From IMG/VR virus record IMGVR_UViG_3300021093_000007: a stretch of DNA of 64,000 bases; one strand, 5' to 3'. Below are positions 1 through 64,000 of this stretch, one piece after another (the stretch's first letter is position 1; each line of letters opens with the position of its first letter). The position numbers were made by a program, and so were the translations under genes. The stretch is from a virus. Below the pieces are notes generated by a model. It worked only from the letters and a program-made list of their open reading frames with translations, searched no databases and was not told the DNA's origin.

Positions 1-253
1 CGACTTTGTAGAAATAAATGAGGGTGATGATGAATATGATCCTAAAAGATTATATTTAAATTATAAATGGGTTCCAAATGGTATTCATGGTAAAGTGAGA
101 CCAGTTTATCATTATGGTGTTGTGGAGGTTTATCCTGCTATGTGGGATTCCAAATATTCACCTTGGCCTAGTTGTCAATTATATTTTAGATATGGTATTA
201 TTGAGAAGGTAGTTCAAGAAACAGAACGATTTCAACTAGCAAGAGGTTATTGA
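1..253 (+). CDS. Hypothetical phage protein, 3' part (truncated by window start)
   Basis: Frame 2 open from window start (DFVEINEGDDEYDPKRLYLNYKWVPNG...) to TGA 251-253, abutting the next ATG. Confidence 0.7.
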   Translation, partial: DFVEINEGDDEYDPKRLYLNYKWVPNGIHGKVRPVYHYGVVEVYPAMWDSKYSPWPSCQLYFRYGIIEKVVQETERFQLARGY

Positions 254-646
254 ATGTTCACCAATAGAGTACTGGGAACAGATAATAAGAGACTCACCCT
301 GAATTGGTGGGAGTATTGGATTGGACACTGCTGGATGACTGGTTGGCAAAGCATTCGTGGAGCATTCCGCATTTGGAGTGACCTTATGACAGACAACTAT
401 AAGGATTATACTCTTCTTCATGATGATGATCCTTTTACTGAATGTTATGAATGGTTTTGGGTTACTCTTGGTGAAGATGAGGTTTATCCAAAAGCATTTC
501 TTGAACATTTGATGCAACTTGCAGATGACGTTGAGACTGGTAAAGAGAAGGTTTATCCACTGGATGAGGACTTTTTTGAACGATTAAAAGAACTTACTGA
601 TGGTGTTGATGTAAATTTATTTGGAGAAGACGATGAAACTAATTAA
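254..646 (+). CDS. Trp-rich acidic hypothetical protein
   Basis: 130-aa ORF in tightly packed + strand run. Confidence 0.75.
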   Translation: MFTNRVLGTDNKRLTLNWWEYWIGHCWMTGWQSIRGAFRIWSDLMTDNYKDYTLLHDDDPFTECYEWFWVTLGEDEVYPKAFLEHLMQLADDVETGKEKVYPLDEDFFERLKELTDGVDVNLFGEDDETN

Positions 647-932
647 ATTTAAGCACAGAGTTGACTTTGGACATGACTGGTATGTTCAAATTTTGAATAC
701 TGGAAGACACTTTCCTAAGTTCATTAAAAACTATTCATTAATCCAATTGTCTGTAAGTTGGAATGATAGTGCTGGATGGCCTTATTTGCAAATTAGTTCT
801 GGAGCTAATGGTCTTCTTAGTATTCTTTTTTGGGTTTATAAGTTTGGATTTGATATTGATATTCTCTCACGCACTTGGAATTTTGGTTACTTGGAAAAAT
901 TAGATGAAGAATCTCCCAGAAACCAGTATTGA
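633..932 (+). CDS. Hypothetical protein, paralog of 4217..4486
   Basis: ATG 633 after GGAG; MKL..D(F/Y)G..W..QIL..GR pattern shared with 4217 ORF. Confidence 0.75.
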   Translation: MKLIKFKHRVDFGHDWYVQILNTGRHFPKFIKNYSLIQLSVSWNDSAGWPYLQISSGANGLLSILFWVYKFGFDIDILSRTWNFGYLEKLDEESPRNQY

Positions 933-977
933 AACTGTCACACCCACCCTTGACTCTGCCCCACCCTGCCCTATAAT
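921..977 (+). promoter_or_regulatory. Early promoter, class A (upstream box, TTGACT, TATAAT)
   Basis: CTGTCAC 935, TTGACT 950-955, TATAAT 972-977; box-to-(-10) distance 37 as in other copies. Confidence 0.75.
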
Positions 978-998
978 ATTCTCATACACAACAAACCA

Positions 999-1406
999 AT
1001 GACTTACAAAGCAACTCTCAAGGTTAAGTTTGATACTGAATGGACTTCCACTTCTTATAGTAGTGGATATGATCTTAGTATGCTTCCTGAAGAGCATTAT
1101 ACTTTTCAGGTTCCTGCTGAAGACCTTAATGTTCATCAACTGTTTCGTTTCTTCGCAACTGTTGCCCGTGCAATGGGTCATAATGACATCAACATTATGA
1201 AAGGTGCTTGTAGTGTTGCATTTAGTGAGGAAAGAAGTTACGAAGATATGCGTAAGGTTGCTGATGAGTTTGAACTGACTTTGGGTGAAGACCTAAAAAC
1301 GAAGTTTGATGATATGCAGCAAGCAGAAGAAGAGTGGGAACGACTTAAGAAAGGTCCTATGGGAACTGTCCTGACTGATGAGGAACAATGCGAAGAGTCA
1401 CTGTAA
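999..1406 (+). CDS. Hypothetical early protein
   Basis: 135-aa ORF directly downstream of promoter. Confidence 0.8.
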   Translation: MTYKATLKVKFDTEWTSTSYSSGYDLSMLPEEHYTFQVPAEDLNVHQLFRFFATVARAMGHNDINIMKGACSVAFSEERSYEDMRKVADEFELTLGEDLKTKFDDMQQAEEEWERLKKGPMGTVLTDEEQCEESL

Positions 1407-1588
1407 AACCTAAATCTAGCAAGGCAAAGAACCGTCTTGCTAACTCTATGGATGGTAATCCTATCTGTGTTGTTGAGCAAGACAAAGGAGATGGTATGTT
1501 GTTTCTTGCTAGTGAAAACCAGAAATACTTCTTCTGGGTCAATGTAAGTGAAGACTGCCATTGGGAAACTGAATGGGAAGTATTATGA
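1388..1588 (+). CDS. Hypothetical protein, paralog of 21983..22171
   Basis: KAKNR(L/F)AN.MDG...C.VEQ...FL.S.N....FWVN shared. Confidence 0.8.
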   Translation: MRRVTVKPKSSKAKNRLANSMDGNPICVVEQDKGDGMLFLASENQKYFFWVNVSEDCHWETEWEVL

Positions 1589-1788
1589 CTAAAGCCCAGC
1601 AGATTATGAAGTCCTATGATAGAAAGTGGGCAAGTATGAGAAACAAAAACTGCTATGATAGGAAATATGCTATCGCACACCTTATTCGTGAGACGGCACA
1701 TCAAATCCTCCCACACAATCCCAGTCACCCATTTACTGCCTGGAAACAGGAAATGCTACAAATTGCTGATGAAATTGAGGCATTATGA
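1585..1788 (+). CDS. Hypothetical protein
   Basis: ATGA overlaps on both sides. Confidence 0.7.
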   Translation: MTKAQQIMKSYDRKWASMRNKNCYDRKYAIAHLIRETAHQILPHNPSHPFTAWKQEMLQIADEIEAL

Positions 1789-1967
1789 AACCTAAAATGC
1801 GTGTCATTCTTGAGATGGCGATTGAAGAAGGTGTGCGTCGTGGGTATGCACGAGCACACAAACATGTAGAGAATCCTACTGAAGGTGCTATAATAGAGCA
1901 CATTGAGGAGGCAGTGATGTCTTCTATCTACGAATACTTTACTTTTGACGAGGAGGATTATCAATGA
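1785..1967 (+). CDS. Hypothetical phage protein
   Basis: 60-aa ORF, ATGA-coupled, GAGG upstream. Confidence 0.75.
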   Translation: MKPKMRVILEMAIEEGVRRGYARAHKHVENPTEGAIIEHIEEAVMSSIYEYFTFDEEDYQ

Positions 1968-2203
1968 GCTTGATTGATACGCTAGAATACTTCATCGATG
2001 ATACCAGGGCACGTTGTTCTGATATTGAATGGGAGATCCGTGAGGAAGGAAACTATGCTCATGAAGAAGATCACACAGCACGATTTGATTACTTCTGTGA
2101 AGAGTATGATGAAGCAAAAGCACGGTTAGATGATCTGCTACAAATCAAATCCATTATTGAGGCACAACTTCATCAATGGATGGAAACAGGGGACGGCGTA
2201 TGA
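1964..2203 (+). CDS. Acidic hypothetical protein
   Basis: ATGA-coupled, GAGGAGG upstream. Confidence 0.75.
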   Translation: MSLIDTLEYFIDDTRARCSDIEWEIREEGNYAHEEDHTARFDYFCEEYDEAKARLDDLLQIKSIIEAQLHQWMETGDGV

Positions 2204-2370
2204 CTACTAAACCACAAACATTCAAGCATATCTCCCGTGCGATTGATAAACACGGAGTTCATCATCTTGATGCTCTGGATGAATTTGGACGGCACTGGTA
2301 TGCTACAATGGAACAGAAAGAAGAACCTTGGCTCACTTATGTTCAACACTGGACTTTGAGGACACACTGA
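2200..2370 (+). CDS. Hypothetical protein
   Basis: ATGA-coupled start at 2200. Confidence 0.65.
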   Translation: MTTKPQTFKHISRAIDKHGVHHLDALDEFGRHWYATMEQKEEPWLTYVQHWTLRTH

Positions 2371-2372
2371 TT

Positions 2373-2558
2373 ATGTTATTTGACGAACCACTACTAAATT
2401 CACTACAAGGAACTATGGCTACGATTGACCCCTATTCAGTAAAGAAAGAAGCAATTGATGAGTATCGTATGGATACTATTGAGGAACGACTTACTCGTAT
2501 TGAAGATAAACTTGATTTACTTATTATGCAACTAAAAATAGAGTTTTACAAAAAATGA
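2373..2558 (+). CDS. Hypothetical protein with C-terminal coiled coil
   Basis: IEERLTRIEDKLDLL heptads. Confidence 0.6.
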   Translation: MLFDEPLLNSLQGTMATIDPYSVKKEAIDEYRMDTIEERLTRIEDKLDLLIMQLKIEFYKK

Positions 2559-2728
2559 TTGACCTTATCAAAACACTACTCAAATCAGCACTTGCCACCT
2601 CCCGTTGGGGTCCGCTAACAGAGGCAGATGAAGAACTTGTATGGGACTCTTCTTTTGCTAAAATATTCAAAGCATCATCTATCCGCCGAACACCGTCAAC
2701 ACCACGCACTGCAATTACACTTGAATGA
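2555..2728 (+). CDS. Hypothetical protein (57 aa, not in ORF track)
   Basis: MIDLIKTLLKSALATSRWG..., ATGA-coupled at both ends. Confidence 0.6.
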   Translation: MIDLIKTLLKSALATSRWGPLTEADEELVWDSSFAKIFKASSIRRTPSTPRTAITLE

Positions 2729-2955
2729 CTCAACTTATTGATCCTTCTGATCCACGCTATTTCCGTCAAACATCTGACGAACCATATCTCCGTCACGATT
2801 ATAAATTAGTAACAAGCACTGGCGAATCTGTTATCTTTGATAATTATGAAGATGTGCAGCGTAGGTGGTTTGAGCGTGGTGGTAATTTTTTAAGTCACGT
2901 TGAGGTTCTAGATCACAAAGAACCGAAAAAAAGCAAAAAGACAAAGGGTTTCTGA
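2725..2955 (+). CDS. Hypothetical protein, paralog of 15625..15828
   Basis: TSD.PY..H.Y..V ... LSHVEVLD ... KGF shared. Confidence 0.8.
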   Translation: MTQLIDPSDPRYFRQTSDEPYLRHDYKLVTSTGESVIFDNYEDVQRRWFERGGNFLSHVEVLDHKEPKKSKKTKGF

Positions 2956-2957
2956 TT

Positions 2958-3419
2958 ATGATTGACTGGACAACGAGATTTGAAGCTCTGCCCGATGTAG
3001 AAAAAGATAAGATTGCTCTGTTGCGAGTGATTGAATGTACGAATGGTATTATTCAACACACCTATCGTGCTGGTGAAGATGATACACTGACTGTTGATGA
3101 AGTCAGAGATGCCATGAAGTTCTCTATGGGATGTATGAAGCGTATGGAAATACCTGTAGGAGATAAAGTGGTTACATTTGCACCTGAAACTGCGGAACTC
3201 TTCACTGAAATGAGACGATTGTATATCTCTGGTGCGAAACAAAACAATCAAGAAGATTTTAATGAGTTTCTCAAAGGATCTAAAGCAAATCTACTTGCAA
3301 TAGGTAAAGAACGCATCCTGGAAGCAAGACGACTTGCATTTGAACATATTGACGAATTACCACCTCATACACTAGAATGGGGACTTGAATACATCTTTAG
3401 TTTTGCTGGGTGGGTATGA
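2958..3419 (+). CDS. Hypothetical protein
   Basis: 153-aa ORF in operon. Confidence 0.8.
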   Translation: MIDWTTRFEALPDVEKDKIALLRVIECTNGIIQHTYRAGEDDTLTVDEVRDAMKFSMGCMKRMEIPVGDKVVTFAPETAELFTEMRRLYISGAKQNNQEDFNEFLKGSKANLLAIGKERILEARRLAFEHIDELPPHTLEWGLEYIFSFAGWV

Positions 3420-3721
3420 TGACTGACAAAATTACACTTGAACTCACACTTGAAGAACTCAAACTGATTGATAAGTATGTTGAGTTAAATGATGAGACCC
3501 AGAGTGTATTTGATAAAATCAAGTATGCTTATCCTAAACCAGAAACTCTCTATGATGTTTGTATGACTTGGTGGGGGAGAGTGTTTGATAATAATGATGA
3601 TATGGAAACTTGCATTGATGATTTGGTAGATAATATTGACTATTGGTTGCCGAAAGAACACGACACTAACAGTTATAAATGGAATGAGTGTATCCGAACA
3701 ATTAGGGAGAAACTACGATAA
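3416..3721 (+). CDS. Hypothetical protein
   Basis: ATGA-coupled ORF. Confidence 0.75.
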   Translation: MMTDKITLELTLEELKLIDKYVELNDETQSVFDKIKYAYPKPETLYDVCMTWWGRVFDNNDDMETCIDDLVDNIDYWLPKEHDTNSYKWNECIRTIREKLR

Positions 3722-3915
3722 TGCCTTTTTTTCCTGACTGCTATGATGAGTGGGGATTGTATCAGATCACCTACGATGGAGACCACAAACTATATGAAAT
3801 GTTGTTTGAGGGCACAGAAGAAGAGTGTCGTCAATATGCCTACGATAACTACACTGACAAGGAGCAAACTAACATGTGCTTGATGGATTGGGAAGCTAGG
3901 GAGTGGGATGTATGA
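3721..3915 (+). CDS. Acidic hypothetical protein
   Basis: TAATG-coupled, GGAG upstream. Confidence 0.75.
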   Translation: MPFFPDCYDEWGLYQITYDGDHKLYEMLFEGTEEECRQYAYDNYTDKEQTNMCLMDWEAREWDV

Positions 3916-4220
3916 CTAACATAATCAACAAACTACTTGCCATTTTTAATCTCAAACTTGTATCCACTAAACCAGATACAAGTTTGGCAAAAGAAACTGT
4001 AAAGTTCTTGGAACGACATAAAGATTATTGGAATGGTGATGTTTTTTTCCCTTCTTATGTTGGAGATATTAACTATGTCCAAGAATGGGTGGAAGGTGAG
4101 TTTCCGCAAGTTTCTGGTGGGATTTATATTTGCGAACGAGTATTAGGAACAGAAGACAAGTATTATGATTATAATGGAGATACTTATACAGCAGAGCAAC
4201 TTCAAGAAAAACTAAAATGA
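3912..4220 (+). CDS. Hypothetical protein
   Basis: ATGA-coupled ORF. Confidence 0.7.
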   Translation: MTNIINKLLAIFNLKLVSTKPDTSLAKETVKFLERHKDYWNGDVFFPSYVGDINYVQEWVEGEFPQVSGGIYICERVLGTEDKYYDYNGDTYTAEQLQEKLK

Positions 4221-4486
4221 AACTTTTTGACTACGAAACTTACGAGGATTATGGTAAGGAATGGTTCTTACAAATCCTTCCGCACGGTAGATATGCCCTA
4301 TTAGATTTTTCACTACAGTGGGATGAATATCATGGTGAGGAATGGTTCCCACGGATTGCTATTCATATTGGTGATACTACTGTGTGTGGATTTTTCATTC
4401 GTTATAGACGATTGTATTTTAGTTGTGATATAATTTGTATCAAACGTGATTTTAGCTGGTATAGAAATAGGAGTAGTTATGTCTGA
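4217..4486 (+). CDS. Hypothetical protein, paralog of 633..932
   Basis: Shared N-terminal pattern with 633 ORF. Confidence 0.75.
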   Translation: MKLFDYETYEDYGKEWFLQILPHGRYALLDFSLQWDEYHGEEWFPRIAIHIGDTTVCGFFIRYRRLYFSCDIICIKRDFSWYRNRSSYV

Positions 4487-4823
4487 ACCATACCCTGATG
4501 AAATGTTTGAGGAAGCAGCACGAAGAGAAAAAGAAAACAAAGTCCTAGACATCGCAAAGAACCTTATGGAAGAACATAAGGAAGCATTCCAACATCTTGC
4601 TGCGATTGAAAGAAAAGAACTTGCCGAAAAAGGATTTGAAGAACTCACCACAAATGAGAAAATTCAACTTGCCCTTGAAGAGATTGATTGGATTGTGATT
4701 GGTGGTCAAGATGGTGAAGAGTTTTATGGTTCTATTCAGTTTCTTCGTAAGGTGTTGAGGAGCCTTGTGATACCTGAACAACCGTCACAAGGACACACCA
4801 GAACCGACCTGGATGCCCTATAA
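4479..4823 (+). CDS. Hypothetical protein with Doc-partner antitoxin-like helix
   Basis: AGGAG RBS before ATG 4479; VLDIAKNLMEEHKEAFQHLA segment. Confidence 0.7.
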   Translation: MSEPYPDEMFEEAARREKENKVLDIAKNLMEEHKEAFQHLAAIERKELAEKGFEELTTNEKIQLALEEIDWIVIGGQDGEEFYGSIQFLRKVLRSLVIPEQPSQGHTRTDLDAL

Positions 4824-4824
4824 T
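4767..4824 (+). promoter_or_regulatory. Early promoter, class A
   Basis: GTGATAC...CCGTCAC box (4782), TATAAT 4819-4824, distance 37. Confidence 0.65.
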
Positions 4825-4847
4825 ACACTTGTACACACAGAACTCTA

Positions 4848-5087
4848 ATGTCTAACTTCTACACTTTACTTCCTGGAACTGATGTGCTCCGCAGTAAGAT
4901 TGATGTCTTTACTTGGACTAATCCCGAAAATGAAAATGAAACTGAACGAGTAGAACTCACAGTAGATAATGCTGGTATTTTCATTACTTCTTGTTCTGGT
5001 GGTGCTCGTGAAGATATGAGTATTTCACAGAAGGATTTGGCGATTGCTCTTGCTCGTGGAATTCTTGAAGCATATGGAGTTGGTTGA
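4848..5087 (+). CDS. Hypothetical early protein
   Basis: First ORF after promoter. Confidence 0.75.
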   Translation: MSNFYTLLPGTDVLRSKIDVFTWTNPENENETERVELTVDNAGIFITSCSGGAREDMSISQKDLAIALARGILEAYGVG

Positions 5088-5411
5088 ATGACTGACATTT
5101 CTAAACTTTCTTATAAAGAACTCCAAAAACTTGCAAAACAAATTGATGAACGCAAAGAGGTATTGCGTAAGTCAAAAGACTGTGTTGAAGGTTATAAAAT
5201 CACCTTCTGTGTAAAGTTCAATCCTGCTGAACACCAATTTGATGAATTGAAAAGTCCAGAAGATTTTGGTGATTATTTGGCAAATGATGTGGCAAATATG
5301 ATTATCAAAGATTTGGGTCTTCTGCAATCTGATGTAAGTGCTTTTATCATTGAAGAAATGACTGATGAAGATAAGGTAGAATGGAAGAACTTCTGGGAGG
5401 ATGATGAATGA
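5088..5411 (+). CDS. Hypothetical protein with N-terminal amphipathic helix
   Basis: 107-aa ORF, GGAG upstream. Confidence 0.75.
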   Translation: MTDISKLSYKELQKLAKQIDERKEVLRKSKDCVEGYKITFCVKFNPAEHQFDELKSPEDFGDYLANDVANMIIKDLGLLQSDVSAFIIEEMTDEDKVEWKNFWEDDE

Positions 5412-5707
5412 CTTACAAACTTGATCCAGAAGCAAAAGCATTCTCATACACTCGTGAAGAGTTGTTTGAGTGCATCAAAAAGATTGTAGCACACCCACAC
5501 ACTGCGATCACGAAGCACGACCAATCCCGTGCTCTTGCGATTATGATGGTGTTTGATGATTACTTCACCAATTACACTGAAAGTGATAACAATGGTGGGC
5601 ATTATGTTTATGAACAAGATGCAATTGACTTTATTTCTTTTGTAAGATTTAAACTTGGTATTGCTGGATTACCTGATGGTATTGATGTTGATGAGGTGTT
5701 GAAGTGA
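5408..5707 (+). CDS. Hypothetical protein
   Basis: ATGA-coupled, GGAGG upstream. Confidence 0.75.
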   Translation: MTYKLDPEAKAFSYTREELFECIKKIVAHPHTAITKHDQSRALAIMMVFDDYFTNYTESDNNGGHYVYEQDAIDFISFVRFKLGIAGLPDGIDVDEVLK

Positions 5708-5892
5708 GCAGATTTACTGAAAATCCTGATGAGATTGTGCTTCAAGACATTCAGATGTTTCATCTGGAAAGTATGAATGAGAGGACACTCTGGATTGGTG
5801 TCTATACAGAGAGTGATAAAATCTATCACTTGAATATTTCTGCTGTTGGTGATAAACTGAGCTATTGGTGGAGTGATGAAACCTGTGACTGA
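5704..5892 (+). CDS. Hypothetical protein
   Basis: GTGA-coupled, GAGG upstream. Confidence 0.7.
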   Translation: MSRFTENPDEIVLQDIQMFHLESMNERTLWIGVYTESDKIYHLNISAVGDKLSYWWSDETCD

Positions 5893-6091
5893 CGAACAAA
5901 AACTTACATTTCTACTTAAAGAACTTAAAATTTTAGCAAGAGAAACTCATTGTTATGATGGTAAAGGTGGTGGAGATTATTATGAATATCCACCACATGA
6001 TTATGATGTATTTGCTGATGGTGAAAAGTATGGACTGGTTTCCTTCGCTCGCAGTATTTTAGAGAGTATGGGTGAGAGTTGTGAGATTTGA
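5873..6091 (+). CDS. Hypothetical protein
   Basis: 72-aa ORF in operon; exact start uncertain. Confidence 0.65.
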   Translation: MMKPVTDEQKLTFLLKELKILARETHCYDGKGGGDYYEYPPHDYDVFADGEKYGLVSFARSILESMGESCEI

Positions 6092-6437
6092 AGAACCTAC
6101 AAAATGGGAACTCTTCCTTGATGGATTCCATAACTTCTGGAACTGTCTGGATTGTTATAATGATGGTGATACTTGGGGTTATGATGAGTTCTGGGAAGGA
6201 CTATCTCTGGGATGGTATATGGAATACATCTATCCTTATGATGACCCATATAATATCACCATTTCCCCTGAGCGTAAGTTGAGAATTGACCAAAGACCAC
6301 CAGTAATTTATGTTTCAGAAGAGGCATATGATAGACTGGTAGAGGCAATCAATTCACCACCAGACCCAGAATCTGTAGAGAAACTTCGTAAACTGTTAGA
6401 ACGTAAAGCACCATGGGATGACGATTATGGCAATTGA
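6072..6437 (+). CDS. Trp-rich protein with C-terminal DUF1778/TacA antitoxin-like tail
   Basis: VIYVSEEAYDRLVEAINSPPDP..EKLRKLLERKAPWD matches the remembered C-terminal half of TacA/AtaR antitoxins; no RHH domain. Confidence 0.7.
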   Translation: MRVVRFEEPTKWELFLDGFHNFWNCLDCYNDGDTWGYDEFWEGLSLGWYMEYIYPYDDPYNITISPERKLRIDQRPPVIYVSEEAYDRLVEAINSPPDPESVEKLRKLLERKAPWDDDYGN

Positions 6438-6675
6438 TGTAAAAGAAGAACAAGACGGATCATTTACTATTTCATGGGATGAGAATGATCCAGAGGAGTC
6501 TATGTTTAACACATGGACAGAACAAGACTTTGTAGATGCTATTCTTGAGCATTGCAATAGGGTCTTGGGACAGTATGAAGAGTGTCCACCAGAGGCAGAG
6601 GATTCCCTGGATTTGGCAGTAGACTTACAGAGTCCTTCAGAAGACAACCATGAAACCCTACCCCCTGGGTCTTGA
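6427..6675 (+). CDS. Acidic hypothetical protein
   Basis: DGSFTISWDENDP motif typical of cyanophage hypotheticals. Confidence 0.7.
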   Translation: MAIDVKEEQDGSFTISWDENDPEESMFNTWTEQDFVDAILEHCNRVLGQYEECPPEAEDSLDLAVDLQSPSEDNHETLPPGS

Positions 6676-6826
6676 CAATCCTTACGTTATCCGTGGTATC
6701 CATGGCAGCACACGTTGGGGATTGTATCATCGTGACACCTATCAGAAGATAGCAGAGTTTGCTTCTCAGACTCAAGCTTATGATGCTCGTCGTGCTATCC
6801 TAAAGGTTCAGGGGTATGATGCATGA
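6650..6826 (+). CDS. Hypothetical protein (58 aa, not in ORF track)
   Basis: MKPYPLGLDNPYVIRGIHGSTRWGLY... fills the gap in the operon. Confidence 0.6.
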   Translation: MKPYPLGLDNPYVIRGIHGSTRWGLYHRDTYQKIAEFASQTQAYDARRAILKVQGYDA

Positions 6827-6887
6827 AGGTATTCAAGTTCATGTTTTACGTTATTCTTGGAATGCTAGTTTACTCTCTTTTTAAAAA

Positions 6888-7079
6888 ATGAAAACTTCTA
6901 CTGCTCTTGGTGTTGCTTTTGGTGCTCTTGTTTTTGCCACTGCTATTCTATTATTTGAAGCGTGGTTAGTTGGGATGATTTTGTCTTGGTTTGGAGTAAC
7001 CTTGTCATTCTGGCAGAACTTTGTTATGATTGTACTTGCTAATATGATTTTCAAACCCTCTGGAGTTTCTTCTAAATGA
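6888..7079 (+). CDS. Small membrane protein
   Basis: Two hydrophobic stretches. Confidence 0.7.
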   Translation: MKTSTALGVAFGALVFATAILLFEAWLVGMILSWFGVTLSFWQNFVMIVLANMIFKPSGVSSK

Positions 7080-7194
7080 TTACCACAATTATGGCAGGAT
7101 TTGCCTTTGGTTATTGTGTGATGGATATTATCCAAAACTATCGTGCTCGACGCACTATGGATGAACTGCTCAAATCTACTATCGAAGGTGACAA

Positions 7195-7602
7195 ATGAAC
7201 AAACAAAACGGATTTATTGACCCTGCAGTTGCTGCTATTGCTGTAGGTGTGGTAGTGATTGGTGGTCTCATCTTTATTGGTGGTCCCCAATACAATGTGT
7301 GGCAACAATCTCTTGCTGGTAAAGCAGAACTGCAAAAAGCAGAATATACCCGCCAGGTAGCAGTTCTGGAAGCACAAGCAAAAAAAGATAGTGCTCAACA
7401 ACTTGCTGATGCTGAAATCATTCGTGCCACTGGTGTTGCTAAGGCAAACCAAATCATCGGTGATTCGCTGAAAGATAACCGTGAGTATCTTCAGTATCTG
7501 TATATCACTGGTATCGAAGATGGTTCTAAGAATGGTAATGTAACCATCTATGTGCCCACTGAAGGTGGTATGCCTGTTCCTACTCTTCAGATGAACAAGT
7601 GA
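7195..7602 (+). CDS. Membrane-anchored SPFH/prohibitin-like (membrane protease subunit-type) protein
   Basis: N-terminal TM, Ala/Glu coiled coil (EAQAKKDSA..AEIIRATGVAKAN), YLQYL..IYVPTE tail. Confidence 0.7.
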   Translation: MNKQNGFIDPAVAAIAVGVVVIGGLIFIGGPQYNVWQQSLAGKAELQKAEYTRQVAVLEAQAKKDSAQQLADAEIIRATGVAKANQIIGDSLKDNREYLQYLYITGIEDGSKNGNVTIYVPTEGGMPVPTLQMNK

Positions 7603-7656
7603 CACTTTGAAGACTGTCCACACCACCCCTTCTGGGGTGGTTTTTTGCTTTATACT
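7599..7656 (+). promoter_or_regulatory. Class A early promoter with embedded intrinsic terminator
   Basis: GTGACAC-N8-CTGTCCAC; hairpin ACCACCCC-TTCT-GGGGTGGT plus T-run 7622-7646; TATACT 7651-7656. Confidence 0.8.
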
Positions 7657-7682
7657 GACTTCAGTTCAAACAAACACCTCTC

Positions 7683-8144
7683 ATGACTGCTTCCACCTTT
7701 GACCAGTATGTTGCTGAGCAGGATGCCCGCAACACAATCCAACTCAATGTGACCAAGTGGACTTGGTTGTTGTGTGATGCTCTGCGTCAAAACTTTATTG
7801 ATTACAGTATTCGTGGTCATTACAAGTCTCTTCAACGTGGGGAAGATACTAACTATCACGAAGCATGTATTGTTGACTTGAAGAATGGTCATTGTGGTTA
7901 TGACTTTACTTTTGAGAGTGGTAAAAAATATCACAAAGTTATCATGAGCATTGACAATGGTGGCAAACTGCCCAACTCTCGTAGTGTGCATTGCTTCATT
8001 GACAAGAAGACTGGTGAAGTCTACAAGTCTGCATCTTGGAAGTCTCCTGCCAAAGGTGTTCGCTACGATCTGCGTATTCTCAATCAGCGTGAATGGTTAC
8101 TTGCCAACGCTGATTGGGCAGGTCATTATCTCTACGCTCGATGA
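7683..8144 (+). CDS. Conserved phage hypothetical protein
   Basis: SVHCFIDKKTGEVYKSASWKSPAKGVRY motif. Confidence 0.85.
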   Translation: MTASTFDQYVAEQDARNTIQLNVTKWTWLLCDALRQNFIDYSIRGHYKSLQRGEDTNYHEACIVDLKNGHCGYDFTFESGKKYHKVIMSIDNGGKLPNSRSVHCFIDKKTGEVYKSASWKSPAKGVRYDLRILNQREWLLANADWAGHYLYAR

Positions 8145-8316
8145 TCTATGCACTGATCATCCTAGCAGGATTTGCATGGGGAGGATTTGTCCTATTCTCC
8201 CCCTTCTTTAATTACCTTGATGAACAAAAACATGACAAAGACTGATAAACTTATCTTTGTGGGGTCATTCATTTGGTTCTTGCACTGGGGAACACGTCTT
8301 ACACAGGTGGTTTTTG

Positions 8317-8754
8317 ATGTTTTACTATGAAATCAATGGGTATGGTGCCCATAAAAAGCTTTGCGAGGACATTTTGATTTGGTTTATCACCAAATTCTAT
8401 CCTCGTCACAAGATTGATATTACTGTGAGTCATCGCGGTATGAAGAGAGAGGGTGCATATGGATATTGTGATATTATGGGTGGAGAACGCTATCCACGCA
8501 CCTTTTTGATTGAAATGCAGTCTAATATGAATAAAAGACTGTATGCATCAACTTTGCTGCATGAATTGATTCATGTAAAGCAGTGGATTGATGGAACAAT
8601 GAAACTCAATAAAGGGAAAAGGATTTATAAGGGAATTAATGTGGAGGAGTTGGATTATTCTGACCAACCACATGAGGTGGAAGCACATGAGAATGAGGAG
8701 AAGTATCTACTCACATTCATGTGTGATAGTGGTAGAGTGTGGACAGGTCTCTAG
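8317..8754 (+). CDS. Zn-dependent metallopeptidase-like protein (HExxH)
   Basis: TLLHELIHVKQ plus downstream QPHEVEA glutamate ligand; GYC motif. Confidence 0.8.
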   Translation: MFYYEINGYGAHKKLCEDILIWFITKFYPRHKIDITVSHRGMKREGAYGYCDIMGGERYPRTFLIEMQSNMNKRLYASTLLHELIHVKQWIDGTMKLNKGKRIYKGINVEELDYSDQPHEVEAHENEEKYLLTFMCDSGRVWTGL

Positions 8755-8799
8755 CTGGCACACTACCACCCCACGTAGGGGTGGTTCTACCCCTATAAT
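8739..8799 (+). promoter_or_regulatory. Class A early promoter with stem-loop
   Basis: GTGGACAG-N8-CTGGCAC; ACCACCCC/GGGGTGGT hairpin; TATAAT 8794-8799. Confidence 0.8.
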
Positions 8800-8824
8800 G
8801 AGTATGTTCCAAACAGGTTCAACC

Positions 8825-9010
8825 ATGACTTCCATTCAAGACCACTTCAAACTCTACGCTTCTGGTCTGTGGGCATGTCCTAGGACTGGTATGCTGCTGA
8901 CTCTGGATCAGGCACCTCTCTGCTGGGAGGAGGTTGATGCCATGGAGCATGACTGCTTTGACTCTTACAATGAGTGGAGTGAGCACTGCTCCAATCTGTT
9001 TGCTGCTTGA
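8825..9010 (+). CDS. Hypothetical early protein
   Basis: ATG 8825 downstream of promoter. Confidence 0.7.
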   Translation: MTSIQDHFKLYASGLWACPRTGMLLTLDQAPLCWEEVDAMEHDCFDSYNEWSEHCSNLFAA

Positions 9011-9058
9011 CACACTGATTCTTTTCTTCTACAATTGAGGAGTTCTTTACTTACAACA

Positions 9059-9301
9059 ATGGCACAAAAGTATTTTTACATCGTTGATCACTATGTTCCC
9101 TTCCCCTCATCTGAGTATGGTGGACTGTGGAATGTAATTGCAGAGAGTGATGATGAATGTTTTGACCTCATCGCTGCTGAGGATGATGGTAATTTTTATG
9201 AGCATCACTACAGTAACCTGCGAGAAAACATTATGAATGCTCGTGTGTATGCCATCGCAGAAGATGTTGGTTCCTGTGTAGTGGAGCAATTTACCACATG
9301 A
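9059..9301 (+). CDS. Conserved cyanophage hypothetical protein
   Basis: YIVDHYVPFPSSEYGGLWNVIA motif. Confidence 0.8.
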   Translation: MAQKYFYIVDHYVPFPSSEYGGLWNVIAESDDECFDLIAAEDDGNFYEHHYSNLRENIMNARVYAIAEDVGSCVVEQFTT

Positions 9302-9412
9302 TCGCAATCAAAGACCCAGACTTTATCGCTGCTCAACAGCACAGGTTGACATATCTGGAATCCCAACTAGAATGCATCCTGAAGGAAATGACCCAAATTC
9401 AGGAGTTTTTAA

Positions 9413-9601
9413 ATGAGTATCAAGTCAGACCTGATGCATGAGAGATGCATCACTCACTGTGAGGAATTCTTCATGGATCGTGTAAGTCAACTTGTTGATA
9501 GTTACAATCTTGATGATGCAGATGCTCTTCACAGTGAATTTGTTGTTGATGGTGAGGAACCAGATGATTGGTTGTTTATCAATGATTTGACCGATGTATG
9601 A
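9413..9601 (+). CDS. Acidic hypothetical protein
   Basis: AGGAG RBS. Confidence 0.7.
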   Translation: MSIKSDLMHERCITHCEEFFMDRVSQLVDSYNLDDADALHSEFVVDGEEPDDWLFINDLTDV

Positions 9602-9869
9602 ACCAGAAGTCAACGATTATGTTGAATGGACAAAGGGTGTAGAGGGATGGGTTTATTTTAAGGACAGAGAGTATATCACAATTGAGGTATCTGTCCGCCC
9701 CAAAGATCGCACCAATTATAAGGCATGTAGTCTTCATAGAAATGATAGACTACTTGTTTTATGTTATGTTGATCAATGGAAGGAACTTAAATACATTACA
9801 ACAAGAGAGTCCATTTATGAAGATTTGGAGACTTTGGGCAAAGGCGCTGGGGGAGAAAGCAACCAGTGA
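9594..9869 (+). CDS. Conserved cyanophage hypothetical protein
   Basis: YEPEVNDYVEW...EGWVYF..EYITIE motif. Confidence 0.8.
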   Translation: MYEPEVNDYVEWTKGVEGWVYFKDREYITIEVSVRPKDRTNYKACSLHRNDRLLVLCYVDQWKELKYITTRESIYEDLETLGKGAGGESNQ

Positions 9870-10062
9870 TGACAAAGAATCAGACCACATTGCTTGTTTA
9901 CGCACTTTTATATTCATCACTTATCTCATTACTAATATTTGCATTGTCGCGGGGGTCATAAGACACTGGAACGACAAAACAGAGGTTTATGTTGAGATAA
10001 TGATGGAGGAACCAGTTGTGCCAAATATTTTAATTAAAAATCAAAGAGGAGAGTTTGAATGA
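9817..10062 (+). CDS. Small conserved phage membrane protein
   Basis: WRLWAKALGEKA...TN..IVAGVIRHW with one TM. Confidence 0.75.
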   Translation: MKIWRLWAKALGEKATSDDKESDHIACLRTFIFITYLITNICIVAGVIRHWNDKTEVYVEIMMEEPVVPNILIKNQRGEFE

Positions 10063-10847
10063 TAACTGCAGGATACCTAGATGTATTGGATCAACAAGGA
10101 ATTGATGCCACATTAGAACGAATTAATTTATTGGATGATTGGTGGATTCCAAGAGGAATTTACTGTGCAAACACTGGGTTCTCTCCTGATGATGAGAATC
10201 CAGTGGATTTCTATACTCTAGGTCCTGCAACATATATTGATTGTATGGTTAACACTCAGGTGTATACCATGATGACTATGCAGACAAATCCATTACTCAA
10301 AGACTATTTTGATTGGTTATATGATACTGTGATTTATCATTTGTATTATGAGATTGGTCCTTGTCGTCTAAATGAATCCTTAGCATACCCTGGATTTCAT
10401 ATATTTGGATGTAAACCTGGACAAGAACCAAAGCCAGCAACAAAAGAATATATGGAACGTCCAAGTGCAACTATTCATGTGGATCTTCAACAAGAGAGGC
10501 ATGGTACAGTATGGAATCAATATAATGAGGTAGACCTTGAGAATTGCCTGTCATTTACTCTTTGTTTAGAGGTTCCTAAAACTGGTGCTGGTCTCAACAC
10601 ATGGAATGAAGAATCTATTAAATGCTATGAGGCAAATGATGACTATGCAAAAGCAATCAAATCGCTTGAGTATGGTGCATATGGAACACCAACTGTGATT
10701 CCTTATATTCCTGGTAAAATGTTTTATTTTATTGGTCCATTACAACACCAGATCGCTCCTGCATATAATTTGGCATTAAATGATCGTAGGATCACACTAC
10801 AGGGTCATGGTGTCAAATGTGATGGGGTTTGGGAGATATATTTCTAA
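10059..10847 (+). CDS. 2OG-Fe(II) oxygenase-fold protein
   Basis: IHVD (HxD), distal HQIAP, RITLQGH (2OG-binding Arg), FTLCL strand. Confidence 0.7.
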   Translation: MITAGYLDVLDQQGIDATLERINLLDDWWIPRGIYCANTGFSPDDENPVDFYTLGPATYIDCMVNTQVYTMMTMQTNPLLKDYFDWLYDTVIYHLYYEIGPCRLNESLAYPGFHIFGCKPGQEPKPATKEYMERPSATIHVDLQQERHGTVWNQYNEVDLENCLSFTLCLEVPKTGAGLNTWNEESIKCYEANDDYAKAIKSLEYGAYGTPTVIPYIPGKMFYFIGPLQHQIAPAYNLALNDRRITLQGHGVKCDGVWEIYF

Positions 10848-10850
10848 ATA
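10844..10850 (+). promoter_or_regulatory. T4-type late promoter (CTAAATA) for GT11 gene
   Basis: TAAATA core ~25 bp before ATG 10875. Confidence 0.55.
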
Positions 10851-10874
10851 ATAACACTGGATAATTTGCGCGAC

Positions 10875-12005
10875 ATGATTAAATTTCATCAAGATTTTGC
10901 TGCTACTGGAACTGGATTAGGATATCAAATATCTTCATATATGTTAATGCGTTCCATTGCAAATAGAACGGGGTATAGTTATACTATCAATACAAATGGA
11001 TTAAAAGCACTTAGAAATACATTTACCAATTTACAATTTAACAGCATTAAAGATGAACTTGATGCGGATTTAAAACCAATTGAGTTTTTGGATGATAACT
11101 CTTTTGAAGAAGTTGTTGCAATGGTGGAGGATAATTGTGAATTATATGGTTATCCCACTGTTAAGAGTATGGTTGATCCTGCTAATTTTGAATCTGTTAA
11201 AAAAGAACTGCACTTTAGACCAGAGATTGTTGAGAAGTGCCAAAAGTTTATGTCCCAATTTGATGGGCAAGAAGTAGTATCAATGCATCTACGTAGAGGT
11301 GACTTTGAAGATCTTCAATCTGGAATGTTTTTAATTGATGATGATTACTATAAAGAAGCATTAGAGTTGCTACCAAAAGATATTCCTGTTCTTATTTTTT
11401 GTAATGTAAAAGATTATATTTTAACTCATCCTATTCTAACTGCAAGTGATCCAGAGAGATTTACTTTTGTTCTTGATATATTCAATGATAATGAATTTAT
11501 TAATTGTGATGTAGGGCAAGAGTTGGATAGATTGGTTGATGCTTCTGGAGAGTGTAGATTTGATTATAAAGCAGCATTAGCTAAACACGCTTATGATAAT
11601 CTAATACCATCCACCCCGACTCAAGAGGAGTTAAATCAAGAGATGGTGAGACTTGCAAAAGAATTACATCCATTATATAAAAAGAAGATTGCAAATAATC
11701 TTTATAATTATTCATTTGAACTTTGTTTAATGTCAATGTGTGATTATCATATTATGGCAAATAGTTCATTTGGTATGTGGGGCGTTCAATTGTCAAATAC
11801 TAAGAAAGTAATATATCCTAAGTATTGGATGCAAGGTCATGATGAAGAGACAAGGAATGCTTTTGCAGAAATTGGTTTAGGTGCGATTAAAATAGATCTT
11901 GGTGGTTATGATCAAACCAGAGACCTTGCAGAATATATTATTGATAAACCACACTACATAGGATTAGAGAATCCAGATCAACGTTCATTTACAATTGTTA
12001 GTTAA
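10875..12005 (+). CDS. Glycosyltransferase family 11 (alpha-1,2-fucosyltransferase-like)
   Basis: GLGYQ, SMHLRRGDF, MSMCDYHIMANSSFGMWG motifs. Confidence 0.85.
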   Translation: MIKFHQDFAATGTGLGYQISSYMLMRSIANRTGYSYTINTNGLKALRNTFTNLQFNSIKDELDADLKPIEFLDDNSFEEVVAMVEDNCELYGYPTVKSMVDPANFESVKKELHFRPEIVEKCQKFMSQFDGQEVVSMHLRRGDFEDLQSGMFLIDDDYYKEALELLPKDIPVLIFCNVKDYILTHPILTASDPERFTFVLDIFNDNEFINCDVGQELDRLVDASGECRFDYKAALAKHAYDNLIPSTPTQEELNQEMVRLAKELHPLYKKKIANNLYNYSFELCLMSMCDYHIMANSSFGMWGVQLSNTKKVIYPKYWMQGHDEETRNAFAEIGLGAIKIDLGGYDQTRDLAEYIIDKPHYIGLENPDQRSFTIVS

Positions 12006-12006
12006 G

Positions 12007-12210
12007 ATGTCAACCAGAGCAAAAAGATTAGAACAAGAGTATTTGAGAACCATGAATATTCTGCTCAAAACTACTCATGATAAAAAAGATAAAATTGGCA
12101 CAAAGGCATTGGCAGGATTTGTCAGAACGTTAATTGATGAATGTCCACAGATGAATCTTAAGACTGCTCAGGAAATGTTCAAAATAGCAGAAGAACTGGA
12201 GAATCTATAG
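12007..12210 (+). CDS. Hypothetical protein
   Basis: ORF following GT11. Confidence 0.6.
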   Translation: MSTRAKRLEQEYLRTMNILLKTTHDKKDKIGTKALAGFVRTLIDECPQMNLKTAQEMFKIAEELENL

Positions 12211-12268
12211 TAGACAGCAAAACAAGTGGCACACAGGGGCACGGGGACGCCTCTGGTGAAGTTATAAT
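12210..12268 (+). promoter_or_regulatory. Class A early promoter
   Basis: GTAGACAG-N8-GTGGCAC; TATAAT 12263-12268. Confidence 0.7.
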
Positions 12269-12290
12269 GATTATGCGTTATTCACCAATC

Positions 12291-12599
12291 ATGTCAATCA
12301 TTGCTGGTCTCGCTTGTGGGATTGCCACTTTCTATGGTATAGGAGATGGATTTCATGGACAAATTACGGCAAATGGTGAGCGGTTTGATGCTTATCGTTG
12401 GACTGCAGCTCATCCTTATCTACCTATGGGTACACGCATACGGGTAACCAACCAAGATAATGGTAAACAGGTAATTGTAAGAGTAAATGATCGTGGACCT
12501 TATTCACATGCTGATTTGGATTTGAGTTACGCTGCATTCTCTCACATCGAATCTGCCAAAAAAGGCAATGCTACCGTTTGTTGGAGAGTTGTGGTATAA
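12291..12599 (+). CDS. rlpA: RlpA-family (DPBB) lytic transglycosylase
   Basis: GIATFYG..FHG..TANGERFD..TAAH.YLP.GT.IRVTN..NGK.V.VRVNDRGPY...DLS.AAF. Confidence 0.9.
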   Translation: MSIIAGLACGIATFYGIGDGFHGQITANGERFDAYRWTAAHPYLPMGTRIRVTNQDNGKQVIVRVNDRGPYSHADLDLSYAAFSHIESAKKGNATVCWRVVV

Positions 12600-12799
12600 T
12601 GTACTCTGCACTATTCACTCTGTTACAGTTATGTGTAAATGAGATTTACATCTGTGAGAGAGATTATCCTAAACCAGCTCAGGTTTATTATGAACCAGAG
12701 AAGTCTTGTTATCGAGATGGTGTATTCTATCCCAGATGTAAAGACCTAGAAAACCCAGAAGTATTACACTATCACAACTTATTCAAAAAAGATTCATGA
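12599..12799 (+). CDS. Hypothetical Cys-containing protein
   Basis: TAATG-coupled; SCYRDGVFYPRC. Confidence 0.65.
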   Translation: MYSALFTLLQLCVNEIYICERDYPKPAQVYYEPEKSCYRDGVFYPRCKDLENPEVLHYHNLFKKDS

Positions 12800-13182
12800 T
12801 TAAGCAACTTCTTGCAATTTCTACCATTCTAATTGCTGCACCTGTATTTGCACAGACTGCACCACCAAAACCAAAAACTTATCGTCCATTTGCATATGAG
12901 AGTCCATGTGTATTGGAGGCAGGACTTCAAACCTATCATGATACATGTAAGGTAGTAGAAACTCGTGAGACTGGTGGTGCTCTTCGCACTCGTAACATCT
13001 TCTCTAATAAGTTTGGTCTGACTATCAAAGGTCGATTTGATAAAGAGAAGGGTTATATGACTTGGGATAGTCATAACAAATATGAATATAAGTGGCAGTA
13101 TAAGATTGGTGGTATTCAAGAATTTGGTGCATGGACATATGTAATGCCTGGATTCTTACTTCAAAATGTTTCTTGGGATTGA
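12796..13182 (+). CDS. Hypothetical exported protein
   Basis: Signal peptide MIKQLLAISTILIAAPVFA. Confidence 0.8.
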   Translation: MIKQLLAISTILIAAPVFAQTAPPKPKTYRPFAYESPCVLEAGLQTYHDTCKVVETRETGGALRTRNIFSNKFGLTIKGRFDKEKGYMTWDSHNKYEYKWQYKIGGIQEFGAWTYVMPGFLLQNVSWD

Positions 13183-13185
13183 ATT

Positions 13186-13410
13186 ATGATTATGAAGGAT
13201 TATGTGTTGTATCCAAGTTTTATCCTAACAGCGGTGCTTGGATTTATTACTGGTGGTGCATTTTATGCCCAATCGTCTTTTGACGATGCACTTAAACTAT
13301 GCAATCAAAAACCATTAGAGTGTAAGTTTAAGTATGATATTATCAATTATCATGAGACTGGCAAGGTTCCCTATACTGCATCAGTAGCAAAACCAAAACC
13401 TCAACCTTGA
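13186..13410 (+). CDS. Small membrane-anchored protein
   Basis: N-terminal TM. Confidence 0.65.
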   Translation: MIMKDYVLYPSFILTAVLGFITGGAFYAQSSFDDALKLCNQKPLECKFKYDIINYHETGKVPYTASVAKPKPQP

Positions 13411-13646
13411 GATTGACGTTCTAATCTATCTAATCTCTGTTGTTTTATCTGTGCCGCCTTCTCTTTGGCGGCATTTTGTCTATCTAATGCTTTTTGTTTA
13501 AATTCTGCTTCTCTGTCTGCACTTGATGTACTTGCTGCTTGTCTTCTTGCAGTCATTCTGTTTTTTGGTGCTGATTGGCGATCAAGAGTTTGCAAGTCTC
13601 TTCTTAGTTGGTTTAGATCTTCATTAAACTCTTGAAAGGTCTTCAT
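13401..13646 (-). CDS. Putative late, head-packaged internal protein
   Basis: MKTFQEFNE resembles the T4 IP capsid-targeting sequence MKTYQEFIAE; minus-strand CTAAATA at 13668-13674. Confidence 0.7.
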   Translation of the reverse strand: MKTFQEFNEDLNQLRRDLQTLDRQSAPKNRMTARRQAASTSSADREAEFKQKALDRQNAAKEKAAQIKQQRLDRLERQSQG

Positions 13647-13653
13647 TGTATGC

Positions 13654-13682
13654 TTGACATTTTTGAATATTTAGATTATAGT
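13654..13682. promoter_or_regulatory. Overlapping divergent promoters: + sigma70 (TTGACA-17-TATAGT) and - late (CTAAATA)
   Basis: TTGACA 13654-13659, TATAGT 13677-13682; TATTTAG 13668-13674 inside the spacer. Confidence 0.75.
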
Positions 13683-13729
13683 TATGTCTGAGTTTAATAC
13701 ACTCACACATCACACACAGGAGTAACACA

Positions 13730-13927
13730 ATGACACCTTACGAACTTCGATTCCAAATCTTCCAACAAGCGAATGGTTTGGCACAAGATGAATACCATGC
13801 TAATTTTGCATTAGTTGAACAGTGGAACAAAGAACATTCAGTTAAAATGGATTATCCTCAGTTCCCCTCATATACTGACATCGAAAGTCTTGCAGATAAA
13901 ATCAACGCATTTGTAAGTTCTAAGTGA
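13730..13927 (+). CDS. Conserved T4-like phage hypothetical protein
   Basis: TPYELRFQIF...YPQFPS..DI..LA.KIN.FVS; AGGAG RBS. Confidence 0.85.
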   Translation: MTPYELRFQIFQQANGLAQDEYHANFALVEQWNKEHSVKMDYPQFPSYTDIESLADKINAFVSSK

Positions 13928-13982
13928 CACTTCAATAGCTGGCACACTGGGCACTCTGGTTCGCTGGAGTGCCCTTTATACT
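13924..13982 (+). promoter_or_regulatory. Class A early promoter with stem-loop
   Basis: GTGACAC-N8-CTGGCAC; GGGCACTC/GAGTGCCC hairpin; TATACT 13977-13982. Confidence 0.8.
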
Positions 13983-14006
13983 ATGAGGGTAGTCAACAAA
14001 CACTGC

Positions 14007-14456
14007 ATGTCCAACTCCGCTGCGATTGCCTTCTACGAGGACAATCTCACCTATGTCAAAGCATTTGGTCTGTCCAATCTTGACCGTGAGGATCGTCTTC
14101 TGTTCCGTCAGGGTAAAAAACTGATTGAAGATGCCATTCAGGCAGAACAGAAGCAGAATGAGCGTATTCCGTTCATTGAAGAGGAGATTCTTCCTGTTTT
14201 GCAGGAGTATCTGGCATCCTATGGTGAAGATGGTCAAATCAAAGTATTTGATCGTCATGTTGCTGCTGAAGGTATGCAACCGTTCCGTAAGAATCCGATT
14301 GCATCTGCAATGGGATTGCATGGTCAAATTGTCTTCCTTGACATGAAGAACAATACGATTGTAAAATCGTTTGACCGCACTGGTAAAACTCTTAAAGAGT
14401 TGCTCAAGAGTTACAATGACTCTATTGGTTACACCCGATTCAACATTGAGGACTGA
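14007..14456 (+). CDS. Hypothetical early protein
   Basis: ATG 14007 downstream of promoter. Confidence 0.8.
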   Translation: MSNSAAIAFYEDNLTYVKAFGLSNLDREDRLLFRQGKKLIEDAIQAEQKQNERIPFIEEEILPVLQEYLASYGEDGQIKVFDRHVAAEGMQPFRKNPIASAMGLHGQIVFLDMKNNTIVKSFDRTGKTLKELLKSYNDSIGYTRFNIED

Positions 14457-14463
14457 ACTTACC

Positions 14464-14589
14464 ATGGATTACGATTACAACGAGTATCAACTGCGCTCTG
14501 TGCTGGACACTGACATGGAACTGGATTCACTCCTGGATGAGGAGTGGCCAATTGAAGAACTGCCACACGAACTCCTGCGTGAGTTCTGA
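14464..14589 (+). CDS. Very acidic small protein
   Basis: MDYDYNEYQLRSVLDTDMELDSLLDEEW; GAGG upstream. Confidence 0.6.
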   Translation: MDYDYNEYQLRSVLDTDMELDSLLDEEWPIEELPHELLREF

Positions 14590-14602
14590 GGCACTCTATA
14601 AT
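14544..14602 (+). promoter_or_regulatory. Class A early promoter
   Basis: GTGGCCAA-N8-CTGCCAC; GAACTC/GAGTTC hairpin; TATAAT 14597-14602. Confidence 0.75.
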
Positions 14603-14627
14603 TACAAGGTAATCAAGGGAACACCGT

Positions 14628-14819
14628 ATGGCACTCTCCTTCCAATCCAAAGCACATCACCTTGCTGCTCTGTATGATGCCTGTGCTCTGATTGTAGACA
14701 CCTACAAAGAGACTGATGTGTTCAAGGTCTACAGTGATGAAGGTCTTGAGGATCACATCGACTTTGCTGCCACTGCTCGTGAGGTGATGGGTCTGATTGC
14801 TGAAGGTGACATCAAGTGA
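14628..14819 (+). CDS. Hypothetical early protein
   Basis: First ORF after promoter. Confidence 0.75.
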   Translation: MALSFQSKAHHLAALYDACALIVDTYKETDVFKVYSDEGLEDHIDFAATAREVMGLIAEGDIK

Positions 14820-14986
14820 GGTATCGTATTACGATTGAAACACTTGATGGTCAACGGTTTGTAGACTACGCTCGCTCACGCTGTAACTCTGATACACTGT
14901 GCGAGCGTATCTTCAATCAGACACCAAATGTTCGTCGCGTTGAGGTTAATCTTTGCGATGATGATTTTAACCCTGTTTATTGTTAA
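14816..14986 (+). CDS. Hypothetical protein (56 aa, not in ORF track)
   Basis: GTGA-coupled, MRYRITIETLDGQRF... Confidence 0.6.
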   Translation: MRYRITIETLDGQRFVDYARSRCNSDTLCERIFNQTPNVRRVEVNLCDDDFNPVYC

Positions 14987-15156
14987 TGATGACTAGCAAA
15001 CAAATCACCTACATCTTCCTTGCCGTCATTGGTATTCTGATGTGGAATGTATTTCTAATTCAACGTGACAACAAAATGTTTGACGGTTATAAGAATCGTC
15101 AGCAACAAATCTGTGAACAACTTAAAACCTTTCACCCTGACTGTCATATCGAATAA
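14986..15156 (+). CDS. Small membrane protein (not in ORF track)
   Basis: TAATG-coupled; TM then IQRDNKMF..FHPDC. Confidence 0.65.
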   Translation: MMTSKQITYIFLAVIGILMWNVFLIQRDNKMFDGYKNRQQQICEQLKTFHPDCHIE

Positions 15157-15163
15157 GTAAACT

Positions 15164-15346
15164 ATGATTGAATCCGAAATGAATCTCTGCGTTGATGCAG
15201 AGGAACACGAGATGATTAACATTGCATTGAATCATCTTCTTGATGCTTCGATGGAATTGAGTATTGATGACAATGAGCGTACACTGTTGTTAAAGCGTGT
15301 GCGTGATAAATCCTACAACCTCTGGGCACAACGATTCTCTAAATGA
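15164..15346 (+). CDS. Hypothetical protein
   Basis: 60-aa ORF in operon. Confidence 0.65.
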   Translation: MIESEMNLCVDAEEHEMINIALNHLLDASMELSIDDNERTLLLKRVRDKSYNLWAQRFSK

Positions 15347-15427
15347 CATTCCTAACTTATTACGGTATTCTGGTTATTCTGTCTGTGATTGTCAATTACT
15401 TTATTCAAGGACCACAAAGAATTGTAG

Positions 15428-15628
15428 ATGAAGAAGATTAAAGAGTCACCGATTAAGATTACAAAGTCACGGGATGAGGAATTGTTCCCGTGGCAATCTT
15501 TTTTATGGAGAATTGATAATTTAGATGAGAAGCGAACATGTTGGTTTGAATGCCAAGAACATGCAGAGAAGTATATTCGCCGTTATAATCCAAAATACAA
15601 ATTCACTCATTATATGGGCAAAAAATGA
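15428..15628 (+). CDS. Conserved cyanophage hypothetical protein
   Basis: CWFECQEHAEKYIRRY motif. Confidence 0.8.
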   Translation: MKKIKESPIKITKSRDEELFPWQSFLWRIDNLDEKRTCWFECQEHAEKYIRRYNPKYKFTHYMGKK

Positions 15629-15828
15629 ATCTTAAAACTTTTACTCGCACATCAGATGCACCGTATGACAAACATCGTTATGCCGTTGTATCCAATCGTG
15701 GTGAGCGTTTGATTCTTGATGATTATATGGAAGTATATCAGGTATGGGCACAATCTGATGAGTTGTCACATGTGGAAGTTCTTGATAGAATAGAGAAGAA
15801 GAAACCAGTCAAGGGATTTGGAGGTTAG
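15625..15828 (+). CDS. Hypothetical protein, paralog of 2725..2955
   Basis: Shared LSHVEVLD and KGF tail. Confidence 0.8.
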   Translation: MNLKTFTRTSDAPYDKHRYAVVSNRGERLILDDYMEVYQVWAQSDELSHVEVLDRIEKKKPVKGFGG

Positions 15829-15834
15829 TACAGT

Positions 15835-17013
15835 ATGGTGAATCCTGCGTATGTTGTTGGTTATGGGATGATTGATGCACTGGGAAATACTCCTGGTGAT
15901 TGCTTTTTGAATTTGATGAATGATTATAATCCCATTCAAAAGCTAGATTTTATGGGAGATCATAAGATTCAGTATGGTATTCCATGTTTGCATGATATTC
16001 TACTTCCCGAGGCGTTTACGCCGAAAATAACCGCTAACATGACGCGGGCACAACAGATGGCACTTCATGCAACTGAACAGGCACTGAAGATGGCAAATCT
16101 ACCACACTCATCAAATGTTGCTGTAATTGTATCAAGTGTATCAAATGATGTGGAGTTTCTTGATGGTAACTTCCAACGATTCAAAGAGAATAAGAGGGTA
16201 AATCCATTTAAGATTGTGAATCGTATTCCCGATATGATTGTAGGACAGATTACGAGTCATTATAAGTTTCACGGGGCATCACTGGCAATCTATGCAAGTT
16301 GTGCGACTGGAATGTATTCAATTGATTATGCGATGAGGATACTGGATGAGTATGATTATGTGATTGTAGGTGGAGCAGATGCTGGAGTCTTTGAGATGGC
16401 ATTAAAATACTTCGCTGGCATTGGCGCACTGGGTAATCATAATTCTCCATTTGATGAGAATCGTGAAGGATTTGTGATGGGAGAAGGCGCGGGTATTTTA
16501 ATTTTACAGTCAAAGGATAAAGTACAACACTATAAGTCAACTGTTCATGCAAAGTTATATCCAGTTGGTTGTGCAAGTGATGCAATGGATTTAACAAGTC
16601 CTGCCACTGATGGACGTGGTGCAAGATTAGCACTGGATAAAGCATTGGATGGTATTGAACCTGATACGATTGATGTGATCTCTGCACATGCTACAAGTAC
16701 ACCGATTGGTGATGAAGTAGAATATGATGTATTGCGTGAGTATTTGCCTGATATTCCAATCTATGCACCTAAATCAAAGATTGGTCATACACTTGCTGCT
16801 GCATCTGTATTGGAATGTATTTACGGTATTCTGAGTATGAAGAATGGTGTGATGCCATATTGTTATAATCTGAAGAATGCAGAGTATGATGTATCAAGGC
16901 AACTTATAAGGACTCCACGTAGCTTCAAGACATCAAAAGTTCTGCGTACAGTGAATAATAGTTTTGGTTTTGGTGGTAAGTGTGCATCACAAGTGATTGA
17001 GGTAAAACTGTGA
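15835..17013 (+). CDS. fabF: Beta-ketoacyl-ACP synthase (FabF/FabB type)
   Basis: Cys-His-His triad: ASCATG, SAHATSTPIGD, KSKIGHT; PFDENREGFVMGEGAG; NSFGFGG; GGAGG RBS. Confidence 0.92.
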   Translation: MVNPAYVVGYGMIDALGNTPGDCFLNLMNDYNPIQKLDFMGDHKIQYGIPCLHDILLPEAFTPKITANMTRAQQMALHATEQALKMANLPHSSNVAVIVSSVSNDVEFLDGNFQRFKENKRVNPFKIVNRIPDMIVGQITSHYKFHGASLAIYASCATGMYSIDYAMRILDEYDYVIVGGADAGVFEMALKYFAGIGALGNHNSPFDENREGFVMGEGAGILILQSKDKVQHYKSTVHAKLYPVGCASDAMDLTSPATDGRGARLALDKALDGIEPDTIDVISAHATSTPIGDEVEYDVLREYLPDIPIYAPKSKIGHTLAAASVLECIYGILSMKNGVMPYCYNLKNAEYDVSRQLIRTPRSFKTSKVLRTVNNSFGFGGKCASQVIEVKL

Positions 17014-17282
17014 GTTATTATGTGGTTGTGAATCTGAATACAGGAGAGAATATATGTCAATGTGCATTGCTCAGTGATGCACAAATGATGGTAGCATTGA
17101 ATCCTGCGAATCGAGCATATCGTAAAGTTACACCGTTGAATGATCAGGTGATTGATATCACTGTAAATGATACAAAGGAACTTCCTGGTCAATTAGGACT
17201 ACCACCAGGGAGTTATAAACTTGAAGGTCAAAAGATTTATAAATTAACTGAGAATCAGCAAGTGGCATTTAATGGACTTTGA
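17010..17282 (+). CDS. Hypothetical protein
   Basis: GTGA-coupled to fabF, GAGG upstream. Confidence 0.75.
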   Translation: MSYYVVVNLNTGENICQCALLSDAQMMVALNPANRAYRKVTPLNDQVIDITVNDTKELPGQLGLPPGSYKLEGQKIYKLTENQQVAFNGL

Positions 17283-18270
17283 TCAGAATTATAGTGAAAG
17301 AATGCAGTCTCTCAATAAAGAGATAGACTCTCAATATAATGGTATTGCACTGATTAATGAATCAATGCGATTAAGTTATTATGATCAAATTCTAAAAGAA
17401 TGTAAAGGTAAACGTTGTATTGATGTTGGTTCAGGTAGTGGTGTTCTAGCATTCCTAGCATTAAAGCATAAAGCAAAGCATGTAACCTGTTTTGAACAAA
17501 ATCCAAAGTCTGCTGCTCATATTCAAAATGTAGCAAAAAAAATGGGTTTATCTAAAAAGATTCATGTGATTAATAATGAATTCATTGCATCTAAATTTGA
17601 TTCATATAATGTTAAAGATGTTGATATTCTCTTTCATGAATTGGTAGGATCTTTTATCTGGAATGATATGATGGGTAGTGCATTTAATGTCCCATTACCC
17701 TTTAAAATACTACCATCTGAATATATCATTCATTTTAGTATTATACGTTTAACTATTCAAGATTATAGTCATTTGATTAATATTGAGAATAATCCAGGTA
17801 TCTCAAGAGGAGTAACATTAGACCTGGGTTTATCTCCTAAATTTGCTGAATATTATAATAATGTTATTCACTCAGCAGATCATTATTATCATCATGTTCA
17901 TCTTGTGGATAAAAATAGCACTTTTGTAGGTGTTCGCAATCTATTGCAAGACATCTATCAAACACATGAATTTGAACATATTGGCACTCATGTGTTTGAT
18001 ATTAATAATCCAGAACACTATCAGTCAAATCGTATCATACAGTTTAAGTTACCAGAGATTGATGAACCTTATTTACTTGTGATTCGTCCAATGTTAAAGT
18101 GTGGAGATTCTGTATTAGACTTTAAACATTGTTATACTGCATTCACTGGATATTATACTCCTGTTATTATTCCACCTCATAGTTCTTGTAATGCATTCCG
18201 TTATAAAATCTTTGAAAATGATATGAAAATTGACAAAATAACATTAAAAAAAGGTTTTTCTATTAATTAA
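17272..18270 (+). CDS. Class I SAM-dependent methyltransferase, PRMT-like architecture
   Basis: R..YY..I, IDVGSGSGVLA, VTCFE, DILFHELVG, ILP. Confidence 0.8.
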   Translation: MDFDQNYSERMQSLNKEIDSQYNGIALINESMRLSYYDQILKECKGKRCIDVGSGSGVLAFLALKHKAKHVTCFEQNPKSAAHIQNVAKKMGLSKKIHVINNEFIASKFDSYNVKDVDILFHELVGSFIWNDMMGSAFNVPLPFKILPSEYIIHFSIIRLTIQDYSHLINIENNPGISRGVTLDLGLSPKFAEYYNNVIHSADHYYHHVHLVDKNSTFVGVRNLLQDIYQTHEFEHIGTHVFDINNPEHYQSNRIIQFKLPEIDEPYLLVIRPMLKCGDSVLDFKHCYTAFTGYYTPVIIPPHSSCNAFRYKIFENDMKIDKITLKKGFSIN

Positions 18271-18307
18271 ATGTATTTTTAAATATAAAAGTGTGTTTTT
18301 GTTCTTG

Positions 18308-18336
18308 ATTCTCATTTGCAAATACTTATTGAGAAT
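18308..18336. repeat. 29-bp inverted-repeat element copy 1 (ATTCTCA-N15-TGAGAAT)
   Basis: ATTCTCATTTGCAAATACTTATTGAGAAT, near-identical to 18555-18583. Confidence 0.85.
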
Positions 18337-18356
18337 ACAGTGGTTTATGCTCTTAT

Positions 18357-18386
18357 AATCCCTCTGAATCCCTCTGAATCCTTGTG
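18357..18386 (+). repeat. 10-bp tandem repeat x3 (AATCCCTCTG)
   Basis: AATCCCTCTG AATCCCTCTG AATCCTTGTG. Confidence 0.85.
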
Positions 18387-18400
18387 ATCTTAGGCAGCGT

Positions 18401-18429
18401 ATTATAGCACAACCGCAAAAAAACGTCAA
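18401..18429 (-). promoter_or_regulatory. Strong antisense sigma70 promoter with no credible downstream gene
   Basis: Minus strand TTGACG-17-TATAAT with extended TG. Confidence 0.75.
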
Positions 18430-18462
18430 GACCCGCGAAGAAAAATATAAGGATTCGCACAA

Positions 18463-18600
18463 AATCTCGACGAGACGGGCACTTGACAATCTCGACGAGA
18501 TGTGCATCAAGACTCATAAGATCATCATAAAATCTCGACGAGACCTGCGCGGTTATTCTCAATAACAAATCCTTATTGAGAATCATAAATCTCGACGAGA
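18463..18600. repeat. Four copies of AATCTCGACGAGA (palindrome TCTCG-A-CGAGA)
   Basis: Cores at 18465, 18490, 18533, 18590. Confidence 0.95.
18555..18583. repeat. 29-bp inverted-repeat element copy 2
   Basis: ATTCTCAATAACAAATCCTTATTGAGAAT. Confidence 0.85.
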
Positions 18601-18684
18601 TGTGGGCGAATCCACATATGGTATCATATAAGTTCTCGTTGTGTCATATATAATGCATCGTTATCAATACATTCTTATAAGGTA

Positions 18685-18713
18685 TTGACACAACGGTAAG
18701 TGTGGAGTAAGAT
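18685..18713 (+). promoter_or_regulatory. sigma70 promoter
   Basis: TTGACA-17-TAAGAT. Confidence 0.75.
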
Positions 18714-18737
18714 TACTACAGTTCGCACAAAGTTCTC

Positions 18738-18908
18738 ATGACAACTATCTACGATCAAGCCCGTAAGCATCGTTATCGCGTCACACTGGAACTCGACGTT
18801 CTTGGTGACTTTGATCCTCACAATATTAATTGGGAGAAGATGTTTAAACTTGAATCTGGTGAGAAGTGCGATGCTTATATTGAGGATCTGGATTCTGATA
18901 TCTGGTGA
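18738..18908 (+). CDS. Conserved cyanophage hypothetical protein (56 aa, not in ORF track)
   Basis: MTTIYDQARKHRYRVTLELDVLGDFDPHNINWEKMFKLE..; downstream of promoter. Confidence 0.75.
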   Translation: MTTIYDQARKHRYRVTLELDVLGDFDPHNINWEKMFKLESGEKCDAYIEDLDSDIW

Positions 18909-18921
18909 GGCGTAACTCCTC

Positions 18922-18950
18922 AATATAACATAAAGGGCCTTATGTGTCAA
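18922..18950 (-). promoter_or_regulatory. Antisense sigma70 promoter
   Basis: Minus strand TTGACA-17-TATATT with extended TG. Confidence 0.65.
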
Positions 18951-18975
18951 GGTGGGGGCACATAAGGTCTTTTTA
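18932..18975 (+). terminator. Long hairpin terminator
   Basis: AAAGGGCCTTATGTGTC / GGCACATAAGGTCTTT followed by T-run. Confidence 0.7.
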
Positions 18976-19113
18976 TGTTTTTGTATACTTTTTATAAAAA
19001 AGTTTGCAGGTTCGGTGTCGATGTGTTGATCAGGCAGATACCCCTCTGCCGTTCCCCTAAGGGCGCTGGTTGTCCTTATAAAATAGCACAGAAGATCGGA
19101 AAAGATCCGATGA

Positions 19114-19173
19114 TGTGCCAGTTTTTGAGCAGTCCACTGGTTGGTTGCATGGTGGGTTTGCAGCGGTTATATT
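19114..19173 (+). promoter_or_regulatory. Class A early promoter
   Basis: GTGCCAG-N8-CAGTCCAC; TTGCAT-17-TATATT. Confidence 0.75.
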
Positions 19174-19199
19174 GGCGGAGTCCAACACACCTCAACCCA

Positions 19200-19664
19200 A
19201 TGGGCACTCGTTCTCGCATCGGTTACGAACTTCCTGATCATTCTGTGGTTAGTGTTTACTGCCACTGGGATGGTTATGTTGAACACAATGGTAAGATTCT
19301 GGTAGAGCATTATCAGAACCGCGATGATGTTCAGGACCTGATTAATGGTGGTTCGATGTCATGTCTTCGTACAAATCGTACCTGGGATAGTGCTGCTCTT
19401 CGTGATAAGGAGGGCAATATTATAGAGGATGATGCTGGCATTTGGTCTTATTCTCACACTCGTGAACCACAACCTTTGTATCATACAGAGCGTGGTGAAG
19501 AGTTAGATGTTGATCATACTGATTTTGATCAATTTGTCTCTGGTAAAATGTGCGGTGAAGAGTATGCATACCTGTTCGATTTGAACGGTAACTGGAAAGC
19601 ATACAAGATCGGTTGGGGACCTGTTGAGCGGGTCAATATTCCCAACTATGTGACAGCAGCGTAA
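19200..19664 (+). CDS. Conserved phage hypothetical protein (YCHWDGY family)
   Basis: MGTRSRIG...SVYCHWDGY...G..L...EEYAYLF. Confidence 0.85.
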   Translation: MGTRSRIGYELPDHSVVSVYCHWDGYVEHNGKILVEHYQNRDDVQDLINGGSMSCLRTNRTWDSAALRDKEGNIIEDDAGIWSYSHTREPQPLYHTERGEELDVDHTDFDQFVSGKMCGEEYAYLFDLNGNWKAYKIGWGPVERVNIPNYVTAA

Positions 19665-19708
19665 CTGTCCACCTCGGGGTGCTCCGCACCCCTTCCACCC
19701 CTTATACT
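19650..19708 (+). promoter_or_regulatory. Class A early promoter with stem-loop
   Basis: GTGACAG-N8-CTGTCCAC; GGGGTGC/GCACCCC hairpin; TATACT 19703-19708. Confidence 0.8.
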
Positions 19709-19730
19709 GACATCAGTTCACACCACCCCA

Positions 19731-19880
19731 ATGAACTTCACCATCTCTGAACTCTCTGCTCTTGCTGATCTGATTGCATTCCATGATGATTGGGATGAGT
19801 GCAGCGAAATCGTTGGTTGCGATGTTGCTGTACTTCATGAAAAGATCATGGATCTGATGACTGCTGCAGGAGAAGGTTGA
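19731..19880 (+). CDS. Small acidic protein (49 aa, not in ORF track)
   Basis: First ATG after promoter; TGATG-coupled to next ORF. Confidence 0.65.
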   Translation: MNFTISELSALADLIAFHDDWDECSEIVGCDVAVLHEKIMDLMTAAGEG

Positions 19881-20095
19881 TGGCACTTTCCAACACATCA
19901 ATCAAAAAAATCGCTGCAGCACTTGCTGAAGATGTTGCAGCAGATTTGATTCATGATGACGATTGGTTAGACTTCCTTCATACTGCGATTGGAAATCTGA
20001 TTGTCAACAAACTGGGTCAAATCGATGATGAGGTTCTTGCAGAACTCATTATGATGATCTCTGAAAACTTGTACGTAAAGTCTTATGAATTCTGA
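19880..20095 (+). CDS. Hypothetical protein
   Basis: MALSNTSIKKIAAALAEDV; AGGAG upstream. Confidence 0.75.
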   Translation: MALSNTSIKKIAAALAEDVAADLIHDDDWLDFLHTAIGNLIVNKLGQIDDEVLAELIMMISENLYVKSYEF

Positions 20096-20204
20096 AATTC
20101 AAGAAGTGATGTCAATTGATGAGGCATTCACTGCTGCAATTGAAGAAGAAGCAGCAAAGCTGGAAGTCACTGTAGATTATTATCTGGAGGAATTCTTCCT
20201 CTAG
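20085..20204 (+). CDS. Small acidic protein (39 aa, not in ORF track)
   Basis: IEEEAAKLEVTVDYYLEEF motif. Confidence 0.65.
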   Translation: MNSEIQEVMSIDEAFTAAIEEEAAKLEVTVDYYLEEFFL

Positions 20205-20261
20205 TGGACAGTCTGTGAACTGTCCATAAAATCTCGACGAGACGCGCACCCGCGTTATTAT
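20204..20261 (+). promoter_or_regulatory. Class A early promoter containing a TCTCGACGAGA site at the -35 position
   Basis: GTGGACAG-N8-CTGTCCA; TCTCGACGAGA 20232-20242; TATTAT 20256-20261. Confidence 0.7.
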
Positions 20262-20282
20262 TCATTTGTTCACTTCTGAATC

Positions 20283-20516
20283 ATGAAGTATCAAATCACT
20301 TCCATTGAGTTTGATTGTTCACTTGACGAGGATGACTGGTCAGAATCAGACCAAATCATGACTGAAGAACGCCTCAATGAGGTTTATGTTGGTCAGATTT
20401 GGGATGCTGATGATGAGGAAGATCTCATAGATGAGATTAGCACTGCATCTGGTTGGTGCATCAAATCCATTGATTATCGCCACGTTCTCAAAACCAACAA
20501 CTTTGGAGACAACTGA
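20283..20516 (+). CDS. Acidic conserved cyanophage protein
   Basis: IWDADDEEDLIDEIS..SGWCIKSIDY motif. Confidence 0.8.
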   Translation: MKYQITSIEFDCSLDEDDWSESDQIMTEERLNEVYVGQIWDADDEEDLIDEISTASGWCIKSIDYRHVLKTNNFGDN

Positions 20517-20785
20517 TGTATCGAACTCTTGCTGAACTTCGTGACTCTATCAACCAAATGATTGAGAGTCAAGGTGAGAACGCAGGTTGTGCTGCGTTTG
20601 TATTCACTCAACACGATGTCTTTGAGTATAACGAAGAAGACAATCAAGACCAGTATTTTCCTACTGTCTTCACTCAAGATGTGCTCTGTGATGTAGGAGG
20701 TTCTTCCTACATTTACGAACAGGTTGGTGAGATGATTGATGATGCAATCCGTCTCCGCAAAAAACTTCCCCTCTACGCTAACTGA
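20516..20785 (+). CDS. Acidic hypothetical protein
   Basis: TGATG-coupled. Confidence 0.75.
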   Translation: MYRTLAELRDSINQMIESQGENAGCAAFVFTQHDVFEYNEEDNQDQYFPTVFTQDVLCDVGGSSYIYEQVGEMIDDAIRLRKKLPLYAN

Positions 20786-20786
20786 C

Positions 20787-20960
20787 ATGAACCGTCAAGA
20801 ACTTCTGGATGCCTACATTGATCGCATCCTTGACAACATGAGCACCAAAGATTTGATGCGTTTGGTAGGCGATCAGATCGAAGAAAACCTCTCTGGTTAT
20901 AGCGACGAAGAACTGATTGCAGAGGTTGAAGAATACTATCCTGAACTGCTGGAAGGATAA
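20787..20960 (+). CDS. Acidic hypothetical protein
   Basis: ELIAEVEEYYPELL motif. Confidence 0.75.
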   Translation: MNRQELLDAYIDRILDNMSTKDLMRLVGDQIEENLSGYSDEELIAEVEEYYPELLEG

Positions 20961-21011
20961 GAAACTTTAATGGGTCAGGGGGTTGCAATTCTCGCGGATG
21001 GGTGCCATGAT
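20957..21011 (+). promoter_or_regulatory. Class B promoter with LysR-type T-N11-A box
   Basis: ATAAG-N5-TTAAT 20957-20971, 11 bp, TTGCAA-17-CATGAT. Confidence 0.55.
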
Positions 21012-21035
21012 GACATCAGTTCACGGGAACACCCC

Positions 21036-21167
21036 ATGACCCTCGTCTCCGCCTCTGACATCCAAACCCGCAAACTGGTCTGGATCAAGAACAGCACCGC
21101 CACTGGTGTGCCAGCTGCAGCACCGTCCTATGTGTGGGCAGAACTGGGTCGCCGTGGTATGATTTGA
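21036..21167 (+). CDS. Small hypothetical protein
   Basis: ATG 21036 after promoter. Confidence 0.6.
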   Translation: MTLVSASDIQTRKLVWIKNSTATGVPAAAPSYVWAELGRRGMI

Positions 21168-21420
21168 TCGTTCACCACTGAACTCCAATGCCTGAAATCA
21201 CCTGGATTGATGATCTTCCGATGCCCGCAATGTCGGAAGATGAGTATCAAGAATCCGAACATTATGAGGATTCTGATTGGTGGAATGACCCCAATTGTGT
21301 AATGTCCCGTCATCATTATTGATCATGATTGAATCACTCTTGGCTGCTTACATTGTCGGTCAGGTTATCACTGGACCGAATCAAATCACAACAGATTATC
21401 TCAACGAAGATAATCAGATT

Positions 21421-21477
21421 GTGACAGTTATCGAACCGATCCAAGAGGTTGACACCAACTATTGGTGATGCTATCAT
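21421..21477 (+). promoter_or_regulatory. sigma70 promoter (class A-like)
   Basis: GTGACAG box; TTGACA-17-TATCAT with extended TG. Confidence 0.75.
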
Positions 21478-21486
21478 AGGTTCACA

Positions 21487-21521
21487 AGCGGGGGTGAAGC
21501 ATCCCGCTCAAAACACTTCAC
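21487..21521 (+). ncRNA. Candidate H-type pseudoknot in 5' leader
   Basis: S1 AGCGGG/CCCGCT; S2 GTGAAG/CTTCAC; A-rich linker. Confidence 0.5.
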
Positions 21522-21547
21522 TCAAACCCTTACTTTTTTAATTTATT

Positions 21548-21763
21548 ATGTTTAACTTCACTTCTTCTGCCATCGAAAGCATCTCTGATGTGACTGATGG
21601 TAAAGTGACCGTCACCTTCGTTGGTGGTCGTGAGTACACCTACGCTGTGCCCAATGTTGATCAATTCGTTAGCGAACTGACCAGCACTATCAACGCACGA
21701 GGTAGCGTGGGTCGCTTTGTCAACACTGCGATCAAGAGCGAGCAACTGGTTGCTTCCCTCTGA
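21548..21763 (+). CDS. KTSC-domain nucleic-acid-binding protein
   Basis: SSAIESI....VTVTF.GG.EYTY..P......SVGRFVN. Confidence 0.7.
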   Translation: MFNFTSSAIESISDVTDGKVTVTFVGGREYTYAVPNVDQFVSELTSTINARGSVGRFVNTAIKSEQLVASL

Positions 21764-21772
21764 TAGTAACAG

Positions 21773-21841
21773 ATCTCGTCGAGATTATCACATTTAATCT
21801 CGACGAGTTTATCACACTTACAAATCTCGACTAGGTATCAC
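21773..21841. repeat. Three tandem units ATCTCG(A/T)CGAG..TATCAC; units 1-2 form a 13-bp perfect hairpin
   Basis: Units at 21773, 21797, 21824; CTCGTCGAGATTA-7-TAATCTCGACGAG. Confidence 0.85.
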
Positions 21842-21982
21842 GTATCATGGAAAACACTTCGATTCTGATTTCAATGCTTCGTCAGGGTAGCAATGGTGAA
21901 GAAATCCTTCAGATTCTTGACACCATCACCGCTTCTGATGATACAATGAAACCGACCAGTGAACCAATCGATTTCTGATACA

Positions 21983-22171
21983 ATGGACACCGCATTCGTC
22001 ACGCCTGTATCTAAAAAAGCAAAAAACAGATTTGCTAATTTAATGGACGGAATTGATGAGTGTATTGTAGAACAACACAAAGAGGATAAAGTATTCCTCA
22101 CCAGTCACAACGGTAGAAACCATTTCTGGGTTAATCTAAACAAAGATCCTGACTGGATTGTAGAGTTCTAA
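21983..22171 (+). CDS. Hypothetical protein, paralog of 1388..1588
   Basis: Shared KAKNRFAN.MDG...FWVN. Confidence 0.8.
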   Translation: MDTAFVTPVSKKAKNRFANLMDGIDECIVEQHKEDKVFLTSHNGRNHFWVNLNKDPDWIVEF

Positions 22172-22179
22172 TCTAACAC

Positions 22180-22208
22180 AAAACCACGCCAGAGGGCGTG
22201 GTTTTTTT
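22180..22208. terminator. Bidirectional intrinsic terminator
   Basis: AAAACCACGCC-AGAG-GGCGTGGTTTTTTT. Confidence 0.85.
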
Positions 22209-22281
22209 ATACCTGTATGCTTCCCACCCCTCCCGCCCTCTAGCGTAGGGGCGCTGCCCCCTAGAAGTCAACCCCTGGGCC

Positions 22282-22357
22282 ATAAGAATTTTTGATGTCG
22301 CCCATAAGATTTCCTGATCAGAAAACCCGTTGCGCTGTGCCCGTGATGCTGTAGGAT
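22282..22357 (+). promoter_or_regulatory. Class B promoter with tandem LysR-type boxes
   Basis: ATAA-N7-TGAT-N7-ATAA-N7-TGAT 22282-22318, 11 bp, TTGCGC-16-TAGGAT. Confidence 0.55.
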
Positions 22358-22380
22358 TCTGGCAACGCCAACCCACCCCC

Positions 22381-22998
22381 ATGGCACACACCGATTCGAT
22401 CATCGCAACCTATTTCCAGAGCAACATTCTGGACAGGCAGACAGGTGCCGAATGGTATCACAACGCCTACGAAGTTTGTGTTACTTTGGGCGAAAAGTAT
22501 GGTTTCAATCCTAACACTGTGGCAGGTGTTATCGCTGCACTTTCTCCTAACAACAAATGGGATAGAAATGTGGAGGATGCTGAAACAATGCTCCGCGCCT
22601 ATTGTTATGATCTCCCCTGGGATTCTGTGAAAGTTTGCTCCTACAGTGCAAACAAAGATAAAGCAATTTCTATCATCGAACTGATGCTAGATTCTGATGA
22701 TCTCATCACGAAAGTTCTACGGGGAAACAAAACAATCGCCTTTTATCATTGCATTGCAAAGGATGGAAATTCTGACACTCCCTGCATTGATGGTCACGCC
22801 TACAATGTGTGGAATGGCAGTGTAACTAACCTGAAAGAAGTTCCTGCTATGTCAGACAAAACTTTCGCCATGATTCAAGATGCTTACCGTGACGCTGCTA
22901 AGTTAATCTCAAGCGTGACCGAAAAGTATTATTCAGCGGCGCAGATTCAAGCGATCACCTGGGTAGCGTATCGCAGGATACACAAAAACCTAGTGTGA
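22381..22998 (+). CDS. Conserved phage protein, possibly HhH-glycosylase-like fold
   Basis: WY..A; AGVIAALSP.NKW..N; GNKT.AFY; CIDGHA; QAITW. Confidence 0.75.
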   Translation: MAHTDSIIATYFQSNILDRQTGAEWYHNAYEVCVTLGEKYGFNPNTVAGVIAALSPNNKWDRNVEDAETMLRAYCYDLPWDSVKVCSYSANKDKAISIIELMLDSDDLITKVLRGNKTIAFYHCIAKDGNSDTPCIDGHAYNVWNGSVTNLKEVPAMSDKTFAMIQDAYRDAAKLISSVTEKYYSAAQIQAITWVAYRRIHKNLV

Positions 22999-23032
22999 CG
23001 GATTGTTACAAAGGGTGCCCATCGGGCACCCC

Positions 23033-23076
23033 ACCCTCTAGGATACATTCAAGCGAGGCAAACGGACCTCGCGCAA
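23033..23076 (+). repeat. 44-bp direct repeat copy 1 (-10 TAGGAT plus leader hairpin)
   Basis: ACCCTCTAGGATACATTCAAGCGAGGCAAACGGACCTCGCGCAA identical to 23757-23800. Confidence 0.95.
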
Positions 23077-23088
23077 TTCTTTAACATC

Positions 23089-23265
23089 ATGTGGGCAATT
23101 TCTTCTGAATTCAAGTTCAATGAAGCGGTCGCAGAATTCTATGATGATTTCGATCATGCAAAGGATTGTGCATTTAATTGGAGTGTAGAAATGCACGGTC
23201 AAATTGTCTACATCTTCCGAATGACAACAGGCAAACCTATTCGCTGGATGGCAGTTTTCGCCTGA
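23089..23265 (+). CDS. Hypothetical protein (58 aa, not in ORF track)
   Basis: MWAISSEFKF..DHAKDCAFNWSVEM; follows promoter repeat. Confidence 0.7.
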   Translation: MWAISSEFKFNEAVAEFYDDFDHAKDCAFNWSVEMHGQIVYIFRMTTGKPIRWMAVFA

Positions 23266-23327
23266 TTCTTAACACTCAAGGGGGTGAAATTCCCCCTCCA
23301 TTTTTTACACTTTCCTACCTTAACATC

Positions 23328-23489
23328 ATGGCATTAGGTGTAACGATTCGCTACCAAACTCCCTACAATTCTTGTGAGTGGAGAGAGCAAACGTTTGCTA
23401 CATTTGAGGAGGCAGATCGCATGGCAGCGTTCTATCGTTCCTGCGGATCTCCCGCCGAAATTGTAACTGTAAAGGTGCCACAAAAATGA
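23328..23489 (+). CDS. Conserved cyanophage hypothetical protein
   Basis: IRYQTPYNSCEWR.Q.F...EEA.RM..FYRSCGSPA. Confidence 0.75.
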   Translation: MALGVTIRYQTPYNSCEWREQTFATFEEADRMAAFYRSCGSPAEIVTVKVPQK

Positions 23490-23756
23490 GAACTTTCACC
23501 ATCATTTTTGTGGTGATGTTTCTAATGTCTCCTACAGTTAGAAACAGCACCGCCAACATTCTGCACACTACAGCAAACCTAATTTCAACACAGTGACACA
23601 CTATCCCTCCCGCCTTCGGTATAAACTTCCCGCTGAAAGAATCGCTGAGCTTGTAGAAAAGAATTGCACCACCCTAAGTGATGATGAATGGATGCAATTT
23701 TTTGAGCAAGTCAACATTATTTCAGATTGTGACAAACCCGCTCCCGTGAGCGCCTG

Positions 23757-23800
23757 ACCCTCTAGGATACATTCAAGCGAGGCAAACGGACCTCGCGCAA
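23757..23800 (+). repeat. 44-bp direct repeat copy 2
   Basis: Identical to 23033-23076. Confidence 0.95.
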
Positions 23801-23813
23801 CCCCATCAGACTG

Positions 23814-24068
23814 ATGATCAAAACCATCATCCGCACCGCCATCCGCTCCCGCCTGATCAACGACGGACCCCTGACCTGCAGCGACCTTGTGCGCTCGTTT
23901 GGTCTTGACCCCCGCCGCCATAAGGGCACTATTCACGCCCTTATGGTCGATCTGGAAACGGATGGCGTTCTGAGTGCAACCCGTGCCGATAATGGCAAGC
24001 GGGATCTGTGGTTTGTTAACTTTGAGCAGATCCGCAAGCGTGACAGAATCGCCGCCGCCATGATGTGA
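23814..24068 (+). CDS. Winged helix-turn-helix protein
   Basis: GPLTCSDLVRSFG...KGTIHALMVDLETDGVL...LW pattern. Confidence 0.65.
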   Translation: MIKTIIRTAIRSRLINDGPLTCSDLVRSFGLDPRRHKGTIHALMVDLETDGVLSATRADNGKRDLWFVNFEQIRKRDRIAAAMM

Positions 24069-24125
24069 ATGATACAATCGGGGGGGACACAATCCCCCCT
24101 CTACGTTCACACTATCATCACCACA

Positions 24126-24296
24126 ATGAAATTCGCAACTTCTCTCTCAATCGCTGAATTCTTCTACCTCGGCGTTGATACTCAAGCGGGGAAAGATGAT
24201 GAGCAGTTTGGGTTATCAATCGGCAGATTCTACGTTGGTTTGTATAACAATGTCCTAAGCATTGGTATACTTGACGACAAAGGTTGCCTGCCCTGA
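24126..24296 (+). CDS. Hypothetical protein
   Basis: Last ORF before terminator. Confidence 0.65.
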   Translation: MKFATSLSIAEFFYLGVDTQAGKDDEQFGLSIGRFYVGLYNNVLSIGILDDKGCLP

Positions 24297-24306
24297 TTAA
24301 CACTTT

Positions 24307-24333
24307 GCCCCCTCATTCGTGAGGGGGTTTTTT
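24307..24333 (+). terminator. Intrinsic terminator ending the early region
   Basis: CCCCCTCA-TTCG-TGAGGGGG plus T-run. Confidence 0.9.
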
Positions 24334-24519
24334 ATACTTTCGTGCGGACACATCCATTCATCAGATCTCGTTATGACAGTTAATTCGTTCCATAAGTTAT
24401 ACTAATGCCGCGCCCTGCGCCGTATATAAAATCGTTAACTACCCTAACCTACAGAGGTGACAAATCGAGTGAGTGATTTCACTTTCATCTGAAAAATTTT
24501 TCAGAAAAAAATTTCCCAC

Positions 24520-25212
24520 TCAGGGTCCAACGATTCTCGGAGATGTCCAAGGGACATTATGAGGTTTATCAAGAATACAAAATTCAAAACGAATTACGAT
24601 TTTTTCTTCATCGTCTTTATATGGAATGTATTCACCAAACTTAGAATCTCTAAAGATAAACAGAGAGTTCTCTGCACCATCACTTTTATAATACTGAGAT
24701 TTATTATATTTTACAACGGTTCCGTTACCAATACTTGTATTCTTTAAATAATAAATTGCGGTGATAAATGTATCTTCGGGCCATAGGGAGTCTACACTTC
24801 TTTCTAAGTCACATATAGGTCTTCTTCTTTTATCTGCTAAAATTTTAATCGCCCAACAAGAATGTGGGAAGACTTGATATCCTGTAGATAAAATACTTTT
24901 ATGTTTCCATTTTGGTTTCAATAATTCTGGATAAACTAGTAAGAGATATTCTTTTACTTTTTCACATACTGTTTTACAAAAAGTATTCCAATATGGTTGA
25001 CAATAAGGATAGATGAGACTATCTGTTAAATGCAATCCATGACAATCCATGATACAGTTTGTGATTTGATATAGATCTGTTGCTTTGGCATTTGAATTAG
25101 AATTGAATTTAAAATGTTTATCACAACTCTCTAATAAGTCATCAATAGTTTTTGAGTCAAATACATCATAGCACTGATAGTATTTGTGATTAATGACTTT
25201 ATTTTTATACAT
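24520..25212 (-). CDS. Degenerate 2OG-Fe(II) oxygenase-fold protein
   Basis: CWA...ITAIYYL...GT...ENSLFIF...IVIRFEF; metal ligands not evident. Confidence 0.6.
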   Translation of the reverse strand: MYKNKVINHKYYQCYDVFDSKTIDDLLESCDKHFKFNSNSNAKATDLYQITNCIMDCHGLHLTDSLIYPYCQPYWNTFCKTVCEKVKEYLLLVYPELLKPKWKHKSILSTGYQVFPHSCWAIKILADKRRRPICDLERSVDSLWPEDTFITAIYYLKNTSIGNGTVVKYNKSQYYKSDGAENSLFIFRDSKFGEYIPYKDDEEKIVIRFEFCILDKPHNVPWTSPRIVGP

Positions 25213-25274
25213 GCTATAATCACAAAGGTATTACTAGTTATGCCATAAATACTTGGGAGTCAAGAGGATTTAAT

Positions 25275-25436
25275 ATGGACAAAGTTTATCACATCTACGA
25301 CAAAGATAACCATTGTATTGATGCTGTTCTCTCTGAAGATGAATTCATAGAGAAATGGAAAGAACTCAAAGGGAAGGAATTTGACTATGAGGAAGTCGAA
25401 GTAAATCGACAACTTATGGTAGAGTGTTCCTATTGA
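25275..25436 (+). CDS. Conserved cyanophage small protein (53 aa, not in ORF track)
   Basis: MDKVYHIYDKD..C....LSEDEF..KW; GAGG RBS; ATAAATA 25245. Confidence 0.75.
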   Translation: MDKVYHIYDKDNHCIDAVLSEDEFIEKWKELKGKEFDYEEVEVNRQLMVECSY

Positions 25437-25461
25437 CAAACTAAAGACTAAACGTTAGAAT
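25433..25461 (+). promoter_or_regulatory. sigma70 promoter
   Basis: TTGACA-17-TAGAAT. Confidence 0.75.
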
Positions 25462-25484
25462 TGACCTGATAAAACTTTTAAGAT

Positions 25485-26270
25485 ATGGCAAAAGGATTCA
25501 CTGTAAAAGCCACTGCTCCTACGCAACCTAAGGAGGATTGGGACTATGATGCAATTAGAGAGAGGATGCGAGGCAAGAGTATTGTCTTTTGTCTTCCAGG
25601 ACGTGGTTGTTCCTATCAATTTTTAAAATCATTTGTACAACTCTGTTTTGACCTTGTGCAGAATGGAATGAGTATTCAGATCTCTCAAGACTATTCTTCC
25701 ATGGTTAACTTTGCACGTTGCAAATGTCTTGGTGCAAACGTTCTTCGTGGACCAAAGCAAATTCCTTGGGATGGTAAACTGCAATATGATTACCAACTTT
25801 GGATTGATAATGACATTGTGTTCAACACAGAAAAATTCTGGCAATTGTGCGATCTCGCAGTACCTGGACCAGATAAAGACGGTATTCCTCAAGAAGAAAA
25901 AGAGATCGTTGCTGGATGGTATGCCACTGAAGATGGGGTAACAACCTCAGTTGCTCACTGGTTGGATGAGGATGACTTCCGTAAGAACGGTGGTGTTATG
26001 AATCATGAGACCACTGAATCTATGGCAAAGAGACGTAAACCATTCACCGTGGATTACACAGGTTTTGGTTGGGTTATGATTCGTAACGGTGTCTTTGAGC
26101 GTCTTGAGTATCCTTGGTTTGCTCCTAAGATGCAAGTCTTTGAATCTGGCGCAGTTCAGGATATGTGTGGAGAGGACGTATCGTTCTGTCTGGATGCCAA
26201 AGAGGCAGGCATTGAAACCTGGTGCGATCCACGGATTCGTGTTGGTCACGAGAAGACTCGTGTGATTTGA
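25485..26270 (+). CDS. Conserved cyanophage GT-A (family 2-like) glycosyltransferase
   Basis: LWIDNDIVF (DxD), TGFGW, GEDVSFC, VGHEK. Confidence 0.8.
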   Translation: MAKGFTVKATAPTQPKEDWDYDAIRERMRGKSIVFCLPGRGCSYQFLKSFVQLCFDLVQNGMSIQISQDYSSMVNFARCKCLGANVLRGPKQIPWDGKLQYDYQLWIDNDIVFNTEKFWQLCDLAVPGPDKDGIPQEEKEIVAGWYATEDGVTTSVAHWLDEDDFRKNGGVMNHETTESMAKRRKPFTVDYTGFGWVMIRNGVFERLEYPWFAPKMQVFESGAVQDMCGEDVSFCLDAKEAGIETWCDPRIRVGHEKTRVI

Positions 26271-26271
26271 T

Positions 26272-26442
26272 ATGAGTACCTCTGAGAAACTTTATAACGT
26301 GTGTTATAATGGTAGAGCATTATATAAGGATATGACTCTTGAAGACTGTACTGATATTCTTCAAGAGTTCTCTGAACGCTTTTTCTCGGGGGAAGATATC
26401 GACCCTAATTTAATTTCACTTGAACCATTATTTGAATCTTAA
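26272..26442 (+). CDS. Small hypothetical protein (56 aa)
   Basis: Fills operon gap. Confidence 0.7.
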   Translation: MSTSEKLYNVCYNGRALYKDMTLEDCTDILQEFSERFFSGEDIDPNLISLEPLFES

Positions 26443-26444
26443 CT

Positions 26445-26585
26445 ATGGCAAAAAGACCTTCACTGACTAATAAAATTGTTATTGAATCAAAACCCAAAAA
26501 AACTCGTCAAGGGACAGGTAAACATACTAAGTACGCCGCAACGTCTCGTAACGGGGCACGGAAGAGGTATAGAGGACAAGGTTAA
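26445..26585 (+). CDS. Small basic protein ending YRGQG (46 aa)
   Basis: PKKTRQG.G.HTKY...RKRYRGQG. Confidence 0.75.
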   Translation: MAKRPSLTNKIVIESKPKKTRQGTGKHTKYAATSRNGARKRYRGQG

Positions 26586-26591
26586 TATCTT

Positions 26592-26625
26592 AGAGTGCTT
26601 AAATAGTAATAAGCACTCTTTTTTA
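26592..26625 (+). terminator. Terminator hairpin with late promoter core (TTAAATA) at the stem/loop junction
   Basis: AGAGTGCTT-AAATAGTAAT-AAGCACTCT-TTTTT. Confidence 0.65.
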
Positions 26626-26626
26626 T

Positions 26627-27088
26627 ATGTTTTCAGATAAAGAGATATATATTTTAAATTGGATTAAAGAGGTATCTAAACTTAAACCAGAATTAAATGG
26701 TTTTGCAGTGTGTCCATTTGCATCTAATTCCAAATTTAAAATTATAGAGTGTCCAGCGGAGGAAGTATATCCAATTGATGGGTATCATGTTATCATTTTT
26801 ATTGTAGAAGACTACTTTAATTTGGATGCAGTTCAATTTTGGGTGGATCACCATAACTCAAAACATCCAAAATGGAAGTTTTTTGAAGACTGTGGTAATT
26901 ATAAGACGTATATAAAAGGAATTCAGACCAACAATGGTAAATATAACTTAATTTTAGCGCAACCAAAGGAAAAATTACAGGATTTTCGTAAAAAATTAGC
27001 AAGAACCTCTTATTATGACATGTGGAATGATGCATACTTGAGAGAAATTCTTGGTGATGACTACGAAATGGTCAAAAATTCGGGATAG
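26627..27088 (+). CDS. Conserved phage hypothetical protein
   Basis: LNGFAVCPFA...L.DFRKKL..T.YY..W. Confidence 0.8.
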   Translation: MFSDKEIYILNWIKEVSKLKPELNGFAVCPFASNSKFKIIECPAEEVYPIDGYHVIIFIVEDYFNLDAVQFWVDHHNSKHPKWKFFEDCGNYKTYIKGIQTNNGKYNLILAQPKEKLQDFRKKLARTSYYDMWNDAYLREILGDDYEMVKNSG

Positions 27089-27125
27089 CAACCCCGTAAA
27101 AAGTTCTGATTTAACAAATCAGGAG
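27081..27125 (+). ncRNA. Candidate cis-regulatory RNA (compact pseudoknot plus RBS-sequestering hairpin)
   Basis: CGGG-ATAGCAAC-CCCG-TAAAAA-GTTCT; CTGATTT-AAC-AAATCAG overlapping AGGAG. Confidence 0.45.
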
Positions 27126-27132
27126 CAAACAA

Positions 27133-27384
27133 ATGGGAAAACCAGCGGATCGTGATGTTAACTACATGTACAGCATGTGGGGAACAACTAGTTTAGTATC
27201 AGATTACAAATTATCTGAGGAAACTAAAGAAAAGAAGATGTTGCGAGAGATCGCAAATGATGATAAGACCCCTAAAAAACATGATTTTGAGGTTCAAAAT
27301 GAACTTCACGAAAAAATTCGCAATGACGAAGACTATGATGATTGGTCTTATGGCACTGAGCCAAATTGGGGGCACAAGTGGTAA
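27133..27384 (+). CDS. Conserved cyanophage hypothetical protein
   Basis: AGGAG RBS; MWGTTSL, HEKIRNDEDYDDW. Confidence 0.8.
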   Translation: MGKPADRDVNYMYSMWGTTSLVSDYKLSEETKEKKMLREIANDDKTPKKHDFEVQNELHEKIRNDEDYDDWSYGTEPNWGHKW

Positions 27385-27391
27385 AAACCAC

Positions 27392-27399
27392 TATAAATA
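27392..27399 (+). promoter_or_regulatory. T4 late promoter TATAAATA
   Basis: Consensus match upstream of g25. Confidence 0.85.
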
Positions 27400-27421
27400 A
27401 ATCATAATAATATTCAAAATA

Positions 27422-27823
27422 ATGCCGTTAGAGCGTATTAGTGTTGGATTTAGGGATATTAGTCTCTCGTTAAAGATCAATCCTTTAACGAGAGACTTAG
27501 CTGTTTTAAAGAATGAACAAGCTATCGCTCGATCAGTTCAAAATTTAGTTTTAACAATACGGGGAGAAAAGTTTTTTGAACCTTCTATAGGAACTGATGT
27601 AAATAAATTATTATTTGAAACTATTGATCTATTTACTGCTAGACGAATAGAAACCCAAATAACAGAAGTAATCAATCGGTTTGAACCAAGAGTAGAGTTA
27701 ATAGAAACGGTTATTACTCCAAACTATGATGAGGGGGCGATGGATGTTAAAATTACATATTTAATAGTTGGAATTGATGCCCTACCACAACGATTAGAAT
27801 TTGTATTATTACCAACTAGATAA
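27422..27823 (+). CDS. g25: Baseplate wedge subunit gp25
   Basis: AIARSVQNLVLT.RGEKFFEP.IG...FEPRV. Confidence 0.92.
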   Translation: MPLERISVGFRDISLSLKINPLTRDLAVLKNEQAIARSVQNLVLTIRGEKFFEPSIGTDVNKLLFETIDLFTARRIETQITEVINRFEPRVELIETVITPNYDEGAMDVKITYLIVGIDALPQRLEFVLLPTR

Positions 27824-29728
27824 ATGCCAATAGTTAACGTATCAGCACTAGATTTTAACGATATAAGAGAATCTATCAAAAGCTTTTTGAGAGCTGATGG
27901 TAGGTACACAGATTATGACTTTGATGGGTCTAATTTTAGTGTATTGCTAGACACTCTAGCATACAACACTTATATTACATCATATAATGCAAATATGTTG
28001 ACTAATGAAGTGTTTTTGGATGGAGCAACACTAAGAGAGAACGTAGTATCTCTTGCTAGAAATTTAGGTTATCTTCCAAGATCAGTTAGATCATCTAGAT
28101 CTAAAATATCTTTTTTTGTTGATATATCTGCATTTGCCTCCAACCCAATCACAATTACCTTAAAAAAAGGTATTGTTGCTACTTCAAACGTATCATTCTC
28201 AAATATAAATTATATTTACTCTATACCAGACGATGTTACAGTTCCTGTATCTGGTGGAATTGCAGAATTCCCGAATGTTGATATTTTTGAAGGATCATAT
28301 ATTGAAGATAGTTTTATTGTTGACAGTTTAAATAAAAACCAAAGATTTATTTTAAACAATGATAATATTGATACTAGCTTGATAAGAGTGATTATTAGAG
28401 AAAGTAAAAATAGTAATATTTCAAGAGTTTATAAATTTGCAGATAATTTAACTGCAGTTAAACCAACAGATGATGTATTTTTTCTAAATGAAATTGAGGA
28501 TCAAAGGTATGAATTAATCTTTGGTGATGGAACTTTTGGAAGTAAACTAAAAAATAATAATTTTATCATGGTTAGTTATGTAACTACAAATGGTTCAATT
28601 GCAAATGGTGTCCGAAATTTTTCTTTTGCTGGTAGATTAGCAGATAATAATGGAAGTCCTGTTACTGTTGATGAACCACTCTTAACAACACTTGAAGTAG
28701 CGGGATATGGAGCTGATATTGAATCTATCGCTTCTATTAAAAAATTAGCACCAAGAGTATACGCTTCTCAGAATAGAGCTGTCACAGCATCTGATTATGA
28801 ATCATTGATACCCCTAATTTATCCAGAAACTGAATCAGTATCTGTATTTGGTGGTGAAGAATTGAATCCACCAAAATTTGGAAAGGTTTATATTACGGTT
28901 AAACCAAAAAATGGTTCTTATTTACCAACTGCAATTAAAGATAATTTAAAAATCACTCTCAGAAAATACGCAGTCGCTGGAATTGTTCCTGAATTTATAG
29001 ATTTAAAATATCTTTACATTGAATATAATGCAAAAGTATATTATAACAGCAATCAAGGAACTCCAGAGTATTTAAAAAATCAAGTACAACAAACTTTAGA
29101 AAAGTTTGCTGCGTCTGATGAATTAAATGTATATGGATCTAGATTTAAATATAGTAAATTTTTAAAGTTAATAGATGACTCTGCGGTTGCAATTACCTCA
29201 AATATCACAACAATCCAAATGAGGAGAGATCTTAAAGTTAGATTAAGGCAATTTACGGAGTATGAAATTTGTTTTGGTAATGAATTTCATATAAAAAATC
29301 GTAGTGGATATAATTTTAAAACTTCTGGATTTACTGTAGATGGTATTACTGGAACCGTGTATCTGTCAGATCTTCCACATAATGAGGGATTTGGATCAGT
29401 ATTTCTCTTTAAATTGGATGCAAGTAATCAACCAGTCGTTGTTAGAAAGAATGTTGGGTCTATTGATTATAATAGAGGAGAAATAAAATTAAATGCTTTA
29501 AATATTTTAAATACAACTAAAAAATCTTTTGGTGATGATATTATTGAATTTTCTGCAATACCAAAATCCAATGATGTGATTGGAAAGCAAGATCTTTATT
29601 TACAACTAGATAATTCAAAATCAAATATTAATATAATTAATGATGTAATTTCTTCTGGAATTGACATCTCAGGATCACAATACATAGTATCATCTAGCTA
29701 CTTAAACGGCGAGTTTATAAGACTATAA
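27824..29728 (+). CDS. g6: Baseplate wedge subunit gp6
   Basis: LDFNDI..FTDYDFDGSN..LLDTLAYNT; QNRAVTASDY. Confidence 0.95.
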   Translation: MPIVNVSALDFNDIRESIKSFLRADGRYTDYDFDGSNFSVLLDTLAYNTYITSYNANMLTNEVFLDGATLRENVVSLARNLGYLPRSVRSSRSKISFFVDISAFASNPITITLKKGIVATSNVSFSNINYIYSIPDDVTVPVSGGIAEFPNVDIFEGSYIEDSFIVDSLNKNQRFILNNDNIDTSLIRVIIRESKNSNISRVYKFADNLTAVKPTDDVFFLNEIEDQRYELIFGDGTFGSKLKNNNFIMVSYVTTNGSIANGVRNFSFAGRLADNNGSPVTVDEPLLTTLEVAGYGADIESIASIKKLAPRVYASQNRAVTASDYESLIPLIYPETESVSVFGGEELNPPKFGKVYITVKPKNGSYLPTAIKDNLKITLRKYAVAGIVPEFIDLKYLYIEYNAKVYYNSNQGTPEYLKNQVQQTLEKFAASDELNVYGSRFKYSKFLKLIDDSAVAITSNITTIQMRRDLKVRLRQFTEYEICFGNEFHIKNRSGYNFKTSGFTVDGITGTVYLSDLPHNEGFGSVFLFKLDASNQPVVVRKNVGSIDYNRGEIKLNALNILNTTKKSFGDDIIEFSAIPKSNDVIGKQDLYLQLDNSKSNINIINDVISSGIDISGSQYIVSSSYLNGEFIRL

Positions 29729-29733
29729 AAAAT

Positions 29734-32700
29734 ATGAAGAACAGAGTTAATATCAAAAATTTAGTTTCTGATCAACTTCCTACTTTTGTCAGGGATGGAT
29801 ATCCAGAATTTGTAGAATTTTTAAAGGAATATTATGATTCTTTAGAGTTTCCTGGTGGTCCAGTAGACATCCTGAATAATATTGATCAATACACACAATT
29901 AAACAATATTACAGAATTAACATATTATACAAATCTAACAGAAGATACTGGTTACACTACTAACACAATTAAAGTTGAAAGTACGGATGGATTTCCACCC
30001 AATAATGGTCTTTTACAAATTAATGATGAGATTATTCTTTATGAATCTAAAACAATTGATACTTTTATCAATTGTAAGAGAGGATTTAGTGGAATTACTA
30101 CTTACAGAACTGCAAACTCAGATGCTTTAGAATTTGAAAAGACTCTTCGTTCACCACATACGTCTAATCAAATTGTATATAATTTACATGCGTTATTTTT
30201 AGTTGAACTTTATAAGAAATTTAAATACCAATATACTCCAGGTTTTGAAGATGTTCAGTTTTATGAAGATTTAAATGAAAAGGTATTAGTATCAAAATTA
30301 AAAGATTTTTATTCATCAAAAGGTGCCAATAGTTCTTTTGATATATTATTTAAATCTATTTGGGGTTCACCCGTACAAATTATTAAGCCTAGAGATTTTT
30401 TAATTCAACCATCTGATGCAGATTTTAGAATTACTAGGGATCTTGTAATTAAAAGACTATCTGGAAATCCAGAAGATTTGATCAATAGAACGTTATATCA
30501 GGATGAAACGAATACAATTCTAAAAGCGGTTGGATCTATTACCAACGTTGAAAAAATATTTAAAGATGGTGAAGAATATTTTAGATTAAGTTTGGATTAT
30601 AATCCAGAATTAGAAACTTTTAATTTTACTGTACACCCAAAAACAAAAATTACTAATCCTGTTGGATTAGGACAGACTTATCTTGATGTTGATTCAACAT
30701 TAAGTTTTACAGACTCTGGAACTCTTGTTGTATTTGACAATACCGTAGAATATAAATTTACTTACAACGGTAAAAGTTCAACACAATTTTTTGGTGTATC
30801 TTCTCCAGTTGCAATAGACTTAAACACAGATATAACAACTCCAGATTATGCTTATGCACTTACAAGTTCTAATGAGCAAATTAAAGTTAAAATTACTGGG
30901 GTACTTGGAGACCTAGAGTTTGATAGAGATTCATCTTATTACTATGAAATTGACGACCAGGTTGAGATTGTTTCTTTAGGAGCAGATAGTGAAGATCAAG
31001 TAAGAACGACGTGGATTAATAATGTAACACCAGAATATGAAATTGAACAAATTACTCAAGTTGCTTTAAAATTAAATGGAGCTGCTCAATATAGAATAAG
31101 AACTTTTGACCCTAATATATTTACTTTAGGTGATATTGGTACAATAAAAGGAAGTGATGGTAATCAATACAATATATTTGTTATAGCAGTGTCAAACAAA
31201 TATGAATTTGACGTTAATTTAACAACTAGAATTGATACAACTAATGTAAAATATTCAATTAGAAAGGGAATTTCAAAAACAAATAGTAATAATCAACCAG
31301 AAATTAATATTATTTCGGCAGACATACAAAATGTTTATACCGATGACGAAGATACTTATGTTGTATGCTCTTCGTTACCAAATTATTATAATACTCCTAT
31401 TATTGTTGAGGACTTATCTGTAATATTTACAGGGCAATATGATGGATTTGATCTTAACATTGGTTCAAACTCATTTATTAGTGGAGAAGCTGTATATTAT
31501 TCACGAAATAATAATATTGGTTTGAATATTGCAGAGGGGCCATATTTTGTATATAAAGTCAATTCTAGTACAATACGATTAGCTACAAGTAGATCAAATA
31601 TTAGAAGTGGTCAGTTTGTCTATGTTTTTGGTACAGTATTTAATAATAAACTTTCATTGTTAAAATATAATGATAGAAGATTACAAGCACAGGATTTAAT
31701 TAGAAAATTTTCTCCAAGTGTTGATGATGATATTGTTGAAAATAGAATTACAAAACCAGGAACACTAGGATTATTTTTAAATGGTGTAGAATTATTAAAT
31801 TATAAATCATCAGACACAATTTACTCTGGTCCTATTGAAGAAATTGTGGTTTCTTCAAATGGAGATTCAAATTATGATGTAATTGACCCCCCAATAATGC
31901 TCATATCCGATAATGTTGGTGCTGGTAACACTATTTTTGGTTCTGGTGCTGAGGGTATATGTAATGTGACTGGATCTTTGTCTAGAATTAATATTTTGGA
32001 TAAAGGTTTTGATTATACTGATGAACCAAAAATTACAATTTCAGGTGGAAACGGAACTGGAGCGGAAGCAAAGGCGAATTTATCTAGAATTATCCATTCA
32101 GTATCTTTTAATGCTGGTAGTTTATATGATCAGGTTAATTTAACGAATAATTCTATTGGATTTACAACATACCATAAATTTAGAAATTTTGAAAAAATAA
32201 TTTATAATTCACAAAATCAAACTAAAATTGGCAATCTGGTTGACGATGCGATTTATTTTGTCAACATAATTGATCCTGTTCGTATAAAATTACATAACAC
32301 TTTAGATGATGCCATTTCTGGTATTAATACTGTTACTTTTGGATCTTACGGAGAAGGTCTCCAAAAATTAACATCTACAGATAGAAAAAAAGTTATATCC
32401 TCAATTGAAGTAATTAATCCTGGAAAAGGATATAGCAATAAAACTTTATTCTTTAATGGTGACTCAATCAATTTATTTGATAATACAATTACAATTCTAA
32501 ATCATGGTTATTCAGAAAAAGAAACTATATTATTTGATACTGATGGAATTTTACCAGTAGGTCTTTCGACTAATTCTGAGTATTTTATTAATGTTATTAA
32601 TAAAAATACATTTAGAGTTGCTTCTGTTAACCCTGTAGGAGTTGGAAGCACAATATCAAATGATTATAATTATGTAAACAAAAGATTTATTGATTTTTCA

Positions 32701-35700
32701 GATGTTGGTTCAGGGCAGCATTCTATAAAGTATCAACCAATTAATATAAAAATTGAATCTCCAATTGGAGTTACTACTTTTGCTGGTCAAGATTTTAATG
32801 CCAGAATCAGACCAATTTTTACTGGAGCGATACAATCAATCTCCATGAAAAATATTGGTGACAATTATGGCGACCCAAATGTTGTAAACTATAATCGTCA
32901 ACCAAATATAACACTATTAAATGGTGAAAATGGACAAATTAGTGTAATTGTATCATCACAAGGCAAAATAATTGGTGCGATTGTAAATAACCCAGGTTCA
33001 AATTATAATTCACCACCTTTGCTAGAAGTTATTGGTTCTGGATTTGGTGCTATTTTGGTTCCAGTAATATTAAATGGAGCAATTGTTGACGTAAAAATTA
33101 TTGAAAGTGGATTTGGATACAATCAAGTAAATACTATTATTAAAGTAATACCTACAGGAAATGGTGCTAGATTTGAAGCTAAAGTTAAATCTTGGACTAT
33201 TAACATAGTTGAAAGATTATTCCAGTCAGATCAGGTAAATAATGATGATGGAATAGTAAGCAATCCTCTTGCATCAGAGAAAGGATTGCAATTTGTTCAT
33301 GCTTACGCTGCTAGAGAACTTAGAAGAAAACTTCTATCAACATCATTAGATATTTTGGGTAATAAAGTCTATAGAGCAGACATAGACAATGAAAGTAATG
33401 TCACAAAATATCATTCTCCTATTATCGGATGGGCTTACGATGGTAACCCAATTTATGGACCTTATGGTTATGCCGACAAGGAAGGTGGTGCAGTTGTAAG
33501 ACTTCGTAGTGGATATGAACTAAAGTTAAAAGGATATAGACCATCTACAGCGTCTTTCCCTCCTGGATATTTTGTTCAAGATTATGAATTTACAAATAAT
33601 GGTGATTTAGACATACACAATGGAAGATATTGCAAAACTCCAGAATTTCCAAATGGAACTTATGCATATTTTGCAACTGTAAATACATTAAAAGATGCGT
33701 CTGGACCATTTAATGGATATTTAAAACCAATATTTCCATACATTGTTGGAGATACGTTTAAATCTAAACCGATTGAATATAATTTTGATCAATATTCAAA
33801 CTTATCCTTTGTCAATTTAAATAAAACTGGTTGGATTAGATTTACAAGTCCATTAGGATTACTTTTAAATAAAACAAAATATCAAGGGTTCATTCAACCA
33901 GATACTTTTAGTAAAGGATTTACTGAAGTTAATAGTATTAGTCCTGGTGAACTAACAGAACTCCAAATAATTTCTCCTGGAGATAATTATTCAATACAGG
34001 ATAATATATTCTTTAACAGTCAAGGAACAGGAGGTTCTGGAGCATACGCTAGAATTTCAGAAATTAAAGGTAGAGATGTAGATTCTATCTCATATAGCTT
34101 TAGTAAATTAGTTGATGTGGAGTTTACTCCTTTTGGGTCTAGTGGAAGGTATGTAGGATTTGCTAGCACTTCCCACTCTTTAATAAATGGTGACATTGTA
34201 TCTGTTCAAAATTTAAATATTTTATCTACAGAATTTGCATCAATTTATACAGTTGGCATATCTACAAATACTCTTACATTATCATCAAGCATAGGTAATG
34301 ATGGACAAACTGGAATAGTCACATATTTAAATGTTTCTGGTAATCTAAATTTTCCTATTTTATCTGTAAATGATGTTTATAAAATTGAATCGGAAAAATT
34401 CAAGATTATAAACGTATATCCACAAGATTCTAGAATTAAAGTTTATAGATCATTTAGTGGATCCGTATCAGCTGCACATACTTCAGGTGATGATATAGTA
34501 GAACTGAGTAGAAAATTTACTTTTAATAGTGGTTTTAGTACATCAACAGAATATCGTTTAAACAGTGAATATTACTTTGATCCTAGGGAATCTGCAATAA
34601 TTCCATCTGAAAATCTAATACTATATTCAACTCCAGTTCCACCATCTCTTGTCCCATCTGCTTGGGATTATTATACTTCAGGAATAGGAACTGGAACTGT
34701 AGAATATTTTAGTGCTGTTTCTCCAGATGGTTCAACTAATGCTGCAAAAGTTTCTTTTGCTTCAACCACTGGAGCATCTGATGCATTTGGATTAAAATTT
34801 GAACCTGTTTCATTATCATCAGATTTTAATACATTTTCAGTATTTTTAAGAGGACACACTGGAAATGAGCAGATTTATTTTATTTTAGATGATGGATCTT
34901 TATATTATTCACAACTAGTAACACTAAGTTCAGATTGGAAAAGATATAGTCTTACCGCTCAAACTGGTGCTGGAACTCATAGAATAAGAATTGGAACATT
35001 TGGTACACAAGGTCTTACTTTAAATTCATCACCAACAGTGTATGTATGGGGTGCTCAAGTTGAACTTGGAAAACTAACTAGTAGTTATTATGAAACTTCG
35101 GGAAGTGCATTAACAAGAGCATCTAAAAAGTCTGGATTATTGTTCTTTAGTAATCCTGGAGTAACTCAGAAAAAAGGAATACAAACAATTGTAAATACAT
35201 TTTATTTACCAAATCATGGTTTCAAAACTGGTGATAAAGTAAAATATAACGTTGGGCATGGATATACTGGTGTTCGCGTTTCTTATGCGGCAACAACAAC
35301 ACCACTTTTAGATTCTCAGGACTTATATGTTGCAACATATGATAATGATTTTATTGGTGTTTCCACTCAAAGAATAGGAATTGGTAGTACTGGTGGATTT
35401 GTTGGAATTGGTTCTGATGTTCTAGAATTGTTTAGGATTGCAGACTATGGAACTGGAGAGGTTCATAGTATTAAGACTAATTTACCATTAACTATTCGTG
35501 GAGACGTTTATAAGAAAACCGCCACTGTTATAACAAATAGAGAGCATGGTCTTACAAGTGGAGACGAAGTTAACATTAAGGTTACTTCTGGTATTACTAC
35601 AACTTTTGTTATTTCTTATGATGACATTAACAGAAGGATGTTAGTAAATCCAAGAGTATTTGTTGATGTTGCTATTAATTTATCTAGAAATACTATTACA

Positions 35701-38700
35701 TTACCAAATCATGGATTTGTAACTGGACAAAAAGTAATTTATAATTCGGCAACACCGTCTTCTGGGTTAATAAATTCAAAAATATATTATGTTATTGTCT
35801 CTGATGACAACACAGTTCTTTTATCTCACTATTATTACGACAAAATTTCATCAAATACTGCAATTGAAATAGTAAATATTGGAACCCAAGCAGCAGGTTC
35901 TATCACACCAGTTAATCCAGAAATATTTGCAACAAAAAATTCAACAATTATTTTTGATTTATCAAGCACTACACTAGCTTCTGGTTCTTTACCCTCATTT
36001 GACTTTAACATTTATTTTGATCCTCTCTTCCAAAAAGAATTTTATACGTCTCCACAAAATACAGGTGCATTTAATTTTAGAAAGAGTGGAACAATCGGAG
36101 AATCAAATGGAAAGGCTGAGTTAATTATAGATGATTTCATTCCAACATCACTATATTATAACTTGACTCCAATCAAATATGCTGGTGCAACAGCAGCAAA
36201 ATTAGAAATTATAAGTGATTCTCTTAACGTTAAAAATCCTAACAAATTATCTGTTGTCGATAGTAAGTTTAATAGAATTACTACAGTTTCTGGTATTACT
36301 TCTAATACTTTTAAATATTCATTAGAACTTACACCAGAAAGATTTAGTTATAATAATTTACAAGCACAAACAACATATTCTACAGCATCTCGCACTGCAA
36401 TAGGACCTGTTGCTAAAATTAGTATTGATTCTGGAGGTAGAAATTATGTAAGACTACCAAATGTGACCCAAATTGTAAGTGGACTTGGAACTGCAGCTCT
36501 ATTTTTACCAAGAAGTAAAACTATTGGTAAAGTTAATGGTGTTGTTTTAACTGACATTGGATTTGATTACCCATCAGATAAAACATTAAGACCTCTTGCA
36601 AATTTTCCATACACATATAAAATTGAACCACTATCAAAATTTAAAAGAATTCAAATAGTTACTCCTGGGGTAAACTATTTTGTTGCTCCACAACTTGCAG
36701 TTGTTGATGGATTTACAGGAAGAGTAAATACTGAAGTTTCTCTTGAATATGAAATTGGAGATACTGAGGTAACAATTATAAGAAATACAACAGGTTTGTA
36801 TAACGTAACACCAAAAATATTACCAATTAATAATCCAAATGGAATAAGAATTGAAAATATTGTATTTGATCCAGGAACTTTAAATGTCACAGTTTCTTTT
36901 GCTGTAACATTTGCATCATCACAAGATTATCCATTCATTGTTGGTGAAAAAATAATTGTAGAAAATACAAATATTGATGCCAATTTTGGTGGTAGAGGAT
37001 ATAATTCTGCTGCTTATGATTACAGGTTGTTTAGAATTACAGCAGCAAATCCAGACATTGGTGGCGATAATCCAACTTTAACGTTTAATTTAACTGGATT
37101 TTTAAACCCTGGAGAAGAACCAGGTATTTTTGATAGTTTTGAATCTTTTGGTACAGCGACTCCAGAGGCATATTTTCCAGAATTTGATGTTGATTTGGAA
37201 AAAGATAGTTTTAGAAATGGGGAAATAATCGTAGCCCAAGATGGAAATGTTGGTGTCGTTCAATCTTATGACCGAAGAAATGAATTTTTAAAAATAAGAT
37301 CTAAAAAAATATTTAAGGTAGATGACCTTGTGATTGGAGCATCTTCTCAAAACAAAGGTCTTATATCGTCTGTTGATGGTATTACTGCAAAATACTTAAT
37401 TGAATCCAATAGTATTACTAAAAAAGGTTGGTTAAGAGAGACAGGAAAACTCAATCAATCTTTCCAAAGAATACATGATAATGATTATTATCAATATTTT
37501 TCATATTCTGTTAGGTCTCCAATTGAATATCAAGTTTGGAATCCGTTAGTAAGTAATTTAATACATACTGCAGGATTTAAGAAATTTAGTGAATTAACAA
37601 TTGATTCATATGATCCAAATGTTGCTGGAATGTCCACAGCACAAAATTTAAATGCACTAATAGCTATTTCCGATCTAACAGAAGTTGTTGACTTAAATTC
37701 TGTAAAAGATTTTGATATTGCTAGAGAAAAAAGTATTCAAGTAGAAAATACTTTAATATCAAATGAAATTTTATTTAATTTACCATTTTTAGCACAATAT
37801 CAAGAATTTATAGGAAATAGAGTTTTAACAATTGATGATTTTAGCGATGAATTTAATGGAGTTAACAGGGGATTTGGATTAAAATCTGGAGGTTTTCCAA
37901 TATTTGAGGTTTCTTTTAATGGAAGTGATTCTACTAAACTTGAATTTGGTGATGGGACAATAAATCTTGGAAATCACTTTTTTGTTAGTGGAGAAGAAGT
38001 TGAATACATTCCACCAAATAATGATTTTGCAAACGCTATTAAAATTGCGCCATCAGATTTTGGTTCTGGAATTGGAGTAACAAATCTTTTACCTTCTAAG
38101 TTTATTATAATTAAGCAAGACAATCAAAAAGTAAGAGTTGCAACTTCAGCAACAAATGCGCTATTGTTTAACCCTATTGGAGTTGCAATTACAGCAGTTG
38201 GAATTGGTAGCACCCATTTATTCAAATCAATATCTCCAAATAATAGACTTTTAATTACAATTAACGGCACTATTCAATCACCATTAGTTGGAACTGCATA
38301 TACAATAGCAACTACTTCTAGTGTTGGGATAGGAACAACTAACATTGACGTTGTTGGAGTTACATCTATTTTTAGTGGTGATTTGATTCAAATTGACGAT
38401 GAAATCATGTTAGTTTCTGCCGTCAATTCAACCACTAATGTATTGAATGTTAAAAGAGCATGGATGGGATCTACAGAAGATACCCATGCAAGTAATGCTG
38501 TAATTACTAAATTTGTCGGAAATTATAATGTTTTAGATAATAGACTACATTTTTCTGAACCAATGTGGGGTAATTTACCAATTGGATTTGGAACTACCGC
38601 AACATCTGCTGGAGATATTGACTATACTGGATTAACAACTAGTTCTAGATTTAGTGGAAGAGTATTTTTAAGATCAGCATTAAATCAATCAATTACAACT

Positions 38701-41700
38701 AGTTTTATAAAAGCCTATGATAATAATTATGTTTTTGATGATATATCAAATCAATTCAATGGTATTACAACAACCTTTACATTAAAATATCAAGGTAACG
38801 ATATTGATAATATTACATCTAGTAATACTCTAATCTTAATAAATGATATCTTCCAAGGACCTCAAAGATTAGGAAATGTCCTTACAAACATTCCTGGGGA
38901 CTATAAACTTATTGCTGGTGGAGGACAATTACAAGTAGGATTTAGTGGTCCAGTCGCGGATCCAACATTAACAAATGATATTAATGTAAACAGCACTCCT
39001 AGAGGTGGAATTATCGTCAGTGTTGGATCCACAGAGGGATTTGGATATCAACCATTAGTTGCTGCTGGTGGAACCGCGTTGGTATCTACAGCAGGAACAA
39101 TATCTCAAATATCTATAGGTAATTCTGGTTCTGGTTACAGATCAGGATTACAAACAGTAAGAGTTGGGATTCAAACCTTTAGTTATGGATCTGCAGATAT
39201 AACTTACATTGGAATTGCTTCAGTCTTAAATGGGCATGTAATTGGTGTTGCAATAACTAATCCAAAAGTATTTTATGCTCCAAGAGAAGTTGCCAACATT
39301 GGTTATAGTTCTATTACTGGTGTTACTACAGTAACAACTTCAACTCCACACGGATTGCGGTTAGGTGAAGAAGTATCAGTAGTTGGAGCAGCATTCACAT
39401 GTGATTACTATCCTCCAATTGGAGTAAGCACGGCAGTATATAATAATACAACTGGTATAATGACAGTTACTACTGTTGGCATAACAACTCTAAATGTTGC
39501 TAACTTTACATACGATAACACAACTGGATTATCTACTATTGTTACTACACAACCCCATAAATTAATAACACAAACGGCAATTGGTAGAAGTTTTAGTCTT
39601 TCTGGATTAGCATTAACATGCGTTGGTTACGGGCAAACTTTTGCAGTTTATAATTTTATTTACGATGAAACAACTGGATTATCCACAGTGTTTACTGTTG
39701 GAAATCATGGGTTAAGTTCAGGTGATAATTTTAAAATGAGAGAACTAGAGTTCTCTTGTACAGGTCCTTCAGGAGTAACTACAACAATATTCCCAGATGG
39801 AACTCAGGGTTATTTCTTTACTGTTAATACTGGTACAGAAGTTGGAGCAACAACATCTTTTACTGTTAATGTTGGTCCATCTACCATACCACATACTTAT
39901 GTTTCTGGTGGTGTAATTCAAGTTGGTATTAATACCGACATATTCCCTGGTGACTCAATAGTATCACCTTTAGGAAATACATTTAAAGTTCTTTCTGCAC
40001 CAGATTCTTATACACTCACATTTAATTCTGGAATATCTACAATTCCACATTCATATGTAAGTGGTGGAACTTTAACTCTTGGACATAAGTTAAAAGTTGG
40101 AACTGACGTAATTCTAACGGGATTGGGATTCACAAGTGCTCTTGGGATAGTCACACACCCAAATACAAATACTACAGATTATTGTGGAACTCAAGTAACT
40201 AGAATTAATAATATAAGTGAATTTGAACTTAATGTTGGAATTGGATCTACCACATTAGATTATGTGTCTGGAGGAACTGTTGAAGAAATTATCATTGCTC
40301 CTAGACAAATTAACAATTCTCCTACGGGACAAGACCCAGCAGCAAATGGAACGGGAATAGTTAAAATAGTTGATGATTATACATTTATCATTAATTCTGG
40401 AACATCACCATATACTCATTTTTATAAAAAATGTGGAAAGGTTACCAAACCTATTGACGTTGTATTTGACAGTCCTTTAAATTATTATAATATTCCACTA
40501 ATTTATAAACAGGGTGTAGTTGGATTTGGAACTGGTGCCACTGTTGATTTGGTTCCAAGTCAAGATAGCACAATTTTAAACTTTGAATTAAATAATTTTG
40601 GTTATGGGTATGGTTCTGGTGAAACATTAACTGTTGCTATTGGAGGAACAACAGGAATTCCAACTACTGGAATTTCAACATTCAATCATTTTGAACTTAC
40701 AATTGATAGAACTTATCAAAGTAAATTCTCTGGATGGAATGTTGGTGAATTTATTGTACTTGATGACATTTCAGACTTTTTTAACGGAAGAAGAAGATTA
40801 TTCCCATTAACTGTAAATGGGGAAAGTATATCATTCTTTGCTAGAGCAAACTCTGGAATTAATTTACAATCAAATTTACTTGTGTTCATAAATGATACTT
40901 TACAAACTCCAGGAGAAGGATACCAATTTAATGGAGGAAGTACATTAAGATTTACGGAAGCACCAAAAGGATTGGTATCTGGTTTTAGTACAACTGGTGA
41001 TACAGCTAAACTTTTAATGTATACTGGAACTCAAAACATTGACGTTAAAACCGTTGATGTTTTACCTAGTGTTAAAGTTGGTGATGATGTTCAACTGTAT
41101 AGTGATATTGATGAAACATTTACAGAAGAAAGAAGACTTGTAATGGATATTATATCTGCAGATAAAATCATTACTAATAACTATGGTGGTCAAGGTGTTA
41201 CTCTTAATGAACTGTTCTCCAGACCAATTAGTTGGTTTAAACAAACTGTAGATAAAATTATAGACAATGAATTTGTTGGTAAAGATAGAGTATATTATGA
41301 ACCAGCAATTAGTCCAAACACAAATATTATTGAATCTATTGGAATTGGATCCACTTATGTTTTTGTCTATAGTATTAGACCATTATTTGATGATTCTTAT
41401 GAAGGTATACCTCTTGAGGAAAGGTCTATTGTTCAAATACTTAGCCAGGATAATTTAGAGTCTGCAACTGCAAGAGCAACTCTAGGATCTGGTGGATCAG
41501 TAACTAGTGTACTAATAACAAACCCTGGGTATGGATATACAATTGCACCTCAAGTAACAATACAAAAACCATATGGATTTGGGACTAATGCTACAGCAAC
41601 TGCTACAATTGGTACTGGAGGATCTATTACTTCAATATCAGTTGGAACTGGTGGAACAAATTATTTTTATGGTCCACTAGATTCAATTACAATAACGCAA

Positions 41701-42606
41701 CAAGGTAGTGGATTCCCACCATTGAGTCCTGGTAATAACACTTTCTACAAGGCTAGGTTAAAATCAGAAACTGGAATTGGTAGAGGAGCAACTGCTGATA
41801 TACAAATCAGCATCTTAAACTTTAACATATCTTCTGTCAACGTTATTGACAACGGTGCAAACTATGCTGTTGGAGATATTGTTTATGTTGATACCTTTGA
41901 CAATGTTGGATTGGCAACGACTTCTAGAAAATGGGCATTAAAATCACCAATGAAGTTTACAGTTGCCTCCATTTTACCGCCTGAAGTTTTAATCGCACCT
42001 CCAGCAAGAAAGGTTGAAGATGTAATTAGAGTATCTTATGAAGGAGATTATGGAATTGTAGTTGGCGTTGCAACAACATCTTGCTCTGGCGTTACTACAT
42101 GCTTAAGTCTAGAATTTGATTTATTCATACCATTAGATTCTAGAATAAGAACAAGTTTGAATATATCTCAAACTGGAATTACAACAGGATACTTATTCAA
42201 TGTTGTTGGATCTAATTTTGGAGTTGCACCTCAAGCATCACTACGAAGTGATGGTTCTATTTTAGGTATATCATCTCAATTTGCAGATATGACATTTGAA
42301 TGCACAGATTGGTATACAAAATCTGCAATTATACCACCTGGAATTAGCGGATTAGCATCAACTGTTGGAATTGCGACTACGGTTACAACTGTAGTTGTAA
42401 AAGTTCTCAATAGTCCTTTAAGTGGTATTGTTGGTTTTGCTACAACAGCATTTTATGGACATTACACTTGGGGTAAGATTAACATGCCTGTTAGAATTGG
42501 ACCTGGAACTTTCTCGGCACAGCATGATACAAGACAATCAGGAATATCAACAAATCCAATAATAAAAAGAAAGAACCCATTAAAATATTTGGGTTACATT
42601 AGCTGA
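29734..42606 (+). CDS. g7: Giant baseplate wedge initiator (gp7-like), 4290 aa
   Basis: Between g6 and g8; QLPTFVRDGYPEFVEFLKEYY, KDFYSSKG, HSPIIGWAYDGNPIYGPYG, DNDYYQYFSYSV..HTAGFKKF. Confidence 0.85.
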   Translation: MKNRVNIKNLVSDQLPTFVRDGYPEFVEFLKEYYDSLEFPGGPVDILNNIDQYTQLNNITELTYYTNLTEDTGYTTNTIKVESTDGFPPNNGLLQINDEIILYESKTIDTFINCKRGFSGITTYRTANSDALEFEKTLRSPHTSNQIVYNLHALFLVELYKKFKYQYTPGFEDVQFYEDLNEKVLVSKLKDFYSSKGANSSFDILFKSIWGSPVQIIKPRDFLIQPSDADFRITRDLVIKRLSGNPEDLINRTLYQDETNTILKAVGSITNVEKIFKDGEEYFRLSLDYNPELETFNFTVHPKTKITNPVGLGQTYLDVDSTLSFTDSGTLVVFDNTVEYKFTYNGKSSTQFFGVSSPVAIDLNTDITTPDYAYALTSSNEQIKVKITGVLGDLEFDRDSSYYYEIDDQVEIVSLGADSEDQVRTTWINNVTPEYEIEQITQVALKLNGAAQYRIRTFDPNIFTLGDIGTIKGSDGNQYNIFVIAVSNKYEFDVNLTTRIDTTNVKYSIRKGISKTNSNNQPEINIISADIQNVYTDDEDTYVVCSSLPNYYNTPIIVEDLSVIFTGQYDGFDLNIGSNSFISGEAVYYSRNNNIGLNIAEGPYFVYKVNSSTIRLATSRSNIRSGQFVYVFGTVFNNKLSLLKYNDRRLQAQDLIRKFSPSVDDDIVENRITKPGTLGLFLNGVELLNYKSSDTIYSGPIEEIVVSSNGDSNYDVIDPPIMLISDNVGAGNTIFGSGAEGICNVTGSLSRINILDKGFDYTDEPKITISGGNGTGAEAKANLSRIIHSVSFNAGSLYDQVNLTNNSIGFTTYHKFRNFEKIIYNSQNQTKIGNLVDDAIYFVNIIDPVRIKLHNTLDDAISGINTVTFGSYGEGLQKLTSTDRKKVISSIEVINPGKGYSNKTLFFNGDSINLFDNTITILNHGYSEKETILFDTDGILPVGLSTNSEYFINVINKNTFRVASVNPVGVGSTISNDYNYVNKRFIDFSDVGSGQHSIKYQPINIKIESPIGVTTFAGQDFNARIRPIFTGAIQSISMKNIGDNYGDPNVVNYNRQPNITLLNGENGQISVIVSSQGKIIGAIVNNPGSNYNSPPLLEVIGSGFGAILVPVILNGAIVDVKIIESGFGYNQVNTIIKVIPTGNGARFEAKVKSWTINIVERLFQSDQVNNDDGIVSNPLASEKGLQFVHAYAARELRRKLLSTSLDILGNKVYRADIDNESNVTKYHSPIIGWAYDGNPIYGPYGYADKEGGAVVRLRSGYELKLKGYRPSTASFPPGYFVQDYEFTNNGDLDIHNGRYCKTPEFPNGTYAYFATVNTLKDASGPFNGYLKPIFPYIVGDTFKSKPIEYNFDQYSNLSFVNLNKTGWIRFTSPLGLLLNKTKYQGFIQPDTFSKGFTEVNSISPGELTELQIISPGDNYSIQDNIFFNSQGTGGSGAYARISEIKGRDVDSISYSFSKLVDVEFTPFGSSGRYVGFASTSHSLINGDIVSVQNLNILSTEFASIYTVGISTNTLTLSSSIGNDGQTGIVTYLNVSGNLNFPILSVNDVYKIESEKFKIINVYPQDSRIKVYRSFSGSVSAAHTSGDDIVELSRKFTFNSGFSTSTEYRLNSEYYFDPRESAIIPSENLILYSTPVPPSLVPSAWDYYTSGIGTGTVEYFSAVSPDGSTNAAKVSFASTTGASDAFGLKFEPVSLSSDFNTFSVFLRGHTGNEQIYFILDDGSLYYSQLVTLSSDWKRYSLTAQTGAGTHRIRIGTFGTQGLTLNSSPTVYVWGAQVELGKLTSSYYETSGSALTRASKKSGLLFFSNPGVTQKKGIQTIVNTFYLPNHGFKTGDKVKYNVGHGYTGVRVSYAATTTPLLDSQDLYVATYDNDFIGVSTQRIGIGSTGGFVGIGSDVLELFRIADYGTGEVHSIKTNLPLTIRGDVYKKTATVITNREHGLTSGDEVNIKVTSGITTTFVISYDDINRRMLVNPRVFVDVAINLSRNTITLPNHGFVTGQKVIYNSATPSSGLINSKIYYVIVSDDNTVLLSHYYYDKISSNTAIEIVNIGTQAAGSITPVNPEIFATKNSTIIFDLSSTTLASGSLPSFDFNIYFDPLFQKEFYTSPQNTGAFNFRKSGTIGESNGKAELIIDDFIPTSLYYNLTPIKYAGATAAKLEIISDSLNVKNPNKLSVVDSKFNRITTVSGITSNTFKYSLELTPERFSYNNLQAQTTYSTASRTAIGPVAKISIDSGGRNYVRLPNVTQIVSGLGTAALFLPRSKTIGKVNGVVLTDIGFDYPSDKTLRPLANFPYTYKIEPLSKFKRIQIVTPGVNYFVAPQLAVVDGFTGRVNTEVSLEYEIGDTEVTIIRNTTGLYNVTPKILPINNPNGIRIENIVFDPGTLNVTVSFAVTFASSQDYPFIVGEKIIVENTNIDANFGGRGYNSAAYDYRLFRITAANPDIGGDNPTLTFNLTGFLNPGEEPGIFDSFESFGTATPEAYFPEFDVDLEKDSFRNGEIIVAQDGNVGVVQSYDRRNEFLKIRSKKIFKVDDLVIGASSQNKGLISSVDGITAKYLIESNSITKKGWLRETGKLNQSFQRIHDNDYYQYFSYSVRSPIEYQVWNPLVSNLIHTAGFKKFSELTIDSYDPNVAGMSTAQNLNALIAISDLTEVVDLNSVKDFDIAREKSIQVENTLISNEILFNLPFLAQYQEFIGNRVLTIDDFSDEFNGVNRGFGLKSGGFPIFEVSFNGSDSTKLEFGDGTINLGNHFFVSGEEVEYIPPNNDFANAIKIAPSDFGSGIGVTNLLPSKFIIIKQDNQKVRVATSATNALLFNPIGVAITAVGIGSTHLFKSISPNNRLLITINGTIQSPLVGTAYTIATTSSVGIGTTNIDVVGVTSIFSGDLIQIDDEIMLVSAVNSTTNVLNVKRAWMGSTEDTHASNAVITKFVGNYNVLDNRLHFSEPMWGNLPIGFGTTATSAGDIDYTGLTTSSRFSGRVFLRSALNQSITTSFIKAYDNNYVFDDISNQFNGITTTFTLKYQGNDIDNITSSNTLILINDIFQGPQRLGNVLTNIPGDYKLIAGGGQLQVGFSGPVADPTLTNDINVNSTPRGGIIVSVGSTEGFGYQPLVAAGGTALVSTAGTISQISIGNSGSGYRSGLQTVRVGIQTFSYGSADITYIGIASVLNGHVIGVAITNPKVFYAPREVANIGYSSITGVTTVTTSTPHGLRLGEEVSVVGAAFTCDYYPPIGVSTAVYNNTTGIMTVTTVGITTLNVANFTYDNTTGLSTIVTTQPHKLITQTAIGRSFSLSGLALTCVGYGQTFAVYNFIYDETTGLSTVFTVGNHGLSSGDNFKMRELEFSCTGPSGVTTTIFPDGTQGYFFTVNTGTEVGATTSFTVNVGPSTIPHTYVSGGVIQVGINTDIFPGDSIVSPLGNTFKVLSAPDSYTLTFNSGISTIPHSYVSGGTLTLGHKLKVGTDVILTGLGFTSALGIVTHPNTNTTDYCGTQVTRINNISEFELNVGIGSTTLDYVSGGTVEEIIIAPRQINNSPTGQDPAANGTGIVKIVDDYTFIINSGTSPYTHFYKKCGKVTKPIDVVFDSPLNYYNIPLIYKQGVVGFGTGATVDLVPSQDSTILNFELNNFGYGYGSGETLTVAIGGTTGIPTTGISTFNHFELTIDRTYQSKFSGWNVGEFIVLDDISDFFNGRRRLFPLTVNGESISFFARANSGINLQSNLLVFINDTLQTPGEGYQFNGGSTLRFTEAPKGLVSGFSTTGDTAKLLMYTGTQNIDVKTVDVLPSVKVGDDVQLYSDIDETFTEERRLVMDIISADKIITNNYGGQGVTLNELFSRPISWFKQTVDKIIDNEFVGKDRVYYEPAISPNTNIIESIGIGSTYVFVYSIRPLFDDSYEGIPLEERSIVQILSQDNLESATARATLGSGGSVTSVLITNPGYGYTIAPQVTIQKPYGFGTNATATATIGTGGSITSISVGTGGTNYFYGPLDSITITQQGSGFPPLSPGNNTFYKARLKSETGIGRGATADIQISILNFNISSVNVIDNGANYAVGDIVYVDTFDNVGLATTSRKWALKSPMKFTVASILPPEVLIAPPARKVEDVIRVSYEGDYGIVVGVATTSCSGVTTCLSLEFDLFIPLDSRIRTSLNISQTGITTGYLFNVVGSNFGVAPQASLRSDGSILGISSQFADMTFECTDWYTKSAIIPPGISGLASTVGIATTVTTVVVKVLNSPLSGIVGFATTAFYGHYTWGKINMPVRIGPGTFSAQHDTRQSGISTNPIIKRKNPLKYLGYIS

Positions 42607-42639
42607 TAAATAAAAGATATAGAAGTCTAAATTCAAAAA

Positions 42640-44223
42640 ATGGCAGCAATTATAACTGATTTATTGAGAGTTAAGAACGCAAGAGCTTTCATCGATAAAA
42701 TTAGGGACCCTAGTAATTCTTACTATACTTTTATTGGACTTCCCAATGCAGATGAAGTTCAAGATAATTGGAATACTAGTCCACCGTCTCCACGAGACTG
42801 TTTTGATGATACCAATTTTTATTGGGACACTATGGTTGCGTTGAAAAAAATTGCTGCTGATGATGTAAGACCAGTTGTTAGAAAAATACAATGGGCTTCA
42901 GCTACAATTTATGATATGTATCGTCATGACATTAATAGAAATAATTTATCAAAACCATCTAATAAAACAAGTTTATATTCTTCAAACTATTTTGTTGTCA
43001 ATAGTGAATTTAGAGTTTATATTTGTTTAAATAATGGTATTGATCCAGAAAACCCAAATGGAAAACCTTCTCTTGATGAACCTAAATTTACGGACTTAGA
43101 ACCAAGAGCAGCTGGTACTAGTGGTGATGGTTATATTTGGAAATATCTTTATACTATTAGTCCAAGTGATGTTATTAAGTTTGACTCCCTCAATTTTATA
43201 CCTCTTCCAGTAGACTGGGAAACAAATGCAGATTATTTACCAGTTAAAAATAATGCAGAAACAAGTGGTCAATTAAAAACTATTACTGTAAAGAATAGAG
43301 GGTACTTAGTTGGTCCACCAAACACTACTTATACCAGAGTTCCTATTAAGGGAGATGGTCTTGGTGCAGAATGCACCATTGTAATCAACAATGACGCTAA
43401 AGTAGAATCAATTACAATCTCAAATGGTGGTTCTGGATATACCTATGCAAGTGTTGACTTAGTTGGAGGAAATGTGCCTACTGGTTCTTTAACTCCAATA
43501 TTTGATGTAATAATTCCTCCTCCTGGTGGTCATGGTGCTGATGTATATAAAGAACTAGGTTCTACAAATGTTCTTATATACTCTAGAATTGAAAATGATG
43601 ATCAGAATCCAGACTTTGTGACGGGCACTTCTGTTGCAAGAATTGGAATTATTGAAAATCCTCAAGCATATGAATCAAGCACAGTTATTACTGAAGATCG
43701 AGTTAGTTCTTTATTTGCCATTAAATTAAAAGGTTTAGCACCAAATGTAGACGATTATAGATCAACAACTTTTCAACAAAATGCATATATTACTCAAACT
43801 GTAGGAACTGGTGCCACTGCTATTGGTAGGGTTGTTTCTTATGATGCACAAACTGGTGTTTTAAAGTATTGGCAAGATAGATCTTTAGTTGGATTTAATA
43901 CAGACGGGACACAAAAATCAAACCCAACTTATGGTTTTAGACTAAATAAGTTTACGTCCACAGTTACAACTGGGGGTTCTTTAAGAATAATCGGTGGATC
44001 TAAAGACTTATATGTTGATGATGGATTTGGGACAGACAATACTCCAGGTATAAGTACTGTCATAAATAATAAAACATACTATTTGGGACAAACTTTTATT
44101 AAAGGAGTGGCTTCTCCAGAAGTACAAAAATATTCTGGAACCGTTCTGTATGTTGATAATAGACCTTCAATTACAAGGTCAGTGAATCAAAGAGAAGATA
44201 TCAAAGTTATTTTGCAATTCTAG
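42640..44223 (+). CDS. g8: Baseplate wedge subunit gp8
   Basis: MAAIITD.LR; YDMYRHD; DGYIWKYLYTI; QREDIKVILQF; GATAAATA upstream. Confidence 0.92.
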   Translation: MAAIITDLLRVKNARAFIDKIRDPSNSYYTFIGLPNADEVQDNWNTSPPSPRDCFDDTNFYWDTMVALKKIAADDVRPVVRKIQWASATIYDMYRHDINRNNLSKPSNKTSLYSSNYFVVNSEFRVYICLNNGIDPENPNGKPSLDEPKFTDLEPRAAGTSGDGYIWKYLYTISPSDVIKFDSLNFIPLPVDWETNADYLPVKNNAETSGQLKTITVKNRGYLVGPPNTTYTRVPIKGDGLGAECTIVINNDAKVESITISNGGSGYTYASVDLVGGNVPTGSLTPIFDVIIPPPGGHGADVYKELGSTNVLIYSRIENDDQNPDFVTGTSVARIGIIENPQAYESSTVITEDRVSSLFAIKLKGLAPNVDDYRSTTFQQNAYITQTVGTGATAIGRVVSYDAQTGVLKYWQDRSLVGFNTDGTQKSNPTYGFRLNKFTSTVTTGGSLRIIGGSKDLYVDDGFGTDNTPGISTVINNKTYYLGQTFIKGVASPEVQKYSGTVLYVDNRPSITRSVNQREDIKVILQF

Positions 44224-44232
44224 TAAAGAGTT

Positions 44233-47200
44233 ATGCCACAAGAAACTAATTTAAACGTATCTCCGTATTTTGATGACTTTGATCCAAATAAGGGATATCA
44301 CAAAATATTATTTAAACCAGGATTGCCAATCCAATCTAGAGAATTAACATCTTTACAATCAATTCTTCAGAATCAAATTGAACAAGTAGGTACACATTTG
44401 TTTAAAGAGGGATCAGTTGTAATCCCTGGACAAATTAATTATAATAATTCTCTTTTTGCCGTAGAAATTGAAAAAGAATATCTTGGAATACCAATTTCAA
44501 GCTATGCTGAAGATTTAGTTAATGTGTATATTAGAGGACAATCATCAAACGTAAAAGCAAAAGTTGTCTCTAGTGTTGATCCAGAATTTTCTGCTAGAGG
44601 ATACTATACACTATTTGTAAGTTATGTTTCTACTGGTTCAGACGGAAAAGAAGTTTTTGATGATAATGAAGTTTTAAGTTTAGAAACGAATTTATCAACA
44701 TCTGTTATTAATTTTCAATCTGGTCAAGGGTTTGGCATTACAGCTGCTGTTAGTTCAACTTCAATAGGATCTGCAGTATTTTTATCTGAAGGTGTTTATT
44801 ATCTGAGGGGAACTTTTGTAAGAGTTAGTCCACAAACTCTAATTCTTGATGCACATAATCAGTTTCCTACTTATAGGGTAGGATTGGAGATCTTTGAAGA
44901 AATAATAACATCTGGTTTTGATCCATCTTTAACTGACAACGCAAAAGGATTTAATAACTTTGCAGCTCCTGGTGCTGATAGATTAAAAATTACTGCGGTC
45001 TTAACAAAAAAACCATTAGATTCTGAGAAGAATGAAAATTTTGTTGAGCTTTTAGTATTAAGACAAGGAAATATTCAACATATTGAAGACAAAACTCAAT
45101 ACAATGAATTAGCAGAAGAATTAGCTAGAAGAACTTATAATGAATCTGGAAATTTTTATGTGAAACCTTTTGCAATTACTGCAAGAGAATCATTAAATAA
45201 TCGAAAGGGTAACAATGGAATATTCTTACGTGGACAATTAACATATAATAATAATATTCCTGCTGAGGATTTAGGAACGTATAAAATATCTCCAGGTAAA
45301 GCTTTTATCCGTGGTTTTGAAGTAGATTCAAAAACAATACATTATTTAGATTTTGAAAAAACAAGAACAACTAAAACATTAGAAGACCAAGCAGTTAATT
45401 ATTTTACTGGTCCAACACTATCTTTAAACCGAGTTATTGGTGCTCCTAGAATTGGATTCAGCACATCATCGTCAATAAGTTTAAGAAATTCTAGAATTGG
45501 CATTACTTCAACAACATCTTCTGGAAAAGAAATCGGAGTTGCCAGAGTTTATGATTATGCTTTAGAGTCAGGATCGTATTCTTCTGTTGTTGGTGATTTA
45601 AATGAATGGGATATTTCGTTATATGATATTCAAACATATACTGATTTAAATTTAAATGAAGCAATAACTTTAACTGTTCCAACTTTTGTAGAAGGTAAGT
45701 CTAGTGGAGCAAGTGGACATTTAAGATTCAATACAACTACTGGAATTGCTACGGTATATTGCACTAAAGGATCTTTTGTAAGAGGTGAGAAACTAATCTT
45801 AAATGGTGTTGATAGTAATAGAATTATTACCAGTCCAATTGAATACAAAATATCAGACATAAAATCAGTATACAGTTCTGTTGGGGTGGGTCAAACCTTT
45901 AATGGTGATACAAAATTATCAAGTCTTCTCTCGATTGGTGTTGTAAACATTACTGGAAAATCTGGATCCGCTCCAGGAGTATCTACAGTAACTAGTTCTA
46001 ATATAGATTTTCGATTGATAGCAAAAGAGGGTGATTTTGTATCATTCAGCAATCCTCTACTTACAAACTTAAATACAAAAACATACGCTAGAATTTCTTC
46101 AATTATTAGTGCAAATAGTATAGTAATTGCTGGAGTAACTACTGTTTCAAATATAAATGATGGTGGTCTGCCAACTAGTAATATAACACCAACAGATTTT
46201 GAATTAATTGGTGCAAACTTAAGATCATCGATTGATAATACTCTATACACACCTCTTCCCAAAAAGTTTATTTCTAGTGTAGATTTAACTAGGTCTACTT
46301 TATCAATTAGAAAAGAATTTAATGTAATTATCACTGCCAATGCAACTAATACAATACAATCAGGAACAAATGAAACATTTTTACCATTTGATGAGGAAAG
46401 ATATGTTTTAATAAATTCCACTGGTGGTTTTGAAGAACTTACTGAAGATAAATTTAGATTTAGTAATGGTGGAAAAGAATTAAGAATATTTGGATTAAAT
46501 GTGGCTGGTTCTGCCAGATTAATTGCAACTCTTACTAAAATAAATGTATCTAATAAAGTAAAATCATTAAATAGAACTGGTTCTGTTATTGTAAATAAAT
46601 CAAAATTATCTGCTTCTGGAATTGGTTCTACAACTTTAGATGATGGTCTAACATATGGAAGTTATGGTTATGGTCTACGAGTTCAAGATAAGGAAATCTG
46701 TTTGCTTGAACCTGATGTAACAAAAGTTTATGGTGTATATGAAGCAAATGATACGAATAATCCGACTTTACCATCTATAAGTTTATTTAATCTTGATGGT
46801 CCAACTGGTAAGGTAGATGATTTCATTATTGGAGAAGAGTTAATTGGTTCTACAAGTGGAGCAGTTTGTCTTTATATTGAAAAAGTTGGAACTTCTACAA
46901 TAGGATTAGTATATTTAAACGATCTTAGATTTGAAATTGGGGAAACTGTTAGATCTGAGACAAGTGGAATTAGTGGGACAATAAATGACTTTGATCCTGG
47001 TGATGAAAATATTATTGAAAGATTTACTTTGGATGCTGGACAAAGAGAAACTATTTGTGATTATTCTAGATTAGTAAGAAAACCAAACACAAAAGAACCA
47101 AGAAGAAAACTAAGAGTTATATACGAATCAGCAACTTATAGTGATTCTACAGAAGGAGATATTACTACAGTATCTTCATATAATCAATTTAATTATTGCG

Positions 47201-50200
47201 ATTTACCTTTAATTAAAAATAATGAAAGAATAACGGATATACTTGATATTAGACCAAGGGTTCGCAAATTTAATTCTAGTTCTACTAGTTCTTCTCCATT
47301 TGAATTTTCGTCTAGATCTTTTGAAGATGGAACAAACTCTGCTAAAAATATTTTAGCTTCGGATGAATCTATTATTCTTACATATTCACATTATCTACCC
47401 AGAATTGATAAACTATTTTTAAAAATAGATGGAGGATTTCAATTAATTAAAGGGGTTCCTTCGGAAACTCCACTTCCACCAATTGCTTTAGAAGACTCAC
47501 TAGAAGTTGCTACAATAAATCTACCTCCATATGTTTGTAGCACAGAAAACTTACAAATAAGTTTAAATGCACATAAACGTTATAGAATGCAAGATATCTC
47601 CTTGCTTGAAGATAGAATTAAAAACTTAGAGTATTATACTGCATTATCAATTTTAGAATCGAAAACAGAATCATTATTCATTCCAGATGAAAATGGATTA
47701 ACTAGGTTTAAATCTGGAATTTATGTTGACAATTTTAGCAATACTAGATCACAACTAAAAATTGGTAAAATTACTAACAGTATTGATCCAACAACACTTG
47801 AATTGAGACCATCTCACTTCACAACATCCATAGACCTTTTAGTTGGTTCTAAATCTCTACTAGGAATTGGAACTACAGCAAGTCCAACAGCAGACCCTGC
47901 TTTTGTAACTGATATCATTGGATCAAATATTAGAAGAACAGGTCAGTTAATTACATTAGATTATGCAGAATATTTGCAGTTTACTCAACCATTTGCAACC
48001 AGAGTTGAAAACGTTACTCCATACCTAGTTGTAACTTATACTGGTAATATTCAATTATTCCCATCATCTGATATTTGGGTTGATCAAGTTAGATTACAAC
48101 CGCTTAGAATAGATGTTGATGACTACACTCAAACTAGACTTCAATTAGAGTATGCTGGATATGACCAACAAACAGGTTTAGGACCTGTTAGATGGGGAGC
48201 ATGGCAAGCTACTTGGACTGGATCTAGCACTGCTTCAACTAGTAATACCGTTGTAACTTCAACTAGCACTTCAAATACAGGTAGTGCATTAGTAACAACT
48301 AACCAATTACAAACTACAACAGTTACAACTACAACAAGAACAGGTACAGAAAACAGAAGTGGTACTCAGTTAAGAGTTTCTGAACAAATTCAAACCACGA
48401 ATGAAGGTGATAGAGTTGTAAGCACTTCTGTAGTTCCCTTCATGAGATCTAGAAATATTGAATTTACTGGAAGAAAGTTCAGACCATATACAAGACTTTA
48501 TGGATTTTTTGACGGTGAAGATGTAAACAACTTTATTATTCCCAAATTAATAGAAATAAGAATGATTAGTGGATCATTCTCTGTAGGTGAATTAGTTACT
48601 GGAACCATGACAACTGGTTCTACTACAGTAACCACTGGTTCTACACCATCAATTACATTTAGAGTAGCAACATCAAATCACAAATATGGTCCAATATCAA
48701 ATCCAACAGATGTATTTTTAAGAAGTCCTTATGATGAAAGTTATACAATACCAGCAAACTACTCAAGTTCTAGTATATTACTTAATGTTGATACTAGAAC
48801 CTTAGCGGAAAATAACCAATCACTATATCGTGGATTTATAAGAACAGGTATGAGGTTGAGGAGTGCTTCTGCTGAAGCAGAAGTTGTTTCTATTAGATTA
48901 TTCAGTGATAGTGTAGGATCTGTTCTTGGATCATTCTTTATACCAGATCCAAACTTACCATCAAATCCATCTTTTGAAGTTGGAACAAAAATTTTCAGAT
49001 TAACCTCACAACAATCGAATAGTACTTTAGGTGGTTTAACTTCTACTTCTGGACAAGAAGCATATTTTGCTTCTGGATCCATTAATAATATGCAGGAGAC
49101 TATAAGATCTACAAGAAAACCAAGATTTGATGTCGTTGCTGCTAGTGAAAGTAGACCAGCTACAGATGTTCAATCTACTACTACTGTAAGTAATTCAACA
49201 ACTCAAAGTATTACTCCACTACCCCCACCACCGCCACCACCACCGCCGCCAGCACCATCCCCGCGCCCAAATCCATCATTCCCTTCCCCCAGGAATCCGC
49301 CTCCACGTCCACCAAATCCACCGCCACCACCGCCACCACCGCCACCACGGCGACCACCACCACCACCACCACAGCCACCACCACGAAGAGGTGGTAAGGA
49401 TCCTCTTGCACAGTCATTCACTATTAATGATGATGGTGGGGCATTTATTACTAGTATTGAGGTTTATTTCAGAACTAAAGATTCGCTACTTCCAGTAACT
49501 GTTCAGTTACGTCCAATTGTTAATGGTGTTCCTTCTGAGGACATATATCCTTTTGGAGAAGCAATAGTAGAATCTGATAATGTTGTTGTGTCCGCTGATG
49601 CAACCCAACCAACAAAGATAACATTCCCAGCCCCAGTATATCTGCATTCAAATACCGACCATGCTGTAGTCTTACTATCAAATTCAAACGAGTACACTGT
49701 TTGGATTTCCAGAATGGGTGAAACTGATATTTCTACATTACTGCAACCAGAATCAAGACAGGTTATTGTATCTGCACAACCATATTTGGGATCTTTATTC
49801 AAATCACAAAATGGTTCTACTTGGACACCAAGCCAGTATGAAGATTTGAAATTTAATCTTTTTTCTGCTGGATTCCTTGCTGATTCTGGAACAGTATCAT
49901 TCTATAACCCAGAATTAAATACAGGTAATAGGCAAATTGCAACCTTAGTGAAGGATGCTTTAGAATTTGATGCCAAAAAATTAATTATTAGCACAGGTGA
50001 TATTATCAATACATCTTCATTAGTCATTGGTAATACTGTTATTCAAAAGAATACAAGTGCTAGAGGTGACTATGTTGGTGTTGGTGGCTCTGCATCAGGG
50101 TCATTAGTTATTGTTAATGCTGGTATTGGTTATACTCCATCAAATGGCACATCATTTACATTCAATGATGTACCTTTAAGTTCTTTTAGTGGTAATGGTA

Positions 50201-51885
50201 AAAATGCTACTGCAGATATTACCATTGGACAAGCAAGTGGAGTAAATGGCGTCGCTCTTGCAGCAACAATTAGAACTGGTGGATATGGATACCAAATTGG
50301 AGACGTTTTAGCAGTTCCATCAATTGGAAATAATTCTTTAGGAAGAAATCTTCAATTGTCACTATCAAGTGTCGTTGGTGTTAACCAGTTAATACTTGAC
50401 AATGTACAAGGAGAATTTGAAATTAATGCCGCCAAACCACTTCAGTTTGTAAGTGCATCGAGTGGAATAACAACTATACTTAATGCTACTGGAACAAATT
50501 CAGTTGTTAATGATTTTGAATTAGCATCTTTATCTGAAGATGGTTTACATATTAAAGTAAATCATAAAAATCATGCTATGCATTCTACAACAAACGTTGT
50601 AAGAATCAGTGGTGTCAAAGGAGATGTTAAATCAACTATATTAACAGCAGATTATAATAATTCAGATTCTGGTCCTATTAGTATTGCAAATACAACTGGG
50701 TTTGAAGTATTTGAAAATGTATCTATTGGAGCAACAAATCCAGGATATGCACTTTTAGACAACGAAATTATTTCATATACTGGCATTGCTAATGGTCAAT
50801 TAATTGGAATTACTAGATCAGTTGAAGGCACTGGTGCATTCAGTTATCCAAATAGAACTACCATTCAAAAATATGAAAATAATGGAATTTCTTTAAGAAG
50901 AATTAACAGACTTCACTATTTACAGGATGCTTTGGTTGAAAGACCTATTGATCTTGATAGTTATTACATCAGAGTTAATACTAGTGAAAATGGTATAGAC
51001 AGATCTTCTATTTCTGGATTCCCTAAACTTTATATAAATGCATCAAAATCAAGTGGTGGAGATTCTATCTTAGCAACACAAAATATTCAATATGAAACTG
51101 TAAACCCAATTGTTCAAACAATGGTTCTACCTGGAACCTCTGTAAAAGCAACTCTAAAAGGTATTACAGGAACAAGTGTTGATGGTGAGGAAATTTCATT
51201 CGTTGAAACAGAGGCAACCCCAATTAACTTAACAGAAGATACTTATTTACCAGAACCTAGAATAATCGCCTCTAGGGTGAATGAATTGGAACAAACAACA
51301 AACTTCCCTGGAAATAAATCCATGGAATTAACGTTTACACTAGCAACATCCAATTCAAAAATTTCTCCTGTGATCGATCTTGATAGAGTTGGAATGATTT
51401 TAGTATCCAATAGAATTGATAGTCCAATATCAGATTATATTAGTGATCCTAGGGTTTCTTCAATTAATGATGACCCATCAGCGTTTATCTATGCTAATCA
51501 ACCAGTTGAATTAGAAAACGCAGCTACTTCTTTAAAAGTTATATTTGCAGCATATGTAAACACTTTTAGTGATGTACGTGTATTCTATTCAATTAGTAAT
51601 GATCCATCTGCTGAACCAATTTACTATCCTTTCCCAGGATATGAAAATCTTGATATTAATGGGAACATTGTTAACCCAAGTCAAAATAATGGTAAACCAG
51701 ATAAAAATGTCCCTAAAACAGATATTTTATCTGCAGAGTCTGCAAATCTGGTATTTAGAGATTATGAATTTAGCATTGATTCCTTACCAGAGTTTAGATA
51801 TTTTAGTATTAAGATAGTTGGTTCTTCAACAAACCAAGCATATCCACCAAGAATCAAAGATTTGAGAGTAATTGCGCTTGCTTGA
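44233..51885 (+). CDS. vrlC: VrlC-like (DUF4815-type) large virion structural protein
   Basis: NLNVSPYFDDFD..K.YHKILFKPG..QSRELT.LQSILQNQ; APGADRLK; DPLAQSF. Confidence 0.8.
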   Translation: MPQETNLNVSPYFDDFDPNKGYHKILFKPGLPIQSRELTSLQSILQNQIEQVGTHLFKEGSVVIPGQINYNNSLFAVEIEKEYLGIPISSYAEDLVNVYIRGQSSNVKAKVVSSVDPEFSARGYYTLFVSYVSTGSDGKEVFDDNEVLSLETNLSTSVINFQSGQGFGITAAVSSTSIGSAVFLSEGVYYLRGTFVRVSPQTLILDAHNQFPTYRVGLEIFEEIITSGFDPSLTDNAKGFNNFAAPGADRLKITAVLTKKPLDSEKNENFVELLVLRQGNIQHIEDKTQYNELAEELARRTYNESGNFYVKPFAITARESLNNRKGNNGIFLRGQLTYNNNIPAEDLGTYKISPGKAFIRGFEVDSKTIHYLDFEKTRTTKTLEDQAVNYFTGPTLSLNRVIGAPRIGFSTSSSISLRNSRIGITSTTSSGKEIGVARVYDYALESGSYSSVVGDLNEWDISLYDIQTYTDLNLNEAITLTVPTFVEGKSSGASGHLRFNTTTGIATVYCTKGSFVRGEKLILNGVDSNRIITSPIEYKISDIKSVYSSVGVGQTFNGDTKLSSLLSIGVVNITGKSGSAPGVSTVTSSNIDFRLIAKEGDFVSFSNPLLTNLNTKTYARISSIISANSIVIAGVTTVSNINDGGLPTSNITPTDFELIGANLRSSIDNTLYTPLPKKFISSVDLTRSTLSIRKEFNVIITANATNTIQSGTNETFLPFDEERYVLINSTGGFEELTEDKFRFSNGGKELRIFGLNVAGSARLIATLTKINVSNKVKSLNRTGSVIVNKSKLSASGIGSTTLDDGLTYGSYGYGLRVQDKEICLLEPDVTKVYGVYEANDTNNPTLPSISLFNLDGPTGKVDDFIIGEELIGSTSGAVCLYIEKVGTSTIGLVYLNDLRFEIGETVRSETSGISGTINDFDPGDENIIERFTLDAGQRETICDYSRLVRKPNTKEPRRKLRVIYESATYSDSTEGDITTVSSYNQFNYCDLPLIKNNERITDILDIRPRVRKFNSSSTSSSPFEFSSRSFEDGTNSAKNILASDESIILTYSHYLPRIDKLFLKIDGGFQLIKGVPSETPLPPIALEDSLEVATINLPPYVCSTENLQISLNAHKRYRMQDISLLEDRIKNLEYYTALSILESKTESLFIPDENGLTRFKSGIYVDNFSNTRSQLKIGKITNSIDPTTLELRPSHFTTSIDLLVGSKSLLGIGTTASPTADPAFVTDIIGSNIRRTGQLITLDYAEYLQFTQPFATRVENVTPYLVVTYTGNIQLFPSSDIWVDQVRLQPLRIDVDDYTQTRLQLEYAGYDQQTGLGPVRWGAWQATWTGSSTASTSNTVVTSTSTSNTGSALVTTNQLQTTTVTTTTRTGTENRSGTQLRVSEQIQTTNEGDRVVSTSVVPFMRSRNIEFTGRKFRPYTRLYGFFDGEDVNNFIIPKLIEIRMISGSFSVGELVTGTMTTGSTTVTTGSTPSITFRVATSNHKYGPISNPTDVFLRSPYDESYTIPANYSSSSILLNVDTRTLAENNQSLYRGFIRTGMRLRSASAEAEVVSIRLFSDSVGSVLGSFFIPDPNLPSNPSFEVGTKIFRLTSQQSNSTLGGLTSTSGQEAYFASGSINNMQETIRSTRKPRFDVVAASESRPATDVQSTTTVSNSTTQSITPLPPPPPPPPPPAPSPRPNPSFPSPRNPPPRPPNPPPPPPPPPPRRPPPPPPQPPPRRGGKDPLAQSFTINDDGGAFITSIEVYFRTKDSLLPVTVQLRPIVNGVPSEDIYPFGEAIVESDNVVVSADATQPTKITFPAPVYLHSNTDHAVVLLSNSNEYTVWISRMGETDISTLLQPESRQVIVSAQPYLGSLFKSQNGSTWTPSQYEDLKFNLFSAGFLADSGTVSFYNPELNTGNRQIATLVKDALEFDAKKLIISTGDIINTSSLVIGNTVIQKNTSARGDYVGVGGSASGSLVIVNAGIGYTPSNGTSFTFNDVPLSSFSGNGKNATADITIGQASGVNGVALAATIRTGGYGYQIGDVLAVPSIGNNSLGRNLQLSLSSVVGVNQLILDNVQGEFEINAAKPLQFVSASSGITTILNATGTNSVVNDFELASLSEDGLHIKVNHKNHAMHSTTNVVRISGVKGDVKSTILTADYNNSDSGPISIANTTGFEVFENVSIGATNPGYALLDNEIISYTGIANGQLIGITRSVEGTGAFSYPNRTTIQKYENNGISLRRINRLHYLQDALVERPIDLDSYYIRVNTSENGIDRSSISGFPKLYINASKSSGGDSILATQNIQYETVNPIVQTMVLPGTSVKATLKGITGTSVDGEEISFVETEATPINLTEDTYLPEPRIIASRVNELEQTTNFPGNKSMELTFTLATSNSKISPVIDLDRVGMILVSNRIDSPISDYISDPRVSSINDDPSAFIYANQPVELENAATSLKVIFAAYVNTFSDVRVFYSISNDPSAEPIYYPFPGYENLDINGNIVNPSQNNGKPDKNVPKTDILSAESANLVFRDYEFSIDSLPEFRYFSIKIVGSSTNQAYPPRIKDLRVIALA

Positions 51886-51886
51886 T

Positions 51887-52123
51887 ATGAACGATACCTA
51901 TCATAACTATCATGTAAAAGTTGAAAATCATAGCAATCTCGTAAGAGATACACGCAGCAATGCAATTATCAACACCGATAAAAAAGGATATGATCATTAT
52001 AAATCTTTGAAAAAAACAAAATCTTTGGAAAAGATGAGGATAGATCAAATTGAGTCTGATTTATCCTCACTAAAAAATGATATTAATGAAATCAAAGATT
52101 TATTGAAGGCATTATTAAAATAA
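51887..52123 (+). CDS. Small conserved coiled-coil protein preceding g13
   Basis: KVENHSNLVRD..SNAIIN; LKNDINEIKDLL. Confidence 0.8.
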   Translation: MNDTYHNYHVKVENHSNLVRDTRSNAIINTDKKGYDHYKSLKKTKSLEKMRIDQIESDLSSLKNDINEIKDLLKALLK

Positions 52124-52145
52124 TAATCAATAAAGGTACTCAAGC

Positions 52146-52985
52146 ATGGCTCAACCAACATCTAGACAAGAACTTATAGATTACTGTAAAAGAAAACTTG
52201 GATATCCAGTCCTTGAAATAAATGTTGCCGATGAGCAAATTGAAGATTTGGTTGATGATGCTCTGCAGTTTTTTTATGAGAGACATTTTGATGGGGTAAC
52301 GCAGACATATTTAAAGTATCAAGTAACCCAGGAAGATATTGATAGAGGAAGAGCTAAATTTGGTGGTCCTGGTATAGCAGTAACTTCAACAACAACTAAT
52401 ATTGTTGGCGTTGCAAAGACATTTAATTATTTTGAAACTAGCAACTATCTTCAAATACCACCACATGTAATTGGTGTCAATAAGGTGTTAAGTTTTGAAG
52501 GTTCAAATTCAATTTCAAGTGGAATGTTTAGTATTAAATATCAGTTATTTTTAAATGATATTTACTATTGGGGTTCTGTTGAATTACTAACATATTCAAT
52601 GGTCAAAAGATATTTGGAAGATATTGACTTTTTATTAACTACACAAAAACAGATTAGATTTAATCAAAGACAAGATAGGTTGTATCTTGATGTAGATTGG
52701 TCTGCTCTTACACCAGGACAGTTTTTGATTATTGATTGTTATAGAATTTTAGATCCTACAGAATCACCAAGAATTTGGAATGATTCATTTTTAAAGCCAT
52801 ATTTAACAGCATTGATTAAAAAACAGTGGGGGCAAAATTTAATTAAATTCCAAGGTGTTAAGTTGCCTGGTGGAGTGGAATTAAATGGAAGGCAAATTTA
52901 TGATGATGGTGAAAAAGAATTAAGTGAGATTATATCAAAGATGTCATCTACATACGAATTGCCACCATTAGATATGATAGGTTAA
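52146..52985 (+). CDS. g13: Neck protein gp13
   Basis: ELIDYCKRKLGYPVLEINV; QWGQNLIKFQGVKLPGGV. Confidence 0.95.
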   Translation: MAQPTSRQELIDYCKRKLGYPVLEINVADEQIEDLVDDALQFFYERHFDGVTQTYLKYQVTQEDIDRGRAKFGGPGIAVTSTTTNIVGVAKTFNYFETSNYLQIPPHVIGVNKVLSFEGSNSISSGMFSIKYQLFLNDIYYWGSVELLTYSMVKRYLEDIDFLLTTQKQIRFNQRQDRLYLDVDWSALTPGQFLIIDCYRILDPTESPRIWNDSFLKPYLTALIKKQWGQNLIKFQGVKLPGGVELNGRQIYDDGEKELSEIISKMSSTYELPPLDMIG

Positions 52986-52989
52986 TCAT

Positions 52990-54390
52990 ATGGCATTAAA
53001 TCCTTTCTTTCTACATGGATCTTCTGGGGAACAAAGTTTAATCCAGGATTTAGTAAATGAGCATTTAAAAATGTTCGGGGTTGAAATATATTATATTCCC
53101 AGAATTTTTGTAAATGAAAAAACTATCATGGAGGAAGTCTCTAGATCACAATTTAGAGATGCTATTCCCATAGAGGCATATGTAGATACTTATGACGGAT
53201 ATAGTGGTGCTGGAACATTACTATCTAAATTTGGAGTCCAAGAAGTTGATGATTTAACTTTAGTAATATCACAAGAACGTTATGAAGTTGCGGTTAGACC
53301 ATTTATAGAAGTAAGAGATAAATCAAAATTAACAAGTAGACCTAAAGAAGGTGATTTAATATATTTTCCTTTAGGTGATCGTTTGTTTGAAATTAAATAT
53401 GTAGAGCATGAAAAACCATTTTATCAACTACAAAAAAATTACGTTTATGAGTTAAGATGTGAATTATATGCCTACAATGATGAAGAAATTAATACTGGAA
53501 TTCTTGAAATTGATGATAACGTTAAGGATGAAGGATATATCCAAACTTTCAATATGGTTGGTCTTGGATCAACTGCAACTGCAATTACAAGTTTGAGAAA
53601 TGGATCAGTAAGGAAAATTACCGTATCCAGACGTGGATCTGGTTATACTTCTGCTCCTAGAGTTGCTATCACATCAGCACCTTCTGGTGGATTAACTGCT
53701 GTAGGCATCGCATCAATGATTAGGGGCATAGTAGATTTCTGCGATACCAGTCCAGATTTATCAAGAGTCCAAGCAGTTAATATTACCAATCCTGGATTTG
53801 GTTATACTGTAGCACCAAGAGTAACCTTTATTGGTGGTGGAGGGAAGGGAGCATATGCAACAGCATCAATATCAAGTCAAGCAGTAGGCATTATCACTAT
53901 CACAAGTGGTGGTAGTGGGTATATTGGTATTCCAACTGTAAGTTTTGTAAAATCTGGAATTGGAAGCACTACTATAAATGCTGTTGGTAGAGCAGTTGTA
54001 TCTACTGCTGGCACAGTTACTGCAATTATTCTTGAAGATGCTGGTGGTTACTACGAAAGTGCTCCAACTATTATAATTGCTGGACCACAACAAACCGTTG
54101 GATATGGCACATATGTATTCAATGAAAGTGTAATTGGTGCTGCAAGTAGTGCTAGGGCAAAAGTAAAATCTTGGGATGCTGTCAATCAGGTTCTAAAACT
54201 TGGTAATATTTTAGGGGACTTTATTGCAGGAGAAGCAATAATTGGTCAGTTTAGTGGAGCAGCATATGCAGTTAAGATTCTAAATAAGAATAATATTCCC
54301 GAAGACAAATTTGCTCAAAATCAAGACATTGAAATTGAAGCAGACCAAATAATAGATTTTAGTGAAACAAATCCATTTGGGATTCCATAA
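52990..54390 (+). CDS. g14: Neck protein gp14 with internal repeat insertion
   Basis: EQSLIQDLVNE..G..YYIPR; RPKEGDLIYFP; FYQL; DFSETNPFG. Confidence 0.93.
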   Translation: MALNPFFLHGSSGEQSLIQDLVNEHLKMFGVEIYYIPRIFVNEKTIMEEVSRSQFRDAIPIEAYVDTYDGYSGAGTLLSKFGVQEVDDLTLVISQERYEVAVRPFIEVRDKSKLTSRPKEGDLIYFPLGDRLFEIKYVEHEKPFYQLQKNYVYELRCELYAYNDEEINTGILEIDDNVKDEGYIQTFNMVGLGSTATAITSLRNGSVRKITVSRRGSGYTSAPRVAITSAPSGGLTAVGIASMIRGIVDFCDTSPDLSRVQAVNITNPGFGYTVAPRVTFIGGGGKGAYATASISSQAVGIITITSGGSGYIGIPTVSFVKSGIGSTTINAVGRAVVSTAGTVTAIILEDAGGYYESAPTIIIAGPQQTVGYGTYVFNESVIGAASSARAKVKSWDAVNQVLKLGNILGDFIAGEAIIGQFSGAAYAVKILNKNNIPEDKFAQNQDIEIEADQIIDFSETNPFGIP

Positions 54391-54406
54391 AGGAGAATTG
54401 TAAACA

Positions 54407-55396
54407 ATGTTTGATCATTTTTATCACCAAGTCTTCAGAAAGACTGTTATTGCATTTGGAACACTTTTTAATGGCATTACCATAAAAAGAGATGGTTCTG
54501 GTAATGATCCTTCTGAAGTAATACAAGTCCCTTTAGCTTATGGACCAACTCAAAAATTCTTAGCAAGAATTGAGCAAGAACCAGATTTAAACAAACCAGT
54601 ACAGATTAGTTTACCCAGGATGTCTTTTGAATTTACTGGGATATCATATGATAATACTAGAAAACTAGCAGCAACACAAGCTTTTACAACTAGTTTAAAA
54701 AATGATGGCAAAGAAATACGTAGAATGTATTTTCCAGTTCCATATAATATGGAATTTGAATTGTCAATCATGACTCTTTTGAATGATGATGCACTTCAAA
54801 TTATTGAACAAATTCTTCCATACTTTCAACCAAATTTTACTCTTACAATTGATCTTGTTGAGTCTATAGGTGAAAAAAGAGATATTCCAATATCTTTAGA
54901 AAATGTATCCTTCCAAGATAATTATGATGGTGATTACAATTCAAGAAGAGTTTTACTTTATACTTTAAAATTTGTTGCTAAAACTTATTTGTTTGGTCCA
55001 GTTCCAGATTCTTCAAAGGACATCATCAAAAAAGTTTCTATTGGTCTTGTTGGTGGAGAGTACAGTACTACAGCATCAAGAGGTTTAATCTACAAAGAAC
55101 CAATTGCTACAAGAAGTTATGCAGGAAATTTAGTGACAAACTTAGCAACTGATATTACAGATACACTAGCAATTCTTGAAGTAAATAATGCGTCAAATAT
55201 TCCAGAAAAATCTTACATTACAATTGATGATGAAACAATATATGTGAGATCAAAAAATAATAATACTTTAACTGTAACAAGAGGTGCTTATAAAACAGAC
55301 AACGTTGAGCACGTTGGTGGAAGTGGTATCTATTTAATTTCTTCAGCAGATAATTCATTAATTATTGCTGGTGATGATTTTGGATTCGGTGGATAA
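54407..55396 (+). CDS. g15: Tail sheath stabiliser/terminator gp15
   Basis: FYHQ..RK..IAFGTLFN; VPLAYGP..KFL; LPRMSFE; PVPYN. Confidence 0.95.
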   Translation: MFDHFYHQVFRKTVIAFGTLFNGITIKRDGSGNDPSEVIQVPLAYGPTQKFLARIEQEPDLNKPVQISLPRMSFEFTGISYDNTRKLAATQAFTTSLKNDGKEIRRMYFPVPYNMEFELSIMTLLNDDALQIIEQILPYFQPNFTLTIDLVESIGEKRDIPISLENVSFQDNYDGDYNSRRVLLYTLKFVAKTYLFGPVPDSSKDIIKKVSIGLVGGEYSTTASRGLIYKEPIATRSYAGNLVTNLATDITDTLAILEVNNASNIPEKSYITIDDETIYVRSKNNNTLTVTRGAYKTDNVEHVGGSGIYLISSADNSLIIAGDDFGFGG

Positions 55397-55400
55397 TATT

Positions 55401-55832
55401 ATGAAAGATAAATTTGAGAATCTAAGTAATGCTTTTGATGTTGATTCATCAATTGTAAAAAAAGAGACTGCTGAAATATCTAAAGATATTAAGAGTGATG
55501 ATTTTGATGTAACTAAAGATTATGAATATACTAGAGGTAATTTATATTCCATTATAGAAAAGGGTCAAGAGGCACTAGACAGTGCTTTAGAATTAGCAAT
55601 TGATGGTGGACAACCAAGAGCATATGAAGTTGTTGGGCAACTTATAAAAAATGTTGCGGATGCCACGGATAAATTATTAGACCTCCAGAAAAAATTAAAA
55701 GACCTTGATGATGATAATTCTAGTAGAAAAGGAACAACAAATGTTACTAATAATGCGGTGTTTTTTGGATCTACTGATGAATTATCAAAATTTTTAAAGA
55801 AACAAAAGGGAAATGATCTTCCAGATAAATAG
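55401..55832 (+). CDS. g16: Terminase small subunit gp16
   Basis: DYEYTRGNLY..IEKGQEA; PRAYEV; NNAVFFGST. Confidence 0.93.
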   Translation: MKDKFENLSNAFDVDSSIVKKETAEISKDIKSDDFDVTKDYEYTRGNLYSIIEKGQEALDSALELAIDGGQPRAYEVVGQLIKNVADATDKLLDLQKKLKDLDDDNSSRKGTTNVTNNAVFFGSTDELSKFLKKQKGNDLPDK

Positions 55833-55850
55833 AAAAAAGTGTTTGTAGAA

Positions 55851-57257
55851 ATGGCAAGTTTTACTATAGAACCCGATGATATTAGATCTGGTCAAAAAGC
55901 TGCAAAAATAAGGGCTCTTGCAAAACAGGGCGCAACTCCAGGTGAGAGAAGGGCAGCCCAAAGTAAAACAAAGGGTCCTAGTATGCCAAAAGTAAGGGCA
56001 GGTGATAAAAATATTACGGACATTCATGCTGGATATGAACCATCATTAGCGGAAATCGTTCTTGGTGAAGAAATGTGTGGTAAAGGGCACTATTGGTGCA
56101 ACACTGATAGACAGTGTAAAAAGATTCCTTCAGGATTTAAGATTGATGGTCAACCAATGGGGACTAAAAGAACTGAGGTTGGAATTGGTAAACCAGTTGC
56201 TGAGCAGACTACCTGTAATCATACTAAAAAAGGAAATAACTGTCCTGTTCATGGGACAAAAGATTGTTCGGTTAAAGAAGAGAGTGTAACTATTGAAGAT
56301 ATGTTTGGTAATAAGTTTGTTGAATTTATTGATTTAATTAAACCACAAGATGTAGTGGATGAGAAAATGGGTTTATGGGATAATATCCATGCTCGCAGAG
56401 AAGCAGGAAAACCACGCAAAAAACCAGGACAAAAAGGTTATCCAAAAACATTAAATGTTGAAAATCATATTGATGTTGCTATGGGTAAAGAATTGGATGA
56501 TGAGGGGTCAATGATTCTCAATCAACTCAATCAACTTGAAATGCATTGCAAGAGAATGAGAGAAGTTATCAAAGATCCTAAAATGCAGATTCCTGCATGG
56601 GTACAATCCAAAGTAACTCTTGCAACTGATTATATGGATGCAGTTGCCAATTATATGTCTGCTAAAAATGAAGAGTATGAAATTGATGAGGCAGTAAGAC
56701 TTCCTTCAGAATATGGTAATTTGATTGCTGCAATTGTAATGTGGAGAGGTAGATCACAACAACTTACATTATTCTTCCCCCAAGCAAAAATGCCATCTAA
56801 AAAAGATGTTCAGAGAGAAGTCGAAAAGATTTATCCTGGTGGCAAAGTTATTACTTTTGGTTTAACCGATATTGCAAGTAACTACTCCGCAATTGATGCT
56901 CCGATTGTTAGGGTTGGATATTATGGTGGAAATCTTGGTAAACCAGGCCCAAATAAGAATTATGTAAAACCAATGGGAGAAGAAGTTGAAGTTGACGAAG
57001 ATTGGCAATCAGTCAATCGTAAAGATAAAACTGATGGTATGAGTAAAGCAGCAGTAGATGCATATCGCCGTGAAAATCCCAAATCTAAATTAAAAACGGC
57101 AGTTACTGAGAAAAAACCAACTGGTAAAAGAGCAAAACGTCGTTCTTCATTTTGCAGCAGAATGAAGGGCATGAAGTCCAAGTTAACTTCCGCAAAAACT
57201 GCAAGAGACCCAGATTCAAGAATCAACAGAGCCCTTCGTCGTTGGAACTGTAACTAG
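55851..57257 (+). CDS. Modular late protein between g16 and g17 (basic C-terminal RR.SFC.RM domain)
   Basis: GATAAATA 55824; patchwork of short modules; C-term DPDSRINRALRRWNC. Confidence 0.8.
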   Translation: MASFTIEPDDIRSGQKAAKIRALAKQGATPGERRAAQSKTKGPSMPKVRAGDKNITDIHAGYEPSLAEIVLGEEMCGKGHYWCNTDRQCKKIPSGFKIDGQPMGTKRTEVGIGKPVAEQTTCNHTKKGNNCPVHGTKDCSVKEESVTIEDMFGNKFVEFIDLIKPQDVVDEKMGLWDNIHARREAGKPRKKPGQKGYPKTLNVENHIDVAMGKELDDEGSMILNQLNQLEMHCKRMREVIKDPKMQIPAWVQSKVTLATDYMDAVANYMSAKNEEYEIDEAVRLPSEYGNLIAAIVMWRGRSQQLTLFFPQAKMPSKKDVQREVEKIYPGGKVITFGLTDIASNYSAIDAPIVRVGYYGGNLGKPGPNKNYVKPMGEEVEVDEDWQSVNRKDKTDGMSKAAVDAYRRENPKSKLKTAVTEKKPTGKRAKRRSSFCSRMKGMKSKLTSAKTARDPDSRINRALRRWNCN

Positions 57258-57276
57258 TAAAATTTAATTAATTATT

Positions 57277-58923
57277 ATGGCAGTTGATCATTATCTTGGT
57301 AATCCTTTATTAAAAAGGGCAAACACACCTCAAGGATTTACCGAAGAACAAATTATAGAGTTTGCCAAATGTATAGACGACCCAGTTTATTTTGCAAAAA
57401 ATTATATCCATATTGTTACCCTGGACTATGGATTGCAGACATTTAATCCATATCCATTCCAGGAAAAAATGCTTGATCGATTTCATAATAATCGATTCAA
57501 TATTTGCAAACTTCCTAGACAGTCTGGTAAGTCTACAATCGTGGTCTCGTATCTTTTACATTATGCAATTTTTAATGATAACGTAAATATTGCAATTCTT
57601 GCTAACAAAGCATCAACTGCAAAAGACTTATTAGACCGCCTTCAAACAGCGTATGAGAACCTTCCTAAGTGGTTACAGCAGGGCGTTCTAACATGGAACA
57701 AAGCATCTCTTGAACTAGAGAACGGTTCTAAGATTATTGCAGCGTCTACATCTGCATCAGCAGTTCGTGGTGGTTCATACAATATCATCTTTCTGGACGA
57801 ATTTGCGTTCGTTGCAAACCATATTGCAGACCAATTCTTCAGCTCAGTATACCCAACAATTTCATCAGGTAAAAATACAAAGGTTATAATTGTTTCTACC
57901 CCACACGGTATGAATCATTTTTATAAACTTTGGCACGATGCTGAGAGGGGTAAAAATGAATATATCCCAACTGAAGTTCATTGGAGTGATGTTCCTGGAA
58001 GAGATGATGCTTGGAAGAAGCAAACTATTGCCAACACATCTGAGCAACAATTTAGAGTTGAGTTTGAATGCGAATTCCTAGGATCTGTTGATACTCTAAT
58101 TAGTCCAAGCAAATTAAGGAACTTGGTTTATGAATCCCCAGCAATTAGTAATCAAGGACTTGATGTTTTTGAAGATTGTAAAGAAGAACATAATTACATT
58201 ATAACTGTTGATGTTGCCAGAGGTGTTGGTAATGATTACTCAGCATTTACTGTTATTGATATAACTCAATTCCCACATACATTAGTGGCAAAGTATAGGG
58301 ATAATGAAATAAAACCAATGCTATTTCCCAGCATTATTCATGAGGTTGCTAAAAATTATAATGAAGCTTATGTGTTATGTGAAGTAAATGACGTTGGTGA
58401 CCAAGTTGCTAGTATTTTACAATATGACTTAGAATATAATAATCTTCTTATGTGCTCAATGAGAGGTAGAGCAGGGCAAATTGTTGGACAAGGATTCTCT
58501 GGCAAAAAGACTCAACTTGGAGTCAAAATGTCAAAAACTGTCAAAAAAGTTGGTTGCCTTAATCTGAAGACTCTAGTTGAAGAAAGTAAACTTCTTTTTA
58601 AAGACTATGACATTATTAGTGAATTAACTACTTTTATTCAAAAGTCAAATTCTTTTGAGGCAGAAGATGGTTGTAATGATGACCTAGCAATGTGCTTGGT
58701 AATCTATGCTTGGTTAGTTTTACAAGATTACTTTAAAGAACTTACAGACCAAGATGTAAGAAAAAAATTATATGAAGAACAAAAAAATCAAATTGAACAA
58801 GATATGGCACCATTTGGATTTATTGTGGATGGGTTAGATTCAAATAGTTTTGTTGATGGTGATGGTGACCGATGGTTTACTGATGAATACGGTGATATGT
58901 CTTATATGTGGGAGTATCAATAA
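57277..58923 (+). CDS. g17: Terminase large subunit gp17
   Basis: YLGNPLLK; PRQSGKST Walker A; IIFLDEFAF Walker B; DDLAM. Confidence 0.97.
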   Translation: MAVDHYLGNPLLKRANTPQGFTEEQIIEFAKCIDDPVYFAKNYIHIVTLDYGLQTFNPYPFQEKMLDRFHNNRFNICKLPRQSGKSTIVVSYLLHYAIFNDNVNIAILANKASTAKDLLDRLQTAYENLPKWLQQGVLTWNKASLELENGSKIIAASTSASAVRGGSYNIIFLDEFAFVANHIADQFFSSVYPTISSGKNTKVIIVSTPHGMNHFYKLWHDAERGKNEYIPTEVHWSDVPGRDDAWKKQTIANTSEQQFRVEFECEFLGSVDTLISPSKLRNLVYESPAISNQGLDVFEDCKEEHNYIITVDVARGVGNDYSAFTVIDITQFPHTLVAKYRDNEIKPMLFPSIIHEVAKNYNEAYVLCEVNDVGDQVASILQYDLEYNNLLMCSMRGRAGQIVGQGFSGKKTQLGVKMSKTVKKVGCLNLKTLVEESKLLFKDYDIISELTTFIQKSNSFEAEDGCNDDLAMCLVIYAWLVLQDYFKELTDQDVRKKLYEEQKNQIEQDMAPFGFIVDGLDSNSFVDGDGDRWFTDEYGDMSYMWEYQ

Positions 58924-59153
58924 TGGAATTAGACAAGCAGATAAAGCTGAGTCATTTATTGCTTGTAGATAGAAGATGTAGAGTATGTGGAGAGAATAAA
59001 AATTTAATTGATGGATTTTACAGAACTCGTAAAAAAAGGGGGACAGTTGCTTCTTCATATTCTTATGAATGTAAAGATTGCACTGTAAAAAGGATTACTA
59101 GTTCTAGAAAAAATACTATTAAAGTTATGGAATGGGAATATCCAGATTGGTGA
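58923..59153 (+). CDS. Small Zn-ribbon protein (CxxC..CxxC)
   Basis: CRVCGE.K....FY...SYECKDC; WEYPDW. Confidence 0.75.
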   Translation: MELDKQIKLSHLLLVDRRCRVCGENKNLIDGFYRTRKKRGTVASSYSYECKDCTVKRITSSRKNTIKVMEWEYPDW

Positions 59154-59240
59154 TATTTGTTCACCCACAATTTCCCCCATGTAATTACCCATTTTCCTAA
59201 ATATTTTCAGATAAACTGAGACTTTTAAGGAGAATTATCC

Positions 59241-62036
59241 ATGGCGACTCCTCAATTATCTCCTGGTGTACTGACTAGAGAGGTTGATTTAACCGTAGGA
59301 AGAGCTGACAATGTATTAGATAACATTGGAGGTATTGCAGGACCCTTTGAACTTGGTCCAGTAAACGAACCAATTACTGTTTCTACTGAACAGGAACTAA
59401 TTAGCATTTTTGGTAAACCCCAAACCGCAGACAACCAATACGAGTATTGGATGAGTGCATCATCATACTTATCGTATGGTGGAGTCCTATCTGTTATTAG
59501 AACTGATGGTGCAAACCTTAAGAATGCTAACTGTGGTGTTGGAACAACTAGCGTAACAAATGTAAAAATTAAAAACTTTGATGACTTCAATGCTAATTAT
59601 AGCAATACAGCAGCAAACTTTTATTATGCTGCTAAGAACCCAGGTACATGGGCAAATGGTTTGAAGATTTGCTATATTGACGATCTTGGAGACCAAATTC
59701 TTGGTATTGCAACAACTTCTTTGTCGAGCATTGGTGCTCAAGTTGGATATGCAGTAACTGTAGATGTTAGTGGTCAAGTTATTCCTGGCACAGGAACAAC
59801 ATCAGTCTTCCAAGGTTATTTAAAGGGAGTTATTACTCAAGCGATTGATTCTCCAGAAACAGGTGTCAGTGCTTTAGTTGTAAAAATCCATTCTAGAGTT
59901 TCTACTGGTGGTACAGAACCAGGTAGACAATATAGAACACATTATACACAAAATAGTTCGTTTGCATCTTTCTTAAAAGATCAAAGAGTTACAATTATTG
60001 ATCCCAATGGATTAGTTGTCTCACCAACCGATTCAATTTCTGCAGTCGGAATTACTTCCTCCACCGCAATTAATGGTCAACAAGGACAAGCATATGCTGG
60101 AGTTGGTGGAACAACTGCAGGAACTGGATCTGGAGCAACATTTACTATTACCAGAAATAATACTGATGGTAACGTTCTAACTGCAGCAATTGTAAATGCT
60201 GGTTTAGGATATACTGTTGGCGACACAGTATCAATTGCTGGAACTGCTGTTGGTGGTTACAATTTATCTCAAGGTGTTATTAACAACATTGGACTTACAA
60301 CTGCTCCTGTAGTTGCACCAGCATCTAATGGTGTATATCTTGCTGTTGCTGGAGTAAGCACAGTTGGTTCTGGTGTATCCTTCAATGTTTACAGAAATGC
60401 TTCTGGTGGAATTGGAACTGTTACAATGGTCAATCCTGGATTGGGATATGGATCAAATACAGTGGTTACTATTCCTGGAGCATCAATTGGTGGAGTTACT
60501 CCTGGAGATAATGCAACATTAACAGTTTCTTCTTTAAGAAATGATAAGGTTATTCTCACAGTAACAAATAGCAATTCAAGAGTTGTTATTGCTGGTGTTG
60601 ATGATTGGTACGATTCTCAAACTTTGGGACTCGATAATTCAACAATTTACTGGAGAACAATTGCACCAAAACCAGGAACATCAAACTATGTTGATGAGCG
60701 TGGTGGATACAATGATGAATTACATCTTGTTGTAGTTGACGATGATGGAACTTTGACAGGAGTTAAAGGCAACATCCTTGAGAAGCATTTATTCTTATCG
60801 AAAGCAAAAGATACTGTATCGGAAGTTAATTCTCCACAAAAAATGTGGTATAAGAATTATCTTGCAAATTATTCAAACTACATTTATGCTGGTGCAAATC
60901 AATCAACACAAAATGATTCTACCTGGAATACATTTCCAACAGGTATTAACTTCAACTTAGCAGATTCAGCTACAATTTACAACTTGGCAGATCCAAACAC
61001 GGTATTTAGTGTTCCATCACTACCATCTCTTATTTGGGACAGAGATTCAAAAGATGCTTGGTTTTCTTCTATCGGTAGAGTTACTTATGATCTCGGAAAT
61101 GGCAAAAATTATACTACTCAAGGCAATTTAAAATCCACCTTAGGTGATATTATGGAATCTTATGAATTATTCAATAATAAAGAAGAAATTGCGGTAGATT
61201 ACTTAATGATGGGTCCTGGATTAGATTCGCTTAGTGATTCTCAAGCAAAAGCAAATAAACTGATTTCTATCGCAGATGGTAGAAAGGACTGTGTTGCAGT
61301 ACTGTCTCCACATAGAGGATCCGTTGTTGATCTATCAAATCCAATTGTTCAAACTAACAATGTTATTGAATTCTTTGGTCCTCTTCAATCTTCATCATAT
61401 GCAGTTTTTGATAGTGGATATAAGTACACCTACGACAGATTCAATAACTTATTCCGTTATATTCCTTGCAACCCAGATGTTGCTGGATTAATGGCAAGAA
61501 CAAATCTGATTGCTTATCCATGGTTCTCACCTGCTGGTCAGCAAAGAGGTGTTTTAAAGAATGCTATTAAACTAGCATTTAATCCAAATAAATCTCAAAG
61601 AGATTCTTTATATTCTGCAAGAGTTAATTCAATTGTCAATCAAACTGGAGCAGGCGTAATTCTTTTTGGAGATAAGACTGCACTAGCTTATGCATCTGCT
61701 TTTGATAGAATTAACGTTCGTAGATTATTCTTAACAGTTGAGCAAGCTCTGGAGAGAGCTGCTGAAGCACAACTCTTTGAATTTAACGATCAGATTACAA
61801 GATCTAATTTTGTAAACATTGTTGAACCTTACTTACGTGATATTCAAGCTAAGCGAGGAATTTATGATTATCTTGTAATTTGCGATGAAACCAACAACAC
61901 TCCAGATATTATTGATAATAACGAATTTAGAGCTGATATCTTCCTGAAACCAGCTAAATCTATTAACTATATTACTCTAACATTTGTTGCGACCAGAACT
62001 GGAGTCAGTTTTGAAGAAGTCGCTGGTAGAGTTTGA
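59241..62036 (+). CDS. g18: Tail sheath protein gp18 (enlarged, 931 aa)
   Basis: LSPGVLTREVDLT; PWFSPAGQQRG; FDRINVRRLF; CTAAATA 59197 and AAGGAG. Confidence 0.97.
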   Translation: MATPQLSPGVLTREVDLTVGRADNVLDNIGGIAGPFELGPVNEPITVSTEQELISIFGKPQTADNQYEYWMSASSYLSYGGVLSVIRTDGANLKNANCGVGTTSVTNVKIKNFDDFNANYSNTAANFYYAAKNPGTWANGLKICYIDDLGDQILGIATTSLSSIGAQVGYAVTVDVSGQVIPGTGTTSVFQGYLKGVITQAIDSPETGVSALVVKIHSRVSTGGTEPGRQYRTHYTQNSSFASFLKDQRVTIIDPNGLVVSPTDSISAVGITSSTAINGQQGQAYAGVGGTTAGTGSGATFTITRNNTDGNVLTAAIVNAGLGYTVGDTVSIAGTAVGGYNLSQGVINNIGLTTAPVVAPASNGVYLAVAGVSTVGSGVSFNVYRNASGGIGTVTMVNPGLGYGSNTVVTIPGASIGGVTPGDNATLTVSSLRNDKVILTVTNSNSRVVIAGVDDWYDSQTLGLDNSTIYWRTIAPKPGTSNYVDERGGYNDELHLVVVDDDGTLTGVKGNILEKHLFLSKAKDTVSEVNSPQKMWYKNYLANYSNYIYAGANQSTQNDSTWNTFPTGINFNLADSATIYNLADPNTVFSVPSLPSLIWDRDSKDAWFSSIGRVTYDLGNGKNYTTQGNLKSTLGDIMESYELFNNKEEIAVDYLMMGPGLDSLSDSQAKANKLISIADGRKDCVAVLSPHRGSVVDLSNPIVQTNNVIEFFGPLQSSSYAVFDSGYKYTYDRFNNLFRYIPCNPDVAGLMARTNLIAYPWFSPAGQQRGVLKNAIKLAFNPNKSQRDSLYSARVNSIVNQTGAGVILFGDKTALAYASAFDRINVRRLFLTVEQALERAAEAQLFEFNDQITRSNFVNIVEPYLRDIQAKRGIYDYLVICDETNNTPDIIDNNEFRADIFLKPAKSINYITLTFVATRTGVSFEEVAGRV

Positions 62037-62074
62037 CCTACTGGATTATTAAATAAAAAGGAGGAACCCTAACA

Positions 62075-62674
62075 ATGGCAAGAGCAATCAGAACTATCAC
62101 CGACTTCAAAGCAAAACTTCAAGGCGGTGCAGCAAGACCAAACCTATTTGAGGTCAGTATCCCAAGATTCCCATCTTCTGTAAGTGGTTGGGACGATGAA
62201 ACTTTTAATTTCCTTTGCAAATCCGCTGCTCTTCCAGCATCAAACGTTGCATCAATCGACGTTCCTTTTAGAGGAAGAATTTTAAAAGTCGCTGGAGATC
62301 GTACATTTGATGTTTGGACAGTCACAGTTATCAATGATGAAGACTTTAAACTAAGAACTTCATTTGAACAGTGGATGAACCAAATTAGTAAATTGAGCAA
62401 TGCTACTGGAGCAACCAGTCCAGCATCATATATGGTTGATGCATATGTTCATCAACTAGGTAGAGGACAAACTAGGTTTTCAACTGCCAATACTTCATCA
62501 ACCACAAATACTCCACTGAGATCATACAGACTTTATGATATATTCCCAACTAATGTATCACAAATTGATCTCTCATATGATACATCAGATACTATTGAGG
62601 AATATACTGTAGACTTCCAAGTTCAGTGGTGGCAAGCTGAGAGTAATGATCAAACTACAACTGCTATTACCTAA
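62075..62674 (+). CDS. g19: Tail tube protein gp19
   Basis: GAARPNLFEV; VPFRGRILKVAGDRTF..W..TVINDEDF. Confidence 0.97.
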   Translation: MARAIRTITDFKAKLQGGAARPNLFEVSIPRFPSSVSGWDDETFNFLCKSAALPASNVASIDVPFRGRILKVAGDRTFDVWTVTVINDEDFKLRTSFEQWMNQISKLSNATGATSPASYMVDAYVHQLGRGQTRFSTANTSSTTNTPLRSYRLYDIFPTNVSQIDLSYDTSDTIEEYTVDFQVQWWQAESNDQTTTAIT

Positions 62675-62708
62675 TAAATAGTATAACAGTTTAAATTACT
62701 TACATATA

Positions 62709-64000
62709 ATGGCAAAATTGTTTGGATTCTCTATTGAGGATAGTAATAAAAAACCATCAGGATTGGTCTCCCCCGTTCCTCAGAATAATGAGGACGGGGC
62801 CGACTATTATCTTACTAGTGGATTTTTTGGTTCTTATGTAGATATTGAAGGTGTTTATCGAAGTGAATTTGATTTAATCAAACGTTATAGAGAAATGGCA
62901 CTTCATCCTGAAGTGGATGGTGCAATTGAAGATATTGTCAATGAAGCGATTGTTAGTGATACTAACGATAGTCCAGTTCAAATTGACCTTGATAATTTAA
63001 ATGCCAGTGACGGACTTAAAAAAAAGGTAAGAGAAGAATTTAAACATATTTTAGAATTAATGGACTTTGATAAAAAGTGCCATGAAATTTATAGGAATTG
63101 GTATGTTGATGGTAGACTTTATTATCACAAACTTATTGATTTAAAAAATCCTCAAGACGGAATTCAAGAATTAAGATATATTGATGCCTTAAAAATGCGT
63201 CATGTTAGACAAGCATCTAAAGGCAATAAGAATGATGCAAGACTTGGACCAAATGGAGAAAAGGATCCGATGGATTCTGGATTCCCAGATATCCAAGAAT
63301 ATTTTATTTACAATGCGTCAGCAAATCAGATAGGAACAATCAATAATAGTTCAAATCAAGTTAATCAGGGAACTAAGTTTTCAAAAGATTCTATTACTTA
63401 TTGCACATCTGGATTAGTTGACAGAAATAAAAATCTAACTCTTTCATATCTTCATAAAGCAATTAAATCTCTCAATCAACTCCGTATGATTGAGGATTCT
63501 CTTGTTATCTATCGTTTATCAAGAGCACCAGAGAGAAGAATTTTTTATATCGACGTAGGTAATCTCCCCAAAATTAAAGCGGAACAATATCTCCGTGATG
63601 TTATGATGCGTTATCGTAATAAACTAGTGTATGATGCTAATACTGGTGAAATTCGTGACGATAAAAAATATATGAGTATGCTTGAAGATTTTTGGTTGCC
63701 AAGAAGAGAAGGTGGTAGAGGAACTGAAATCTCCACTCTTCCTGGAGGTCAAAATTTAGGGGAGCTATCTGATATTAAATACTTCCAAGAAAAATTATAT
63801 CGTTCTTTAAATGTCCCATCTTCTAGAATTGGTGGTCAGGAAGGATTTAATCTTGGAAGATCTTCAGAAATTTTAAGAGACGAACTTAAATTTACTAAAT
63901 TTGTTGGTAGATTAAGAAAGCGTTTTTCCAACATGTTTAATGACATGTTAAGAACTCAACTTCTTCTTAAAAATATTATTACTCCAGAAGATTGGGAGTT
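62709..64000 (+). CDS. g20: Portal protein gp20, 5' part (truncated by window end)
   Basis: MAKLFGFSI; YREMALHPEVD.AIEDIVNEAIV; RAPERRIFYIDVGNLPK; EDFWLPRREGGRGTEI; AATAAATA 62673. Confidence 0.97.
   Translation, partial: MAKLFGFSIEDSNKKPSGLVSPVPQNNEDGADYYLTSGFFGSYVDIEGVYRSEFDLIKRYREMALHPEVDGAIEDIVNEAIVSDTNDSPVQIDLDNLNASDGLKKKVREEFKHILELMDFDKKCHEIYRNWYVDGRLYYHKLIDLKNPQDGIQELRYIDALKMRHVRQASKGNKNDARLGPNGEKDPMDSGFPDIQEYFIYNASANQIGTINNSSNQVNQGTKFSKDSITYCTSGLVDRNKNLTLSYLHKAIKSLNQLRMIEDSLVIYRLSRAPERRIFYIDVGNLPKIKAEQYLRDVMMRYRNKLVYDANTGEIRDDKKYMSMLEDFWLPRREGGRGTEISTLPGGQNLGELSDIKYFQEKLYRSLNVPSSRIGGQEGFNLGRSSEILRDELKFTKFVGRLRKRFSNMFNDMLRTQLLLKNIITPEDWE

Follow-up and report, generated by a model that had tools for sequence, protein, structure and literature searches.

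Does a T4-like cyanophage that encodes the tail of an antitoxin, with neither the rest of the antitoxin nor a toxin, use this tail against the toxins of its host? The question is raised by a small gene in the DNA analysed here (the window, the whole stretch of 64,000 nucleotides). An earlier note, made from the letters alone, had proposed that the gene supplies only the neutralising segment of a TacA/AtaR-type antitoxin early in infection and thereby disarms host GNAT toxin-antitoxin (TA) systems. The window belongs to a T4-like cyanomyovirus (family Kyanoviridae) of 35.7% GC without close sequenced relatives, the nearest being S-SZBM1, S-PM2, Bellamy and S-SM2.

The gene, called the tail gene in the following, lies inside a run of small ORFs, all on one strand and with no gaps between them (4446-6826). 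Its parts and surroundings are listed in Table 1. Since the homologues begin MRFE or VRFE, the second GTG, at 6081, is probably where translation truly begins; this gives an acidic protein of about 118 amino acids (exactly 118 from this GTG; MRFEEP...) and an overlap of 11 nt with the upstream ORF. The C-terminus quoted in the earlier note is an exact match to the end of the longest ORF, and residues 74-116 correspond to window positions 6291-6419. A Pfam search of the neighbouring genes returned no family match. The number of promoter-like matches around the tail gene does not exceed that in shuffled sequences, and no late-promoter-like motif was found between 3500 and 8000. Taken together, the tight polycistronic packing, the promoter-like site ahead of the run, the lack of a late-promoter-like motif and the hairpin behind the gene block suggest that the tail gene may be expressed early. 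The tail homologue of S-PM2 is not among the entries in the supplements of the S-PM2 transcriptome paper. Elsewhere in the window, the sole nearby stretch whose nucleotides are strongly conserved in isolated phages (85% to S-SZBM1, 78% to S-PM2) is 7076-7602. It holds a 135-aa product, for which S-SZBM1 has the annotation membrane protease subunit, and two tiny ORFs that look membrane-like, with no Pfam match. The 153-aa product of 7683-8144 clearly belongs to DUF7717 (PF24835, E 5e-47), and two giant ORFs on the + strand (29734-42606, 4290 aa; 44233-51885, 2550 aa) are presumably structural or fibre-like.

Table 1. Features at and around the tail gene (window positions).
Feature	Position	Strand	Description
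Best sigma-70-like promoter match	4405..4434	+	TAGACG-18-TGnTATAAT, upstream of the run 4446-6826; consensus match only
Upstream small ORF	5873..6091	+	72 aa, no family; stop overlaps the tail-gene start
Longest ORF of the tail protein	6072..6437	+	121 aa plus stop, from the first GTG
N-domain	6081..6287	+	residues 4-72; acidic, Trp/Tyr/Phe-rich
TacA/DUF1778-type tail	6300..6425	+	residues 77-118; short extended segment, helix, PPxP turn, helix, KAPWD ending
Downstream small acidic ORF	6418..6675	+	85 aa, no family; overlaps the tail-gene end; not GNAT-like
First strong terminator-like hairpin	7622..7641	+	8 pairs and T-run; downstream of the gene block

Judged by sequence comparison, the last ~42 residues of the protein are a homologue of the segment behind the RHH with which DUF1778/TacA antitoxins neutralise their toxins. 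Using the PF08681 profile, residues 78-111 align to profile positions 46-77 of 80 with 16.3 bits (E 0.0099) and the tail alone reaches 18.7 bits; both scores lie below the gathering threshold of 21 bits, so that the single protein does not qualify for the Pfam family. The same profile is matched by 26 of the 31 homologues, always at positions ~43-77 of 80 and with a best E value of 1.2e-4, and in the three complete phage genomes S-SZBM1, S-CREM1 and S-PM2 the sole PF08681 signal covers positions 43-77 (14-17.5 bits). A phmmer search of the PDB with the single protein (E up to 10) gave five matches, all of them DUF1778 antitoxins aligned over the post-RHH tail (7F37_C, the AtaR chains 6GTQ, 6AJM and 6AJN, and 7AK7_C), and the AtaR stretch that the earlier note had cited agrees with the AtaR chains in this alignment. 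The AtaR chain of 6GTQ that aligns with the phage tail, 6GTQ_C, is only 46 residues long, and the same PDB entry holds the AtaT acetyltransferase. Family profiles matched 7F37_C at E 1.3e-4 and 6e-6, with 7AK7_C, 5ZGN_A and 6AJN_C also among the matches listed, and a profile search of 1.84 billion representative proteins brought up a full RHH-plus-tail protein with recorded PF08681 (P0234) at E 2e-4. Alignment of 83 phage tails to 12 canonical picocyanobacterial antitoxins by hhalign resulted in a probability of 96.5% (E 9.7e-10), with phage residues 77-118 placed on host DUF1778 residues 58-97 and no other region aligned. The APW-type ending, which the earlier note had given as KAPW for many homologues, does occur in 7F37_C, 7AK7_C and the host antitoxins. 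The similarity of the tail to DUF1778 antitoxins is, on these alignments, beyond chance. Of the DUF1778 match that the earlier note had called for, the homology of the tail thus stood, as judged from hhalign and from the homologues, whereas the score of the single protein fell short. Searches of PHROGs, NCBIfam and PADLOC with the phage protein gave no match.

The RHH of these antitoxins (profile positions ~1-45) is absent from the tail protein. Its PF08681 matches cover only positions 43-77 of 80, in contrast to the host antitoxins, which match positions 1-76, and the AF2 model is free of strands and places a helical hairpin where the RHH would be. The motif ITISPERKLRI was considered as a possible remnant of the RHH strand; phmmer puts ERKLRIDQ on the end of AtaR helix 2 instead and hhalign yields no RHH alignment, and no such origin is claimed. 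It also proved correct that no GNAT gene lies beside the tail gene, and none was found elsewhere in the window. The GNAT domains PF00583 and PF13508 are absent throughout the complete genomes of S-SZBM1, S-CREM1 and S-PM2, and a profile of picocyanobacterial TacT-like proteins (E up to 10) found no match either in the 64-kb window or in the surroundings (±3 kb) of 80 related IMG/VR loci. Lacking both RHH and toxin gene, and scoring below the Pfam threshold, the protein belongs, by these profiles, neither to the DUF1778 family nor to the GNAT-RHH TA modules. What it shares with TacA, AtaR and KacA (PF08681; 7F37_C, 7AK7_C, AtaR 6AJM/6GTQ, KacA 5ZGN) is the C-terminal ~40 residues, an extended segment, a helix, a Pro-rich turn and a helix, often with an APW(D/E) end. 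Unlike them, it is without RHH, adjacent GNAT toxin and autoregulated operon, resides in a lytic phage, and carries the tail on an unrelated acidic, aromatic, helical domain.

The C-terminal region of AtaR is disordered; it attaches to AtaT, hinders the binding of Met-tRNAfMet and misaligns acetyl-CoA (PMC7758455), and this region is conserved among the antitoxins of GNAT toxins (PMC7758455; family background in PMC9177977). The intrinsically disordered tails of TacA, AtaR and KacA wrap the GNAT toxin and neutralise it by blocking its acetyl-CoA and aminoacyl-tRNA sites, and the phage tail, as a homologue, may do likewise. Given the shared neutralising segment, the protein could therefore work like a TacA tail, in which case its C-terminal ~42 residues would be the functional business end of a two-module protein; since it has neither RHH nor cognate toxin, it would act in trans. 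In such a scheme, infection would shut off host gene expression, upon which labile host antitoxins would decay; the freed TacT-like toxins would then acetylate aminoacyl-tRNAs and stall translation, and the phage tail protein would bind them and keep translation running for the phage. That the tail protein is a decoy which neutralises host TacT-like GNAT toxins in this manner is the reading we favour, and we consider it mildly probable.

The earlier note knew of no such description in cyanophages, and on this point it was in part mistaken. In the passages of Zheng et al. (2023, Viruses 15:380, PMC9964418) on the S-CREM1 gene, ORF106 is presented as TacA, or Tac antitoxin peptide, with the same rationale, namely that phage antitoxins are proposed to bind host toxins. 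In GenBank, gp102 of S-SZBM1 is annotated as 'DUF1778 domain-containing protein', and Klebsiella myophages carry the same kind of annotation. Both cyanophage proteins are homologues from T4-like cyanomyoviruses with 35-56% identity to the window protein (tblastn E 1e-7 and 5e-14; 35% and E 1e-7 for ORF106), which differs from ORF106 in having another, longer N-domain. The passages on ORF106 treat it as an antitoxin gene and, in themselves, mention neither the tail-only state nor modularity nor host-side partners. New here are the tail-only presence, the modular distribution, the fusion and fission of the N-domain, the survey of host toxins and the RHH-less partner genes of the host. Phage factors that defeat TA-driven abortive infection have been reviewed by LeRoux and Laub, as cited in the passages on antitoxins in PMC9964418, and a DarG2-like phage case is given in PMC13309987. 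Like T4 Dmd (against RnlA/LsoA), T4 AdfA and DarG-like proteins (against DarT), TifA (against ToxN) and pseudo-ToxI RNAs, the tail protein is a candidate toxin neutraliser without a toxin of its own in a lytic phage. Unlike those cases, the toxin class would be a tRNA-acetylating GNAT, which is not an established phage defence, and the phage tail is a true, though truncated, homologue of the antitoxin and not an unrelated mimic.

A clustered protein database yielded 261 homologues, the search of representatives gave 108 clusters (E up to 1e-3), and 196 IMG/VR contigs carry the tail. Its pattern is roughly I-x-[LV]-S-x-E-x-[YF]-D-x-L-V-x-x-[IL]-N-x-P-P-x-P ... R-K-A-P-W-D, with D87, L89, P96 and P114 invariant, and no frame disruption was seen among the homologues. 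It forms the constant part of at least three N-terminal architectures, its identity being 45-75% while the N-termini are unalignable. The first is the ~70-aa N-domain of the window protein, the second ('type C') a diverged W-rich N-domain, and the third ('type B') a short form of ~70 aa in which a single aromatic/basic helix precedes the tail; several further, unrelated N-termini occur, including that of a siphovirus-like contig. The genes next to the tail gene differ among the phages that carry it. Among isolates, homologues are found in S-SZBM1 (Shenzhen Bay) and S-CREM1, which infect the estuarine strain CB0101, in S-PM2, which infects the marine strain WH7803, and in S-SRM01, which comes from a freshwater reservoir. 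Tail-only proteins of 37-44 aa (P0177, P0164) were considered as free neutralising peptides and rejected, as reading their frames from stop to stop reveals mis-called type-B genes with a start further upstream. Likewise, the multiple matches of P0157 (1487 aa) and P0233 (1121 aa) to profile positions 61-91 look like repeat-protein noise. A metagenomic protein of 94 aa (P0242) has two tandem tail-like helix-Pro-helix segments without the APW ending.

For the host side, a marine Synechococcus genome served as the entry to its GTDB family, of which we surveyed 401 genomes. Of these picocyanobacterial genomes, 121 have a PF08681 gene that passes the threshold and 120 a TacT-like GNAT (E up to 1e-10); the two nearly always form adjacent antitoxin-toxin pairs, which are found in ~30% of the genomes sampled. 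Carriers are mostly genomes of 2.1-4.1 Mb, while those of 1.3-1.8 Mb are mostly without, and among five named genomes both Cyanobium but none of the three marine Synechococcus have DUF1778 genes. Searched against the same 401 genomes, the phage-tail profile gave ~18 matches on canonical antitoxin tails, which end in ...RQAPWDAQ. Its three best matches (E 1.3e-8 to 7e-5, the lowest value being per genome) are genes of 64-65 aa that consist of a low-complexity N-terminus and the tail, without RHH. Each of them lies directly upstream of, and overlaps, a GNAT of 202-205 aa, which passes the PF00583 threshold and matches, over its full length, every PDB GNAT chain that is paired with a DUF1778 chain (7AK7_A at E 2.5e-15, 7F37_B, 5FVJ, AtaT entries and KacT 5ZGN_C). 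By this search, these RHH-less host genes are the nearest relatives that the phage tail has among cells, and as they stand beside TacT-like GNATs, an RHH-less tail as toxin partner already exists in the host clade. The small partner forms a family of 24 clusters, nearly all unannotated. It resembles the phage protein in having the tail without RHH, and differs from it in being chromosomal and GC-rich, in lying immediately upstream of its own GNAT toxin within an island flanked on both sides by AbiEi-family genes, and in its short low-complexity N-terminus, which is not the phage N-domain. The module is found in the genomes G237, G214 and G212 (loci L109, L110 and L111), and in L109 it spans positions 1435-2225 (tail-only gene 1435-1626, GNAT 1620-2225). 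The 202-aa GNAT of this locus has a basic C-terminal extension of ~35 residues that is absent from canonical TacT. Modules of this type may constitute an unregulated or toxin-autoregulated subclass of TacAT.

As would be expected of a counter-defence gene, the tail gene is an orphan in a lytic phage, and the presumed target toxin family occurs in the host clade. Neutralisation of these toxins is the best-supported reading of the comparisons, and it gains from the host data, with TacT-like GNATs in about 30% of the genomes and tail-only GNAT partners as the nearest cellular relatives. Against it counts that CB0101, on which both S-CREM1 and S-SZBM1 were isolated, is reported to lack TacAT in the passages of Zheng et al. 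(PMC9964418) on this strain, even though both phages carry the tail gene. GNAT/DUF1778 modules are not among the systems of PADLOC, and our literature search found no paper showing that such modules defend against phages.

The remainder of the protein bears directly on how the tail is to be understood. Residues ~4-72 have a pI of 4.1 and contain 25% W/Y/F; a family search with them gave no match and no RHH is present, in line with the unrelated N-terminus described in the earlier note. A first AF2 model, based on close homologues only, was poor (pLDDT 59.7) and was superseded by one from a diverse alignment (pLDDT 79.5), in which the N-domain is predicted as an all-helical hairpin (11-30, 32-35, 37-44, 46-56) followed by a short helix at 66-72 and by tail helices at 83-94 and 99-110. 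Foldseek found no fold match to this model in the PDB (best E 4), a wide VIA-align search gave a best Z of 3.7, which is uninformative for a helical hairpin, and a structural feature search gave no usable match. The N-domain ends in a conserved motif, ...YPYDDxYN.xISPERKLR (in its longer form ...YPYDDxYNPxISPERKLRLG). As a free-standing gene it is present in the podovirus S-RIP1 and in many metagenomic contigs; many phages have it immediately before a type-C tail gene, with which it overlaps. This pattern of fusion and fission argues, at the level of gene organisation, that N-domain and tail work together, and the acidic aromatic domain probably supplies stability, oligomerisation or a second contact. 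In many uncultured cyanophages the stand-alone gene, ending ...SPERKLRLGRWS, overlaps a downstream W-rich tail gene, while in the window protein the two are fused; loci with an N-domain gene upstream of a tail gene include L203:300-919, L147:2609-3189, L199, L166, L185, L195, L153, L164, L144-L146, L169 and L196. P0178, P0193 and P0202 carry, behind a window-type N-domain, an unrelated C-terminal domain of ~60 aa (...NGGYLAYDDNGFTV...), which replaces the TacA tail.

Within the close family, the N-domain is more conserved than the tail (mean column entropy 0.64 versus 1.17). Since the N-domain is conserved, even above the tail, and is linked to it by fusion and fission, the tail may not be the sole or main functional part. 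This gives room to an alternative in which the tail, as a peptide that binds proteins, has been turned to a different partner, be it a GNAT acetyltransferase that is not a toxin, some protein of the phage or the adjacent or fused N-domain product, with the main activity residing in the N-domain and possibly serving an unrelated anti-defence or host-takeover function. The independent occurrence of the N-domain, alone as in S-RIP1 and many metagenomic genes or on other C-termini as in the three proteins above, its frequent position directly upstream of tail genes and its stronger conservation all speak for such re-use, as do the carrier-phage hosts reportedly without TacAT. On the other hand, the features of a toxin-binding segment, including the terminal APW(D/E), are kept across very different N-termini, the short forms are hardly more than one helix and the tail, and the nearest cellular relatives of the tail are partners of TacT-like GNATs. 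We regard re-use for another partner as unlikely.

It is quite improbable that the tail protein is the antitoxin half of a phage-borne TA or addiction-like pair, the toxin of which would be an unrecognised small neighbour or be encoded elsewhere in the phage, for instance to time host shut-off. The tail gene does overlap both of its neighbours, and no neighbour has a known family; yet these neighbours vary between the phages with a tail gene, GNATs are absent from the three complete genomes and the 80 loci, and the downstream product is small, very acidic and not toxin-like. Antitoxin tails are disordered protease substrates, and Gp4.5 of phage T7 inhibits Lon and in this way overcomes a toxin-antitoxin system. 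In line with both, an abundant disordered tail could saturate Lon/Clp and thereby spare host antitoxins, so that all type II toxins would stay neutralised without any binding of tail to toxin. The position-specific conservation of the helix-PPxP-helix-APWD arrangement exceeds what a degron needs, and we hold this mechanism to be very improbable. That the gene is a decaying, functionless remnant of a captured antitoxin gene, as the loss of RHH and toxin and its position in a hyperplastic region of tiny genes might suggest, is hardly credible for an intact gene that is conserved, with invariant tail positions, in hundreds of contigs and several phage genera.

The neutralisation of host TacT-like toxins by the tail can be extended to a wider scheme, which we regard as doubtful in its entirety. 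Under this scheme, GNAT TA modules would be a common means by which picocyanobacteria, and perhaps bacteria at large, defend themselves through abortive infection, and phages would counter them with a portable cassette, the ~40-residue tail, grafted onto different scaffolds. The N-domain would then be a second module, e.g. a mimic of the tRNA acceptor or an oligomerising part that makes binding to dimeric toxins more avid, and would cooperate with the tail, as suggested by gene fusion and fission. The tail-only antitoxins of the host would form a separate subclass of TacA, free of regulation, from which the cassette likely arose in evolution or which likely received it. If the tail protein does neutralise TacT-like toxins, this would be indirect but strong evidence that GNAT/DUF1778 modules, so far tied mainly to persistence and plasmid stability, act in anti-phage defence. 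It would also show these modules to be a determinant of cyanophage host range among the picocyanobacteria of estuaries and fresh water, in which TA systems are common. The natural minimal forms (~70 aa, one helix and the tail) would, together with the RHH-less host partners, define the smallest sufficient neutralising unit, and one peptide grafted on many scaffolds would be a clear example of how phage counter-defence genes are assembled.

Two observations concern the setting in which tail genes occur. In S-SRM01, the homologue (L208:1183-1410) lies between genes annotated as translation initiation factor 2 and peptide deformylase. As some GNAT toxins acetylate initiator Met-tRNA, these translation-related neighbours are suggestive, and they may equally be a coincidence. 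Among the IMG/VR loci L128-L207, many sample numbers are close to those of Lake Mendota MAGs (33000423xx-33000447xx), a proximity which hints at a freshwater bias of the tail family.
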